A DNA stretch of 64,000 bases from Ramazzottius varieornatus (lineage: Eukaryota; Animalia; Tardigrada): assembly GCA_001949185.1 (NCBI GenBank), contig BDGG01000015.1, positions 253,036 through 317,035 on the forward strand, written 5' to 3'. Shown in pieces: positions 1 through 64,000 of the stretch. Within the stretch, counting starts at the first letter, position 1. Each line of letters opens with the position of its first letter. The notes under the pieces were generated by a model. It was not told the origin of the DNA and did not search any database. It saw nothing but the letters and a program-made list of their open reading frames with translations. Made by a program: the position numbers and the translations under genes.

Positions 1-2709
1 AAATACAGCAAAGTCCTGATGCCCGTCATTCCCCAACTCCACGAACTGTTTCTGAAACCTCCAATGGTAATTTTTAATTTTTAAGTTTACGGACGAATAT
101 TTTTGGGAACTTTTATTTCACTTTATTCACGAATTTTGTTCAATTGTTATTTTCTTTCTCATGCAGAGAAATTCTGTGATTTCCGAGCTGATCGATGGAT
201 ATTCCGGGCTGGTTAAGCGTGTGGGTCAGACACGGTTGCAGCTCGTCCGCCTTTTCGCGCTGTTGATATCCTTCGGAAGAGTCAAGCTGAACCAAGCTCT
301 TTTTGACAGCAAGCTTGTTTTGACGTTACTGGTAAGCCTTTCTTCCTTTTGAAAAATTATATTCTGGAAGGTTTAGAATAAGTTGCGTTGGTCTTTGCAG
401 GATATGTTTTTCGAATATCCGTTCAATTCCTTTTTCCACTCCCAAATACAAAATTGTGTTAACCTGATACTGCACAACCTTCCTCTTGGTCTTTCCGATC
501 CACCCAACGTCACCGTGGATCATCCCTTGCTTCACCAGGTACCGTATCACCCCACTCCCTTTCTCGACTGTGTTCTTCTATAGTTTCCAAAATTCAATCC
601 TCTAAGACATGATAGGGAGCTTGGTCTGGCAAATAAATTGGACAAGGTTTTTCTTCCAAGTGGCGCTTGTTTTCACTGATAGTGGCTGAAAGCGTGCGCC
701 ACATGGAAAAACGAATTTGTCGAGTTACCAAAGCGGCGCATGTTCTCGGTGTTGCTGGCTGAAGGGCGCGCCGCTTGAAAGAACGATCTGGTTGGGTCGT
801 GTGCCTGGGGTCCGCAGTCTTGTACTGGTCAGAGTTGGTATTGATGGAGTCACTTCTGCAGCTGATTGTGACTGGACAGCTACAACGGAAAGTTATGGTC
901 GCTTGGAGGCAGAACACTGAAGAAGAGTACGTTCACGGAGCGAAATTTATTTGATAGTACCAAGTTCGCTGTCACTGACTTTTTTTCACTGCTCTTAGGA
1001 GCTCGGGTAGGACGAGAAAGCCTTACATGGGACATTTGCTGGCCGTCTGTCTGGAGATGTCGGCTGAACAGTCGCCAGCGTATCCTTACATCGAGATGGC
1101 TGTTAACCGTAAGTCTCTTATCATGAGTTTCCCGTCGGCTTGGACAGATATGCACGGTAAATCCAACCTGATGTGTCTGTTCGACAGAACTGGGCACCGA
1201 GGCCGTGTCGGAATGGGAAGATTTCCTGAAGAGCGCTGTTCAACCGCTGGCCGAAATTCAAGCTCGCTGCTTGGTAAGACTGATGAGGAACCTATCTAGA
1301 GTTCGGATGACGGTGATGAGTTTCATGAGAACGATATGAACGTTTCCCGCTTTTGTTCTGCAGTCAGGGCAGCATCCTCTCCAGCCCACGCCGGGAGCCA
1401 TGGCGCGTTCGACGGCTGTTCCCTCGTTTGACAACGTCCAAAATGGACCCTCGAATAATGAAACCTCTGGCCAGTCCAACGCCAACATGGCCATGGAAGT
1501 CGTTCCCTCCAGCTTGAATATTTCCGACGAGAAGTCCACTCAGTCCGTCTTTGACGAGTAAGTCCAACGTTCCATCCAGTTGGTCGATCGAACGTTGCGG
1601 GAACGGTTCTGTGGTCTCTTGTAGGTCGCCGGATGATGAGATGAGGTTACAGCGTATGGACACCGACGACTCGGATGACGAAGAAATGTCAGACACGCCG
1701 ACCAACGTCGACGAAGAGCCCGACTTTCCTAATATGGTCGTCTCTGACGACCAGCTTAGTCAAGGGCCCAAGGTACCCACACCTGATTGGCCTTCACAGC
1801 AACCTCTCGACGTGGCCGAGAAAGCCGGCATTGAACGTATGGAGGAAGCTGAAAACGCCAACTGTAAGAACACCGTCCTCCACAGGAAAAGTATTTGGAA
1901 ATTTAAACAGAATAAGGAAATCTCTTTTCAATTTGGGAGTATTTCTGTATAGCGCCTTGGGATGATGCAATCGTAAATACTGCGGCGCCTGTCTCTTCTG
2001 ACTTCCCTTGGAATACCGAAAACCAGCCTTCTGCTAAATCCACCGACGCATGGGCAGATTTCTCAGTATTCTCCTCCACTCCCGATAAGTCACCAGCTGT
2101 TCACCTTCCAGATCCTTTCTCTAACCCGTAAGTGTCTCCTTTCCCTGCCTCCAACCCATTAGGAATAGATACTTCGGCAAACGATTTCATCGTTGTTTCG
2201 AATGGCGCACGTTTCATTATCATTGACGGAGAACGTGCGCCACTTGACAAAACGATCCTGCCTAGTTGACGTTTGTTCAAGCGGTGTATGGTTCTATTTT
2301 TATCGGATGGCAGAGTGCGCCACTTTATGAAACAGTGCAGATGGATTCATTTGTCGACGTTAGTCTCTCCTTTTTACTTGGGTTTTTTTCCAGGCAACTG
2401 TCCGTAGAGAACGTTTCACCAAACAATGACTCGGAAGACTCTCCCTTCGAGTTTAGCGTCCGCGAGTCGTTGACACCCGAGCCTTCTTCCCCTAACGATG
2501 ACCTGAAAGACCCACCGTTGAAGGAGGCTGTGTCTTCCTCAAACGCAGTCACCGGTGATATCCGGATGGACCGTTTTGTAGCGGGTGATGCACCCACTAC
2601 ACCAGTCTCCACTTCTTCTTCAACCCCTGATAACAGCAACGGTAAAGATTCGCAAGAAGCCTCTTCTTCAAGTAGACAACCTCATAGTGAAGGCTCGAAC
2701 ATAACGTAA
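1..2709 (+). CDS. PPP6R3: Protein phosphatase 6 regulatory subunit (SAPS domain), 3' exons; 5' end lies outside the window
   Basis: Spliced exons give LHELFLKPP / VGQTRLQLVRLFALLI / DMFFEYPFNSFFHSQIQNCVNLIL / RKPYMGHL. These match SAPS motifs recalled from vertebrate PP6R ([38 protein letters not shown]). An acidic low-complexity tail ends HSEGSNIT* at 2709. The symbol denotes the PPP6R1/2/3 family. Confidence 0.85.
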
Positions 2710-3558
2710 CGTCTGGTTCTTTTCCAAGTAATGCTGATACATGTATTTATTTTGATCGCATTTTGTTCGATCCATTCGTTTGCAAATGAGGCAGAATTCA
2801 AGTTTAAAACCAAGGTTGTCGTATTGTAGATTTCTCCTTTGTCCCGTCTTTTTTTGAGCTGACACAATGTTTTCATGAGCTGGTATCGTCCTTGGTCAAA
2901 ATCTTTGAAAGTATTGTTAGTTTGTCGGTGACGTGTTACTGTAGTACTTTGCGTAGCCTAATAAACCGAGTTCCGCAGCATAATTAATGCCATGCGTGAT
3001 TCACACGTCGCCAAACGAAATGTGCAGTGGCGCACGTTTTCATTATCATTGGCCCGATGCATGCGCCGTTTGAAATATCATTTCCGAACGTTTTGTTCTT
3101 CGGCCTTCCAACTATACCATACTGTAATTATCGAGCTTTCTCAGTTCATCCAAATACCGGGTAAGATAAACTGTAGCAAAGAAACGCGGAAATGGGGTCA
3201 AGAACACTGAGAAAGCCGGCTTCCAGGTAGCTTGAACTTGGACTATCGTTCAGAAGCAATAGTGCATTTAACGGTGGGCCGATGGCTCGAAGTGGGAAAA
3301 GACCGTACTTGATAGAAATGGTTGGGAACGAGAATCGGACGGCTGCTTTTTCCCCCAAGGCGAATTGCGTGCTACAGTTTAGGCTCAATCGCTGACGGAA
3401 GTGCGACGAGGGTATCCATGGATTCCGGTGACGGGTTCTTACGGTACAGCGCCGTGACTTTGCTGAAAGTCACGGCGCTCCTGGTGTTCGTACAGGAGCG
3501 AGGAATCATGCCACGTCCCGGACTGGTTGCCTAAACTGGTCCCCTATGACGTCATACT

Positions 3559-5550
3559 ATGAGCGGTGTTGTATTCCTGACACTTTTCTACCTCTTGACC
3601 ATCACCCTTCCTTATTTATCCCGTGCCCATCAGGAAGCACCTCGTCAAGCGCAGATCAACGCTCAGAAGCGCACCTCGACTCGTCAACCGCAGGATGTCG
3701 ACTACGGCGATGACGAAGACGTTATGGACGAGACGAGGCTGGAACCTGAGGAGCAGACTATGACCACCTATGAATGGGCCAGCTTCTTCCCTATCGGTCC
3801 CAGTCCCGCTAACGCCTCCATCGTTTGGAACACTTCAGCCAACGCCAACGACAAGTATGTCGTGGTGGTCAAGACCAACGATAAAACTCTGACGATGGAG
3901 ATGAGCGAAGTGGCCGACTCGGATTACGATACCGTCGAAGTGGTGGTCATTCGGCCCCATGGAACTGAAACCTTCAAAGTCTCCGATAAGATTCGGTACT
4001 TCAAAGGCATTGTCAGAGAACTGAACGACTCGCGCGCTCACGGAATCTTCCGTACAACTGGGCTGTTTGAAGGCATTATTGAAACTGACACCGAGACCTA
4101 TTTCGTAGAGAGCGCCATCAAGTTCATCGGGAACGGCAGTATCTATTCCGGGTCGCTCGACCCCACTTTGGCCGTTATCTATCGCTGGCAGGATCTGCGA
4201 CAGTTCCCGTTTGAGACGGCCTGTAACCAGAAAATGCTACCATGTTACTATTATCAGACCATGCAACACTACCGTCAACTCTTTCCGCCGGAAGACATAC
4301 TCGAGGCAAGGCATGGTGAGGTACAGAAAGGGTCACTGGTAACATATTTCTAGGAATGATGTTTGGGTGTTTCCGTTGTAGGAACTGATGGAAAATCGGC
4401 TACTCGTAAACGTCAGACTGGCAAAACTTGTCCTATGACTATTGTGGCTGACCACCGCTTCTTCCAGAACGTGGGTTTCGGCTCGGTCCATAAGACATTG
4501 GAAGCTATTGTATGGCATATTGAGGAAGTCGACCATCTTTATCGCCAAGCTGACTGGAACAACGACAAAGCACCTGACAGAATCGGGGTAAGTGAACTGC
4601 TCAATCGACCGATCAATATTGTCGAAAGTTTTTCCGCGATGACGTCGTACTCCGACATTTGTGGATTGATAAGTGAAAACTGACGCATTCCGCCGTGACG
4701 TCCACACGCTGCTTTGGACATACTCAATCAGATCGCTTTTCCAAGTGGCGCACACTTCGGTCCATTATTACTGAGAACGTGCGTCACCTAGGAAAACGAT
4801 CCTGTTGTGCTTGTTTGCCGAGCTCTCAGTGTACAGTAGACTATACGGTGTAACGCGTCCTGATTTGAACAGTTTCTTATGTCCAAGTTGTTTTGTCAGG
4901 TATCACTGGACAAGGTGATAATATTCACAGACGCCGCTTCGCCCGGAAATGCCTTCAAGGATGAGACGACAGACGACGAGGTCTTCCTGAAGCGCTTCGC
5001 TGGAGTCAACACGACCGGTTCCTGCGTAGCTGCGGTCTTTACCTTCTCCGACCTGGGTGGAACCTTTGGTATCTCCTACGTGGGTACAGTTTGTGCGCCC
5101 AAGTACAACTGGGCCTTGATCAACTTCCGTAATGTCGATGGGGAGATCCGACAACGTGCAGCATCGGTCATCACCATTATGCACGAGGTCGCTCATGTCT
5201 TTGGCGCCAACCATGACGAGAATGAGACAAGATGTCTGCCCGCTGGACAGAACAACGGAGCTGACAATGGCGGCAACTACATTATGTACCCTACTTCCGC
5301 ATTTGGCCTGTATGAAAATAATCACCGCTTCTCGCCCTGCAGCGTGGAATCCATCGCCAAGAACTTTCAAGACGCTAAGAGGACGCGGTGTATGATTGAC
5401 CGCAGTCCGACTGCTGCGCCATCACGCAGGCGACGTGCGACTAAAAGAGATGTTTTTCGGTACAGTGTACGACAAAATAAACCGTTAAAAATGGGTGTAT
5501 GGAGCCAGATGGTCAAAGCCAATGAAATTTTCGCATACAGCAAGACCTAA
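3559..5550 (+). CDS. ADAM10/ADAM17-like zinc metalloprotease (signal peptide, prodomain, M12B domain only), 3 exons (~3559-4315, 4382-4587, 4900-5550)
   Basis: Hydrophobic N-terminus, prodomain FEGIIETDTETYFVE, furin site RKR, CPMTIVADHRFF, zinc motif HEVAHVFGANHD, Met-turn GGNYIMYP and FSPCS. Confidence 0.85.
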
Positions 5551-5627
5551 TTCTCATTGGCTGAGGGGTAAGTAAGCTCAGCTGGAGTCTTACGCCCATT
5601 TTTAACGGTTAATTTTGTCGTACACTG
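5463..5627. mobile_element. Tc1/mariner-type MITE (165 bp) with TA duplication
   Basis: TA-CAGTGTACGACAAAATAAACCGTTAAAAATGGG ... CCCATTTTTAACGGTTAATTTTGTCGTACACTG-TA. The first 9 bp are identical to the TIR of the Tc1 element at 13633. Confidence 0.9.
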
Positions 5628-6555
5628 TAGAACGTGCATTCTGTGGCTTGAAGATAACTAAATTCTATCCTTCTAAGATACAATAGTAGACAAATCGTAT
5701 TGCCGTAAACTTGAATGTGTAAGGTTTGAAAAAGTTCGATATGGTTTGCGTGACTATAAAAATCATAAAAACGAGTATGTATAACGTTCGAATTTCAAGA
5801 TGATCCCCGCAGCTTGGACTTACCAAATCGAGTTCCTCATCTGCTTTATCATTCTACATCGCTACCATCGTACTCGCTGACCAGTTTTCCGTGCCATTCT
5901 CCATTTGGCCCATTATCCTCCTCTAACTCATCTTCGCACTCAGGGATTGCCTGCGCGTACTCTACCGCATCCTCACCACATCGTGTGATCTTGAGCGTAA
6001 TTTTCGCAAAATGAGGTTTTGATACTTTGGGGACGCCCGTGTTTCTACATTCGTAGATTAAGGATTTACGGATATAATGTTCAACGTCTCGCTGCACGAG
6101 GACAAGCCTTATCGAGGCTGCCGGACATAGCAATACAAAAAAACAAAGCCAGATGATGGAAGACCAAATTAGAATTGGTATTCAGATCTGCAAAATTCGG
6201 AGACTTCTTTTGCTGAGAATTTAGACTTTCGACCCCAGGATACGATGGTCGCTGCCGGGGTATTTCTGACACTGCGGCACCAGGTTTCCCTGTTTAGGGC
6301 TGCATGTCACCAAAGCAAGCTTCGGTGGGACGAATACAAAAGAAACATGGTCACTGTCAGCTAGATCCGGTTACCCAACTGCAACGCCCTTCTCCATCCA
6401 ACCAAACCCAACCACTCAGTGCGTATTCGCACACTTTAACACTACTGTCAGAACAAGAGATCACCAGCAAGGTTCTTCCCAAAAAGAAACAAACCGAAGT
6501 CCACATTATCAAGAGCTAAACGAAACTTCCATGAAAACTCGTAGGCATCTGGAGG

Positions 6556-7725
6556 TAGTGTTGGCAATAATACGATATAATTCGATACGATATTTTTCGA
6601 TAAAATATCGGCGCACATTTTATCGCGGTCTTCGATATTCATTCGGTATCGATATTTCGATAAGATATTTTTCCGGTCGATATATCGTATCACATCGCAG
6701 CGATATGTCGATATTTCTGGAGAGTGCTCCGCACACCACCTCTCACCACCGTACTCTCCTAATACCACCTTTTCACCACCGTTTGTCTGGACGGACCCCC
6801 TTTCGTTCACCACCGTTACTTAATCAGAATTTAAATTTTCTGCGCACCACTCTTGTCCGGAGACAGCGTCTTAAGCAAAGAACCGCGGAAGTGGTTCTTA
6901 GATTATTTCAATAGAAAAAAGATCGAGAAACTGTCACGCCGTCGGGGGAGACCTGGTACCAGATTGGGATATCGAAGCGCAGTCACTATAACCATAGAGT
7001 CAGCGGTGTTCTAGCTATATCAGAGAACAGGAAAGAGTCACGATCCTAAAGATCCTGCTGTTGACAAACACTTCTTGTCGCCTTTAATCCCGATGAACGC
7101 GTGATCTAACTTTCTTCTCTAAGACTAAGTACTGAGAAGCAATCTGGCAAAAAGTGGTGCTCAAAATCCTTGGTGGTGGCCCTTAGCTAGAAAGCGGTGT
7201 ACGGAGTGAACGGTGGTGATGATTTGGAATTGAAAGGTGGTATTAGGAGACTACGGTGGTGGAAGGTGTATCAGGAGACTATGGGGGTGGAAGGCGGTGT
7301 GCGGAGCCTTCGCCTTAAGTTTTCTGGAATTCCACTGGTTGAAGCCCGATCGAAAGCGTCAGATGCAGCAAAGACGTGATTATACCAAGGCTTCAAAGTT
7401 CAAACACATGGAAATCTGGATAGAATTAGTACCAAGACCGAATGGGCGGAGTGTGCTCGCCTGCTGGGCATGCCATGGCCAGAATCAAGGCTTTGAAATC
7501 AACCATAGTCTTTCGTAAACTTGATATCAGTACCAAGTTTGCCATTCACCAAAATACCGATGTATCGATGTATCGGAAATATATCAATATGGCGCGGTAT
7601 GATATCGCCGAATGTTTTATTGCATTATTCGATATCAGCTTCATATCGATATCTTCGATACACTATCTGCCGCATATTTTATCGCAAAGGTTCGATATCG
7701 GTATACCGTATCGTTGCCAGCACTA
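6556..7725. mobile_element. Non-autonomous hAT-like element
   Basis: Ends TAGTGTTGGCAA / TTGCCAGCACTA. Flanking 8-mers TCTGGAGG (6548-6555) and TCTCGAGG (7726-7733) match at 7/8. Dense CGATA/TATCG subterminal repeats at both ends. Internal EIWIELV...ACWACH resembles the start of a BED finger. Confidence 0.75.
6719..7314 (+). mobile_element. Internally deleted copy of the MULE at 43048-44194, nested in the hAT element
   Basis: Same ends (GGAGAGTGCTCCGCACACCACC ... GGTGTGCGGAGCCTTCGCC) and CACCACC subterminal repeats. 6920-7105 matches ~43833-44018 (AAGATCGAGAAACTGTC...GTTGACAAACACTTCTTG). No intact TSD. Confidence 0.8.
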
Positions 7726-8060
7726 TCTCGAGGAAACTGAAGCCTGCAAAACTGCAAATCTTCTGGCGGCACTTGTAAGTTATCAATCAATCGACCAGAT
7801 CGCTGACAAGAAGCAACAGGTTGCTTTTCTTGAGCAGCGAGACCTGACGACTGACAAGCCACCCAGCCCTTGATTTATTGATCGTTTGTCACAAGTTTTT
7901 GATTTTTGATTGATAGAGTTTGTTTGCGTTTTTCTTTTCGGATTTTTTGTCTTTCCAGTTTCCAATTTACGTCTCTCCTCTCCCATGTCCTGACCATCAT
8001 CGGCATCTGCATCCAGCATCTTCAGATCACCGAAGACGGCAACCACAGGAAGAGACCAGG

Positions 8061-9445
8061 ATGTTCCATCTCTGCGCCGAGAAGTCTCATCCCCATGCTT
8101 CCCGATGCAAACGACCATCCTTTAAAGAGCGGAAGAGTATCGGTATGAGCATCGTTGCTTCAATGGTCGACCGTTTAGCCTGGTTACAGTGCTCTGCTTC
8201 TTGTTTTGCAGAGCTCCGTCGGGAAGAGATTCTTAACATACGTCGAGATCATCCGCACAAAATTCCTGTAAGCATTGCACCGAGTAATTTGGTCTCTGTG
8301 GTCGCAATCGCGTGTCAATTGGGTTATCGTGTTCGATTTCTTCTCTTGAATTTCTTCAGGTTATCGTGGAGCGATATCGCAAAGAAGTGGACCTGCCTCT
8401 GCTCGAAAAAGGTAAGTGAGACGATGGGCTAATATTAATTCTGAGTGGCTCATAATGTTCCTTTTGCAGAAAAATATTTGGTCCCTTCCGACGGTGAGTC
8501 GAAGTCGGAGATTGTTTTTTCTCGACAGATCGTTTTTCTGCGTGGCGCACATTCCACGCCAGTGACACTGGAAACGTGCGCCACCCTGGAAAACATACAA
8601 ACTCGACAAGATTGCCTCACAAGTGGCGTACACTTCTGGTCGTCAACATCGCAAACGTGCGTCACTTGAAAAACTAATATCGTTGGAACAATCTTGGAAA
8701 GCTCCAAATCGTCTTGCAGCTCCTGCTACCCGTAATATTATTAACATTCTTTTTATTTTTCAGTGACGATGTCGCAGTTCCTGTCTATCATAAGGTAGGC
8801 ATCAACTGCCCGTTTTCGTGGCGCGGTGCTTTCGGCCATGACTGTAAAAACAGACCGTGACTTGGCCACTGCTAAAATCAGCGCAAGGTTGATCGTAATC
8901 GCGTTATCGTTCTGATGGCCAACCTTGCTTTCTTCTTGTAGAAGTCGTCTAGTTCTAGCGCCGAATCAAGCTTTCTACCTGATTGTGAACAACAAGTTCC
9001 TCGCCAGCATGAGTAAGACGATGGGAGAGATCTATCACGAAGAACACGATCCCGATGGATTTCTTTACATGGTAACGGTATTATTTGATTTCTTTCCGTA
9101 GCCCCAAATATTAGACAACAAATTTGGGGACTCGACAAAGTAAAAACCAAACTCGGCAAAGTCAAAAACACACGGCAAGACTGTATTTTTCAAGTGGCGC
9201 ACGTTTTTGCTGTTATTAACTGGAAGTGTGCGCCACCTGGAATGACGATCTTGTCAAACTGTAGTGTTTTCCCAAGCGGCGCAAGGTATCAGTGTGTGGA
9301 AGCGTGCGCCAGTGTTGAGAGAACGTCGTTAGAACGTCGTTAGAACGATCTTGGGAGGTTGTTCGCCGAGATACTATTTGACAAGCTGATCGTAATGTTT
9401 TTTTCTGGCTCGTAGGTGTACGCATCGCAGGAAATGTTTGGATGA
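8061..9445 (+). CDS. MAP1LC3: ATG8/LC3 family autophagy ubiquitin-like protein (LC3 subfamily), many small exons; start codon tentative
   Basis: Spliced product: RPSFKERKSI-ELRREEILNIRRDHPHKIP-VIVERYRKEVDLPLLEK-EKYLVPSD-VTMSQFLSII-RSRLVLAPNQAFYLIVNNKFLASMSKTMGEIYHEEHDPDGFLYM-VYASQEMFG*. Confidence 0.9.
9150..9370. repeat. Hairpin MITE family copy (GTGGCGCAC...GTGCGCCAC), LC3 intron
   Basis: CAAGTGGCGCACG..GTGCGCCACCTGG..ACGATCTTGTC, two tandem units. Confidence 0.75.
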
Positions 9446-10038
9446 CTCTCTCTGAAATATCATGCGTGGAGAAATCATTTACCTTCTGTACAATCTTGCC
9501 TTGTGGTCTCCTCTTGCTCAACACTTCTGCTCGATTTTCTCCACCAGACTTTTTTGTGCTCTGCATTGGAAATATTGTGATCTTTTTGTACTGTTGTTAC
9601 TGGGCTGGTCCTTCCTTCTCATTGTTTTTCGGTCTCGAACCTGTGGCTTACATTCTTGTTTTACTTTTGGGCCCGCCGGAAACGATTCTTTTCTACTACC
9701 TTGAGGCTGCAGAAACTCTGTATGAATAACCTGACATTGTTGCTTTCAACGAATACATACTTTTACCCGAACAATAGTTCCCCAAAATGTCCACACCCCA
9801 AAAAATGGAAACCGATCGTCTAGAACACTTATCAATCTAACAAATGAACGAACAGTCGAAACAGCCCACAATCACGTTTTCGCTATATCTGGAACCACAA
9901 AAGGAAGGTTGGAGGCATACATGACATAATACGAAGGCGATCATGACATGGAGGCGATCATGACATAATACGAAAGAAATAAACTCGTTCAAAAACTGGA
10001 AAATAATATTCAGATAAATTAGCACGAAATAATATAAA

Positions 10039-11350
10039 CTAGAGAAAATACGGGGTGATCTGTCGCGGAGGTATGTCCCGTTGATTTTCGGGGACGGCTT
10101 GAAAGATTTTTGCCGTTCTCTGCTTGGCATTCTGCAGCTCCAGGATAGCCGCCACGTTGCCGCACCGATAGCAATAGTTGGGCGCCGACCACACCGTTAC
10201 CAGTTGATCGTCGAAGACATACTTAATGCCTTCCTGAACCAGCTGATGAGCCCTGGCCAGCAGGTCTAGCTTGTTGATGTCCATGAATTCCTTCAGGACC
10301 TTCTGGCCGAACAACCATCCCGCCCCACGCGGACTGGTCGCCCAACCTTCCACACCGTCATCGGGGTCGGACCATACCAGGTCGCAGAAAGCGCCCTTGT
10401 GTGGAATCTCAATGTTGCGCTCGATGGTGCGGATCTGGTCCAGGGTGGTGATGTCGGGCGAGAGGCCACCGTGAACGCAGAGCACCGTGTTGTCCACCAA
10501 CGCCGCGATGGACATCACGTCAAAGAGGCGGCAGAAGGCCTTCCATGTGTTGGCGTTGCCGTACTTGCTCAAACATTCATCTGCAAGACAGAAGCACTGT
10601 GAAGGTCAGACAACTCCCATCGGAGGCATGGAGGGGACTCGGGCTATCAAAACGAAAGCAAATTAATGGGCCTCGGACGAATGAACTACGGCAGATCGTT
10701 TTCTCCAAGTGACGCACGCAATCAGTCAAAAACAGGGCAACTGTGCGCCTCTCAAGATGACGACCAACGAGCCAACGAACGTTATGATTGACCAAAGCAG
10801 GTGGAGTAACGCCTAAAGGCGGATCATAGCCAATGCAAACACATGCACCTAAATCAACAAATCGATTCGATCGAATCAACAAATCGATTCGATCGAATTT
10901 CGCTTTTTAAGATTTTCCGACCGGAAATGGTTGAAAATTCCCAGGGAGGCTTCGAACTGTCTTACCATAAAATCCATAAACTTGAGTAATCTGACGGCTC
11001 TCATGATTGCCACGTAAGAGATATATCCTGGATGGGTAGCGGGCTTTGAGGGTGAGAAGTCTGGTCAGCGTTTCCAGGCTGTAATATCCACGATCGACAA
11101 AATCACCCATAAAGATGTACTTGGTGGCTGGCACGGAGCCACCTGTCCGGAAGAGCTCTTCCAGATCGTAAAACTGTCCGTGAATGTCCCCACATATGGT
11201 CACAGGAGTATCGACGTCGATCACATTTGGCTCTTCCACCAGAATATCAAAGCAAAAGTCAATCAGTTTCATCGTCTCATTTTCGGGGAGATACTTGCAG
11301 TCCTTGGCTACTTCCACCCACCGATCCAGATCATTCACCATGACCTCCAT
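10039..11350 (-). CDS. PPP6C: Serine/threonine protein phosphatase 6 catalytic subunit, 2 exons (11350-10966, 10580-10039)
   Basis: GDIHGQ, GDFVDRG, RGNHE and [11 protein letters not shown] motifs. PP6-type N-terminus CKYLPEN, KYGNAN, and C-terminal TPYFL. Confidence 0.95.
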
Positions 11351-11727
11351 CCTTCAAGCAGACAGTGAGCTCCACATTCAGCTTATTAAATGGAAGGCAG
11401 ACATGTGCCAGAATGCAGAAACAAAACAGGTGGACGATAATTATTATTCCGATAGTCGAAAATTTCGAATGACCGGGTTCATACTTGTCCTCAATCAAGT
11501 CCAATTCAATCAAACGGGAGATTGATCCAAGGGTTATTGGGTTACCCCCTTCACCCAGGCGCCAAACGAAATGCATGAGGGGAGAGACAGCCTTAAGACG
11601 AGACCTCCCACAAAATTTCTTTCAGATTTTTTTCAGGTAGAGGATTGTGGAGGAGCGAGTGAAACTTTCCTGGAGCTCGCTGCTTTCCTTTATGGTTCGC
11701 TGTAAAATCTCAGGATAGGTGTTGGAG

Positions 11728-11937
11728 ATGTCGGGCAATACGCACAGTGGAGCCGAGTATCTGGATCTGGTGACCCTTCCGCCCAAAAAGCTCAAGACGA
11801 GTCGTAAACCGGAAGAGGCTGTATTTCAGGACGTGAGCACGTACTCCGTTAGTGAGCTATAACAAAAGGTACACTTCTGCCTCCTGCAAGAAACGTTCGT
11901 CTACTTGGATCTGCGCAACTCCACGAAACTGAACAAG
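11728..11937 (+). pseudogene. Degraded paralog of the F-box gene at 25512
   Basis: Manual translation PKKLKTSRK...YSVSEL*QKVHFCLLQETFVYLDLRNSTKLNK aligns to KKLKKSQ...YTLDELWRKSSILLIKNILSYLDLRNSCKLSR. A TAA at 11860 replaces the Trp. Confidence 0.7.
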
Positions 11938-13632
11938 TCCTCGAGCAGTCAGGCCACCCTTTGCTTTCGTTTCCAGCTCTTACAATGGTGTGTTGCAGAG
12001 TTTACGCCGCATGGAACGTACACGTACTGAACGGAACTGTAACTCTTCCTGACCGGAAGTCATACCAGTCGAGTATCTCAAGCTGTGTTTGAGCAAACCG
12101 AAACGAGCCATGATTCAGTCAAAACCGCTTGAAAATTTGTGCGATTGGCGTGGTAGGGATGAGTGGGAGAGGAGCAAGCTGGACTTTTTACGTTGAAATG
12201 CCAGGTGGTAGCGATTCGGCGTATACGGGGTGTATTGCCGTAGACGGTCCATCGTTCAGCAATTACCGCTATAACTCTTCGGAGGCCGGATCGGCAGTGT
12301 AATTAAATACCTACTGTATGAAGCCTGATGTATCAAGTGCTACTGTCCGCTAAATTAACGTCGATGGAAAATACAAAAGAAAACTACAAAAGAAAATTTT
12401 CACAGAGAGGCTGTAGGGCGATTCTGGACCACCCAAAAATAACAAATCGTAGATTTGGAGTACACCGCACTAGGGGATCCTGGTAGTTAGTAGCAAAATG
12501 TACTATGAGTCCACCAAATTCAACATCTGTGCGCATCACGCGTGCATTTCAGCCAATCAATCAATCAAAGAATGTATTTGATTGCATGATTGATGAAATA
12601 AGCGTTGAGTTTTCTCTTCGATTCATTGCTTGAATTTTTGAAGGCTCGAGCGATCACTATTCGGTTGATTGTTTGATTGACTTTCATTGATTTCTGATGA
12701 TCCGGTGCACCCGCATTGATGATTGCTGGGACCGACTCGGTTCGGTCTAAGTCTTATGTTGCATTCGTAGCTGTCTGATTCTCTCGTTTGGCCCTGTCGT
12801 CCAACCAACTTTTTCGAAACTGGAACTGTTCCTGCCACATCCTTCCGATCTCATTCCGCTCAACCCGGTGTTGGCAAAATTATGGTGTTCAGATATCGTC
12901 GGTTAAAAGAAAGATTCATCTTTCACAAAATATTGTTTGGGGTCTTTCTACACGCTGAATCATCAGCGCTTTCACTAAAATAAGCACCATGTCGTGAAAC
13001 AGATTTCTGACGCTGTCCAAGATACTTGGCCATGCTTTGCCACCATAGCGAAACTTAAGAGGGCAGGTGACTTCTCCAGTGCTTGTGGCTCGAACAGTGG
13101 AGATTCTACGAACACGTGTGCTAAACTTCACAAGGGAAAAACGGAAGAACAACAAGCATGTTCTTGGTTCTGTTCTGGTGATGAAAGCGTTAGATCTTCG
13201 GCCCAAGATTGTGCAGCTTGATCAGCTGTCAAAGCTAAAGCTGTCACGCTTTCCTACCAGCATCGAGCGATCTAAAGCATCCTCTAATGCAGAAGCCGTT
13301 CAGTAAGAGCAAAGATATTCAGCGCAGCAAAGTCTGGTAGTGGGGATAAACGGTTTCCAGAATAGGGTTTGGATATGTTCACATGTCAAAAAAGTTCCAG
13401 GATCAACAAGATCAGGGATGAGAGTCGAGGAAAGTGGGCGAAAGGTGCAGGAAGCTAATGGGTCGGTTGTCGAAGCTAACCGGATCATTCAAACAGCGAT
13501 GAAGTTTTATGATCAGCAACTCGCAGAAGTTTCCAAGTCCAAAATTGTGCGCGTGCGTCACCAACCTGGATACCGGCGCACACCCTGCGCTCGACCACAT
13601 ATGCGCCGGTTGAGATAAGTGTACTCCAGGTA

Positions 13633-15555
13633 CAGTGTACGCCAATATGGTCACCGGAAACTGGGCGGAGTTTTTGGGCGTTAACCACAACGCCGACAAC
13701 CAATGAACAACAGTCAACTGCTGGATTTATTTATTTTACAATGAGCAGAACACTAACAGTAAAACAGAGACGTATACCATAAAACAGGAAATCTCATGAG
13801 GTAAAACACGAAAGATAACCGAAAATGAAATTATGAGTTCAGTAAGGGATGCGAGCTCCGGAGTTGTTGATACACTCAGTCATTCTGCTGTACATCGAGC
13901 TCACCAGGTTGCTGCAGTACTCGGGAGTAACAATTACCTTCCATGCTTCCTGAATTAGAGTGTCAGGCTCCTCAAGATCTTTCGGTCTTCGGTCGCAGAT
14001 ATACATATTCATTTTTCCCCAGACATTCTCGATTACATTGAGGTCTGGCGATCTAGACGGCCATGTTAACACCTAAAAGAAGTACGAAAAATTTATGTAC
14101 TTATGTTTATCCAAAAACAAGATATATTGTGTAACATGGGCGTATCAGATAAAAAGCACTATTGTTTTACGAGAAACAAACGTTGAATGAGTCCGCTCAT
14201 CCGCCTTCGCGCCTAACACCCTTCCGCAATGTTTTCGCTCGATTCAACAACCGATTGGTCTGCTATAGTAAACTTAAAAATTGAAAACAGAAATATATAT
14301 GCAGAAATATTAAAATGAAAAGCGTACTTCTATTCCTTCTCGCGAAAAAAATATTGACCCATCCGTCTAGAGGTGTCTTGCTGGAACACCAAATCCCGAC
14401 CATGCTTCTCAAGATACGGAAGTAGTCGCTCGAACAAAACGTCTTCGTAGGCTATTCCACCGTCAACTCGAATTAACGCTACAGGTCCACATGCTGTGAT
14501 GGCACCCCACAGCATTATCCCGCCTTTAATGCGCGTACCTACGGCGACTTGCAAGTCTTTATCGTGACGGTTTTCCTCTTTCAAGTACCAGCACTACAAC
14601 AATAAGTGATAAGTATATCGAATTTATCAGATTCATTAAACGCGTTAACGTGTTAAATTTAACAGGCACCTTGCGTTTTCGACGAAAGCCTTAAACAATT
14701 GACCAAGCAATTGAAAAATGGTTCCGAATGACAAACTTGCTTCTCGAAGATCTTAATATTTCGAGAGCGGAGATTCATGAATTCAGAAGGTTAATATTAT
14801 TTACCTCGATCTTACCACCGTGCAAGTTGAAACGAACTTCGTCACTAAAAACCACATCATGGAACAGGGTGGGGTTTTCCAGGAGTTGTTCACGCTGGAA
14901 CAGGCACCAGAACACCCAGTTGTCTTTGTGCTCCTGGGTCAACTCGTCGAGAACAGCTTTGGATCGACGAGTCTTAAACTCACGAAGCCGATTCAGCAAC
15001 GTCCGGTGGGCGAGTCCAGCTTCGACGGCGATCTTGGCCACACTCAGCTCCCGCTTTGCCTGAACAAGCCCAAGCATTTCGGCGTCCTGCTCCCCGCTCG
15101 TGATACGAGGTCGTCCCTTGGGTTTCACCACTTTCCGCTTCTTGGTTTCGGGATCATAATTCTCGATGACGTTCTTCACCCACTTGTGGTCTTTTCCCAT
15201 CACACGCCCAACAGCACTCAGATTCTTGTTTTCCTCTGAAAACAACTTAAAAACAACGCTGACAAGGGTTGGGTCCACTGGTATACCACGAACCATCTTG
15301 ACTTCACGAGAAGATCTCAGAATTTGCGACCGAAAGGATCTGGAGCTGAAAGGATCGCTCGGTAATACAGCTCAGTATATCGCACTACCGGCTGTTGCGC
15401 AACAGGTTCATTAGCAATCAGCTGTGCCTATTTACGTTTAATCAACCATGTCTAATCAACTAGATCGCTTTTCCTGGTTTTTAACTGGTCGTCTGCGGCT
15501 TGGCTGACGCCCAAAAACTCCGCCCAGTTTCGGGTGACCATATTGGCGTACACTG
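13633..15555 (-). mobile_element. Tc1-family DNA transposon, full length, TA TSD
   Basis: ~49-bp TIRs CAGTGTACGCCAATATGGTCACC(G/C)GAAACTGGGCGGAGTTTTTGGGCGT at 13633-13681 and 15507-15555. TA at 13631 and 15556. Confidence 0.95.
13839..15296 (-). pseudogene. Tc1 transposase with two introns, inactivated
   Basis: Exons 15296-14805 (HTH, GRPR, VVFSDEVRF), 14593-~14328 (GGIMLWGAI, FQQD) and 14072-13839 (WPSRSPDLNVIENVW). The NAPxH after QQD is missing, and a frameshift in a poly-T run gives an early TAG. Confidence 0.85.
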
Positions 15556-15837
15556 TACCTGTCCGGCGCAAACGGAAGTACGGAATACACTTCGGTCATT
15601 ACTTTGCTGCGTACTCCTTTTTTCTTGGGTTCTGACCGGCGTTCTGACCGGCGCTAGCGTACTCAAAATCCAGAGTTTTATTGTCCGCATTCATTTAGGG
15701 TGTTCCGTAAGGTAAATTACGCAAATCCAAACACAGAAACTTGCTCAGACAAACTAAAACAATTTTCACCGGTAATTAGCAACATAAGGCCACTTCTGGA
15801 ACTTTTATATCGTACACGGGAAGAAAATAAGCCAAGC

Positions 15838-18806
15838 TCAAGATTCATCCCGTAAAGTATGCTCTGCAATAGCTAGCGAGCCAATATTAGCCGTCGTAAA
15901 ATCCCGATCCCCATCATCGTCACTATCACGAGAAGACCTATGGCGCGTATGGTGTCGCGAATGGTGCCATACCGGCATGGACACCATGGTACTCGACTGT
16001 TGCCCATGGAAGCCCGTTCTTCCGCGTTGAGCACTCTCGTACAGGTCTTTCTGCATCACAGCCAAGGAGACTTTGGTGGCTTGTAGGAACTCTCTGACGT
16101 CAATGATCTCGTCAGAGTACACCGAGTCACGGCGATCATCAACCACACCATTGACGGCTACACTTTCCTTTCGTCGTATGATGGTGGACTGACGTCGGAG
16201 ACCGGGGATAATGGCGTTGCGCCGTTGTGGACCGTTAAGGACCTTGTGTGCGTTGAAGGGGAAGCGACACCGGCATGTGCAACGTTGGTCCAGCTTCTTG
16301 ATGAGGAAATTCAAGCCGTGCTTTATAATGATGGATATGACGTTGAAGAGACTGTACAGGCTGGAAGTACCCACAATGATGATCACCACATTGCAGATAC
16401 GGTACAGAATATCGGCGACCCCGTAACTCTCCTCTGCAAAGGGAACCTCTAATCAAAACGTATGGCCCTAGACCGATACCGAAATAGCAACATAAAATAC
16501 TGTGTGCAGTTTTTAACGTCACTCTAGCACGAGAAAAAAGACTTGGCTTTTTTACAGGCAGGTTGCTACATTGTTTAGTATGTTGAAATGGTTAGAATTC
16601 ATTTAGAGTACGAGGCTCGAAAATTGCATGACCGAGCTTTTCACGTACACGAACATGTGCACTTCTTCTGCGGTACTTTATAACTGTGCAAGCACTACTA
16701 AGTCTTGTGGTTGAGAAAACTTTGCTTACGGACTGCTGTGACGAAGTCTCCGAAGCCGATGGTGGCGAAGCATATCTGCATTCAAGGAGGGCCATTCAAG
16801 CGTTTCGACAATATAAATTTATGTAAAGACCTTGGCTCAACTGTCAACAGTCAGGGCTCAGGCGAGGCTTTGGAAGTAAATGATATTTGCCTTACAAATG
16901 AGAAGTATAGAGCCGTGAAGTAATCCCAAGCTTCCATTTTGGCGAAGAGGGCACTACTGCTTAATATGATGGTGGTCACGAGGCAGAACAGGCACACCAT
17001 CACCCAGTACACCGAGGGCTTCCAGTTCTCCAACGAGTCGGAAATGCTGCTGGAAGCTGTGGAAACCCGTCTGGACTGGGCAGCGGCTGCGGATTTCAGT
17101 CCGGACTCAAGCACAGCTAGAACGAAGGACAGATCAGAAGTCACACAAGCCGTAACGCTGGTATCCCTTTCGAGGGACGAACTGTCTTTTCCGTAATTCA
17201 CAACGGGCAAAGACTACCATAAATGTCCCTCTCTTGCCATTTTACTACGAGCTTTACACTGTTGTGACGCTCATTGGTCAGTCGTTGAAGGCGCTTCTGA
17301 ATAAGTTTCAGTTACCTTTTCTTCGTTGTTTGTGTTCGTGGAATGCCCGAAGAACCAACGCTAAGAGCGTTATGATCCTCTCCAGAAATAAGTTATAGAA
17401 AAGAATGAAAGCTGAACATCCTAAAAGTCCGTAGACAATCATCAAGGCCCGACCGGCAGTTGTAGAGGGCGTGACGTGTCCGAAACCTTGAAGTATTCAA
17501 ATAAAGGTTATCACAGCTATCTGTACTCGTGAACGTTTCTTTCTTGTTCCTCAATTAACGGTGAGGTTCTACCCTTCTTGCAAGACAGACGTGTGACAAA
17601 ATTCGCTGTTGAAAAACTTAAGTCAGGGGCAGTATTTTCAGGTGGAAGGGATTCTGAAATTTTTGTCGGGTGTTTGCTGATGTGAGAATGACGCTACTAA
17701 CCGTCACGCTTGACATCCTCACCCCACTTTCACCACTCAAGTATGTCTGGGTGAAGGGCGACGGAAGAAAAAGGTTTCATCTTGCCACAAGATGTCTTGG
17801 GTATGACAAACTGCTTTTTAATGTGTTGCCAGCTTCCAAACCTATTAGTCCGGCTGTGGTTACGCTAATGGAATTACGTTTTTCATCTTCCTCACCCAGC
17901 CCTCGGTACACAGCTTGGGTTCCCAACAAGGAAGTGGTAGCAGAAACACAGACGGCCCAAAGGAAGCACATCCTTTTGCATCCCTCGGGACCGTCTGCGT
18001 ACCAAGTCAAGCATCACCAACCACAAACAATCATCCCTGTTCTCGTATGAAACCCTCTTGAATTTATTTCGCATATTCATTCGCCACTTGTAATTGCTCC
18101 TTCCGATAGAGGTCGACTGACGAACCATTCTAATTCATGTGTTATGACTATCGTCACAAGTGACGCACTTCAAGCTGCATAATTACAGTCAGCTTGCGTC
18201 ACTTTGGAGAGTACGAACCGTATTACGAAATCCGATTAGTTATGACGGAAAGGTCTTACCAATGGTGGCACAGGCGGTAAAGGCTAAGTAGAAACTTTGA
18301 TATAAATCCACTTTTGGTCGTGTTTGAAAGGGTAGATAGGAAAGACTGCTGGAGGCCACTAATCCGTCGAGATCTTCCTGCTCGATGGTGTCCGCGTACT
18401 TTTCGGTAAAGTTGGACCAAAACTCTGCATAATGCCGACGCTTTTCATCGTCCTGCCCAACAAAAGAGCGGACCATAAAGCGACATATTTTTAATATCAG
18501 ATATGTCGCTGGAAAATCGATTAAGTTTGACTTTCATCGAAGTGCACACAAACGACGTACCTGATTAGCTTCCAGAAAGTAAAACAGGAAAGTCCCACAA
18601 CACAAATAGACTGCCAGAATTATCACTGTAAAGAGCAACGTGTCTCGTCTGGGTTCTGCCAAAGAGCCTCCTCTTGATTAGGAGTGACAATGTTACGACA
18701 ATCGATCCTTACCAAGCAGGAAGAACCGCGCATTGTCTTCGCTGATGTAGAACCGATGACGATGGCCGTGATGTTGGTGACGGGGAACGTGGTCGGGAAG
18801 TGCCAT
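15838..18806 (-). CDS. KCNK13: Two-pore-domain K+ channel, THIK subfamily (KCNK12/13-like)
   Basis: Exons give MALPDH...ISEDNARFFLL, TACATIG|FGHVTPSTTAGRALMIVYGLLGCSAFILFYNLFLERIIT, WKPSVYWVM, FATIGFGDFV, YSLFNVISIIIK and GSLAI. Both GFG pore loops and the THIK-diagnostic EDNARF/WKPSVY motifs are present. Confidence 0.9.
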
Positions 18807-19848
18807 TCCTAGTCGGTAAGTTCAAGGTCGAGTAGTCTGAAGGCACGATCAGATGAGACCTCGACCTTCTGCCGTGTTTCTCGACGAAAGAAAGCTCCAC
18901 ATGGTGAAGGAGGGAAAGTGGAAAATCCAGGAAACAAAAGTTTCAGAGAAACAAGGAAGTTTCTTGGCTTGATCAAGCAATCAAACCCCAAGCCGCAATT
19001 AATGATAAGCAAAACGCTTTTAAGGATCGATTTGGTCGAAGGGAACACATGTTAATATTCTGGAAATTATTCCTGCATACTGGTTAATACCGTCATGGGA
19101 AGAAAGACCCTTGAGGAGGAAACTTCAAGTTCATTTCAGGAATAGCTCGAGAAGAGAAAGACAGATGGTTGACAAGTTAGTGTGGTGAGCGCCGAGGGAA
19201 AGGCGAGAAGAAACGAGTGCGTACTCAAGACGACGGCCTAACACATGTCGGCAGATTCTGGCGTCGATTGTCAAGAATACAACTGGCCTCGAGCGCCAAT
19301 CCCGACATTTGTTCTTTACCAGACTGCAGGGGAACGACGGAAGAGAAGCAGCGACGGGACTGGAAGAACACAACAGTAGTGAACAAGGGCAAGCCAATAA
19401 GAGGCTCTCAGTTAAAGTCCGACTTCCTTCCTCTGCTTTCTTTCCACCCACAGCCTTATCACTTCCTTCCAGGCATTTTACCCCGTTCCGACTTTGGCTA
19501 GCGCGGGATAATCCAACCGCTTCCTGCTACCGAAGCTAACGAATGTTGCCTGACACGCGAAGCCATAAGGCCCAATCAGTCCGACAATAAATTTTGTTCT
19601 ACAACAAGGAGAAAATATTTTCCTCGAACCGGAAATGAAAACGTCGTAGCTTTAACCATCCGAAATTATTTCAGGCTCGTTCCTGTATCCTTGCTACAAG
19701 GCCAACAACTGCAACGGGTAAAAAGCACTCGAGATCCTAAGGAAGAAAATCAAGCAAAGAAAGCTTTAAAAAATTTACGAACCCGGAAGTAAACCAATCT
19801 GGAAAAGTTTTCGGCAAAATATTCTGCAAAAAGGGAACTAGGGGGCTT

Positions 19849-21227
19849 TCAGATTTCTTGCAGTATGTCATCCTCAGGGTAGTCACCAACTTCAACATGT
19901 TCTGGTCGGACAAAAGCGCCGTATTTCGGCGGACATTCAAAATATCTCTTTCCATCCACACTAGGATAGAAAGTAATTTAAGAAAGGTATTTGGCAGTTT
20001 GGTGAATCCATTTTGGGTTACCTTCCGTCATGCTTCCCAAGCGGTTCGTCGTACTTTACACCGACCCAGAGTCCTGGCTTGAAGCTTGCTGTCCCTTTGT
20101 ACATGACAGTACCCTTCTTGTGAGGTTGTCCGACTACAGTAACGAGACATCGGTTGCCCACTTGCATGGCGTCAGTCTTATGTTGCGCTTCCGCTTCTTT
20201 CTTGGCTTCCTCCTCCTTCAGCTCCTTCTGCTTCTCCTCGTCGAACTGACCCATCTTGTTTCGCTGCTTGAAAGCCCGGAGAGATTCTACGAGGCAGACG
20301 AGCATCTTCATTAATGCGTATTTGAATAGCAAAGTTGGGAAAACAGATCGATGGTGATTGCTCATGTTCCACATCGAACTCTCATCGACATTCCCTTTTC
20401 GACATTCCGTGTTTGCCCAACCTTATTCATCAAGTCTAATGTAACACAAACAATGACATGGAGGAATTACCACCAGATTATTCTCACCTGAACGATCGGC
20501 GTAGGCCTCATCACTCAGCTCGAACCTGATGAGGAAAGGAAAACATCAGTGTAGGGAGAATCCACTTCCGCAAACACAAGGTGCCCATGCCTCGACCACT
20601 TGCGTACTGGCCCAACTTGACACAAACGATTCCACAGTATGCAGGTGGGCGAAAGAAAGTGCATCCTGCCCGCAAAGGCGCAAACAGCGTCAAATATATT
20701 TACCGATCGTCAATGCAACCACAAGACTACACCCTGTGATGCACCAGCACAATATGCGAAAATCAATCAAGCAAACTATAATATATTTTCGCTCACTTTT
20801 TGACATTGGACAAATCTTCAAATTCTCCAACGCGTACGGAAGGATCCGTTACCTTCAAACACAGCACATACGTATAATTCATCCACAAAGATTCAAAGGA
20901 ATGTATCAAAGACGAACCTTTATCGTCATGCCGTTCTGGATTCCAGCTTGTTGGAGAGTTGCGCCGTCGTTTGACAGTGCGCCGACCAGTGTGCCATCTT
21001 TCTTCAGTAAAGTCAGCTGCATCGACGAAGGAGACGCCCCCGTTAAGCCTTCCAGTAGGTTCTGGAATCACGTATGAGAAAGTAGGCGGACGGAAACTAG
21101 TTACAGCGAAACATACCTTCAATTGCCCAATGGTGTGATCAGAAGCAAACCGGCGCTCGGTGGAGAATGAGTTGAAGGCAGTGGTAATCAGCACGTTCAC
21201 CATCGGTGCCGCGGCTCCGGCTTCCAT
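19849..21227 (-). CDS. TBCB: Tubulin-folding cofactor B (Ubl + CAP-Gly)
   Basis: N-terminal Ubl ([14 protein letters not shown]), [11 protein letters not shown], and CAP-Gly [37 protein letters not shown]...[12 protein letters not shown]. Confidence 0.93.
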
Positions 21228-22181
21228 AGCTTCTATAAGTCTCACTCTCTGGTAGGAGGAACAAGAGCTAAGCTCGAGACATCCAAATCTGGAAGCAGAA
21301 TGCTACCCGAACTCGACGAAGAGTTTTGTCAGAAATCAACAGTCATAGTTCACGATTAATCAAGCAAATTAATCAACTGATTCAACTCGGGTCGGCTTCA
21401 CCCTGCGCCGGGTGTTCCGTAAAAGCTACCGGCCTCCAGCCTCCTAGGGCGAACTGGCGAAGCTTTCGTCCAAAGGGGATTCCCCTGGAAATTTTTGGCT
21501 CTTGTTCGCGTTCCTATCTTCATTCTTCAGCAATTCAGCAGCTGTCGCCGACGTTCCTTCTGGAAGCTCGATAGTGCTGCCGGACAGCCCGGACTTGATG
21601 TTGAAATTCACCTGCTGAGTTTATTCTCCACCGCTCTTCTTCTAAGGTAGGCTTTCGGTCTACAGTAGGTCGTGGCAATCATGCTTAAAAGTTACTATTT
21701 TGGTTTAGGTTCCAAGAGGCCTTCTAAAGGAAAAAGTAAGGCGCAGACGGCTGATCCACCAATAGAGAAGCTCCGAGATGTTGTCGATCCTCAGTCGACT
21801 GGCGCATTGCCGTTCGCCGATGTTATGACGAAGGCCTCTAATCCAGCAGCTAACTTTGGGGTGAGCAGTGATACATCAGCGGCGACGGACTGGTTGGACG
21901 ACCTCTCGATAGTCTCCGCACCAATGAGACCACTCCGTCCTCTTCTGGAGGAATTTTCTCAAGCTACGAGAAAAGACATGAATCTGATAAAACTTGAATT
22001 CATCATTCGAAGAAGTTCTGTAACTTAGTTGATTATTTTGTGTGGATCGCTTTGCAGGTGGGGACATTCAGGAGACTGCTCGTCCTCGTCTGTCAAGAAC
22101 GCTAGGAAGGCTTAAGAAGCTGAACTGGAAAGCGGTAGCTGCGGGCATTTTCCGCCTTCCAGATCCACCCAGGATCCAAGT

Positions 22182-24414
22182 ACTGCCGCTTTAGTCGTTG
22201 ACAACGGATCGGGTATGTGCAAAGCTGGCTTTGCTGGAGAAAACACACCTCGCGTCGTCTTCCCCTCCGTCGCCGGACGTCCCCGTCATCAGGTACTGTT
22301 TGAAATGTAAAAACAAGAAAAGCCTCTGTCCAGGAATCTTGAATCGAATCTTGAACGAAAGGATGCTACCTGAAGGATTCGAGTCGACGGTTTCTGGTTG
22401 TAGGATATGATGGTGGCTTTGGATAAGAAGGATTCCTACGTTGAAGATGAAGCCCGAAGCAAGCGAAGTGTCCTGAAACTGAAGTACCCCATCGAGCACG
22501 GCATCATCACAGACTGGGATGACATGGAGAAGATCTGGCATACGCCTTCCACGAACCCCGAGTGGTCCCTGGAGAACGCCCCGTCCTCCTCACTGAAGCT
22601 CTTCTCGGTCCCAAAGCTAATAGAGAGAACACGACGCAGGTATGCTAGAATAGTGTTATTTGAACATTAAACGCTTCTGGAAAGCTTGAATATTTTTTCT
22701 GAATGTCGTAACTTGGATGGGGAAGTTAGAAAGCAAAAGTGCGCCAGTCGACACGAACCTGGATACACAGTTTGTGCGCAGGCTACAGGGTCTTGGTATG
22801 TAGATTTGTGAAAGTGAGCGCGTTGTGCTTGTCGACCGCGCGAATGAAGTTGGAATGGCTCTCTGATGGGATTCAGTATTGGGCCTTCACAGTTCTTGAC
22901 ATCTAGGTTTTGTTTTTTGGTTACAGGTTATGTTCGAGACGTTCAACACAGTCTGTCCCCATCTACGAAGGTTGGTCTTTGTCTCGCTCCGGTCGAACAG
23001 AAGGGATCCTCGGAAAACAAACACAGACAAAATCGTTTTCACAAGTGGCGCACGTTCTAGTCAGTAACACAAATACCCTGCGCCACTTGGGTAAACAATC
23101 GGGTCCCGTTTCCAAGTGCCGCACGCTTTCAGCTAATAACACTGGTTACGTCCGCCGCTTGGCAAACAATCTTGGTGAGTTTGTTTGCCGAGCCCTGAAT
23201 GAAAATAGTGGATAACCTTCAGAATGAAACAGAAAAATACTGAAGTAAGAATATTGCTGTCTGCAGGTTATGCTTTGCCATACGCCATCACTCGTCTGGA
23301 TCTGACTGGTCGTGACTTGACTGACTACTTGATGAAGCTCTTGATTGAGCGTGGTTACAGCTTCGTGACGACCGGTACGGTCACCTTACCTCTTTCGGAT
23401 TATGATGCGCAGTGTGGTCGACATTTCCTGATTACAGCTGAACACGAATTTGTCCGTGGGATCAAAGAAACGCTCTGCTACGTCGCTCTGGACCTCGAGC
23501 AGGAAGTGGCCACCGCTGCTGCCTCGACTTTGTTGGAAAAGAACTATAGACTGCCCGATGGCCAACTCATCACCATCGGTGACGAACGCTTTCGATGCCC
23601 CGAAGCCCTCTTCCGGCCCAGCTTGGTCGGGACGCGGTTTCAGCTGGATTTAGACGCTACCGAGTTCTTCAGCTGGTTTTTCTCGGCGGTTTGAATTTGT
23701 CTTTCTTTCACGAAAATGACAGGGCCGACCAGTGCACAAACTTGTTTGAAGTTTTCTTGGGTATCTCGTACAAAATGAGCCCAATGGTTGTCTCGGCTGA
23801 CCACCTGGGTGAGATCGATTTCTCAAATGGCGCACTTTTCCAGCAAATAACACTGAAGATTTGCGCCACTTGCGCCTGATAACAGCGGTGACCTGCGCCA
23901 CTTAGGAGAACTATCGTTTCACTTTTTCAAGTGGCGCACGCTTTCAGTCAAGAACCCTGTAACAGTGCGCCACTTGGAAGATGATCGTGCTGAGTTTGTT
24001 TGTCACGATCCCAAAAATCTGGCACGTCTGGTCAGATTTGTATCAGTTTGTTACTGGGGAGCAGAGCCATCGATGACAAGCCAATTTGTTCTTTACAGGG
24101 GAAAAATCTTACGGCGCCCATCAGGTGCGACTCGGTCATAAAGTGCGGCACGGACATCCAGAAGGAGTTATACGCCAACACTGTCCTGTCTGGAGGCCCT
24201 ACCATCTTCCCCGGGTTCGCTGATCAGCTGCAGAAGGAAATCACCGCGCTGGCTCCTACTATGGGTATCACGATTAACGCTCCTCGAGCGAAAGAACTCT
24301 GCTTGGATCGGTGGCTCTGTCCTGGCTTCGCTGTCAACCTTCCAGCAGATGTGGATTTCCAAGGCCGAGTACGACAAAAGTGGCTCTTCCATTGTCCACC
24401 GCAAGTGCTTCTAA
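22182..24414 (+). pseudogene. Intron-retaining actin pseudogene
   Basis: [71 protein letters not shown] and [15 protein letters not shown]. No start Met, frameshifts near 22542 and ~24290, and a deletion between MFETFNT and PIYEG. Confidence 0.88.
23009..23197. repeat. Hairpin MITE family copy, actin pseudogene intron
   Basis: CTCGGAAAACAAAC...AAGTGGCGCACG...TGCGCCACTTGG...GTTTGTTTGCCGAGCCCTG. Confidence 0.75.
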
Positions 24415-25511
24415 AGGATGTCAGCTGTTTCTTCTGTTGGTCACGAATCTAGTCACGCTTTTGACATCTTTTCTGCAGCTCGTTCAGTTTGAAAGTCATG
24501 ATCTCAAGGCTCCCAGTTTTTACTTTCGGTGTTCGGATCTCTTTCAAAGAGCGATAGTACTAGTTTTATGGTTTTACAGATGATTTTATCAGTCTAACTA
24601 CAAAATCTTTTCTTTCGCTAACCTGCATGCAGTTCCTGCCTTCTGAAGAAGTTTTTCAAACCAAGGTAAAAAGTGATACCGTTTTACATGTCAAAATAAT
24701 GAAAGAAATTACTGTTCTGATAGACGGAGACTCGAGAAACAAAGTTTCACTTCGTTTATTGACAAGCTGCTCCATGACGGTGTTGATTGGGAAAGAAATC
24801 GAAGCGAGATCTCGTAAGAATGTGCCGATTTGACATGTTGCGTTGCGCAGGTCGTGGAGGCACAAGCAGCTTAACCACGTTCATCAACTTCTGCCGGAAG
24901 CTTGAACCGCGAAGTGCCATGCGAATGACGGGGACTACCGGAAATGTGTCCCAGCGGCGTTAGCAGGAAGTCAGTCTCCACTGCAGGAAACGGAGAACCC
25001 GTGGTCTCTAGACCGTTGATGAGCAGTCCTCCCGTCCGAGCCTTTGGTTTCCCCCGCGTGTTTCTCTGGGCTGCATTGCCTTACGGCATACTTCCGGATA
25101 TCGGGATTGTGAAGTTGGTTTCTTGTACAAAGAGGCGGTGGATAGCAACCTCAGGTTTGGTTTGGGCAGGCAGTTCAGGACAGTGTTGGTCTTCTGGATC
25201 TCCTTTGAAGCCCAGGCGAAAATCCAAAAGCTCGTCCACCTGTTACCCGTCATGGCGTCACGGTTACGTCATCCACCTGTTTACGTTTTTGCACTGACTT
25301 GACATATTTCCAGAGTCAGACTTTCGCTCGTAGTCTTCGTTCCTACAGTACAGAGCTCTGTGACTTCCGTCGGAATGCGTCCTGTTAAGGCTGTTTTTGT
25401 TCACTGTCAGATCTTCCCGAACGTCCAGATCGATTTCTGGACACTAAACATCAACATCGTTTGCCCCAGGTGACTTGTTTCTAGTTTCACACGTCGCGCC
25501 TGGTCTCGAAC

Positions 25512-26923
25512 ATGAGTCTCCAGTGGCGCAGCTTTCCTGGCATTCCCGCATTTTTCGACGAAGACGATCCCCTCTTCCAGCAACTGCTTAAGGAGGCTGA
25601 AACAAGATTACCACCCGAAGCGACGTCGGAGCCGAAAGCAAAGAAGCTTAAAAAGTCTCAGCCGCGAAGAAAGAAGAAAGACGAGCCGCTCTTCAGCCTG
25701 TACACTCTGGACGAACTCTGGCGCAAGTCGAGCATACTCCTCATCAAAAATATCCTGAGCTACTTGGACCTGCGAAACTCCTGCAAACTCAGCCGGTAAG
25801 TAATGCCTACTTCTGCTGAATTTACTGAAGTACCGAAGGGTTCATTTTGCAGAGTTTCGACTTCGTGGAAGAAGATTCTAGAGAAGACAGTTATCCTCAA
25901 CCGTGGGGTGGTGTTTCTCGATTGGCGCATTCCTGCTGCCGGTCAGCGCAGAATGGACGCCGCGCTGTCCGGTTCCTCTTCCTGGCTGAAGCTCTTCAAG
26001 CCCATTAACTTCCAAGGTATCAAGCACTTTGTCTGTCTCGGTCCTGCGCTCAACTTCGCCATCTTCGAAGAGTACGAGAAGCTCTTCGGGTTTCAACAGT
26101 CTCTGTCCAAAGTTACGTTCTGTTCTGACACCTTCACCGATGCGAAGCTGCTCGAGATCGCCAGTTTCCTCTTGACAGAGTTCGAGCAGGTCACCTTCGT
26201 CAACTGTCGCATCACCACCAACGACCCGGAGTTCCACTTTGACAAGCAGTTTCGCAGTGCGGTGTGGGTCGACTATCAAGGTAACCATCCGCGAAGTATC
26301 AAGTGGGACCTTGAAGTGGTGATCCCTCGATTGGTCTTCGATGAGAATTTCAATAAACTGCGAGGTGAAGAGGAGCAACAAGCGTGGTTGTATAATCGGT
26401 ACGATGAGATGGATCTGATCTTTCCATATGGAAAGGAACAGATGGACTGGTTGGATCATGCGTTGGATTGTCTGAGCGGCGGACAGATTGACGCCGTCAA
26501 ACATGCCGACAAGAAATTCCTGGAATGGTAAGTAGCTGAGAGATTTGGCAAACAGACTCGACCAGCTTGTTTTCCGGACTGGTGCAGGTTTTCCCTCCTT
26601 TGGGCTGAAAGCGCGCGCCACTTGGAAAAACGATCTTGTCGAGTTTGGTTGGCTAGCTCCCAATTCTCGTCAGCGAGTTGGAGGTGCTTACAGAGTAATT
26701 TTATGGTTGGTTCTCTTCAAGGCGTCCGGACTACTACAAGAGTAAGATGAGAAACAGCGGAGTGCGGACGGAGGCTACGACAGCTCCACGTGATCTGGAC
26801 ATGTTGGACTTGGCGTTCTTGGGACGCTTGTTGGTGAAGATGAACAAAGCAAAGAAAATTCGAGGACTCAGGCCACCTCCCGAGCCTTTTCCTGATGACT
26901 TTAACGTTCGGATTGATTTTTAA
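25512..26923 (+). CDS. F-box domain protein, 3 exons (25512-25795, ~25853-26527, ~26722-26923)
   Basis: Spliced F-box-like motif LLIKNILSYLDLRNSCKLSR|VSTSWKKIL, basic NLS-like stretch, open frame with canonical splice sites. Confidence 0.7.
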
Positions 26924-27301
26924 TTCGTGCCGAGATTTTTGTCGGTTAGATCTGTTTTACGGACGATAGCTTTACGTCTTTTGTTAAATTCTTAGATTTA
27001 TATGGAAGCATTTCCGGCAGAACAGCTCCGTCTAACTTTCTCCCAGATGTTTTCACTCCTTATCCGCGCTGCTCTTTCAAACGCTACGGACACTGCCCGA
27101 AATTTTACGACACGTGCATTCGATTCTTTCGGAAGAGATAGATAGGTTTTCCTCTGCGTGACATAGTTTAACATAGAAAAATTCCAAAAGGACAAGATAA
27201 TTATTTTTTTTCCATGACGATGATGACGATAAAGCACTGGTTTACGTATCACAATATGCAGGCTCTGTCCGAAAAACCGAACAACAGTCTGTACAAGCGT
27301 A

Positions 27302-28640
27302 TCACTTCAAAAGAAAACTGAACAGACTGAGGAAACCACCCTGATCGTCCGCCGCACTTTTCTCCGGTCTTTCCGGCCATTTATTCTTTATTCGCTGAGT
27401 CCGTTCTGCTTCCTTCGTCTTCAATAACACCGGTAACTTCTCCCGCCAGGTGCCACCGTAAAATATTCTATCGCTAAAAAGATCTAGCCTCGTCGGCACC
27501 AGCTGCTGCTGGATCGTCGGACAACAAAAATTAAACTTCTTTATTTTAGCGTTGATATCCTCAATAAAATACGCAAACTTCTTGATGCTTTCCTCCCATC
27601 TTTCTTTGTCCTCCTTGGTGGGGCTGTCACCGTAGCTTGCACGCTCAATCGCCAGCTTTTCCTTTAGCTTATCTTTGAGTACTTCGATGTCCTTTCCCAA
27701 CACCGCCCATTCAGGTGTGAAACCTGAAAATATAAATTCTGTTGAGACATGTTAACTCGCGCATGAGGTCATTAAACGACCGAAGACACACAGCGAAATT
27801 TAGCGCCATGCGCCAACTCCACCAGTAGTCATCAGATAATTTGCTTACCGTTGTTTATCATGATTTTGTTCAGCCTATGGGTCATGCTATCCACATGCGG
27901 ATTATGGTCAAAGTTATCCAAAGGTTTCCCTGCTCCAGGAAGGTTGTCAAACTCTCCATTAGCCATGGAAGACTGGATCAAATCCTCCACGATCCTTTCG
28001 ATGGCATTCTGCGTCTTCTGCTTCTTGGTCGCTTGTCGATCCAGCGTCACCAGCGCGTCCTCCGTATACTGCACTGTCTTCTCCATCCTGTAGTTGAAAA
28101 CATTCTCCGCAGCTCTGACTGCTTTGAACTGCTGGTACTGTCGTTGACGCATGCTGGGAGTGCCATACCCCACACCTTCGTTGGAGAGATACGTCCGATG
28201 CGCTACAGACTTGTACCGGAAGCCCAGGTCTTTCTCCACGACATCCTTCACTTCTTTATCCACGTTGGTCACTTTCCGGTGGTCCATGACGGTCCGGTAA
28301 GCTGTCTCGACTTGCTTGAACTTCTCACCGTCCGGTGAGACGGAGCTGTCAGGGTGGTATTGCTTGGCCAAACGGATGAAGGCATCTTTGACTTCGACGG
28401 TGGAATGATCGGCAGAGACCTGCAGAATACGGTAGGATCGGGTGACTTCAGCTGGTAGGACGCTTCTGTCGGGTATAGCCTTCCTTGAGGTGGCGACGTG
28501 ACGGGAGAAAAGGAAATTCTGGGAGAGCTGACGAAGCTGTTCCTCTTCCAGGCTGCAATGAGGACGCTGTGCATGGCATCGGTTAATCGACGCACTCAGG
28601 GACTGTGGCTGACTTACCGGAGACAGCGAAAGCACAGCAT
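27302..28640 (-). CDS. DNAJC28: DnaJ subfamily C member 28-like (J domain + DUF1992)
   Basis: J domain with HPD (LAKQYHPDS) and DUF1992 AIERIVEDLIQSSMANGEFDNLPGAGKPL. Inferred mini-exon MLCFRCLR at 28640 splices in frame. Confidence 0.85.
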
Positions 28641-29526
28641 GGTCCTGTGTTCTTCCGCAGACGTGAGACGAGGTCGATGGCAGACGACCCACCAGAGAAA
28701 ATCAGGGAAGATCGCGAAAGGGCTGATGAAGGGACGACAATGAAGTAAATACGCAAACGAAACAGTGGTTACCTCTCAAACCCCTCAACACGTGCCTTGC
28801 TGCCGAGCGTTGTACAGTAAACGACACATGGTCAGGTTGATATTAATCGGCACAGCCTTGACCTAACAGTCAACTTCGGTACCCTCAGACCCCCGAACGC
28901 GTGAAACGTTGTCGAGTGATCTACGGCAAATACCACGTGGATAATCAAACGTCACTGGCACAGCCTTGAACGGAAAATTACAACTGTAGCGACCTGCCAA
29001 CTGTTGGACCGCTTCGCCTACGGTTGGTTGAATGCCGTTTCGCTTCATTCTACCAGTCGACTGGGTTTTTACTAAATGCGCCGCACTGCGATACCGAGCA
29101 CGTGATCTTTTGTCTGAATTCTCATATTAAAGAGCCATGGGTCTTTTATGACACGCGTGAAGTCATCGTGGTGCACAGCGCAGGCTGCAGTACGACCCGT
29201 ACTGTATGTACTGTACCTGTATTGTACGAGTACGGAACCAGTTCCGATTTCCGAATTCCCCTTTTCCATTCTTACTTTTCTGGAGTGATCAGCCACAGAT
29301 CTGGCCGCAGCATTGCGCTCCCTTTATCCGGAGCTCTAGGATTGACTGCGTTTGTCGCACAGAAGGTAAGTGCGGTACGATTTTATTCACAACCGTGCAC
29401 CTGTAATTTCTTGCTTGGTTGTTGCCTGCAAGGAGCGACCTTGCGCAGCCTCTTTGATCTGGCGTGTTTAAACTTCTTCTGTGCTCACATGAATTCTTGA
29501 CTGCAGGTGGATAGACAGCTGAGAGG

Positions 29527-32500
29527 ATGTACAAAGTTACCAGGAATGTCTGTCGGACGCTGCGCAAGCCAGCGCAGAAGACTCCGTCACATCCACAACG
29601 ATGTCTGTTGACTGCTAGCCGAGTTGCCGTCGCCCCGCGTGCGTATCTGAAGGATTGTTATCCCACAGTTGCCTCCCAGAGCTCCTTCTTGTCGGGCCAT
29701 GGCACGCTCCAGCCTCCTACGTTGCTTCGCGGATTGGCGTCAGGTAGTTTGTCCGCTAAGGGGAGAGATTTTACGGTCTCCGACGTCGTCGTTATTCTGC
29801 AGGTTCGTTACCGCAGCACACGCGCGTCAATCTTCCCGCACTCTCGCCCACGATGGAAAGAGGTAGCATTAAAAGCTGGGAAAAGAAGGAAGGCGATAAA
29901 CTGAACGAAGGCGATTTGCTGGCTTTGATCGAAACCGACAAAGCAACCATGGACTTTGAGACACCGGAAGAAGGATACCTCGCCAAGATTCTTGTCCAGG
30001 CACCTGCGAAAGATATTCCTTTAGGCCAGGTACACAATTCATCCTCTTGACTATCTCGCATTCCTTTAGCTCGTGTCAAAAAAGCGTGGACGAGATGATC
30101 GATACGGGAATGTTTTTGGTTTGATACTGGGCCGTGCTCGGCACGGCCCTGATAGGACACATTGGTTCGAACATTCTATGGAAGAATTTCAGTTTTCTTG
30201 TTTTGCAGCTTCTATGCATCATCGTTCCGAACAAAGACGACATAGGAGCTTTTAAGGATTTTAAGGCAGACGATGCAGGACAACCTGGCTTGATGCAGAA
30301 GAACTCCGTAGCGGAGCAGCAGAAGATGCAGGAATCATTGCCCAGTCAGGTTCGTCATACTGGTCAGTTTGGTTTCTCTTCATATTTCGTTTCGAACCCT
30401 ATTACTCTCGTCAGGTTCCCGTGTCTTCAAACACCCTTGGCGTTCAGGCTGGAGGCTCTTCCCAGCAGCAACAACAGTCGCAGCAAAGCTCGGACTCGTC
30501 GTCCGGTGGAAACTACCCAGAGCACCAGAAGATTGCCCTACCTGCCTTGTCACCCACCGTCGAGAAGTCCACTATCAAGACTTGGGGTAAGAAGGAAGGT
30601 GATCGGCTGAGTGAAGGTGACTTGATCGCCTCCGTCGAAACGGACAAGGCGACCATCGACTGGAACTACGAGAACCCCGAACCGATGTACGTGGCGAAAC
30701 TGCTGGTGCCTGAAGGCACAGCTGATGTCCCCATCGGCCAGGTAGAGTTTGGAAATCGCTCACCTCTATATTCAGCGATTTTTCTTAAAGAGTTGATGAA
30801 TATCGAATATTTTCGTTGTTAGGTTGTGGCGGTCTTCGTCAGCAAGAAAGAAGACATCGCCGCGTTCAAGGATTACAAAGCAGGTTCGTGGGCATCGACT
30901 CCCGCAGCTCAGCAGAAGAAACAGCCGGAAGGTCAGCAACAGAGACAGGAGCAGCCACGGCAGCAGGAAGATCGAAGTAGCGGACAGCAGCAACAGCAAC
31001 AGTCGTCAGCGCCGCAAAGACAGTCCGGTGATCGAGTCTTCGCAAGTCCGCTGGCCCGAACTATCGCCAAATCTAAGGGATACGAACTCTCGGTAAGCTT
31101 CTTACTTCTTCCGTCAATCTTAGATGTCTTCGGACCGTCTTTCTAGAATGACTTTGAGCTCGGAAAACAGCCCAAAGTAGATTGTTTCTCAACTGGCGCA
31201 CGTATTTGGTATCATGGGCCGAAGTTGTGCGCCACTTGGAACAGCGTTCTTTGTTTCGTTGTTGGAGTCCCAGCTGTCTCTTTCCTACAGCAAATCAGTG
31301 GAACAGGTCCTGACGGAAGGATCATCGCCGAAGACGTCAACAAGTTCCAGCCAGGTTCCGCAGCTCAGCCATCGCAGCAGCGAACTGCAGACCAGCCTTA
31401 CCAGCAGCAAAAGCCTGGCAAGGCACCTCAAGCCGGAAAAGCGGGCGATGGCGATTATGAAGATATACCTTTGACCAATATGAGACAGGTAAGTATCTTT
31501 CTCTGTCGACGGCGTCGGTCCATCTCGCTGGCAGGCTTTATTTCTCCTTCTTTCCACAGGTTATTGCAAAGCGTTTGTTGCAGTCGAAGCAAACTGTCCC
31601 TCACTACTACCTGTCGGTGGACATCGTTCTAGATGAGGTCCTCAGGCTGCGGACTGAACTTAACAGCATGCTAGAGAAGGAGAAAGTCAAGCTGTCCGTC
31701 AATGACTTTGTCATCAAGGCTTCCGCGTTAGCCTGCAAGAAAATCCCGCAAGCAAACTCTGCATGGATGGACTCTTTTATCAGACAGTAAGTGGGACATT
31801 GACAAATGACTTAAGCATGATGGATTTCTCGTGTCGCGCACAGTTCCAGCCAATAATAATGGAAGCGTGCGCCACTTGGGTAAATGACTTCCAGGTCAGT
31901 TATCGACGTCCAAAGTGATCGCTTCCGGACTGTCTTTCTATGGAACCTCTTGATCTATAACAGGATTTATGTTTCTTCAGGTTTAATATGGTGGACGTAA
32001 GCGTCGCAGTCAGTACGGAAGCTGGTTTGATAACGCCCATCGTTTTCAGCGCCGACTCAAAAGTAATTCTTACTTCCGGCTTCACTTCCGGGTGTTTCCT
32101 GCAAGCTTGCTACTTCTGAACATTCTTATGTAGGGTTTGGTTGATATCAATGCTGATGTGGTACGGCTGGCCGAAGCCGCAAAGAAAGGCAAGCTGAAGC
32201 CACAAGAGTTCCAAGGAGGAACTTTTACAGTCTCCAATTTGGGAATGTTTGGAATTAAGAATTTCTCAGCAGTAATAAACCCACCGCAGGTAAACCTTAC
32301 AACTTCCGTATGCCTTATCATGCACAGTATCCATCAACAGTCTTCTAATTTCAGTCGTGCATTTTGGCTGTTGGTGGAGCACAAAAGCAGCTTATAGCGG
32401 ACGAGAAGAGCAAAGAAGGGTAAGTTTGAAAAAATGGAATTGAAAATTCTTGGACCGTGTGGAAATCATAGTTTCTTGTTTTGGTGTTTTACAGGTATAG

Positions 32501-32624
32501 AGTAGCTTCGGTGATGAGTGTAACGTTGAGCTGTGACCATCGTGTGGTCGATGGGGCCGTTGGAGCTCAATGGCTGAAGCATTTCAAGCAGCTTTTAGAG
32601 CAACCGGAAACCATGCTACTGTAG
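29527..32624 (+). CDS. DLAT: Pyruvate dehydrogenase E2 (dihydrolipoamide acetyltransferase), two lipoyl domains
   Basis: Mitochondrial-type presequence, two PALSPT...ETDKAT lipoyl domains, E3/E1-binding RVFASPLAR...GTGPDGRI, and catalytic [16 protein letters not shown] and [15 protein letters not shown]. Confidence 0.95.
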
Positions 32625-35262
32625 TTTATCACTCTGACGTCGCATTCTTTTGTGTCGAATTAAGGTGAGAATATGCTTTGCGGTTTTGAAAGCTTTAATT
32701 TATGCTTTGAGAGTCTCGAAGATAGAGTTGGGTTTTTATTGTGTTCAGTGATGTGTTTCCTTGTACTGTCGAGATGGGCTAGAAATTGTGCAGCAGTTAG
32801 TTCAAGTCCATCGCACCAGCAATATCAAACGTGGTCCGAACTCGGAACTGAAGTGATCAGGAGAATACGATTACATATAGAAAGAATATAGTGCGAAAAC
32901 AACAAACTTACAGCTTAGCAAAACTGTCAAACAAACTCGACATGACTCTTTCCTTAGTCGCGCACGTTTACAGTATAATTGGCTGAATGCGTGCGTCAGT
33001 TGGGAAGACGATCATGTCAGGTTTCCCAAAGTGGCGCACGCTCACAGTGTTACTGGCCGACAGCGTGCGTCAATCACTTGCAAGAACGATCCTATCGACT
33101 TCGCTTTACCGAGCTCTCGAGTGTCAGAAAACAAGGGAGTCACTCAAGCGGAGACCGCAGACATAATCTTCACAATCTTTGAGGAAGGGACGTGATGGTG
33201 GCTCGATGTGCATTCACTGCTACCAGCAACCGCCCAAACCACGCACAGTTCAGCGTACCAAACTCCCGAGGACTGCTGACCGCTTCGGCGCGGTTTGGAT
33301 TCCTATAAGTCTCATCACATTCTCTAACTTCGTAATAAGAAGTTCGTCTAGAATATTCAACATAATTTATGAGGATCTGATGACAAAACACGGTTCAGAT
33401 AGACTTACTATTTGACAAACTGTTGATCGGCATAGCGGGAAGTTCTCTGGGTCCGCCCTTTCGAAACGTTGACGGTGTTTTTCAGCCATTCCGACCGATC
33501 ATCCTTGTGGGGCCAGATAAGTTCCATCTTGTCACACTGACGCAAGAGCCAAAGTCAAGCTCGGTGATTTACAGGTTGCAAGAATTTCTCAACACCTTGA
33601 GTACCGGGCGGGACACTCACTTTCCTAGCGCACACTAATTTGCATGTAGCGAGATTCCAGTTAAACTTTTGCTGGTCGGTTTTCCCCTTTTGCCTGAAGA
33701 ATCAACTTATCTTCAAACTGTAACTAACGGCCACTGGCCAGTAGCTCTACAAAACTGTCTGAATTTTTTTCCGTTCTTGATGAAATTTCGTCGTAGCCAG
33801 CCAACTGTTTTTCCAGCCATGCTGTCGGCTGGTTCAGAGTCTCCAAAAAAATTGTAGCTTGAGACAAAACAGTTTTGCATGTTGCGCAAGTTTCAGATTC
33901 GTGAAAAGATCTGCCCAGTGGTCAAGATAAAGTCATGAAGGTTAGCAGTTTTGAGTCGGTAGGTGGCGTACTTTAATTATGTTCCCAAATTTCGACCAAT
34001 CGAGAACTTGGTGATTGGGCCTATTTGGCGACGCCCCTAGCTTCAACCAGTTAAAAAAAGCGAAAGTGACTTCCCCACCTGGTATTCTGAAAGCCCGAAA
34101 TCGGGTGGTGCTCAAGGTGTTAAATACTATCTGCGGGAGGACCCCATCGAGGAACCATACGAAAGCATTTCTTTTAGCTCTCTTTGCTGGACGATCGTCG
34201 ATGCCACGGGCAACTGTACATGAACGATACTTCTTTGGTAATTCCATCAGCCAACGTGAGCGGTCTCTCTACAGTCCAGCTCGGGTAGAAAGGGTCTTCC
34301 CATTGAGGTTTGAAGCTCACGATGCTGTACAGGAACAAACACAGGTCCGGAAAGGTGTCCTTCGCGTCGATGAAGTTGCGGATCTGTCTACCGGGTACCG
34401 GACGAACGTGACAGTTGATGTCTTCACGGACTCGTTCTTCCTCTTCCGAATAAGGCACTGTCCGGAAGTTGGTGTGGGTCATCGTGGATATGCCGTTGCT
34501 GTAGTCTGGGCCTGGCCGAACGTTTGACCCGTCACCGATAATGATCCCGCTGGTGCTATCCGTCCGATAGGAAACGATGTTTGTTGGTTCGGTCACGAGC
34601 TTGCGAAGTGCAGATGGGTAGTGTCAAGTAGAAACCCTAAATCATGAATTTTTTCCAACTGTTCAGGAATCGACTTTTTGTGTCTGGGCACCTGAGGGCG
34701 ATCCGAGGGTTTCTGTACGATGCGATAGAACAACTCAAGAGCTTTCTATCGCGCTTTACAGAAATTTTATCAGAATTATGAGACGGAAGATATTGACGGG
34801 GCAACCAATGGTGAGAAAATGAAAATTTCGAAAACGCAATATTCTAAAATGAAACTGAAATATGCTTTGAAACTGAACACTGGAATTTCGATCACGTTTG
34901 AAAACGCAAATGAGATAGGAACTTTCAAAACAGGCACAAAATACCATAAAAGGTTGAAGTGTAACAGTGAGGAGTTGAGGTGATACATTTATAATTATTC
35001 CTCGTCGAGTCCCCCATTGCTTTCGTCTTCCGAATCTTCGTCCATCGGCTTTTTGTACATTGACTTAACGTAAGCGATCTATTCTTCTTGCTTGTCAGAG
35101 GATACGAACTGGGTAATCTCTTTTCTTACTCTGCTTTGTCTCATGTACACTTCTTTGTTGGCCAACTCACAGTACAGACGGGTTGAATGTTCATCAACTG
35201 CGCTGCTTATGGCTTTGAATGTGAACAGCCGTGAATACTTGAGACGCAGCAGTTCTTAATTA

Positions 35263-38071
35263 AGATCGGGATCACAACAGGGAGGGGAGCAATCTCGTAC
35301 AGAGAAATTTCTGAGCCGCTGCCCAGATCCCTTCCTAGAGAAAATCTTGAGCGATCTTCCGACTTCGGTAATCGTTTTGCATGTTTTGATTGACAGGATT
35401 TGCTCTTGGTCATCCCGCCATCGGGGATATTTCTCTTGATTGTCTGCACGCTACAGACCAACCCGCCCACCGTGGACTTTGGACTCTGACGTCAGTCAAC
35501 CTGTTTTGAAAGTTTTGTCCCATACTTCCGCGTTTTACATCGGGTACCACAGCAAGCGCCCAAGCCGTCCGCAGTCTTTACAGGAAAAGTTCTACGTTGT
35601 AATAAGGGTTCGGCTAATTTATGGTAATGGGGGATAATTATTTTCTTTGAATCTACAAAGTATTACGGGCGTGGGACGAATTTCGTAATCAAGCGGGACA
35701 CGGTAAAGACACTAAAACGGAAGCAAAGCTAGGTCATTGTCATCGTCAAGATCCAGAGGCTCCAGGTCTCCGCCCTCTTCAGCAACGTCCTCATCGGCTT
35801 GCTCGTCACCATCTGCCTCAATGCGGTCTTCCTTTGTGTCGATATCCCAGTAGTCATCCTCAAGCTTGATGCAATGGGCGAAGAGCTTAGGGAAGTCTTC
35901 TGGCTTGAAGACATCAGCAGATTCTTCCCACAGCTTGATCAGGTCAGGCAGCTTTCTGGTGGTGTTTTGCTTGGCGACATACCCTTTGCGGCGGGCCCAG
36001 CATTCTCAATCGGGTTGAAGTCACAGTGGTCGGGCGGCAGACGAACTGTCTCGATGCCTTCTTCGGTCTTCAAATAGTCATCCATGTAGTACCTGTCGCC
36101 CACGTGATTTTTCAGAAAGTCCGTCACCTTCTGCAACAGCTCGGCCACCAGTTCCCGCGCATCGAACTCGATCCTATGGTCAGTCAGCCACTGCTGGATT
36201 TCTTTCTTCACTCTCTTGGGTCTTCTGAACTGTGGCATCAAGCGGGAATGATAACTTGCGTTATCCAGCACGATCACAACCGTGTCATATCCGTGGAGCC
36301 GAGCAGATTCTTTCAAACGGGGAACCACCACCTCCTTCATGAACGTGAAACCATAACAGCCAAAATTTATCATGACGTCATCGAAAACTTGAAGCATTGG
36401 CATTCCGTCACGGTAAGAGTTTCATCACAAATTCTTTCGCAATCAGAAAGACCCAGTCGATATTTTCATTTTGTCTGCTCGGACCGGAAAGATCCAACCA
36501 ATGGTTTGCGAGATACACTCAAAAAACTCAATTTTGACCCACTTTTTTACTTTTCTCAAAATCAAGCCACTTGATTGACCTGATGCAACGAGCGAATCTC
36601 TTCGGAATGAAAAGACCATCAAAACAGATCATACGTGTTTTGATTGATTGATTTGACAGACTGGCTTACTTCTCTTAGTTTTGGTAGTTGAAATTCCCGT
36701 GGTAGTCCCCACTGTGCTTTGAGGCTTGCCAGATAAGTCCACATCCGGGAACGAATCCCCTATCCGTCACCACGTCGAAAATGACCAGACGCTTTCCCGA
36801 TCCACTTGGATGCGACTGTCCGCAGCCCTTGCACAGGATTTCGGCTGTGCCGGTGGATTTTTCTTTGTCGAGTTCGATCCAACTCTTGCGAAACTGGTAG
36901 TTCTCGTTTAACCAAGTCTCATCCAGGAAGGCAATCAGGGCATTCTTCTGTCGAAACTGACGAACCGCTTGGATGTAACGGATACGCCTGACTTTGAGGC
37001 TTGGGTCACCAAACAGGTTGTTAGTGAACCGATCCCGATATCGGAAGCCCGTTCGACGTAACACACGATACATCGTGGATCGTGGATTTCGACACCTTAA
37101 CACCGACTTCCTCCTCCACCAATGGCAGTAGAGATTCCACCGTGATGTGTATCTTACTCTTGTACTCCCGGTGAATGATCGCACGAATTTTCCCGTATTC
37201 CAACTCCTTCAACAAGTGCCGACCGACGCCCGCGACACCCTCCATTTCTTCCGCCTCGACAACCGGGTCCAAGGTTTCATTTACGTCATCTTCCGGAACG
37301 GTGTTGCTCTCGACTGCAGTTCCGCTCGGTGGACCAGTTATCAAATCCCAGTTCGTAGTGATGTTCTGGATGGTGCGTGAACTTCACTGACACAGATGCG
37401 CGATTGCCTTACGGCGACCTGCCAGAGTGGTCAGAGTATATTTATTCGGCCCAAAAAACGACTGACCCAGCACTTTCCATAAATGAGCAATATGCCTCAC
37501 ATCCACGGGATACAGAGAAGAACTGGAAGACGTCTCTCAGCTCCCTGTTAGTTTTGTCAGACTACGGTATACGCTATTGTAGAATACTGTGGTGCATTTG
37601 AAAACTGAGGAGACGGTTTTCGCTTGTGTTTGATGGAAGCTCTTATCTCTCCAGTTTTCTCCTGGCTGACTCTTCATACTTTCCAGCTGTGATAGGAGAA
37701 GACAACAAAGGAGTTGTCTCGACTCTATCGTTTTCCAACGTGCAGCATGAAGGTCAGATGCCAGAGGGCCGATAAGAATATCGTCTGTGCCGGTACCTTT
37801 TACATTTCACGCACGCAACAGATTTCATTTTTTGCCTGCTGACGTCAGAGTCCAAAGACCACGGTGGGCGGGTTGGTCTGTAGCGTGTGGACAATCAAGA
37901 AAAATATCCCCGATGGCGGGATGACCAAGAGCAAATCCTGTCAATCAAAACATGCAAAACGATTACCGAAGTCGGAAGATCGCTCAAGATTTTCTCTAGG
38001 AAGGGATCTGGGCAGCGGCTCAGAAATTTCTCTGTACGAGATTGCTCCCCTCCCTGTTGTAATCCCGACCT
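35263..38071 (-). mobile_element. IS630-Tc1-mariner element with long DD-E spacer (Sailor/DD82E-like), ~230-bp TIRs
   Basis: Near-identical inverted repeats 35263-~35494 and ~37839-38071 (AG(A/G)TCGGGAT(C/T)ACAACAGGG...), TA on both sides. Confidence 0.88.
35712..37370 (-). pseudogene. DD85E transposase, frameshifted, with one intron (~36670-36360)
   Basis: AFLDETW, GSGKRLVI, GDYHGNFN, VIVLDNASYHS and RLPPDHCDFNPIE. I count 85 residues between the second D and the E. Frameshifts near 37070 and immediately after NPIEN. Confidence 0.82.
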
Positions 38072-39133
38072 TAATAAAAATCAAAAATCTCCCCATTTGC
38101 ATAATTTTAGGGAAAAACAGTGTCATTCAGGGGGTTTTTTTCTTCCCAAGGGCGACGAAATTTTAACGTTTTTTTGCCGGCTTCTTTGTGTGCGGCCTTT
38201 TGCGGCATTTTAGAATTCGATGCAGCTTTTTGTCTCTACAAGATAGGCTAAGAAAATCATATTCCGGAATTTTCGCATGATTTAGGGTTTCTACTTGACA
38301 GTACCCTGATGTTAGATCGCTGAGGGATCTATCTTCGAGCCGCAGAAAAGAATAATTCTTGCTGTGCTTTACCGGATGTTCGGGGAGTATAGTGGCTAGA
38401 ATGTATTCCAGGGAGAACAGACAGATGGCGTGGTTTTGAGCTGCGGGTACGTTCGATGCGGCTGTCTTGAACATTTCGACCGCAATGAACAGGTCTGGAC
38501 CCGGAGGACCTGTTCTATCCATCCTGGAATCTTATATCTGCCAGTGATACAAACCGTGGAGCCAGTACAGAAACGAATTTGGGATATCTAATAAAAAAAC
38601 GGATGGACGGGTCGACGGGATATGCTTCAAGTAGACCTCGCGGAAATGGATCGATAGCGCTTACAGAAAACAACAGAAAAAGCGTCGGGGACTCACATCC
38701 ATCCGTAACGAAATTTCAAGGCTCGCCCGCGCATTTCTGGTTCACGCCTGGGGCTGAGTGCGAAAGCCCCTGAAAATATCCTGCGGTGGATTGAACTTGA
38801 CTGACTGTCAATCACAGTCTTCACAAACCATGGACTTCGATACAATTACTGTATGTTGTGGTTCTTTCAGCTCGACAGCTGATCCTGTGAGTGATCCGAT
38901 CGATAAATGAATTCACATCTTTGGTTTCAGAAGGATACTGGAATAAAGGAGACATTTTTACGGTTCGAGAAGTCACAACGAGAAAGGATCAGCTGAGGAT
39001 CTCCTCTTCGGTACGTCGAAAGGTAATCGTCTCATTCGTTTGCCGTTCTTTCTTCCGTATCGTAATCGCTTGTTGCGTCACATCAACGTCTTGTTCAATC
39101 TCTGTATCTATTTATCTAGACTGAGGAAGTTCG

Positions 39134-42100
39134 ATGGCTGTGGTGAAGATGGAAGTTGACCAGGTGGCTCCTGCGGAAGATGTTCACGCACAACTCGAAC
39201 ATCCTCACGACAACGACGCCAACCCGCCTTTCGACCAAGCCCTAGAAGATCGCTTCCAAGCTCGCTGGGCACGTATTCGCGAAACTCTTCAAGATATCTT
39301 ATCCAAAAGGAAAGTCAGCCGAGCCATCTGGAACGAACGATTTTCGTAAGTGGGACAAACCCGAATTCGAAATTCCCAATTTTGTCTGATTTTCGTTAGG
39401 GGAACGCACTCTAGTTGATGTGTATCACAGTTGCGCACAGTTTGGGCGGCGCTTGTTGGATATTCACAATATAACTGTGCGTTTTGTGTGCACTGATGCT
39501 GGGTGCACATCGTTACAGTTGACTCTCCGTCGTATTTTTGCACATAAATTATCTTGATTCTCTTTCTTCAGAGATGTTTATGATGTGACCGTGAACTTCC
39601 CTCAGACTTACGTGGATCGTCTCTACGATAGCATCCGTAACGTCTTTGCCGTGCATGTCAGCAACGTCTGTTCCAACCTGCGTGGTGTGGCGGAGACAGA
39701 ACGTACCCGCCTTGAGCAGCTCCTACACGTCTACCTGCAAGAATGGAATAACTTTCGCGAGTCCCTCGAATTTATCAACAAGCTTTCCGGCCACCTGAAC
39801 CAGGCAGTGGTCAAACCTGCCAAGATCAACGACAGCGAGTTTCCCATGATCCATCTCGATATCCCTCTGCCCGACTTCAGCAACGACAAGATTGCCGTCA
39901 TGGAACTCGGCTGTAAGATGTGGTCGGAGAATGTGGTGACCCCTCTGCAGACTGAACTTACCGATACACTGCTACAACTCATCGCAAGGTTCGTCCATTT
40001 CTTAGAGATTTGGTCACGTTCCAGTGAAATGGTTCAATGTGTCTTTTTGATTTAGGGATCGAGAATGGAATGATCACTCCTCGAGTACCATCATCCACGA
40101 TGTGGTGGCTTCGTTAGTCGTCGTGGATGACTTCAAAGGACGACCGCCGCTGAAAACATACAAAGAAGTATAAAGTTCAATCTCGTGACTTCAGTCTGAA
40201 AATTCGGAACACTAATCTTTCTCGATTTTATTTTTTCAGGTTTTTGAGACGCCCTACATCGAGGCAACCGGTGTTCATTACCGAGTGGAAGCTGTCAAGG
40301 CAGTGAACTCCTGCTCCTGTTCGGTGTACGTCGAAAAGGTAAGGCTTTCGTCTCCTCCGGGGTGTTTCACTATCGAAACACCCCGGAGGAGACTGTTTTC
40401 CGGAAAAATTTAGCTCATTTGGTAGCTTGAGAAACAAACTTCGAGATCTTTGTTACGAGTGGCGCAAACTTCCAGCCGATAACACTGAACAAGTGCGGCA
40501 CTTGCGAGAACGGTGAAACTCGACTAGGTCGTTTTCCTCAGTGGCGCACGCTTCTAGCCAACAGCACCGAGAGCGTGCGCCACTTGGTGAGAACGGTCGT
40601 GCTTGTTTACCGAGCTCCCAGTTTCATCATCTGATGCTATTTCCGGTTGCAGGTGATCGCGAAGTTGAAAGAGGAAGATGAAAGAGCCACCCGACTCTGC
40701 CATTCTTCGTCCCTGGAGAAAGTGCGCGCAGAGATCCAGGCACGAATGGTGAACGACCGTCTTCCCTTCATCCTGTCCGAAAGTCGTGCCGTCATTGAGG
40801 AGCGACGCCACAAGGACCTGGTCAACCTTTATGAGGTCCTCAAACCTTCCATGGAAGGTATCGGTACCCTTCGCCTCCACTTTACCTCCTTCGTGGAAGA
40901 GAAGGCACGCGAAGCCGTAGGGAACAACTACGCCATCGAACCGCAAGACCTTGTGGAAAACTTGGTCAGGATACTCGCTCGCTTCGACGAAATGGTCACC
41001 GAGGTAGGTTGTACATTCTCTCTCTTTCGCACTAAAATAGTAAGGAAATCGAATTTTTCAGCGGATCTGTTTCTGTTCGGCAGACGAACTCGACAAGATG
41101 GTCTTCGCAAGTGGCGCACGCTTTCATAGTCATAGGCTGAAGATGCGCGCCACTTAGAAAAACGATCCTGTCGAGTTTGATTGCTTTCCCGCGTGGCGTG
41201 CCTCTTCGGTGAGGTTGGCAGACAACGTGTGAACTTATGAAAAACTGTTTTGCCGAGTCTGTTTACCGAGCTCTCAAAAAAATTGGTATAAATTCGGTAG
41301 CGCGAGCATTTTTCATTTACGGGAGAATTGATGTCAGTTGATACGGAGAATACGGAGAAATTGATGTCGGTTTATCGGCGCCAAGATGCAGGACGAATTT
41401 TTCAATATTCTACGATGGTTTCTTCTTATCTAGGTTTTCAGTTCAGATCCGATGTTCAAGAAAGCCGTCGAGGACGCTATCAGAATCGTCATCAACCAAC
41501 AGAGCGGGGCCGCGCCCTTCTTCGCCTCCGCGGAACTGATCGCCAAGTACTGCGACAATCTGCTGAGGAGAAGCCTAAAGAATGCCGCTGAAGTGGAGGA
41601 GAAGCTAGACGGTGCCATCAAGATCTTCAAGTTTCTCGATGACAAGGATGTGTTTCAACGGGTAAGTTTTTATATACTGCCGAAAGAATATCTTAAACAT
41701 CGGCAAATGCTTGAGTCTGATCGGTATTTCAAGTAACGCACTCTTCCATGATTGTTGGCTGAGAGCGTGCGCCAATTTGGGAAATAATCTGGGTGAATTC
41801 ATTTGCCCACGTCCCACATCAGTAAGTTGTGAAGAGTGTCTCTATTGTAGTTTTATTCGAGGATGATGGCGAAAAGGCTGATTAACAAGCAGTTCATTAG
41901 CGCGGAGGTGGAGACCTCGGTGGTGAATAAGTTGAGGGACGCCTGTGGGTGCGACTACACCGGTAAGCTGATGAGAATGCTGAGGGACATCCACGCTAGT
42001 ACGGTGATGATGGACAAGTTCACCGAGAAGTGCCCGATGAAACCCTTCAGGGCGAAATGCGAACTCTTCATCAACGTTCTAACGGTAAGAAAACAAGTCT

Positions 42101-44731
42101 GGGATTTTTTGCTCATTTTCTTGTAACTTTACGAGCGAACCCCAGTTTTCCATCATGCACCGGCATACAACAGTTTCGTAATGTTGTACGGCTTCGCGTA
42201 TGCAGGTGCGAAATACGAAACTGATTTACCATTTTCCGGTTTTGCAACAGGGAGTTCTTTATCTCACTCTTTTTTCCTACACGTTGTGATCCTTTTGTTA
42301 TGTTTCAGAGTGGAGTGTGGCCCATCCCCAGCTTTGACGTCCCGATGAACCTGCCCGCCTCACTGCAACCGGTGATCGAGTCCTTCAACACGTTCTACAG
42401 CGAAGAGTACTCTGGTCGGCGTCTCACCTGGATTTTCCAGCTGGGTAGCGTCGACGTCAAGCTGAACTTCATGAAGCGGCCAGTCCTGGCCACCATGAAT
42501 ATCCAGCAGCTGGCCATCTGCCTGGCCTTCCTCAACACCGACACCGTCTCCCTCTTCGACATGAAGGACATCACCGGCATGCCTGATGAGTACCTCGACA
42601 CTAACAGCGACTGTCTGGTAGCTGCTGGTATTCTTCGAAGACACCAGTCAACCGAAAGGTAAGCTAGAACGGCGTCAGAAACTTAAAATTCGAGTAAGAA
42701 CACCTCAAATGGCTTTTATTGCTCCTACTATGTTAAGGGGTCGTAGTAGGTTCAGATGCTACTCAGTCAGTACTACGTAGGCGGAAGCACGTAGGGGGTT
42801 CAGTAAGTTTTAAAGCTGCGCTCACCAGAAACTCTGTGGTCGGTCGGTCTCAGCTACTTTTTGCGTGAAGTAAAGGCAACTTATGGGGAATTTTGCAAAA
42901 CTAATAACTATAAAGCCACCCATCCCAGGTATTCGAAAAACTGCATTTTCACGATCGGCGCGGATAACTCGAGAATAACATCGCGAAATGCGCGAGTCTA
43001 GGAGAAAAATCGGAGAACAACCTTTGACATCTTTTCAAAAAATTATTGGAAAGTGCTCCGCACACCACCGAAAACCACCATTGTCTCCGCACACCACCTT
43101 TCACCACCGTTTGTCTGGACGTACCACCTTTCGTTCACCACTGTTATCAATTAGAATTCAAAATCTCCGCGCACCATTTTTGTTTCTAAGAAATGCGTGA
43201 AGGCGGTTACAAATGAGGATTGGTTTCCGGACACCGAGAGAAGATGATCGACAACTATCTGCTGCGTCTAGAAGCTTGAACACGACTTTTAGACGATGGC
43301 TAACCGCAGAACGACCAACCTCTGACAACCCTTCCAGCAACTTTGACAGGACTTCCCGCACCACGATTCAACAAACGGCTGGGCGAGGAACCTATGCCGT
43401 TAGAGTAGAAGAGGAGAGCAACCACAACGGCTATGAGCGGAGATCTTCCCAGGGACTTCGTTACTGCACATCTGGCGAATGTGGCTTTCTCCAACTTGGA
43501 CATAGCTTTCTCTATCAACAACTATGATCTGCTCGAAGACGATGTATTGCGTATCAGTAGCGGGGATACCATCTCACCCGAAGTAGTCACTGCAATGGTG
43601 TCGTTGATCAAAACTGTGAGACCAATTGTGGCTCCCCTACGGACAGAAACTACAGGAGGATGAAGAGCTCGCTTGTAGCTACGCGTCTGTACAACATCAG
43701 CAGAACGGCGTCGACTGCGGCTTCTTCGCATGCGCGTTTGCCTACGAGCTCATTAACGGCCGAGATGAGGAGACAGCGTCTTTCTCAGGCAAAGAACTGC
43801 GAAAGTGGCTCCTAGACAGTTTCAACAGTGAGAAGATCGAGAAACTGTCGCGCCGTCGAGGGAGACCTGGTACCCCAGTAGGATATCGAAGCGCAGTCAC
43901 CATAACCAAAGAGTCAGCGGTGTTGTGGCAAGTTCGGAGAACAGGGAAAACCCACGATCCTAAAGATCCCGCTGTTGACAAACACTTCTTGCCGCCTGTA
44001 ATTACGATAGAAGCGTGATTTGTTTTCCTCTCTGAAAGTAATAAAAACCGATCTGGCAAAAGTGGTGTTCGAATTTCCTGGTGGTGGACCTTAATTAGAA
44101 AGTGATGTACGGAGTAAACGGTGGTGACGATTTAAAATTAAAAGGTGGTGTCTGGAGACAAAAATGGTGAAAGGTGGTGTGCGGAGCCTTCCCCAAAATT
44201 ATTTCTCCTTCTGTTCGGGTTCGTGTACCAGGTAGCTCAAATTTTGAGGGTAGTGGTAAGAAGGGATGGTCTATCTCTTGAAAGCGTGCGCTGGGAAATA
44301 GCACTCTCAGGCGGCCTGTGCCTGAAATTTATTGAACCACCTATGTACAATTTGAATTACAGTTTAGTTCCGGGTGTGTTTTCCGCAGTGGTGCGACACA
44401 GTTGTCCCTCAACCTAGACTTTGCTCCCAAGAAGCCAAAGATTAAGATCTTGGCACCGGTAACAAAGGAGCAGCCTCAGCAGGAACGGGAAGAGACGGAA
44501 CGGTCGACCGGCGATATGCGGCAAGTGTTCCTCCAAGCTGCTGTTTGCCGGATCATGAAGAGTCAGCACACGATGAGCTACGCCAACCTCGTCAACGAGG
44601 TAAGGAGTCAGACACAAGACCGCTTCCCGGCCACGGAAGCCATGGTGAAGAAGACCATCGAGGTGTTGCTCGAGAAAGAGTATATAAGACGATCTTTGAC
44701 TGCGCAAGAAGTGTACGAGTACATAACTTAG
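39134..44731 (+). CDS. CUL2: Cullin-2
   Basis: CUL2-type N-terminus RAIWNERFSDVY...[64 protein letters not shown], and neddylation domain LQAAVCRIMKS...IEVLLEKEYIRR...YEYIT*. Confidence 0.93.
41075..41275. repeat. Hairpin MITE family copy, CUL2 intron
   Basis: AACTCGACAAGAT..CAAGTGGCGCACG..GCGCGCCACTT..AACGATCCTGTCGAGTTT...CCGAGCTCTC. Confidence 0.75.
43048..44194 (+). mobile_element. Mutator-like (MULE) non-autonomous element in a CUL2 intron, carrying a ULP1/C48 protease remnant
   Basis: Perfect 9-bp TSD AAAATTATT (43039-43047, 44195-44203). GG-starting imperfect TIRs containing GCTCCGCACACCACC, with CACCACC subterminal repeats. Confidence 0.88.
43433..44018 (+). pseudogene. ULP1/SENP-like cysteine protease fragment
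   Basis: QHQQNGVDCGFFACAF is the C48 catalytic Gln/Cys motif. Upstream SGDTISPEVVTAMVSLIK resembles the domain start. The His-containing segment is absent and the two pieces are in different frames. Confidence 0.7.
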
Positions 44732-45398
44732 TGTAGAGTGCATAGGTGTTTATTCTGTTGTATTGTTATATTCACATGTACATCCTTTCGTATTATCTTT
44801 TACTGTTGTGATCATCAAAGCGTCACTTTCATCAGACCATACCTAATTCTTTAGCTGCTGTACACAATAGCATGTCATGCACCTGCCACCTTGAATTCTT
44901 TCGCTCACGATGACATGATGCTGGTTGGCCATGTAAATTTCGAAAACTTTTCGGTTCTGTCGTGCCGTAGCTCCTATGATCAAACAGCTTTGACCGCTGG
45001 GTAACGGACGGTACATTCCATCCCGAAACTTACCGGCAGGAAGAAGTGAATTTTCACGATGGGAAATAGATCGTTAACAGAAGCAGAATTGGGCTGCCAT
45101 GGAATGACCTTGCTTCAGCTCGACTGATTTTTGTTTTCAATGACAATAACGGAGTGTATCCGCAGGGGCCTGAGCTGTGAAAAAATTTTAAGGTGTCAGT
45201 CTACTGCATCATGGTTGACTCTGCTATAACCATAGGAGGAGAGCATAGCGGACTTGTCACTGCAAAATCGCATGGCGTACTTGTCCGCTTTCAGGCCGCG
45301 CGGTGGCGACACGTCCTATTGCGGCGGCACAGGACAGCCTTACCTTTCACAACCTAACGAAACGCGACACGCACGTAGTTAATAATTATACATTGTCA

Positions 45399-46165
45399 TG
45401 GTCGCAGCTTTTCTTCCCGTCTTCTTCCATCTTATTGTGTCCTATGTAACTAGATGTTCTACTCAACGATAAACACGCTGCGGCTATGCTGAAGCGGAAG
45501 ACTTTATATCGCGAATGGATGGAATGTGCTGATAGTTATGGCATACTCGGCAAGAACAACGATTGCTACAGGTACCGTTACAATGACAGGGCATACGTAC
45601 CTTTTGGACTGACGGCAATTTCTCGATCATCCGGGGTTAAACTACTGACCACGCAAGACTGACCTTTTTGTAGAAGTCAGTGTTACCGAATGCGTAGCTG
45701 GTTCTACCTTCAATACGACTTACAGGCATTTGGCTCACGTCAACGTGACAGACTGTGCATCAGACAATCCTGAGACCTTGTCTAAATTAGTGACCAAGTG
45801 CACTGATATCTTTCTAACACCGAAAGTCGCAAAAACGATAAGTAGAAACACAGGATGCCAGCCGATATTTTTCTACGACAAGGACGGCGTGACATGTGCG
45901 GTAGGACTGTTTAATTTGTGAAAAGTCAGAGGAATACCGTCCTTCGTTGATCTAGACCATGTAAGCTTTCTGTGCTCTTTTTTTATTGGTTTGTTTGACT
46001 TGCACTGACCAATGTGATTGCGAGCATGCCTTGATTACGTCCTGTATGAAAAGGTAAAGCCCGCCAGTCTAAAACTTGGAAGATCTTCCGAGCTCCGTCG
46101 CAGCTTGTTTTGAACAGTATTATTTTAAGCAACCATTGTGCGTGTACATCGGAGAATTGTGTAAT
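45399..46165 (+). pseudogene. Ly6/quiver-like three-finger protein, copy A (degraded)
   Basis: Signal-like MVAAFLPVFFHLIVSY, Cys-rich exon DCASDNP...KCT...GCQPIFFYDKDGVT, then NVI-RACLD and HCACTSENC. Stop codon, frameshifts and a mutated acceptor. Confidence 0.55.
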
Positions 46166-47699
46166 ATCAATGGAAGTGCACAAAAGAATTCAAGGGGAAA
46201 GTTGGGTTTATGTGCTCACTCTTGAAGTGCTCAAGAGTGTTGGGAAGCAGACTATACCTTCGAAATCGGCTACGGCATTACACAGCTGACTCCAGCTTCC
46301 CAAGAAGAGCGTAAAAGATGCAGAGAGTGAATTCCGCCGATCCGATCGTTCTCCGGTCGTCTCCAGTCTTCAGCACTCGTTTCTCAGAAAGTTAGATATC
46401 CATGACGAACAAGTAAAGAGACGGTTTGCCATGCGAGTTAAGATGGAGGAAAACAAATGCCAGACCACAACTGAAATTCCGAAAACGAAATTTTACGACA
46501 GTCAGCACGCGACCGGAAGCGAGCAAATCACCTATCAGAAACTCATTCTGATTAGGCGCCACCTCCTTATCGGGAGAAACCACAGAACCGTCTGGATTTT
46601 TTTATGGTTTGTGCTGGTGTGACATCAGCACATCAGGTTTACCTCGGAAAACCCTCAGCTTCACTGGGAAGCCGACGGTTGGGAGAGGTTTAGCCACAGA
46701 AACATTAGTTTATTTTAATGTGAAAAGGCTTGTGGCAACAGGGCTAGTGACCACAAGTGTTGGAAAAAACTGCAATCGCCGGCAACGCTGGAATCCTTGG
46801 GAACCCACTAAACGCTGAAAACGCTGTAAACTGTGGAAATGCTGTAACTTCTTACAGTTAGAAGTTCGGTACCGGTTTCGGCGTAGCAGTTAACGTTGGG
46901 TCCTCTGGATCCACGATATGGAAATGGGCTAACCTGGTTATACCTGCAATTGCCTTCTTTATTATTTTCCTCACTTCTTTTACGGCTCTCATATCGCGTA
47001 ATGGCTCCATTTGTCTTCTCAGGAGGTAACTGCAAATGCCTAAGATCTGACTAGATGACGAGTTCACGTTGATATGTGTACCTGTCGGGAATCGAATGCG
47101 TTTTGTGGAGATCGGCAGGTTCTATCAATAGCTTGCACTGCGCCGTAAGTACGGAAGTTCCGTGGAAGGAGAAAAAGCGCCGAAAGGTCGATAAGGTCGA
47201 CTGTACGTGCGATAAAGTCGACCGTACACGTACCGGCCTTCATAGTTAGCCGAGACACAAATGTTGCCCCACATTTTCTGAGCGTACTAGAAAACCGACT
47301 GTTTTGCTTTCCTCTGGTGGACCTGACAATTTTAAAAGCAGTGTGATAATGATTTAGTCGGGTCGATCGAGTCGCTGATCGCCGAAATGAACGGAGACGG
47401 GGGCTTATAATTATGTCCCGGCTAACACTCAGGGCCGGTGCGTGTACACTGTCTGGCAGGGCTGTAGACCAAAGACTGGAACCTCCGTTTGGACATACCC
47501 GGGAAGCAGAATCCTTCCTTTATAATGATAATTTTATGCTCAACTTGCAACTTTCGGAAAAAAAAGATCACCTGGCATACTGTGTAAAGTGATAAGCCTC
47601 ACTTCTTCAGTACTTCACAGGGCAGATTCCTACATGCCGAAGCGAGCTAACGTAGTTGTGTTTGTGCTGTGTGTATGGCAGATGTATACGTTGTTAGAC

Positions 47700-48420
47700 A
47701 GTTACGTGTCTGCTTGTTATATTGCACAGCGGCATCTTTGGCTTTTCCCAACGGTTACTCGAGTCTCCAAAAGGAAATCAAAAGTTTGCCGCACTGTCCC
47801 TGTTAAGCTACCTTGCCAGAAACATACTGAAGAGTTAAAGATGATCACTGTGTGTCGTTTCTCTGGAATGCCCAACCGAGAGGGTAAGAGTAATTCCGCT
47901 CACCGATATAACCGCCAAGGCTCTCAACAAGTTATAACAACTAGTTCGTCGAAATGGGTTAACACGTCACGACTCACAAAGAAATGGTACCTTCATCCAT
48001 CGGCGGCTGCACATCCTTCAATGCGCGTCACCTTACCTTCGAACCTATCACGCGTTCTCCACAAGATGTCAGGAAAGAGGAGAGCCAGTGGTCCGTGGAG
48101 CATGTCTCCTCGCCTTCTACCGTTGTTCCCCTTCTACATCACCGAGCCTCTGACCTATCCCATCAACGCCTCCATAAGGGTGAGTATCCTGACGTCTTCA
48201 AAGTGCCTGCCATTACGCCAACACCAAAGGCTATCGCGACCAGCCTACCCGACCATTTCCGACCGATCTCATTCATCGCGAACCTTTCCAAAGTCTTTGG
48301 GAGAGTCGTCCGCAGTCAACTCGTGCACCACAATGAAGGAGCCCAACCTCCTTTCCAAAAGACAATCCAGCTTTCGAAATGACCGGCATGTTGATGGCTT
48401 GATGCCACCACCTTGCAATT
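47700..48420 (+). mobile_element. Non-LTR retrotransposon (CR1/L2/Jockey-like) RT-upstream fragment
   Basis: ITEPLTYPINASI / GEYPDVFKVPAITPTPK...DHFRPISFIANLSKVFGRVV is the conserved block preceding LINE RT; frameshifted and truncated. Confidence 0.75.
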
Positions 48421-50523
48421 TGAGGAAAACGTAGCGTCAACATTTGGCGTTATTTTGGCATGTTTTGGTATAGACTGCGCAAGTTCGGCAAAAGACACAG
48501 GAAAAGGTTTCAAGGACCCGGAAATGTGCAGCACTTTTCATACCATAAGGTGGGCGCAGTAAAAAAATTTTCCTCACTACATGCATATTTTCAAATAATT
48601 CCGCTAACGTTATCCTGTTCGAAAGTCCGCCGGACACAAGCAAAAATCTGTCTTGCTATGATATCCAATACGGGCGGGATTTACGACGGACAAATTGGGT
48701 CAGTCGAAAAACTGAAGCAAGAAATTTGCCGCTTATTTCCATTTTCGAAATCTGTATGCGACTAAAAGAAGACGAACTACATTTGACTTGTAAGCATAGA
48801 TGATTGTCTCCGACATTGAGCATAGATGGCTGTACTCAGATGGATTTGCTGCTCCTGATTCTCCGCGATAAATAATTTCTATAGATCACCCCATCTCCCC
48901 AGCCTTACCCATCCCTGGAAGTTAACACTCGCACCTGTGCTTACGAGAACGCGGAGAACCAATGGTCATGCAGTTTTAGCGCGTGTTGCGTACGGCAACG
49001 ACGAATATCCGTCCGTGACCTATAGTGTCCTCAGAAAATTGTATGTTTGTCGGAAGCGTCAGGCAGCTTTCTTTTGGTGGATTTTGCTCTTGTGTCAATT
49101 AATAGCTGAAATTTTCTACTCAAGAATCAAAGTGTCGCAGCAACCCTCTCCAGTTGAGGGACATAATGCCAAGTACACATGGGTTGGTTTAATGGTTGTG
49201 GTACACTTCGCAAAATCAACGGTTTCTGGAGGTACCAGCGGAACGACAGAACAAAGTCCTAGACGACAACAGTATTCATCATCCGGAAGTAAACGATCGA
49301 TGACGATAAACTGAATCTTCTTGTAGGCATCACCGAATGCATACAGTGTGCTACGTTTGCTGCCGGACCCTCCACGATGAGGCATAACGAACCAGACTGT
49401 GCATCAGACATCCTTATGACTCTGAAAAAATTTGCCGCCCCGTGCAGTAATGTCCCGGGCTCAGTGTGGGATATCGATGATACGCAGTGTTATCAAGAAT
49501 TTCACTACGGCGACGATGGCGAGACAGGTATAGCTAGTAGATATTGTACGGTATAAAACTGCGATAATTAGTATAGACTCAGTAAGCGGTTCAGGCCGGC
49601 CAGCAGTAGACGGTGAACCCCGGCGAGACCTTTGTGAATCAGACATTATCCAGGATTCTTTCGCCAGGATCGTAACAGCGGTATAACCGTTAGGAACCTG
49701 GTGGATGCATGGTGGATTTAGCCCACGGAGATGCGCAGGGGGGGGGGACAAGGGTGGTTTTCCGCCCGTTCTTCCTTTCTGATGTGTATACAGGCTGTTC
49801 CCTTCTCGAGGCTTGAAGATTCTGCTGAGCACTGCTCCGCGTCAGTGTTGATTTCCGTCGGGCATAAATTCCAACCGCGCGATTAATCAAGCACAAATGT
49901 TCCACTGAGACTGCATAGTATAAACTCGCTTTTGTAACTCGGTTTTTATAACAGTTTTCTATACCAGTCTTCGTTAAATTGTGTCGCTTGATTGATCGTT
50001 AAGTATGTAGATCATGCCCAGACTGAAATCAACACTGGTCCGCGTTTATGTGGAATTTCATCCTGTGAGAATTTATTGTATGTCTGATGTACACCTTCGT
50101 CAATTCCGGATGACTTGATCGAAGGTCTGCCGGACGAATTCGTCAGTTGCATGCGGCGAACCTTTCCCAATCGAAAGCCCGTTCCAACCATGACCTGTGA
50201 GCTAACCTAGCATCCATGATGACATTCTGAGGAACTGTTTCTAAAATCCAGTTAACCACACGACCTCGGAAAAGTCATGTCCACAAAATATCTTTCGATC
50301 CTAAGCAACTGGTCGGAGATGTATTCAAACAGTTCTCATATGCCAAGTAAAATTTTTCAGAAATTCAGACAAAAATCATATAGTATTATAAAGCAACAAA
50401 AGCTTCTCTATCTTCCCATAAGTTATTTTCCGAAGTTGTGTGCAAAATTTTGGGCGATTCCGATCAGTAGCTTTCGCCTGGAAAGATGTACAGAAAAAAA
50501 TACTTTGTCGTAGTTATAGATTA

Positions 50524-51135
50524 GATTACGTCATCAAACTGTGCAACTGTGCATTGCTCAAGAGCCTTTTTCGTGTTTGATGACGATATGTTCAGCCGGG
50601 TACCACGAGCACAGAGGATAATTTCCGGTTCGCCACCCAGCTCTTTCCCTAGCACTCGGTCGGTAGTTTAAAATAGTCAGATCAGTTGTTCGCCTATGCG
50701 AACATGTTGTGCGACTAATATTTTGCTTGGGTAATGTGCTACGTCCGTCGACTCAACAGTTATTCGAGCTAGGTCAGTCTTCCCTTGATTGTACACTTCC
50801 TGCTGCTTGTAGTGACTAAAGTGCGGCGAGGCTGCATTGCCGGGACGCTCCCGAACTGCACTCAGAGTACTGCCCGGAGGCTCTGCGTCTGCCACAACGC
50901 GAACAATTGCAACATTAATGGAGGTGCAGGAAGGTTTTCAGGTGGAAGTGTCTCGGCGTCTCTCCCTGCCCCTAGCAGTGACCCGAAGCCAGTTGTGGAT
51001 TCGGGAAGTAATGCAGTTGTGGACAGCAGTATCGCTCCCGCTACTGTCGCATCAAGTGCATCTTTGGCGGATAGAGAGTGGATCGGCGTTATTGTACCTT
51101 TGACTGTTTTGCTGAATCGTTTCGCCATGTCCTAA
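50524..51135 (+). CDS. Ly6/quiver-like GPI-anchored protein, 3' exons (copy B)
   Basis: Exon from ~50812: KVRRGCIAGTLPNC...LCVCHNANNCN, then an S/A/P-rich stalk and hydrophobic tail WIGVIVPLTVLL. Putative upstream exon HCSRAFFVFDDD; 5' end not found. Confidence 0.6.
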
Positions 51136-52089
51136 ACGGCAGATATCGTCTTGTTTTGTGAAAGTTAGTCTAGAAGTTTCACGACTTTACGGTGGTAAAA
51201 ATAACCAGGAGTAAATGTAAGAGATTCACCTCTATTGAAAAAGGAACCGCCATTGCTCGGGTATTCGTTCTCGTTTTATTCTAAATCTGTTATGAATCGC
51301 CTTCGCACACTTGCAATTTTTGATTGTGAGAGTGATGATTCAATGACCATAGTATACCCTACCCGACCATCGTTGGGTCAGAGCTGTGGTCATGGTCATA
51401 CGGTCAAGCGATCATGGTCGGGCTGCGTCCACCCTCCTTGCCATCATCGGTTGTCTTTCTGAATGGCAGCGTACTGTATACTATGTTGGTTTTTACTGAT
51501 TATCGGCACCCTATAGCGTGGTCGTGATTAGGATTTGGGTCAGTGCTACCCAAAGGTTTATCAGCCCCTAACCGTGCTGCCTTCAGGGTTAGGCTAGCAG
51601 ACCAATTAAGCGTGGAAAACGATATATCCCATATCGAAAATTTTTCTCGCCGATTGCCTGATTATTCGAAACGCCTGATCCTTGTAAACCAAATGCGGAA
51701 AACAGACGGACTTCACATCGGACTTCACATTGATCTTGTTAACCGTGGAATGGTGTTCGGATACGGCCTAACCCGGAGCGAGCAAAGCCAATTCTAAAAA
51801 TATTCGCTCAAATACCTGTGCAGTCTGAAAGAACTGTGCACGCTTGATAAACAATGAGTTTGCTGGCCAACGGCCGGTGAAATTTAAACCAGAATGACGC
51901 TTTCTGTATCACGGAAATAACTTTCTTCCGCAGTTTTCACTTTTCAGCGAATCTGCTTACAGTGAGCAGTGTAAGTTAGTTAGAAGTGCCATAAAACATT
52001 TTGCAATAAATTTTAGTCAGCAGAATCAACCATCAGGTGTTTTATGTAGTATCTGTGTGTCTTGTTGCGGGGATGTGCAGGGCAACGAT

Positions 52090-53140
52090 GGCAAAAAGCT
52101 GGCCAATTTCCATGAGGTGCCTTTGTTGCCTGTTTTTTCACCTTAGGGCTCTTCAGAATTCGATAAGGATTTTCAAACTTTCCATCATATTACTTGTTCC
52201 TAGCTTTTCCGTCTTGCTCTGCCCACCCTGTTCTTCCGGGTTTTGTATATCAGAACCATTTAGGGTGGTCGCTTTTCCACGATTTCCGGCACTAGACCAG
52301 GCATGGCTGCCTTATGGTTTCGAGACGGTTTTGACCTGTAAGCTTATGGCCACGGTTGGAAGAGTTCACATGTTTGGGAACTAGATTCATCCGATATCAG
52401 CGGTACAACACATCTGTTCAGTCGGAGATTGTCGGTTCCATGACAGAACCGGATCCCTTCGGGCTCAAACCGCAGGGATACTCAGCCGGGCGACAAGTTC
52501 AACAGGCTAAACCGCCTCTGGTTTTCGGAACTGCGCCCTCATTTCAGAATAATTTGGCGCGATCATCCGATCTGGTCACCGTGATAAGAGGCCTTAACCG
52601 GCAGAGCGACAATATTGAAGTAAGAAGGGACACAAATTGTCATTGTAACGGGATACTGTAGCTTGTAAACGCAAAAGGCAGCTGTCGCACACCGTGAGCG
52701 CTCAATGAAAGCAAGACCCCATCCACGACTTTGACTGCGCAGCGGACAACCCAGCGATCTTGAAAAATTCACAGCCCAGTGTACTGCTACCTTTGCGCCC
52801 AATGCGAAGTGGAACAGTACGAAAGTGGGCTGCCAGGAAAAATTTTTCTACGACAAGGACGGCCAGACATGTAAAGTATGGCTGCTTAGTTTGGGAAAAA
52901 GAAGGATATCTTCCCTGATTGATGAAGCCTCGTTTATGATTGCACGGCGCTTTCACTTCCGGTTCCATCTGACGTCTCGACTTGAAGGGCTCTTGGTACT
53001 AGGCCTTTGCGAGTTTTCGTCCATCCTTCATTTCCGTACGGGTTCGTTTGACTTTCAGTGAAGAATGTGATCCGAACATGCCTTGATCACGCTGCTTATG
53101 AATAGGTGAAGCCCGGCAGCCTTTACGTGGACTCGATGCG
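52090..53140 (+). pseudogene. Ly6/quiver-like copy C (degraded)
   Basis: DCAADNP...AQCTATF...VGCQEKFFYDKDGQT and next exon KNVIRTCLDHAAYE*VKPGSL parallel copy A, with a frameshift and a stop. Confidence 0.55.
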
Positions 53141-54973
53141 TAGGCTATAAAGAAAAGAGCGCAACAGAGCGCAAATCGATATACGGCGGAGAACAAACTG
53201 GCTTTATACACTCCGGAGATCAGGCTATTAGGTTATGCGAAGAAAAATACTGATTCAAGGCTTAAACGAAAACGGAAGTTATGGTGGGGGGAAACTTATC
53301 GTATGGCTAGTCAAATGTTTTGGTGTGGCATTGTATGTGTGAAACAGTGATCAGCCGAGAGTTGTGCATGCTTTATGGGCTTGGCACAGGCAAGGCGATT
53401 TAAGGCAATGGACTTCGGGCACTGGACAATACTGCCAGAATTTAGCCGAAATCGGCCGGAGCTTACCCATAATTACCCGGAGTTTCATGTGTCAAATTGA
53501 GCTACCGCGGTGCATTTCGGAACGTCGTGGCACTGTTGGTACAACCTTTCTATAACCCAACAGGCCGTGCCGCAGCGAGCTCTTCGTCCTGTGGTGCTCG
53601 GGGAGTCGCAAGGTCTGTTGCCCGTGGTGGCACTTCGTTGTCTCGCGGAGCTGTTGTCACAAGGTCAGGGCGAGGGGATAGGGGAGAAAGCGGACCGATG
53701 AGCCACTCGAAGACCTACTCTCCGACCCGGGGTCGCTAGAGCATGGAAACTCACCGAACGGAAGGTGGGAAACTGCCGAACAGCACGATCAATCACCGGA
53801 GTAGGGAGGATCCCCTCAAGATGAAGGACCGACAAACCGAGTACCGCGGAAAACGATTCAGCGACTAAAAGTGTCACGGGCACGAATTGGCACTACTGGT
53901 AGTGAGGAACCATCGCGGAAGCGTGTGAAGTACGAGTCAACAAAGAGCGTAACCCGGTGCGAGGTGTGGGACTGTTTTACCAGGATAGATGACGAGACCC
54001 ATGGCCACCACTTTGCCACATCTTCCGCGAAGGAAGCGCAACAAAAGTCACTTCCCAAAGCTCACCATCCATTGTTGCTAGAAACCTGTTCTCCGTCAAG
54101 CCAACCTCCACCGCATCCGAACACGTGAACAGCTAGGGCCGCCATCTGATACCCTTCACCCGGACCTGTATGGAAGCAGACACCTTAAGGGCCTGCGTGT
54201 TCCTATAAAGCTGGATGAGACCCTCAGAGCTACCATCAGCGAACAACAGGGACTTCGACGAGCTGGGCGGTGAAGTAGATGAAGGTGTTGAGATGGATAT
54301 GGTATATTTGTTTGAGCCATTCTGAGGCGCTATATGTGCTACGGTTTTGAGTGCTACCAAACTTCTTCGCTCAGTGGCAAGGTCCCGTGGTTGGATGGTC
54401 TCAGCAAATGTGTGACGTAACGCCCAGTGCGGCCGTGCTTGCGAAGCGAGCGAAAGCGGCCCGTATCCAGCATTACCCGTAGTCTACCGCTTGAAATTCG
54501 CTGGCTGACGTCCGTTATCGCTTTCGGAGCCGCTTTACATCTCACGGCGTACCATGTAAAATCTGGCCACTGAGCGAAGAAGTTCGGTGCTATCCCCCCC
54601 CTCCCCCCCAGTCTGTCAAAGTCAGATGGAGATGTGTTGCGACTATAGTTGGCTTGTATTATTAGACCAATGTCCTCTTAGCAAAACAACACAAACATTC
54701 CCCCCAAACCACTAATCCAGAAACCCGCTCACCAACAGCGCCAATGATGAAGATCCGGCCGATGCGATAACGCTCATACTTTTGAGAAGTCTGCTGTATG
54801 GCAGAACTCTGTACAGGCCCGCGTCTGGTGCTGTAAGGGGAATGCCCATTAATTCGTGGTCCACTTTTTTCTTGCGGCTCTCATAGTTGACCATCGACTG
54901 CTTCCCATGAGTTTCCGTGACGAGTAACGACAGGTCTTGGACAGCGCAAAAGGATTTTTTTCATACAGCTAGC

Positions 54974-55246
54974 TGTAAAGCCTCCCACTGGCTTAACAAG
55001 AACTCTAAAAGGTCGGTCAATGAAGAAAGAATTAGGATCAAAAGAGAACTGACTGGGCAGAGTTTTCTTTATTAGTAATTCTAGGTCTCAAGAGAAGGAA
55101 AGGAAAAAAGAAGTCCCGACTGTTACTGAACAGTCGGTTTATATACTTTGACAGCGTCGCAGAAGGAAAGAGAAAGTTCTAGAAGTACGTGAAGTGTTCG
55201 TGCTGATTCAGCACGAGTGCTTTATTGCCGAGGTAAGCTCTTTACA
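54974..55246 (-). repeat. 3' LTR (273 bp) of the env-carrying retroelement
   Basis: Terminal inverted repeat TGTAAAG...CTTTACA. On the minus strand a purine-rich GAGGAGG precedes it, with TATATAA (~55140) then AATAAA (~55070) inside. Partner LTR not seen in the window. Confidence 0.7.
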
Positions 55247-56062
55247 GAGCCTCCTCGCGTAGTGCTCCATCGTTATTCTCAAGTATTGCCTTGTTGGCTG
55301 CGGTTTGGCCTTCGGTCGATGTTGGGTTGTCTTGAATGTGGACGATTTAATGGCCCACTAGAACTCAGTCGAATGCTCGAAGAACTCAGAGCACAGGTCG
55401 TGCCATTCAGGCACCATCGTCTCTCTTGGTTGAATGATGAGACAGGGTAGGAGGTATGTGTTGCTGGCCATAGCTTTGACTAGCTGTTGGCTTCGACGAA
55501 GTACGTGCGCCGGTCGCGCGTACTGAAGTAAATGGTAGTAACGCTCCGTGTAGTTGATATTAGGGTCTAGATCAAGGTGGCCTCTGTACTGTCTGAAGGT
55601 AGTGGAGCTGAAATCAAAATTATCCAGTGCTTCAGGAAGCCGTGCTGACATGATAGGCATCGCTTCCGGATAGACCACGTTGGTGACTGTACCGTCACAG
55701 AAGTAGTTGATGATGCTTGGATCAGTGCGGAACAGCTTGGCTTGACCCTGAGTGTGAAGATCGGAGTGTAGATGTCATACAGTGCCGTGATCCACGTGTT
55801 AGTGATGGCGATATCTTAGTGGTATAGTGTGCAGTACTGAGGGTACATCGGTATCTGCAACAGCGACATTTCGGAAATGGGTGGTTTCACGAAGGACTGA
55901 GTCGGTCTAAACTAGTGCACGCGTCGGTAGGATAGCCGAAAAGGGAAACCATTAGGAGGGTGAGTAGTAGTTGTCGGGGTGGGATGCCGGGGTTGGTTGA
56001 TCGTCCGGCAGTCGTTGATTGTCATTTGTTTAGCTCGGTAACTTCTTCGTTTAATTCATTGA

Positions 56063-58625
56063 TTAGCTTCCTTGCTGGCGGGTTCGGGGGGTTTTTAGCG
56101 TGGAGTTGTTGTAGATGGAGTTAGACTCGGTAAGATGGTACTGTTTTGGTTTCTTCTTAGGACAGCAGCATGTCAAACAGCTGCGCAGAATCTTCCAGCC
56201 ACAGCATTTAACTATAATCAGGCCTACGATGACAATCGGAGCTAAAACGAAGAGAACTATTTAGACGTTTCTGAGAGAAGACACGAATCTCTCGATTGCT
56301 CCTGAAATCCCTTCGCCGATTACTGCAACGGTGTTGGTCTGTTCGCTATCCTGTCGCTGAGCGTGAGTCATCGTGTCAATCAGGGAAAGGCTTCCGGAAT
56401 TTTCCATGATTGCTGATAGCTCGCCGAGAAGGTCAAAGTAGCTGCGATCAGATGGCTCGTGCCGATTGGCCAACGACTGCATTGCAGTCGAGTCAGCCTC
56501 CATCTTGAACATGGCTGCCAAGTGATCATGGCTAATGGATATCGTTTGTTTGGCCTTCTGCCAGTCATGAGCATCTTCTTTCCATTCCATTATTTGATCG
56601 CCAATTGTCGTAAAGAGGCCGCCGTGTAGGCGGGGAACGAAGGGACAGCCATCAAGACTTAGAGAGTTGAGGACGAACGGTTCCATTCCACACTTGGTCT
56701 TCTTAGCACCGACATCTGTGGTTACTTTCTGACACTGGTACAAAAGGGCTTGTGACGTTCCGTGTGCCGTGATAGAATGGCAATCGTTTAGACCGATCAG
56801 TTTTGCGGCACGGACCCCTGACTGCTTCGCCATCATGGACAGGAGGGCTGCTTTGTTGAGGCGGGATCGACAGTCCAAGTTGCGGATTTCATTATTCAGA
56901 ATGTTGGAAATCTGGACTTGGTTATCGCGTAGGTACTGTAGGTGTGATATCAGGGACTCTTGGCGAAGATCACCAGAGGCTGCATACGGGAATACTTCCG
57001 CCACGTCGGTATCGCTTGACTGGCGTAGTCGGTTCAGAAAGCCGACCTTGCTTTGTGCTCGCAATCCGGATTTTGATTGCTGCTGAGCTGGCTGAATAAA
57101 CGGTGGCTGAATATGTGGTAACACCAAGGGTAAAGCTACGGGTGGCTCAGGCTTACTTGGTGGGATAAATATATAGGCTCGTGTTGCGGTGGTAGTACTT
57201 GCATCTGCTTTGGTGCTTGCATGTAACGAGGGCCGTCGTGGAAGCTTTGATGACCGCGAGCGGATTTGCTGATTCTGTTACCGTCAGGATCATACTGTCT
57301 TCGGACATCTGCCCGGAACTGGGTTTCAGTCTCCAGGTTGTCCTGTTCTTTTGCAGCTGCTTCTGAAGGAGCCTTTCGTCTTCCGTTCGAGTCCATTTTA
57401 CTTGCAGTCGGCGCTACTCTAACCGGTCTTCGTACTCGGTTAGTGGTAGCATTTGCGACAATGCCTGTGGTTGCGGTCGCTGTGGCAGGTTGACAGGGAC
57501 CGGCACTGGTTGCGAAGTACTGGTAATGTTGATTGGTCGCTGGTTTATGACTTGCTCCGTCGTTAGGTTGATAATCGGTGGCATGACCATTTCCGGCATG
57601 ACTCGTGTGGGTTCGGAAATGTTGGTGGGGGTGCCTCCTCGCTGTTTTCTGAGTTGCCTCCGTTGAGCCTCTAGTCGTAGTTCGTACGGAGACTTGGGTT
57701 CAACCCATCTTGGACGGGAGGTTGGTTTTGTGCGAGGCTGTTGGGCTTGACGTTTGTATCGACTTGCGACCAGATCTAGGACGTCATCGTGCTCTTCTGA
57801 TGTGTAGGTGAAGTTGAGGAGGACGTCGGAGAATCCTTTGACGACGTGATGCATGTCGACGAGCGTAGTACAGTTAGTTCGCTGATTGTTGAGATAGGAT
57901 AAATTCAACTTGCTCAGTAGGGTCCCGTAGACGAAGATCGGTCTTTTCGAGTTTGTACATAGTACCAGAATCGTTGGCGACAAGCTGGTACTCGCATTCT
58001 TTCTTCTTGGGCGATTGGTCAATCGCGTTCCATATCACGGTCATGTGATTCTTGCTCTCATAACCTTTGTTGCGGTCGGCACCGAGTTCGAGATGATGGG
58101 GTCTTTCGAGATGAAACGAGATGATGGGGTCTTTCGGACCGTTCTAAGTGAGGACTGTATGTAGGTCAACAAGATAGTCCAGAGTTCTTCGTAGTGGTCA
58201 TCCAGGAGTATTCACGGGAAGGCTTACGTCTCGGAATTTGATAAGCGAACCATAGGGTTCCCGTTGCAGGAAAGCGTTTGAGCCGTTCGCTCACAGTCTG
58301 CATCAGAGAGATCGACTGGGCCGGACGAAGGTATCGTATCTGTGGCACCCCAGAAGGATTTTTAGGTTTCAATCTGTTGCAGCCTAGCTTTGCAGGTTGT
58401 TCCGATAAATTACTGGGCACCCTTTTTCATGGCGTAGATGGAATAGTTGACATGCCGTGGCTTGGGCTCTGCCGCCAGCTTTTCACATGTAGTATGGGTA
58501 GCTAAATCCAGAAGACCCAGAAGGTGTTGATTTTTGCAATTGCGATGTCTGCCTGAATAGTGAAGGCCGTAGGCAGCATGATGAAACACAGTACGAATAT
58601 GGGCCAAGCAGGGAGGTGGTGCATG
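56063..58625 (-). pseudogene. Envelope glycoprotein, herpes gB/class III fusogen-like
   Basis: Signal-like AWPIFVLCFIMLPTAF, Cys-containing ectodomain, furin site RYKR, helix LQYLRDNQVQISNILNNEIRNLDC, TM IVLFVLAPIVIVGLIIV and Cys-rich tail. Frameshifts and a TAA at 56261. Confidence 0.7.
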
Positions 58626-59031
58626 GCATTCATCTGGCGTGGTGGTTTTGTACGGGTTGATCGGCGAGCCCTTGCAGCCGACTTGGTTTGGTCCTGGAGG
58701 TCCTCGTCGGACTCTAAGATGTTGTCAGCGCTAAGGCCCGATAACAATCGGTTTCCGCGTTGTTTCTTGGTGCTTAGTACCTTGACCGCCTTGACCACAG
58801 ACGTCGTTTGCGGTTGAATTCCCTGTCCGGATTGGCTTGGGCTGCCCTCCCGCTCAGAGTCAGGAGGGTTTGCCAAGTTAGAAACGCTGCGGTACTTGCG
58901 TAGGATGGGAGGGTCTTCAAGTGTTTCCAACCTAGGTCGAGGAGTTGCTTCCCGAGTGGTGGCTGCTTGCGGTGTCACCGGGCGAGGATCAGGAATCCTG
59001 AGAGGAGGCGGCATGGCCTTGGATGCGATGT

Positions 59032-61571
59032 TCAACCTTCTTGGTGGGGTACAACTTGATCGCCTACTTTGAGCGGCGTTTCCTTAAAGAGGGCTAGTTG
59101 ATCCGTGTGATGCTTCGTGACGTTGATAGCAGGATATGTTGGACTCCGGATACACGATACAAACGTAGCGTTGTCCTTCTCGACCATCTGTTGATTGGGT
59201 AACTGATCACTAGGGACCAAGACTGGACTATTGGTCCCGGTCAGCTTGAGAAAGTCTGGCCAAGACAAGATGTAGTCGTATTTCTGTGGCATTAATTGCA
59301 GTACATGAGCTCTGCACCATGTAGATCTGTTGTAGGCTGAGATTTTGAGGTTGATGTGGCCTTCTATGATCATCGTTGCTCCCAAAATCTTGATGTGCTC
59401 GTCACGTTGCAGGAGGGGTAGCAAGGATAGCTGCTTGATAACATCCAAGGATACGCAAGTGACTGTGCTTCCGGAGTCGAGTAGGGCAAAGGCTGGGGTA
59501 CCTTCGATTTCTAGCTCTACAATAGCTGATTGACCGGAATCGGTCGAAATATAGTTCGACAGGACATCGGTAGCAGTGTTGCTGTCATCGGAGGTCATCA
59601 CAAGCATGGAAAATTGTTGTGGTGGCGCGTACGTCATCTGGTCGCGACGTGCTTGAGGTCCGGTAGAGGCTTTGTTGGGTCGGTCTGGATAACCGGAGCC
59701 GAAGTGTGGTCGGCCGCAGACGTAACAAGACACTGCACGGTTGGTTGGTCTAGACGTCGCAGTGAAAGTCCTTGCCGACTGACTGGCGGTATTTGTAGTA
59801 CCACCCGTAATGTTATTGTTACCCGGTCGTGTCTGTACTGTTTCTGTTGTGACCACCTCTTGGTACTGAGGTCTCGGCGTCTGGGATGTTGGTTTCGCGA
59901 TTACGGTTATTGTAACCACCGTTGTAACTGCTGTTGGACCTGTTGAATCCGTTGTCGTTGCGGTTGAAACCTCCACTGAAAGCATTTCTGTAGTTGTCTC
60001 TGTTACCGTTACCGCGGTATTCACCGTTTTTGGAGTTCCCACCATAACTCCGGTTGTTGTTACTGTTCTGGTACCGGTTGTAGTCGTTGTAACTTTGGTA
60101 TCCTCTGTTGGACTGGTTGCGGTATCCTCCTCGGAAACTGGCTTGTCCGTTGAAGGCGCCGTGATAGTTGTAGTTGCGGTTGATGTTACCGTTGTACCAC
60201 GTCCCGTTATTTTGCCGTTCGGGCGTGTAGACACGAGTCTGCACAACCTGTGCTGTTCGGTGCGGCATTGGGTCCGCTATGTCGTTAGGCATTTGTTGTT
60301 CCCTAAAGATTCGGGTTTGCTGCGACGTTTTCTTCTCTGCCTCGATGACTCGAGCAGTAATCTGCTTGAACTCCGCTGGAGTTTTAGGATTCAGGACTGC
60401 GACCAATTTGCGAACCCCCCAGGGAGGCCTCTGGCTAATTTATCTGCTATCTCCTCGTTAGTAAACTTTTTCTCATGTTTTGCAGTATGCCATACCGGTT
60501 CATGACTGCGTCGTAGTATTGATTGACGCTTTCGCCTGGCTGCGTATTGCGGCGATTCAACTTGGCTGTTCGAAAGGCGAGGGATCCGGCTGGTCGGAAC
60601 TCGGTCTTCAGATCTGCTTTCAGGCGCTCCCATGTTTCGTTATTGTGTGTTGGTCGGCGGTTCCACCAGGAATCCGCTGAGTTACGGAAGCGTAAGAACG
60701 CATGTTCCACCATGTCCCTCGCTGGGATACGTTGAAGCTTGCAAGCCGTCTCAAACTTCTTGATGAAAATACCGATTTCTTCGTCGTCATGGCCGTGGAA
60801 CAACGGCATTGGAATGTTGATTTTTGTGGCAGCTATAGCCTCGATGAGGGTATCGGCATCGAGCTTGACTTTCTTCGGTATTTCGTTGGCGTTGTCATCG
60901 TCGTCGTCCTGCTGTTCGGTCTTAACTTTATCGACAGCGTCTGTTTTGGGCAAATTGACGAACAGACCTTTCGCTTCGTCGTTTTGTTCACCTCTTTCTC
61001 CCCCTTTTTCATCATCGTGTCGTTCGATGTCGTCACTGTTGGCGTTCTTGGCCATTTCAATTTGTTGTTGTGCAGCTCTGGTGGTTTGAACGTGCTGGTT
61101 GTGGTGATGGTCTAGCAGATCAGCGTTGATCGTAGAAATTGGGTGGTCCTCGTCGGAGGCAGGTGAATTGATATGTCCTTTTAGTCGGCGGAAGGTGGAC
61201 GCAACAATTGACTTTGCGTACTCAGTTGCCAAGCTGTCGGTGGTAGCGGAAGAAGTAGTCGAAGTTGACGACTGTAACGTGTTATGGGCAGAGTTGAGTA
61301 GTGGCAACGTTGAGTCGTGATGATCAGATAGAGTAGGAAGTTCGGTATCCGTGTTAGTAGCGTGCTTATTTTTGACGACGGTTACTTCGAAACGTTCTTC
61401 TGTTTTTTGTGGTGACGTAGGGACTGACGAAGCGGTACGAGCTGTACCCTTTTCGGGCGATCCTGGTATTAATGCAGACTTCCTTGGCGGAATTACAATC
61501 AAAAAACGGTAAGATGATAATGAAGTGCAAGGCAGATTTGCAAACTGACAACCAGTCTTCGGCCAATCCAA
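59032..61571 (-). pseudogene. Retrotransposon gag + aspartic protease
   Basis: Capsid-like MPLFHGHDDEEIGIFIKKFE...ADSWW...TWERLKADLKTEF...QPGESVNQY, N/G/R/Y-rich region, decayed knuckle CYVCGRPH and protease ALLDSGST. Several frameshifts. Confidence 0.82.
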
Positions 61572-62222
61572 CCAGTATGCTACTGTGGTTAATTGTAAGG
61601 TACGAATATTTTGATGAAAAATTTCGGTTACTCGCGGGTCAGCTTATTATACGATAGAAAGGTCAGTTTGACGAAGGTAACACGGTAACGTATCAGCGTA
61701 GAATGCGCAAAGTAAGATACTGCTAATAGGAAAGTAAGACACTACTAGCAGGACAATAAAAATATTGCTATTGTGCGCGCATGCTATTGTATGCGCGAAA
61801 CCAAATTACCACGGTGGGTTACAGGTAGCAACGTATGGCCACGTTATAGACGCTCACGGTTTTGGTTACAACTATGGCTAGTTTCACGGTAGGCGGCTGT
61901 AAACGTGCACTCGTGTTCGGTTACAGCAACCACCGGCTACTGTACAAGGCAACGTTAGACGTGCGCGTGCTTCTACTTTTAGACCGTCAGTTACAAACAA
62001 CATAAGGCTACGCGAGGCGTGCACACGTGTACGCAAGAAGCTTTGTTCAAGAAAAAAATAAGATTGACGCCCGGACCTTCCTTAATTACGAAACGAACAC
62101 GGAAGTACTTGGGGTCAATGAAGGTAAACTGTCAAGGTAGGCGGATATACACAATTGCGTAAGCCATTTGCCCAGCCTTCGCACAGTCCCCAAACACTGA
62201 TCCCAAGCGAAGGCTGATTGAA

Positions 62223-63095
62223 CTAACCTGAGATTCGCAGCATAGCTTGGGTCAAGGACACCATATCTGGTCGGACGTATCGGTTTGAAACGTCGCTGCT
62301 CCATCTACCCATGGCCCTAATCTGTTCCATGGAGCATCCGGCTTTAGAAGCCGTCGAAGCCGCTCCTATCCGGAAACTATGAGAGGTAAAGCCATTCCCG
62401 AGAAAAGTTTGTAGCTCGCGATTGACACGTTGGCGAGTCAGGTAGCATCCATCATGGGAAATGAATAATGGTATATGCCTGGCTGAAGATCTGACTAGCA
62501 TATGAGCGTGAAGGGCTTGCACGGGACAAGTATCCGTTTGAGTTTTTGTTAGATAAATTGTTTTGCGATGCGTTTTATCTCGCCGCAAACATATTTGGAC
62601 CGAATCGCAGGATATTTGTAAGTCGTTCAGGACAAGGTTTGATTTGTCAAAACTTGTCTCCTTCGAACTGGTATACTCGGACACACGTAACATGCCGTAG
62701 AAGGCCATGGTAAAAGCCGACCAAAGCATCAGTTGGTCGTGTCGAAGAATGAGAGACCCGAATAGGTCAACTTTGAGCTGTCGTAAATGTTCTATTGTCA
62801 GAGGTTTTCTCTTGTATGTGTCGGGACGGGTTTGGTTGGTTAGACCTTTCAACATCATTGAGAGGTAATGGTCATTTCTACCAGGATCTTCGAAACCGTG
62901 CTCCAGTTGTTCTGAACGTACGCCGGCTACATAAACTGTCGCTGTTTTCCCGCTTAGCCCTTCGCTATCCAACCAGGAAACGAACCGTCTGATGGTTTGG
63001 CGATCCGTAGGGAGATAAGGGAGATGATGGCTCAAACAGAAAGAGCGAAATCGCTCAAATCCATGTCGGTAGCCTCTTCTGGTAGAGGTGGCCAA
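62223..63095 (-). CDS. DIRS/Ngaro-type tyrosine recombinase
   Basis: AFYGMLRVSE (R), DKT (K), CPV, HSFRIGAAS (HxxR) and GRWSSDVSNRY (W, Y); open frame of 290 codons. Confidence 0.9.
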   Translation of the reverse strand: MATSTRRGYRHGFERFRSFCLSHHLPYLPTDRQTIRRFVSWLDSEGLSGKTATVYVAGVRSEQLEHGFEDPGRNDHYLSMMLKGLTNQTRPDTYKRKPLTIEHLRQLKVDLFGSLILRHDQLMLWSAFTMAFYGMLRVSEYTSSKETSFDKSNLVLNDLQISCDSVQICLRRDKTHRKTIYLTKTQTDTCPVQALHAHMLVRSSARHIPLFISHDGCYLTRQRVNRELQTFLGNGFTSHSFRIGAASTASKAGCSMEQIRAMGRWSSDVSNRYVRPDMVSLTQAMLRISG

Positions 63096-63169
63096 TCGCT
63101 TACTGACGAGCTCTCGCGATCTTGCATCGAGTTCGAACAGTTTCCGGGTTCTGGCATGATCTCCCGCAA

Positions 63170-64000
63170 AAAATCGAGTTGAATGCCGAGGAAGGTGAGT
63201 TTAGTCGTAGGGCCCTCGGTTTCCTTTCGCTATGGGCACACCAAGGTGTGCACATAATGCTCGTATAGAAAATGGCACGCAGGTGACGAACTAGGTACAG
63301 CCCACCAGAAATCGTCGATGTAATGCAAAACGTCGAGCATTCCGCCAGTGGTCTTAATTTTCCAGTCGAGAATTTTGGAGAGATCATCGAAAAAACTAGG
63401 TGAAGATCGACACCCAAACGGCAGTACCGTATCGAAATAATATTTTCCATCGCTTATGTAAACAAGCAGATGCCAATCCTCTTTCGTGACTGGTATGAGT
63501 CTAAAGGCGCCCTTCAAATCCGTTTTCGCCATCAAACAGCCCTTTCCAAGTTTAAGACAAATATCAATGGCGTCGTCGACTGAACAGAAATCAAGGGTAT
63601 AATCTGTTTTCGAAGTGTAATCGTTGACTGACTTTCTGAAGGGTCTGGACAAGTCCATAATAAGGCGAACTCCGCCTAGTTTTTTGGGGCGTACACCCAT
63701 AGAGGAACAAATGAAGTTGAGAAAAGGCGGATGATTCAAAGGACCAACGGTGTGCTTTGCAGCGACCTCTTTGGCTACATAATCGCGTACGACCTCATGG
63801 TGTTCCCGAGCAGTTCGAGCGTTAGGTGTAATTTGAGTAACATCAGGGCCGGTATAACCCAGGCGAAAACCGTTGATAAGACCATTGACGAAATAATCAG
63901 CAAATTCGGAGTCGGGATATTCCTTCAGGGCACGAGCAAACCGTTCTGGTATCAGCGGGGTGTATGCTTTATCAGGAATTTCAACAGAAGTAAAATGATG
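63170..64000 (-). pseudogene. Ngaro/DIRS reverse transcriptase, C-terminally deleted; continues beyond the window
   Basis: RLIMDLS, SVND, MAKTDLKGAFRLIP, LPFGCRSSP, HYIDDF, then a frameshift and FLGIQLD, followed almost at once by the YR ORF with no RNase H. Confidence 0.88.

What the first reader, a model, noticed from the sequence alone, without database searches (positions are those of the whole stretch)
54974..62080. Endogenous retrovirus-like LTR element with a herpes-gB-like (class III) envelope
Seen: gag, protease, a low-complexity linker, then a glycoprotein with signal peptide, furin site (RYKR), TM and Cys-rich tail, ending in a TG..CA LTR. The post-furin helix LQYLRDNQVQISNILNNEIRNLDC has the same L-Q...N...C register (24 aa) as HSV gB LQFTYNHIQRHVNDMLGRVAIAWC, which I recalled from memory. 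It is followed by a similarly spaced K...G...C block. Known: gB/chuviral-like env captures are described mainly in Bel/Pao elements (nematode Tas, insect Anakin); insect errantiviruses use baculovirus F. Inference: a gypsy-type gag with a class III fusogen in this host may be an undescribed, once-infectious retrovirus lineage.
Basis: partly seen in the sequence, partly recalled or inferred. Interest (0 to 1): 0.85.

Follow-up and report, generated by a model that had tools for sequence, protein, structure and literature searches.

The report
Broken tardigrade retrovirus-like element, gB-type envelope
This is a broken copy of a virus-like jumping gene in a tardigrade genome that carries an envelope gene predicted to fold like the herpesvirus fusion protein gB, a combination that is real here but already catalogued in tardigrades and many other animals.

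Summary
Observation confirmed; novelty not. The minus strand holds gag, protease, an integrase C-terminal stub, a linker, a broken env (5 stops, 5 frame changes), an unexplained 3' ORF and one 273-bp LTR. RT, RNase H and the integrase core are absent. A tyrosine-recombinase retrotransposon abuts the 5' side, and no 5' LTR lies in the window. Ramazzottius varieornatus gene model RvY_17210 matches two pieces letter for letter, so the host is this tardigrade. A model of an intact natural homologue matches class III fusogens (HSV gB, Foldseek E 2e-6, VIA Z 9.9); rhabdo-like G proteins score as well or better among predicted viral structures. The window's own unbroken piece gives only sub-threshold class III hits. 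Chary & Hayashi (PMC13524379) list Ty3/gypsy elements with gB-type env across animals, five from tardigrades. This env is about 46% identical to a Hypsibius protein that matches their Hduj_errantivirus_6 by eye. The scan noted the same kind twice before in other genomes. What remains of interest: a sister copy shares the pol deletion, suggesting a non-autonomous subfamily, and the env carries a large insert where relatives carry lectin domains.

The parts
62064..64000 (-). Neighbouring tyrosine-recombinase (DIRS-order) retrotransposon: RT 63233-64000 running off the window, YR 62226-63200. Not part of the env element; abuts or interrupts its 5' leader.
   Evidence: PF00078 E 2e-8, PF02899 E 3e-4, PF00589 E 0.002; loose ends of 4-6 contigs at 62064 with differing flanks
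61644..62063 (-). Likely 5' leader of the env element; no LTR and no PBS seen
   Evidence: no LTR self-match in the window; inference from position
60450..61643 (-). gag, N-terminal and capsid part (open 398 codons stop to stop)
   Evidence: PF03732 E 5.8e-5, just under cut-off
59822..60439 (-). gag continuation in another frame (N/G/R/Y-rich)
   Evidence: sister model P0156 aligns across it
59035..60276 (-). T-rich spacer, degenerate zinc knuckle (59727-59704), aspartic protease (active site 59481-59467), then an integrase C-terminal stub (59073-59053); RT, RNase H and integrase core missing
59050..59090 (-). Two deletion junctions: likely pol-deletion junction near 59090; a further loss of about 178 codons (integrase SH3/GPY-F tail plus spacer) at 59050 relative to sister model RvY_08249
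   Evidence: tblastn of P0155; loose ends at 59049, 59052, 59081-59090; contig of a second sample bridges 58900-59119 with no differences (X4 record 17)
58634..59083 (-). P/S/T/R-rich linker, in frame with the env signal peptide
   Evidence: same in-frame layout in P0016, P0037, P0159
57762..58633 (-). env signal peptide and domains I-II (fusion and PH-like domains), broken by stops and frame changes
   Evidence: homologue model
57750..57761 (-). Furin-type site RYKR
   Evidence: same motif in Hduj_errantivirus_6 row
56981..57749 (-). About 260-codon low-complexity insert between env domains II and III (disordered plus a long helix in the homologue model)
56264..56980 (-). env core helix, beta domain and C-terminal arm (domains III-V like); largest unbroken piece
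   Evidence: model pLDDT 80.5, pTM 0.54
56063..56263 (-). env TM helix and Cys-rich cytoplasmic tail, cut off from the ectodomain by a stop
55358..55869 (-). Extra 3' ORF of about 170 codons in two frames, function not found; also present in sister model RvY_01988
   Evidence: 85% over 110 aa and 67% over 43 aa to P0047; no Pfam, PDB or usable Atlas hit
54974..55246 (-). 3' LTR, 273 bp, TG...CA
   Evidence: other copies join or end at 54974 and 55244, and contig depth is 157-215 against about 22 on the unique flank in run X1

Best explanation
This is a broken, multi-copy LTR retrotransposon in a tardigrade genome, most likely a Ty3/gypsy 'errantivirus', whose envelope is predicted to be a class III (gB/G-type) fusion protein and whose RT, RNase H and integrase core are missing. 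Shown: the parts, the breaks, sister loci in the same species, and a tardigrade relative with RT-RNase H-integrase-linker-env in one reading frame. Inferred for the intact ancestor: an LTR-driven RNA made Gag and Pol; Env, whose signal peptide is in frame with the integrase tail, would have been released by signal peptidase or made from a shorter RNA, cut by furin at RYKR, and assembled as a trimer that fuses membranes. Particles would then pass between cells, by analogy with Drosophila gypsy from gonadal soma to germline. Inferred for this family: a derivative that had lost most of pol was copied at least once, likely using enzymes of a complete element in trans. This copy then lost more sequence, accumulated stops and frameshifts, and cannot make a full Env or replicate by itself.
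For: Host and copies: RvY_17210 is 100% identical over 129 and 80 aa and 95.6% over 274 columns. Three other R. varieornatus models on contigs of different length match parts at 82-95% (RvY_08249, RvY_12109, RvY_01988). Class III fold: model of P0001 (pLDDT 71, 114-row alignment); 37 of 38 listed PDB rows are herpes gB and 1 is VSV G, best E 2.1e-6; the top 7 VIA rows are class III, HSV gB Z 9.9, rmsd 10.8, 356 aligned, Chandipura G Z 9.0, rmsd 3.3, 119 aligned. Window's own piece: 27 of 36 listed rows are class III. Gypsy link: Paramacrobiotus P0159 has RVT_1, RT_RNaseH, Integrase_H2C2, rve, Integrase_p58_C and SH3_Tf2-1 in that order, then an env matching the window at E 1e-10. The integrase tail of sister P0155 aligns to it at 36% over 81 aa, E 2e-9. 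Catalogued relative: H. exemplaris P0006 is 45.8% identical over 107 and over 59 columns and matches the Hduj_errantivirus_6 row by eye. Missing pol: no YxDD in six frames of 54974-62064, and no P0159 RT, RNase H or integrase alignment in register there at E <= 1. P0155 runs protease to integrase tail collinearly with the window.
Against: No RT is present, so the defining Pol phylogeny could not be run. Gag and protease Pfam scores are below curated cut-offs. The window's own env piece has no Foldseek hit at E <= 0.001 (best 0.12) and its best VIA Z of 6.5 ties with unrelated coiled coils; the significant structural result is from a homologue that is 27-41% identical piece by piece. TM-scores are low (0.12-0.19 by query). 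Sequence searches found no class III relative at E <= 0.001 in the PDB, and only 5 of 90 aligned proteins hit PF24664, best E 0.0012. Among predicted viral structures, rhabdo-related and nyamivirus G proteins rank above the first gB (rank 9), so 'herpes-like' describes the fold, not a donor. The shared pol deletion rests on one other gene model plus contig ends; segmental duplication could also explain it. One P0159 stretch (413-456) hit 57884-57759 at E 0.14, inside env and out of register; I treat it as chance.
Confidence: 0.88

Rival explanations
1. A BEL/Pao element with a captured gB/chuvirus-like glycoprotein, like Anakin or Tas.
For: Such elements exist (PMC7642597, search listing; PMC13524379 section 14). 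No RT is present to exclude it directly.
Against: Gag hits PF03732 and the protease hits gypsy-type PF13975/PF13650, with no BEL/Pao family among the hits at E <= 1. The sister copy has an SH3/GPY-F-type integrase tail. The tardigrade env relatives sit on a pol with gypsy-type domains, and the paper classed all its elements as Ty3/gypsy by GyDB HMMs.
Confidence: 0.03
2. A glycoprotein gene of a negative-strand RNA virus integrated recently and independently into an env-less gag-protease element at this one locus, or an assembly chimera.
For: The best hits among predicted viral structures are rhabdo-related G proteins (E 2.5e-12). The region is repeat-rich and no contig spans it whole.
Against: RvY_08249 links protease, integrase tail, linker and the env start at another locus; RvY_01988 links env and the 3' ORF at a third. 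Identity to viral G is 7-15% against 40-50% to metagenomic and Hypsibius env relatives. A second sample's contig bridges the linker junction unchanged.
Confidence: 0.04
3. A domesticated host gene: the annotated spliced model RvY_17210 is a real gene made from env.
For: A 465-aa gene model exists in NCBI/UniRef; the 239-codon piece and the 138-codon 3' piece are open.
Against: The model has no signal peptide, no domains I-II and no TM, and joins env to the unrelated 3' ORF. Its Atlas structure has pLDDT 0.29. This copy lacks one cysteine that is nearly invariant in the family. It looks like a gene predictor splicing round stops.
Confidence: 0.03

Closest known systems
Tardigrada_Eutardigrada_Hduj_errantivirus_6 (ENV_HSV; Tardigrada group C2c), Chary & Hayashi, eLife 2026, PMC13524379
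   Same: Tardigrade host; homologous env domains I-II with the same cysteine spacing, RYKR site and a low-complexity insert after it (by eye); 45.8% identity through P0006.
   Different: Different genus and only about 46% identical, so a separate family. That element is listed as intact with 2 copies; this copy lacks RT, RNase H and integrase core and has a broken env. The Ramazzottius genome row in the paper has counts 1 and 1 and no annotation mark.
Paramacrobiotus metropolitanus gB-env Ty3/gypsy elements (Pmet_errantivirus_4/5 in the paper; XP_055356454.1 = P0159 here)
   Same: Integrase tail, linker, signal peptide and env in one frame; env 26-34% identical; inside the same 35-row branch of a quick tree, SH-aLRT 98.
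   Different: Has full pol; the insert between domains II and III is short (45 aa in P0037). I did not test whether P0159 is one of the paper's two elements.
Herpesvirus gB, rhabdovirus G, thogotovirus GP and baculovirus GP64 (class III fusogens)
   Same: Predicted domain order and fold.
   Different: 5-22% identity in structural alignments; no partner glycoproteins encoded; large insert after the furin site; no single donor family is indicated.
TelKA2n, non-autonomous env-retaining LTR family of bdelloid rotifers (PMC5408684, passages)
   Same: A family missing most of pol that keeps env.
   Different: F-type env, also lacks the gag C-terminus, different host.
Anakin (mosquito BEL/Pao with chuvirus-like glycoprotein; PMC7642597, search listing only) and nematode Tas (recalled)
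   Same: Class III env on an LTR element.
   Different: BEL/Pao backbone; here gag, protease and integrase tail are gypsy-type.

Membership tests
Ty3/gypsy (Metaviridae) | RT/integrase phylogeny or GyDB Pol HMM places it in Ty3/gypsy | not testable with these tools
Ty3/gypsy (Metaviridae) | Order gag-PR-RT-RH-IN | tested here: inconclusive
   gag, PR and an integrase tail are in that order here; the full order is seen only in relative P0159
Ty3/gypsy (Metaviridae) | Gypsy-type gag and protease; SH3/GPY-F integrase tail | tested here: met
   PF03732 E 5.8e-5 and PF13975 E 0.005, both under cut-off; sister P0155 PF24626 E 0.033 and 36% to the P0159 tail, E 2e-9
Ty3/gypsy (Metaviridae) | Two LTRs, target-site duplication, PBS and PPT | tested here: inconclusive
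   One LTR only; the 5' side is occupied by another element up to the window edge; no PBS seen; the paper also lists no tRNA or LTR for its three Hypsibius elements
HSV/gB-type errantiviruses (Chary & Hayashi, operational term) | env with signal peptide, TM and class III ectodomain | tested here: met
   significant for the homologue, sub-threshold for the window's own piece
HSV/gB-type errantiviruses (Chary & Hayashi, operational term) | Homology to catalogued members | tested here: met
HSV/gB-type errantiviruses (Chary & Hayashi, operational term) | Tardigrade C2c cysteine-bridge pattern in domains I-II | tested here: inconclusive
   Cysteine positions agree by eye with Hduj_6; the figure defining C2c could not be read
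HSV/gB-type errantiviruses (Chary & Hayashi, operational term) | Intact gag, pol and env (the paper's inclusion rule for its catalogue) | tested here: not met
   pol deleted; env has 5 stops and 5 frame changes. So it is a decayed relative, not a catalogue entry
HSV/gB-type errantiviruses (Chary & Hayashi, operational term) | Trimer formation and fusion activity | not tested
   monomer models only; no activity data
BEL/Pao (Anakin, Tas) | BEL/Pao gag, protease and integrase-tail families | tested here: not met
   none among Pfam hits at E <= 1 for 14 ORFs; gypsy-type families hit instead

The most novel reading that the evidence does not exclude
Class III errantivirus envelopes have an exchangeable module slot between domains II and III that supplies attachment in place of herpes gD/gH-gL: a mucin-like and coiled-coil insert of about 260-300 residues in this tardigrade lineage, beta-trefoil lectin domains in a sister branch, and almost nothing in others (4-617 residues in 51 of 114 aligned proteins). 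In Ramazzottius a pol-less subfamily that kept this env and an extra 3' ORF spread as a parasite of a complete element.
Probability: 0.2. Interest if true: 0.55.

Novelty: new member of a known kind. Interest (0 to 1): 0.22.

Why it matters
As a single locus it matters little: it is one more, damaged, member of a kind published in 2026, and it extends the tardigrade gB-type lineage to a third genus for which that survey annotated no intact element. It also shows that gene model RvY_17210 is probably not a host gene. The more useful lead is the variable insert. The paper says cell entry by gB-type errantiviruses is unexplained because they lack gD, gH and gL, and its main text does not contain 'lectin', 'ricin' or 'mucin'. 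If the insert is an attachment module, that question becomes testable.

Tried and rejected
Pfam found nothing on any env piece or on P0001 beyond E 8.7. phmmer and profile searches of the PDB gave no match at E <= 0.001; the gp41 and spike rows are membrane-proximal and TM composition matches and were rejected. The wide VIA search of the window piece was filled by coiled coils. The metagenome locus scan with P0001 found 39 pattern matches and 0 confirmed. Atlas hits for the 3' ORF were all under 0.9 by features and TM at most 0.32 by structure; kinase-like leads were not accepted. No RNA holder was listed; contigs of one guessed-RNA run cover parts and another covers none, which is no evidence on expression. 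The careful tree did not finish; the quick tree has SH-aLRT only, uses 99 segments of the stored proteins that matched over more than 110 columns, omits P0003 (same locus), and few rows have a host name. A gag-env-pol order was considered and rejected: the integrase tail precedes env and the LTR follows it. The bacterial promoter scan is not applicable. Literature searches: errantivirus/gB/gypsy/envelope, tardigrade/LTR/envelope/Ramazzottius (nothing on this element among 15 listed of 43), lectin/ricin/env-like/retrotransposon/gB (2 papers, both unrelated), chuvirus/Pao/Anakin. Figures of PMC13524379 could not be read, and only the Tardigrada rows of its supplements were viewed, so the lectin or insert observation may be shown there.
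Full report
Observation. The minus strand between 62063 and 54974 carries, in order, gag (PF03732 E 5.8e-5, just under cut-off), a degenerate zinc knuckle, an aspartic protease (PF13975 E 0.005), a short integrase-tail-like stub, a low-complexity linker, a glycoprotein gene with hydrophobic leader, RYKR, TM and Cys-rich tail, a further ORF of about 170 codons in two frames, and a 273-bp TG...CA LTR with 7-bp inverted ends. There is no second LTR in the window. From 62064 to the window edge lies a different element with RT and a tyrosine recombinase; contigs of its other copies leave the window sequence at 62064. It may have inserted in the leader, which would put the 5' LTR beyond the window; this is inference.

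Host and copies. The rest of the window holds intron-containing animal genes (actin, cullin, reprolysin and others). R. varieornatus model RvY_17210 (P0003) is identical to the window over 129 and 80 residues and 95.6% over 274 columns, so it is a gene model of this locus and names the host. Three more models from this species, on contigs of other lengths, match parts of the element at 82-95%. Contig depth in run X1 is about 22 on the unique flank, 57-112 over env and 157-215 over the LTR; depth is not a copy number, but it agrees with several copies.

The envelope. A search with the 338-codon piece found one longer protein among 3704 candidates, P0001, 835 aa, unbroken. It aligns in order over five pieces of the window. 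Those pieces hold 5 stops and, with the leader, need 5 frame changes. P0001 found 288 representatives at E <= 0.001, of which 150 were listed. I folded P0001 with 114 of the stored proteins and the window's largest unbroken piece with 89. For P0001, 37 of 38 listed PDB rows are herpesvirus gB (best E 2.1e-6) and one is VSV G; the top seven VIA rows are class III, led by HSV gB (Z 9.9, rmsd 10.8, 356 aligned), with coiled coils from Z 7.2 down. Among predicted viral structures, rhabdo-related and nyamivirus G lead (E 2.5e-12) and the first gB is ninth. The window's own piece gives no hit at E <= 0.001, though 27 of 36 listed rows are class III and HSV gB is first (E 0.12); its VIA scores are within noise. 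So class III is well supported through homology, while descent from herpesviruses in particular is not.

The backbone. No YxDD occurs in the element's six frames. A Paramacrobiotus protein (P0159) with RT, RNase H, integrase and env in one frame matches the window's env but not any pol in the element. Sister model RvY_08249 follows the window from protease to the stub at 94.8%, then has 178 further residues, including an SH3/GPY-F-type integrase tail, before rejoining the linker at 59050. So at least two loci share the loss of RT, RNase H and integrase core, and this one lost more. Contig ends at 59049 and 59052 agree with that second loss; others at 59081-59090 show a variant that diverges there, and none was listed between 59100 and 59420. 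Whether that variant carries RT is not known.

Comparison. PMC13524379 (read: abstract, sections 5 part 1, 6, 9 part 1, 14, term passages, Tardigrada rows of five supplements) reports gB-type env on Ty3/gypsy elements across animals and lists five tardigrade elements, all ENV_HSV. Its Hduj_errantivirus_6 row matches H. exemplaris protein P0006 by eye and shows the same RYKR and post-furin insert; P0006 is 45.8% identical to the window. The Ramazzottius genome was screened there but not annotated. A pol-less, env-keeping family has a precedent in rotifer TelKA2n (PMC5408684, passages). Two earlier notes of this scan reached the same verdict in other genomes; I had found the paper before seeing them, and searches by sequence and by place returned nothing.

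Mechanism. Shown: anatomy, breaks, sister loci, in-frame integrase-linker-env layout in relatives. Predicted: class III fold. Inferred: furin cleavage, trimer, fusion, soma-to-germline spread (analogy with Drosophila gypsy, as discussed), and mobilisation of the pol-less form in trans. This copy cannot encode a full Env or any RT.

What is left over. The stretch between domains II and III varies from 4 to 617 residues in the 51 of 114 aligned proteins that have both halves. It is about 260 codons here and 300 residues in P0001, disordered with one long helix. Twelve of 90 members of one alignment hit the beta-trefoil lectin family PF00652, as did 9 of 17 proteins scanned, 12 of which I had picked as long homologues, at positions inside this stretch; in the quick tree the four labelled ones lie on a branch apart from the window. 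Their hosts and genomic context are unknown. The 3' ORF is shared by a sister copy and has no identified relative.

Verdict. Real, correctly read, but a new and damaged member of a kind already described, in this phylum too. Interest 0.22.

Noticed in passing
P0012, P0034, P0039, P0046, P0056, P0062, P0065, P0078, P0142 (homologues of window 58633-56063): Class III env homologues of 780-1200 aa carry beta-trefoil lectin domains (PF00652, best E 1e-14) between domains II and III; hosts unknown, some clusters have many near-identical members.
   Followed up: partly
window 62064-64000 (-): High-copy DIRS-order element with RT and tyrosine recombinase; other copies diverge at 63173-63175, so this copy seems to have lost the RNase H region. 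A contig joins the env element's LTR edge (55244) to position 62120 on the opposite strand, which suggests the two families are nested at another locus too.
   Followed up: partly
window 55869-55358 (-): Extra ORF between env and LTR, conserved in a sister copy, no Pfam, PDB or Atlas assignment.
   Followed up: partly
window 652-41779: At least 17 copies of a 55-nt imperfect palindrome (AAGTGGCGCAC...GTGCGCCACTT), often in or near introns; looks like a MITE-type repeat.
   Followed up: no
window 35256-38078: DNA transposon with 240-bp terminal inverted repeats at 97% and a split DDE_3 transposase.
   Followed up: no
window 13627-15561: Element with 85-bp inverted ends and a Tc1-like transposase fragment at 14778-15371 (no Pfam hit).
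   Followed up: no
window 23209-24452 (+): Divergent, apparently broken actin-like copy interrupted by the palindromic repeat (PF00022 E 3e-21).
   Followed up: no
window 55116-55137 and 55198-55216: Two short perfect or near-perfect hairpins inside the LTR, one directly after the TATA box.
   Followed up: no
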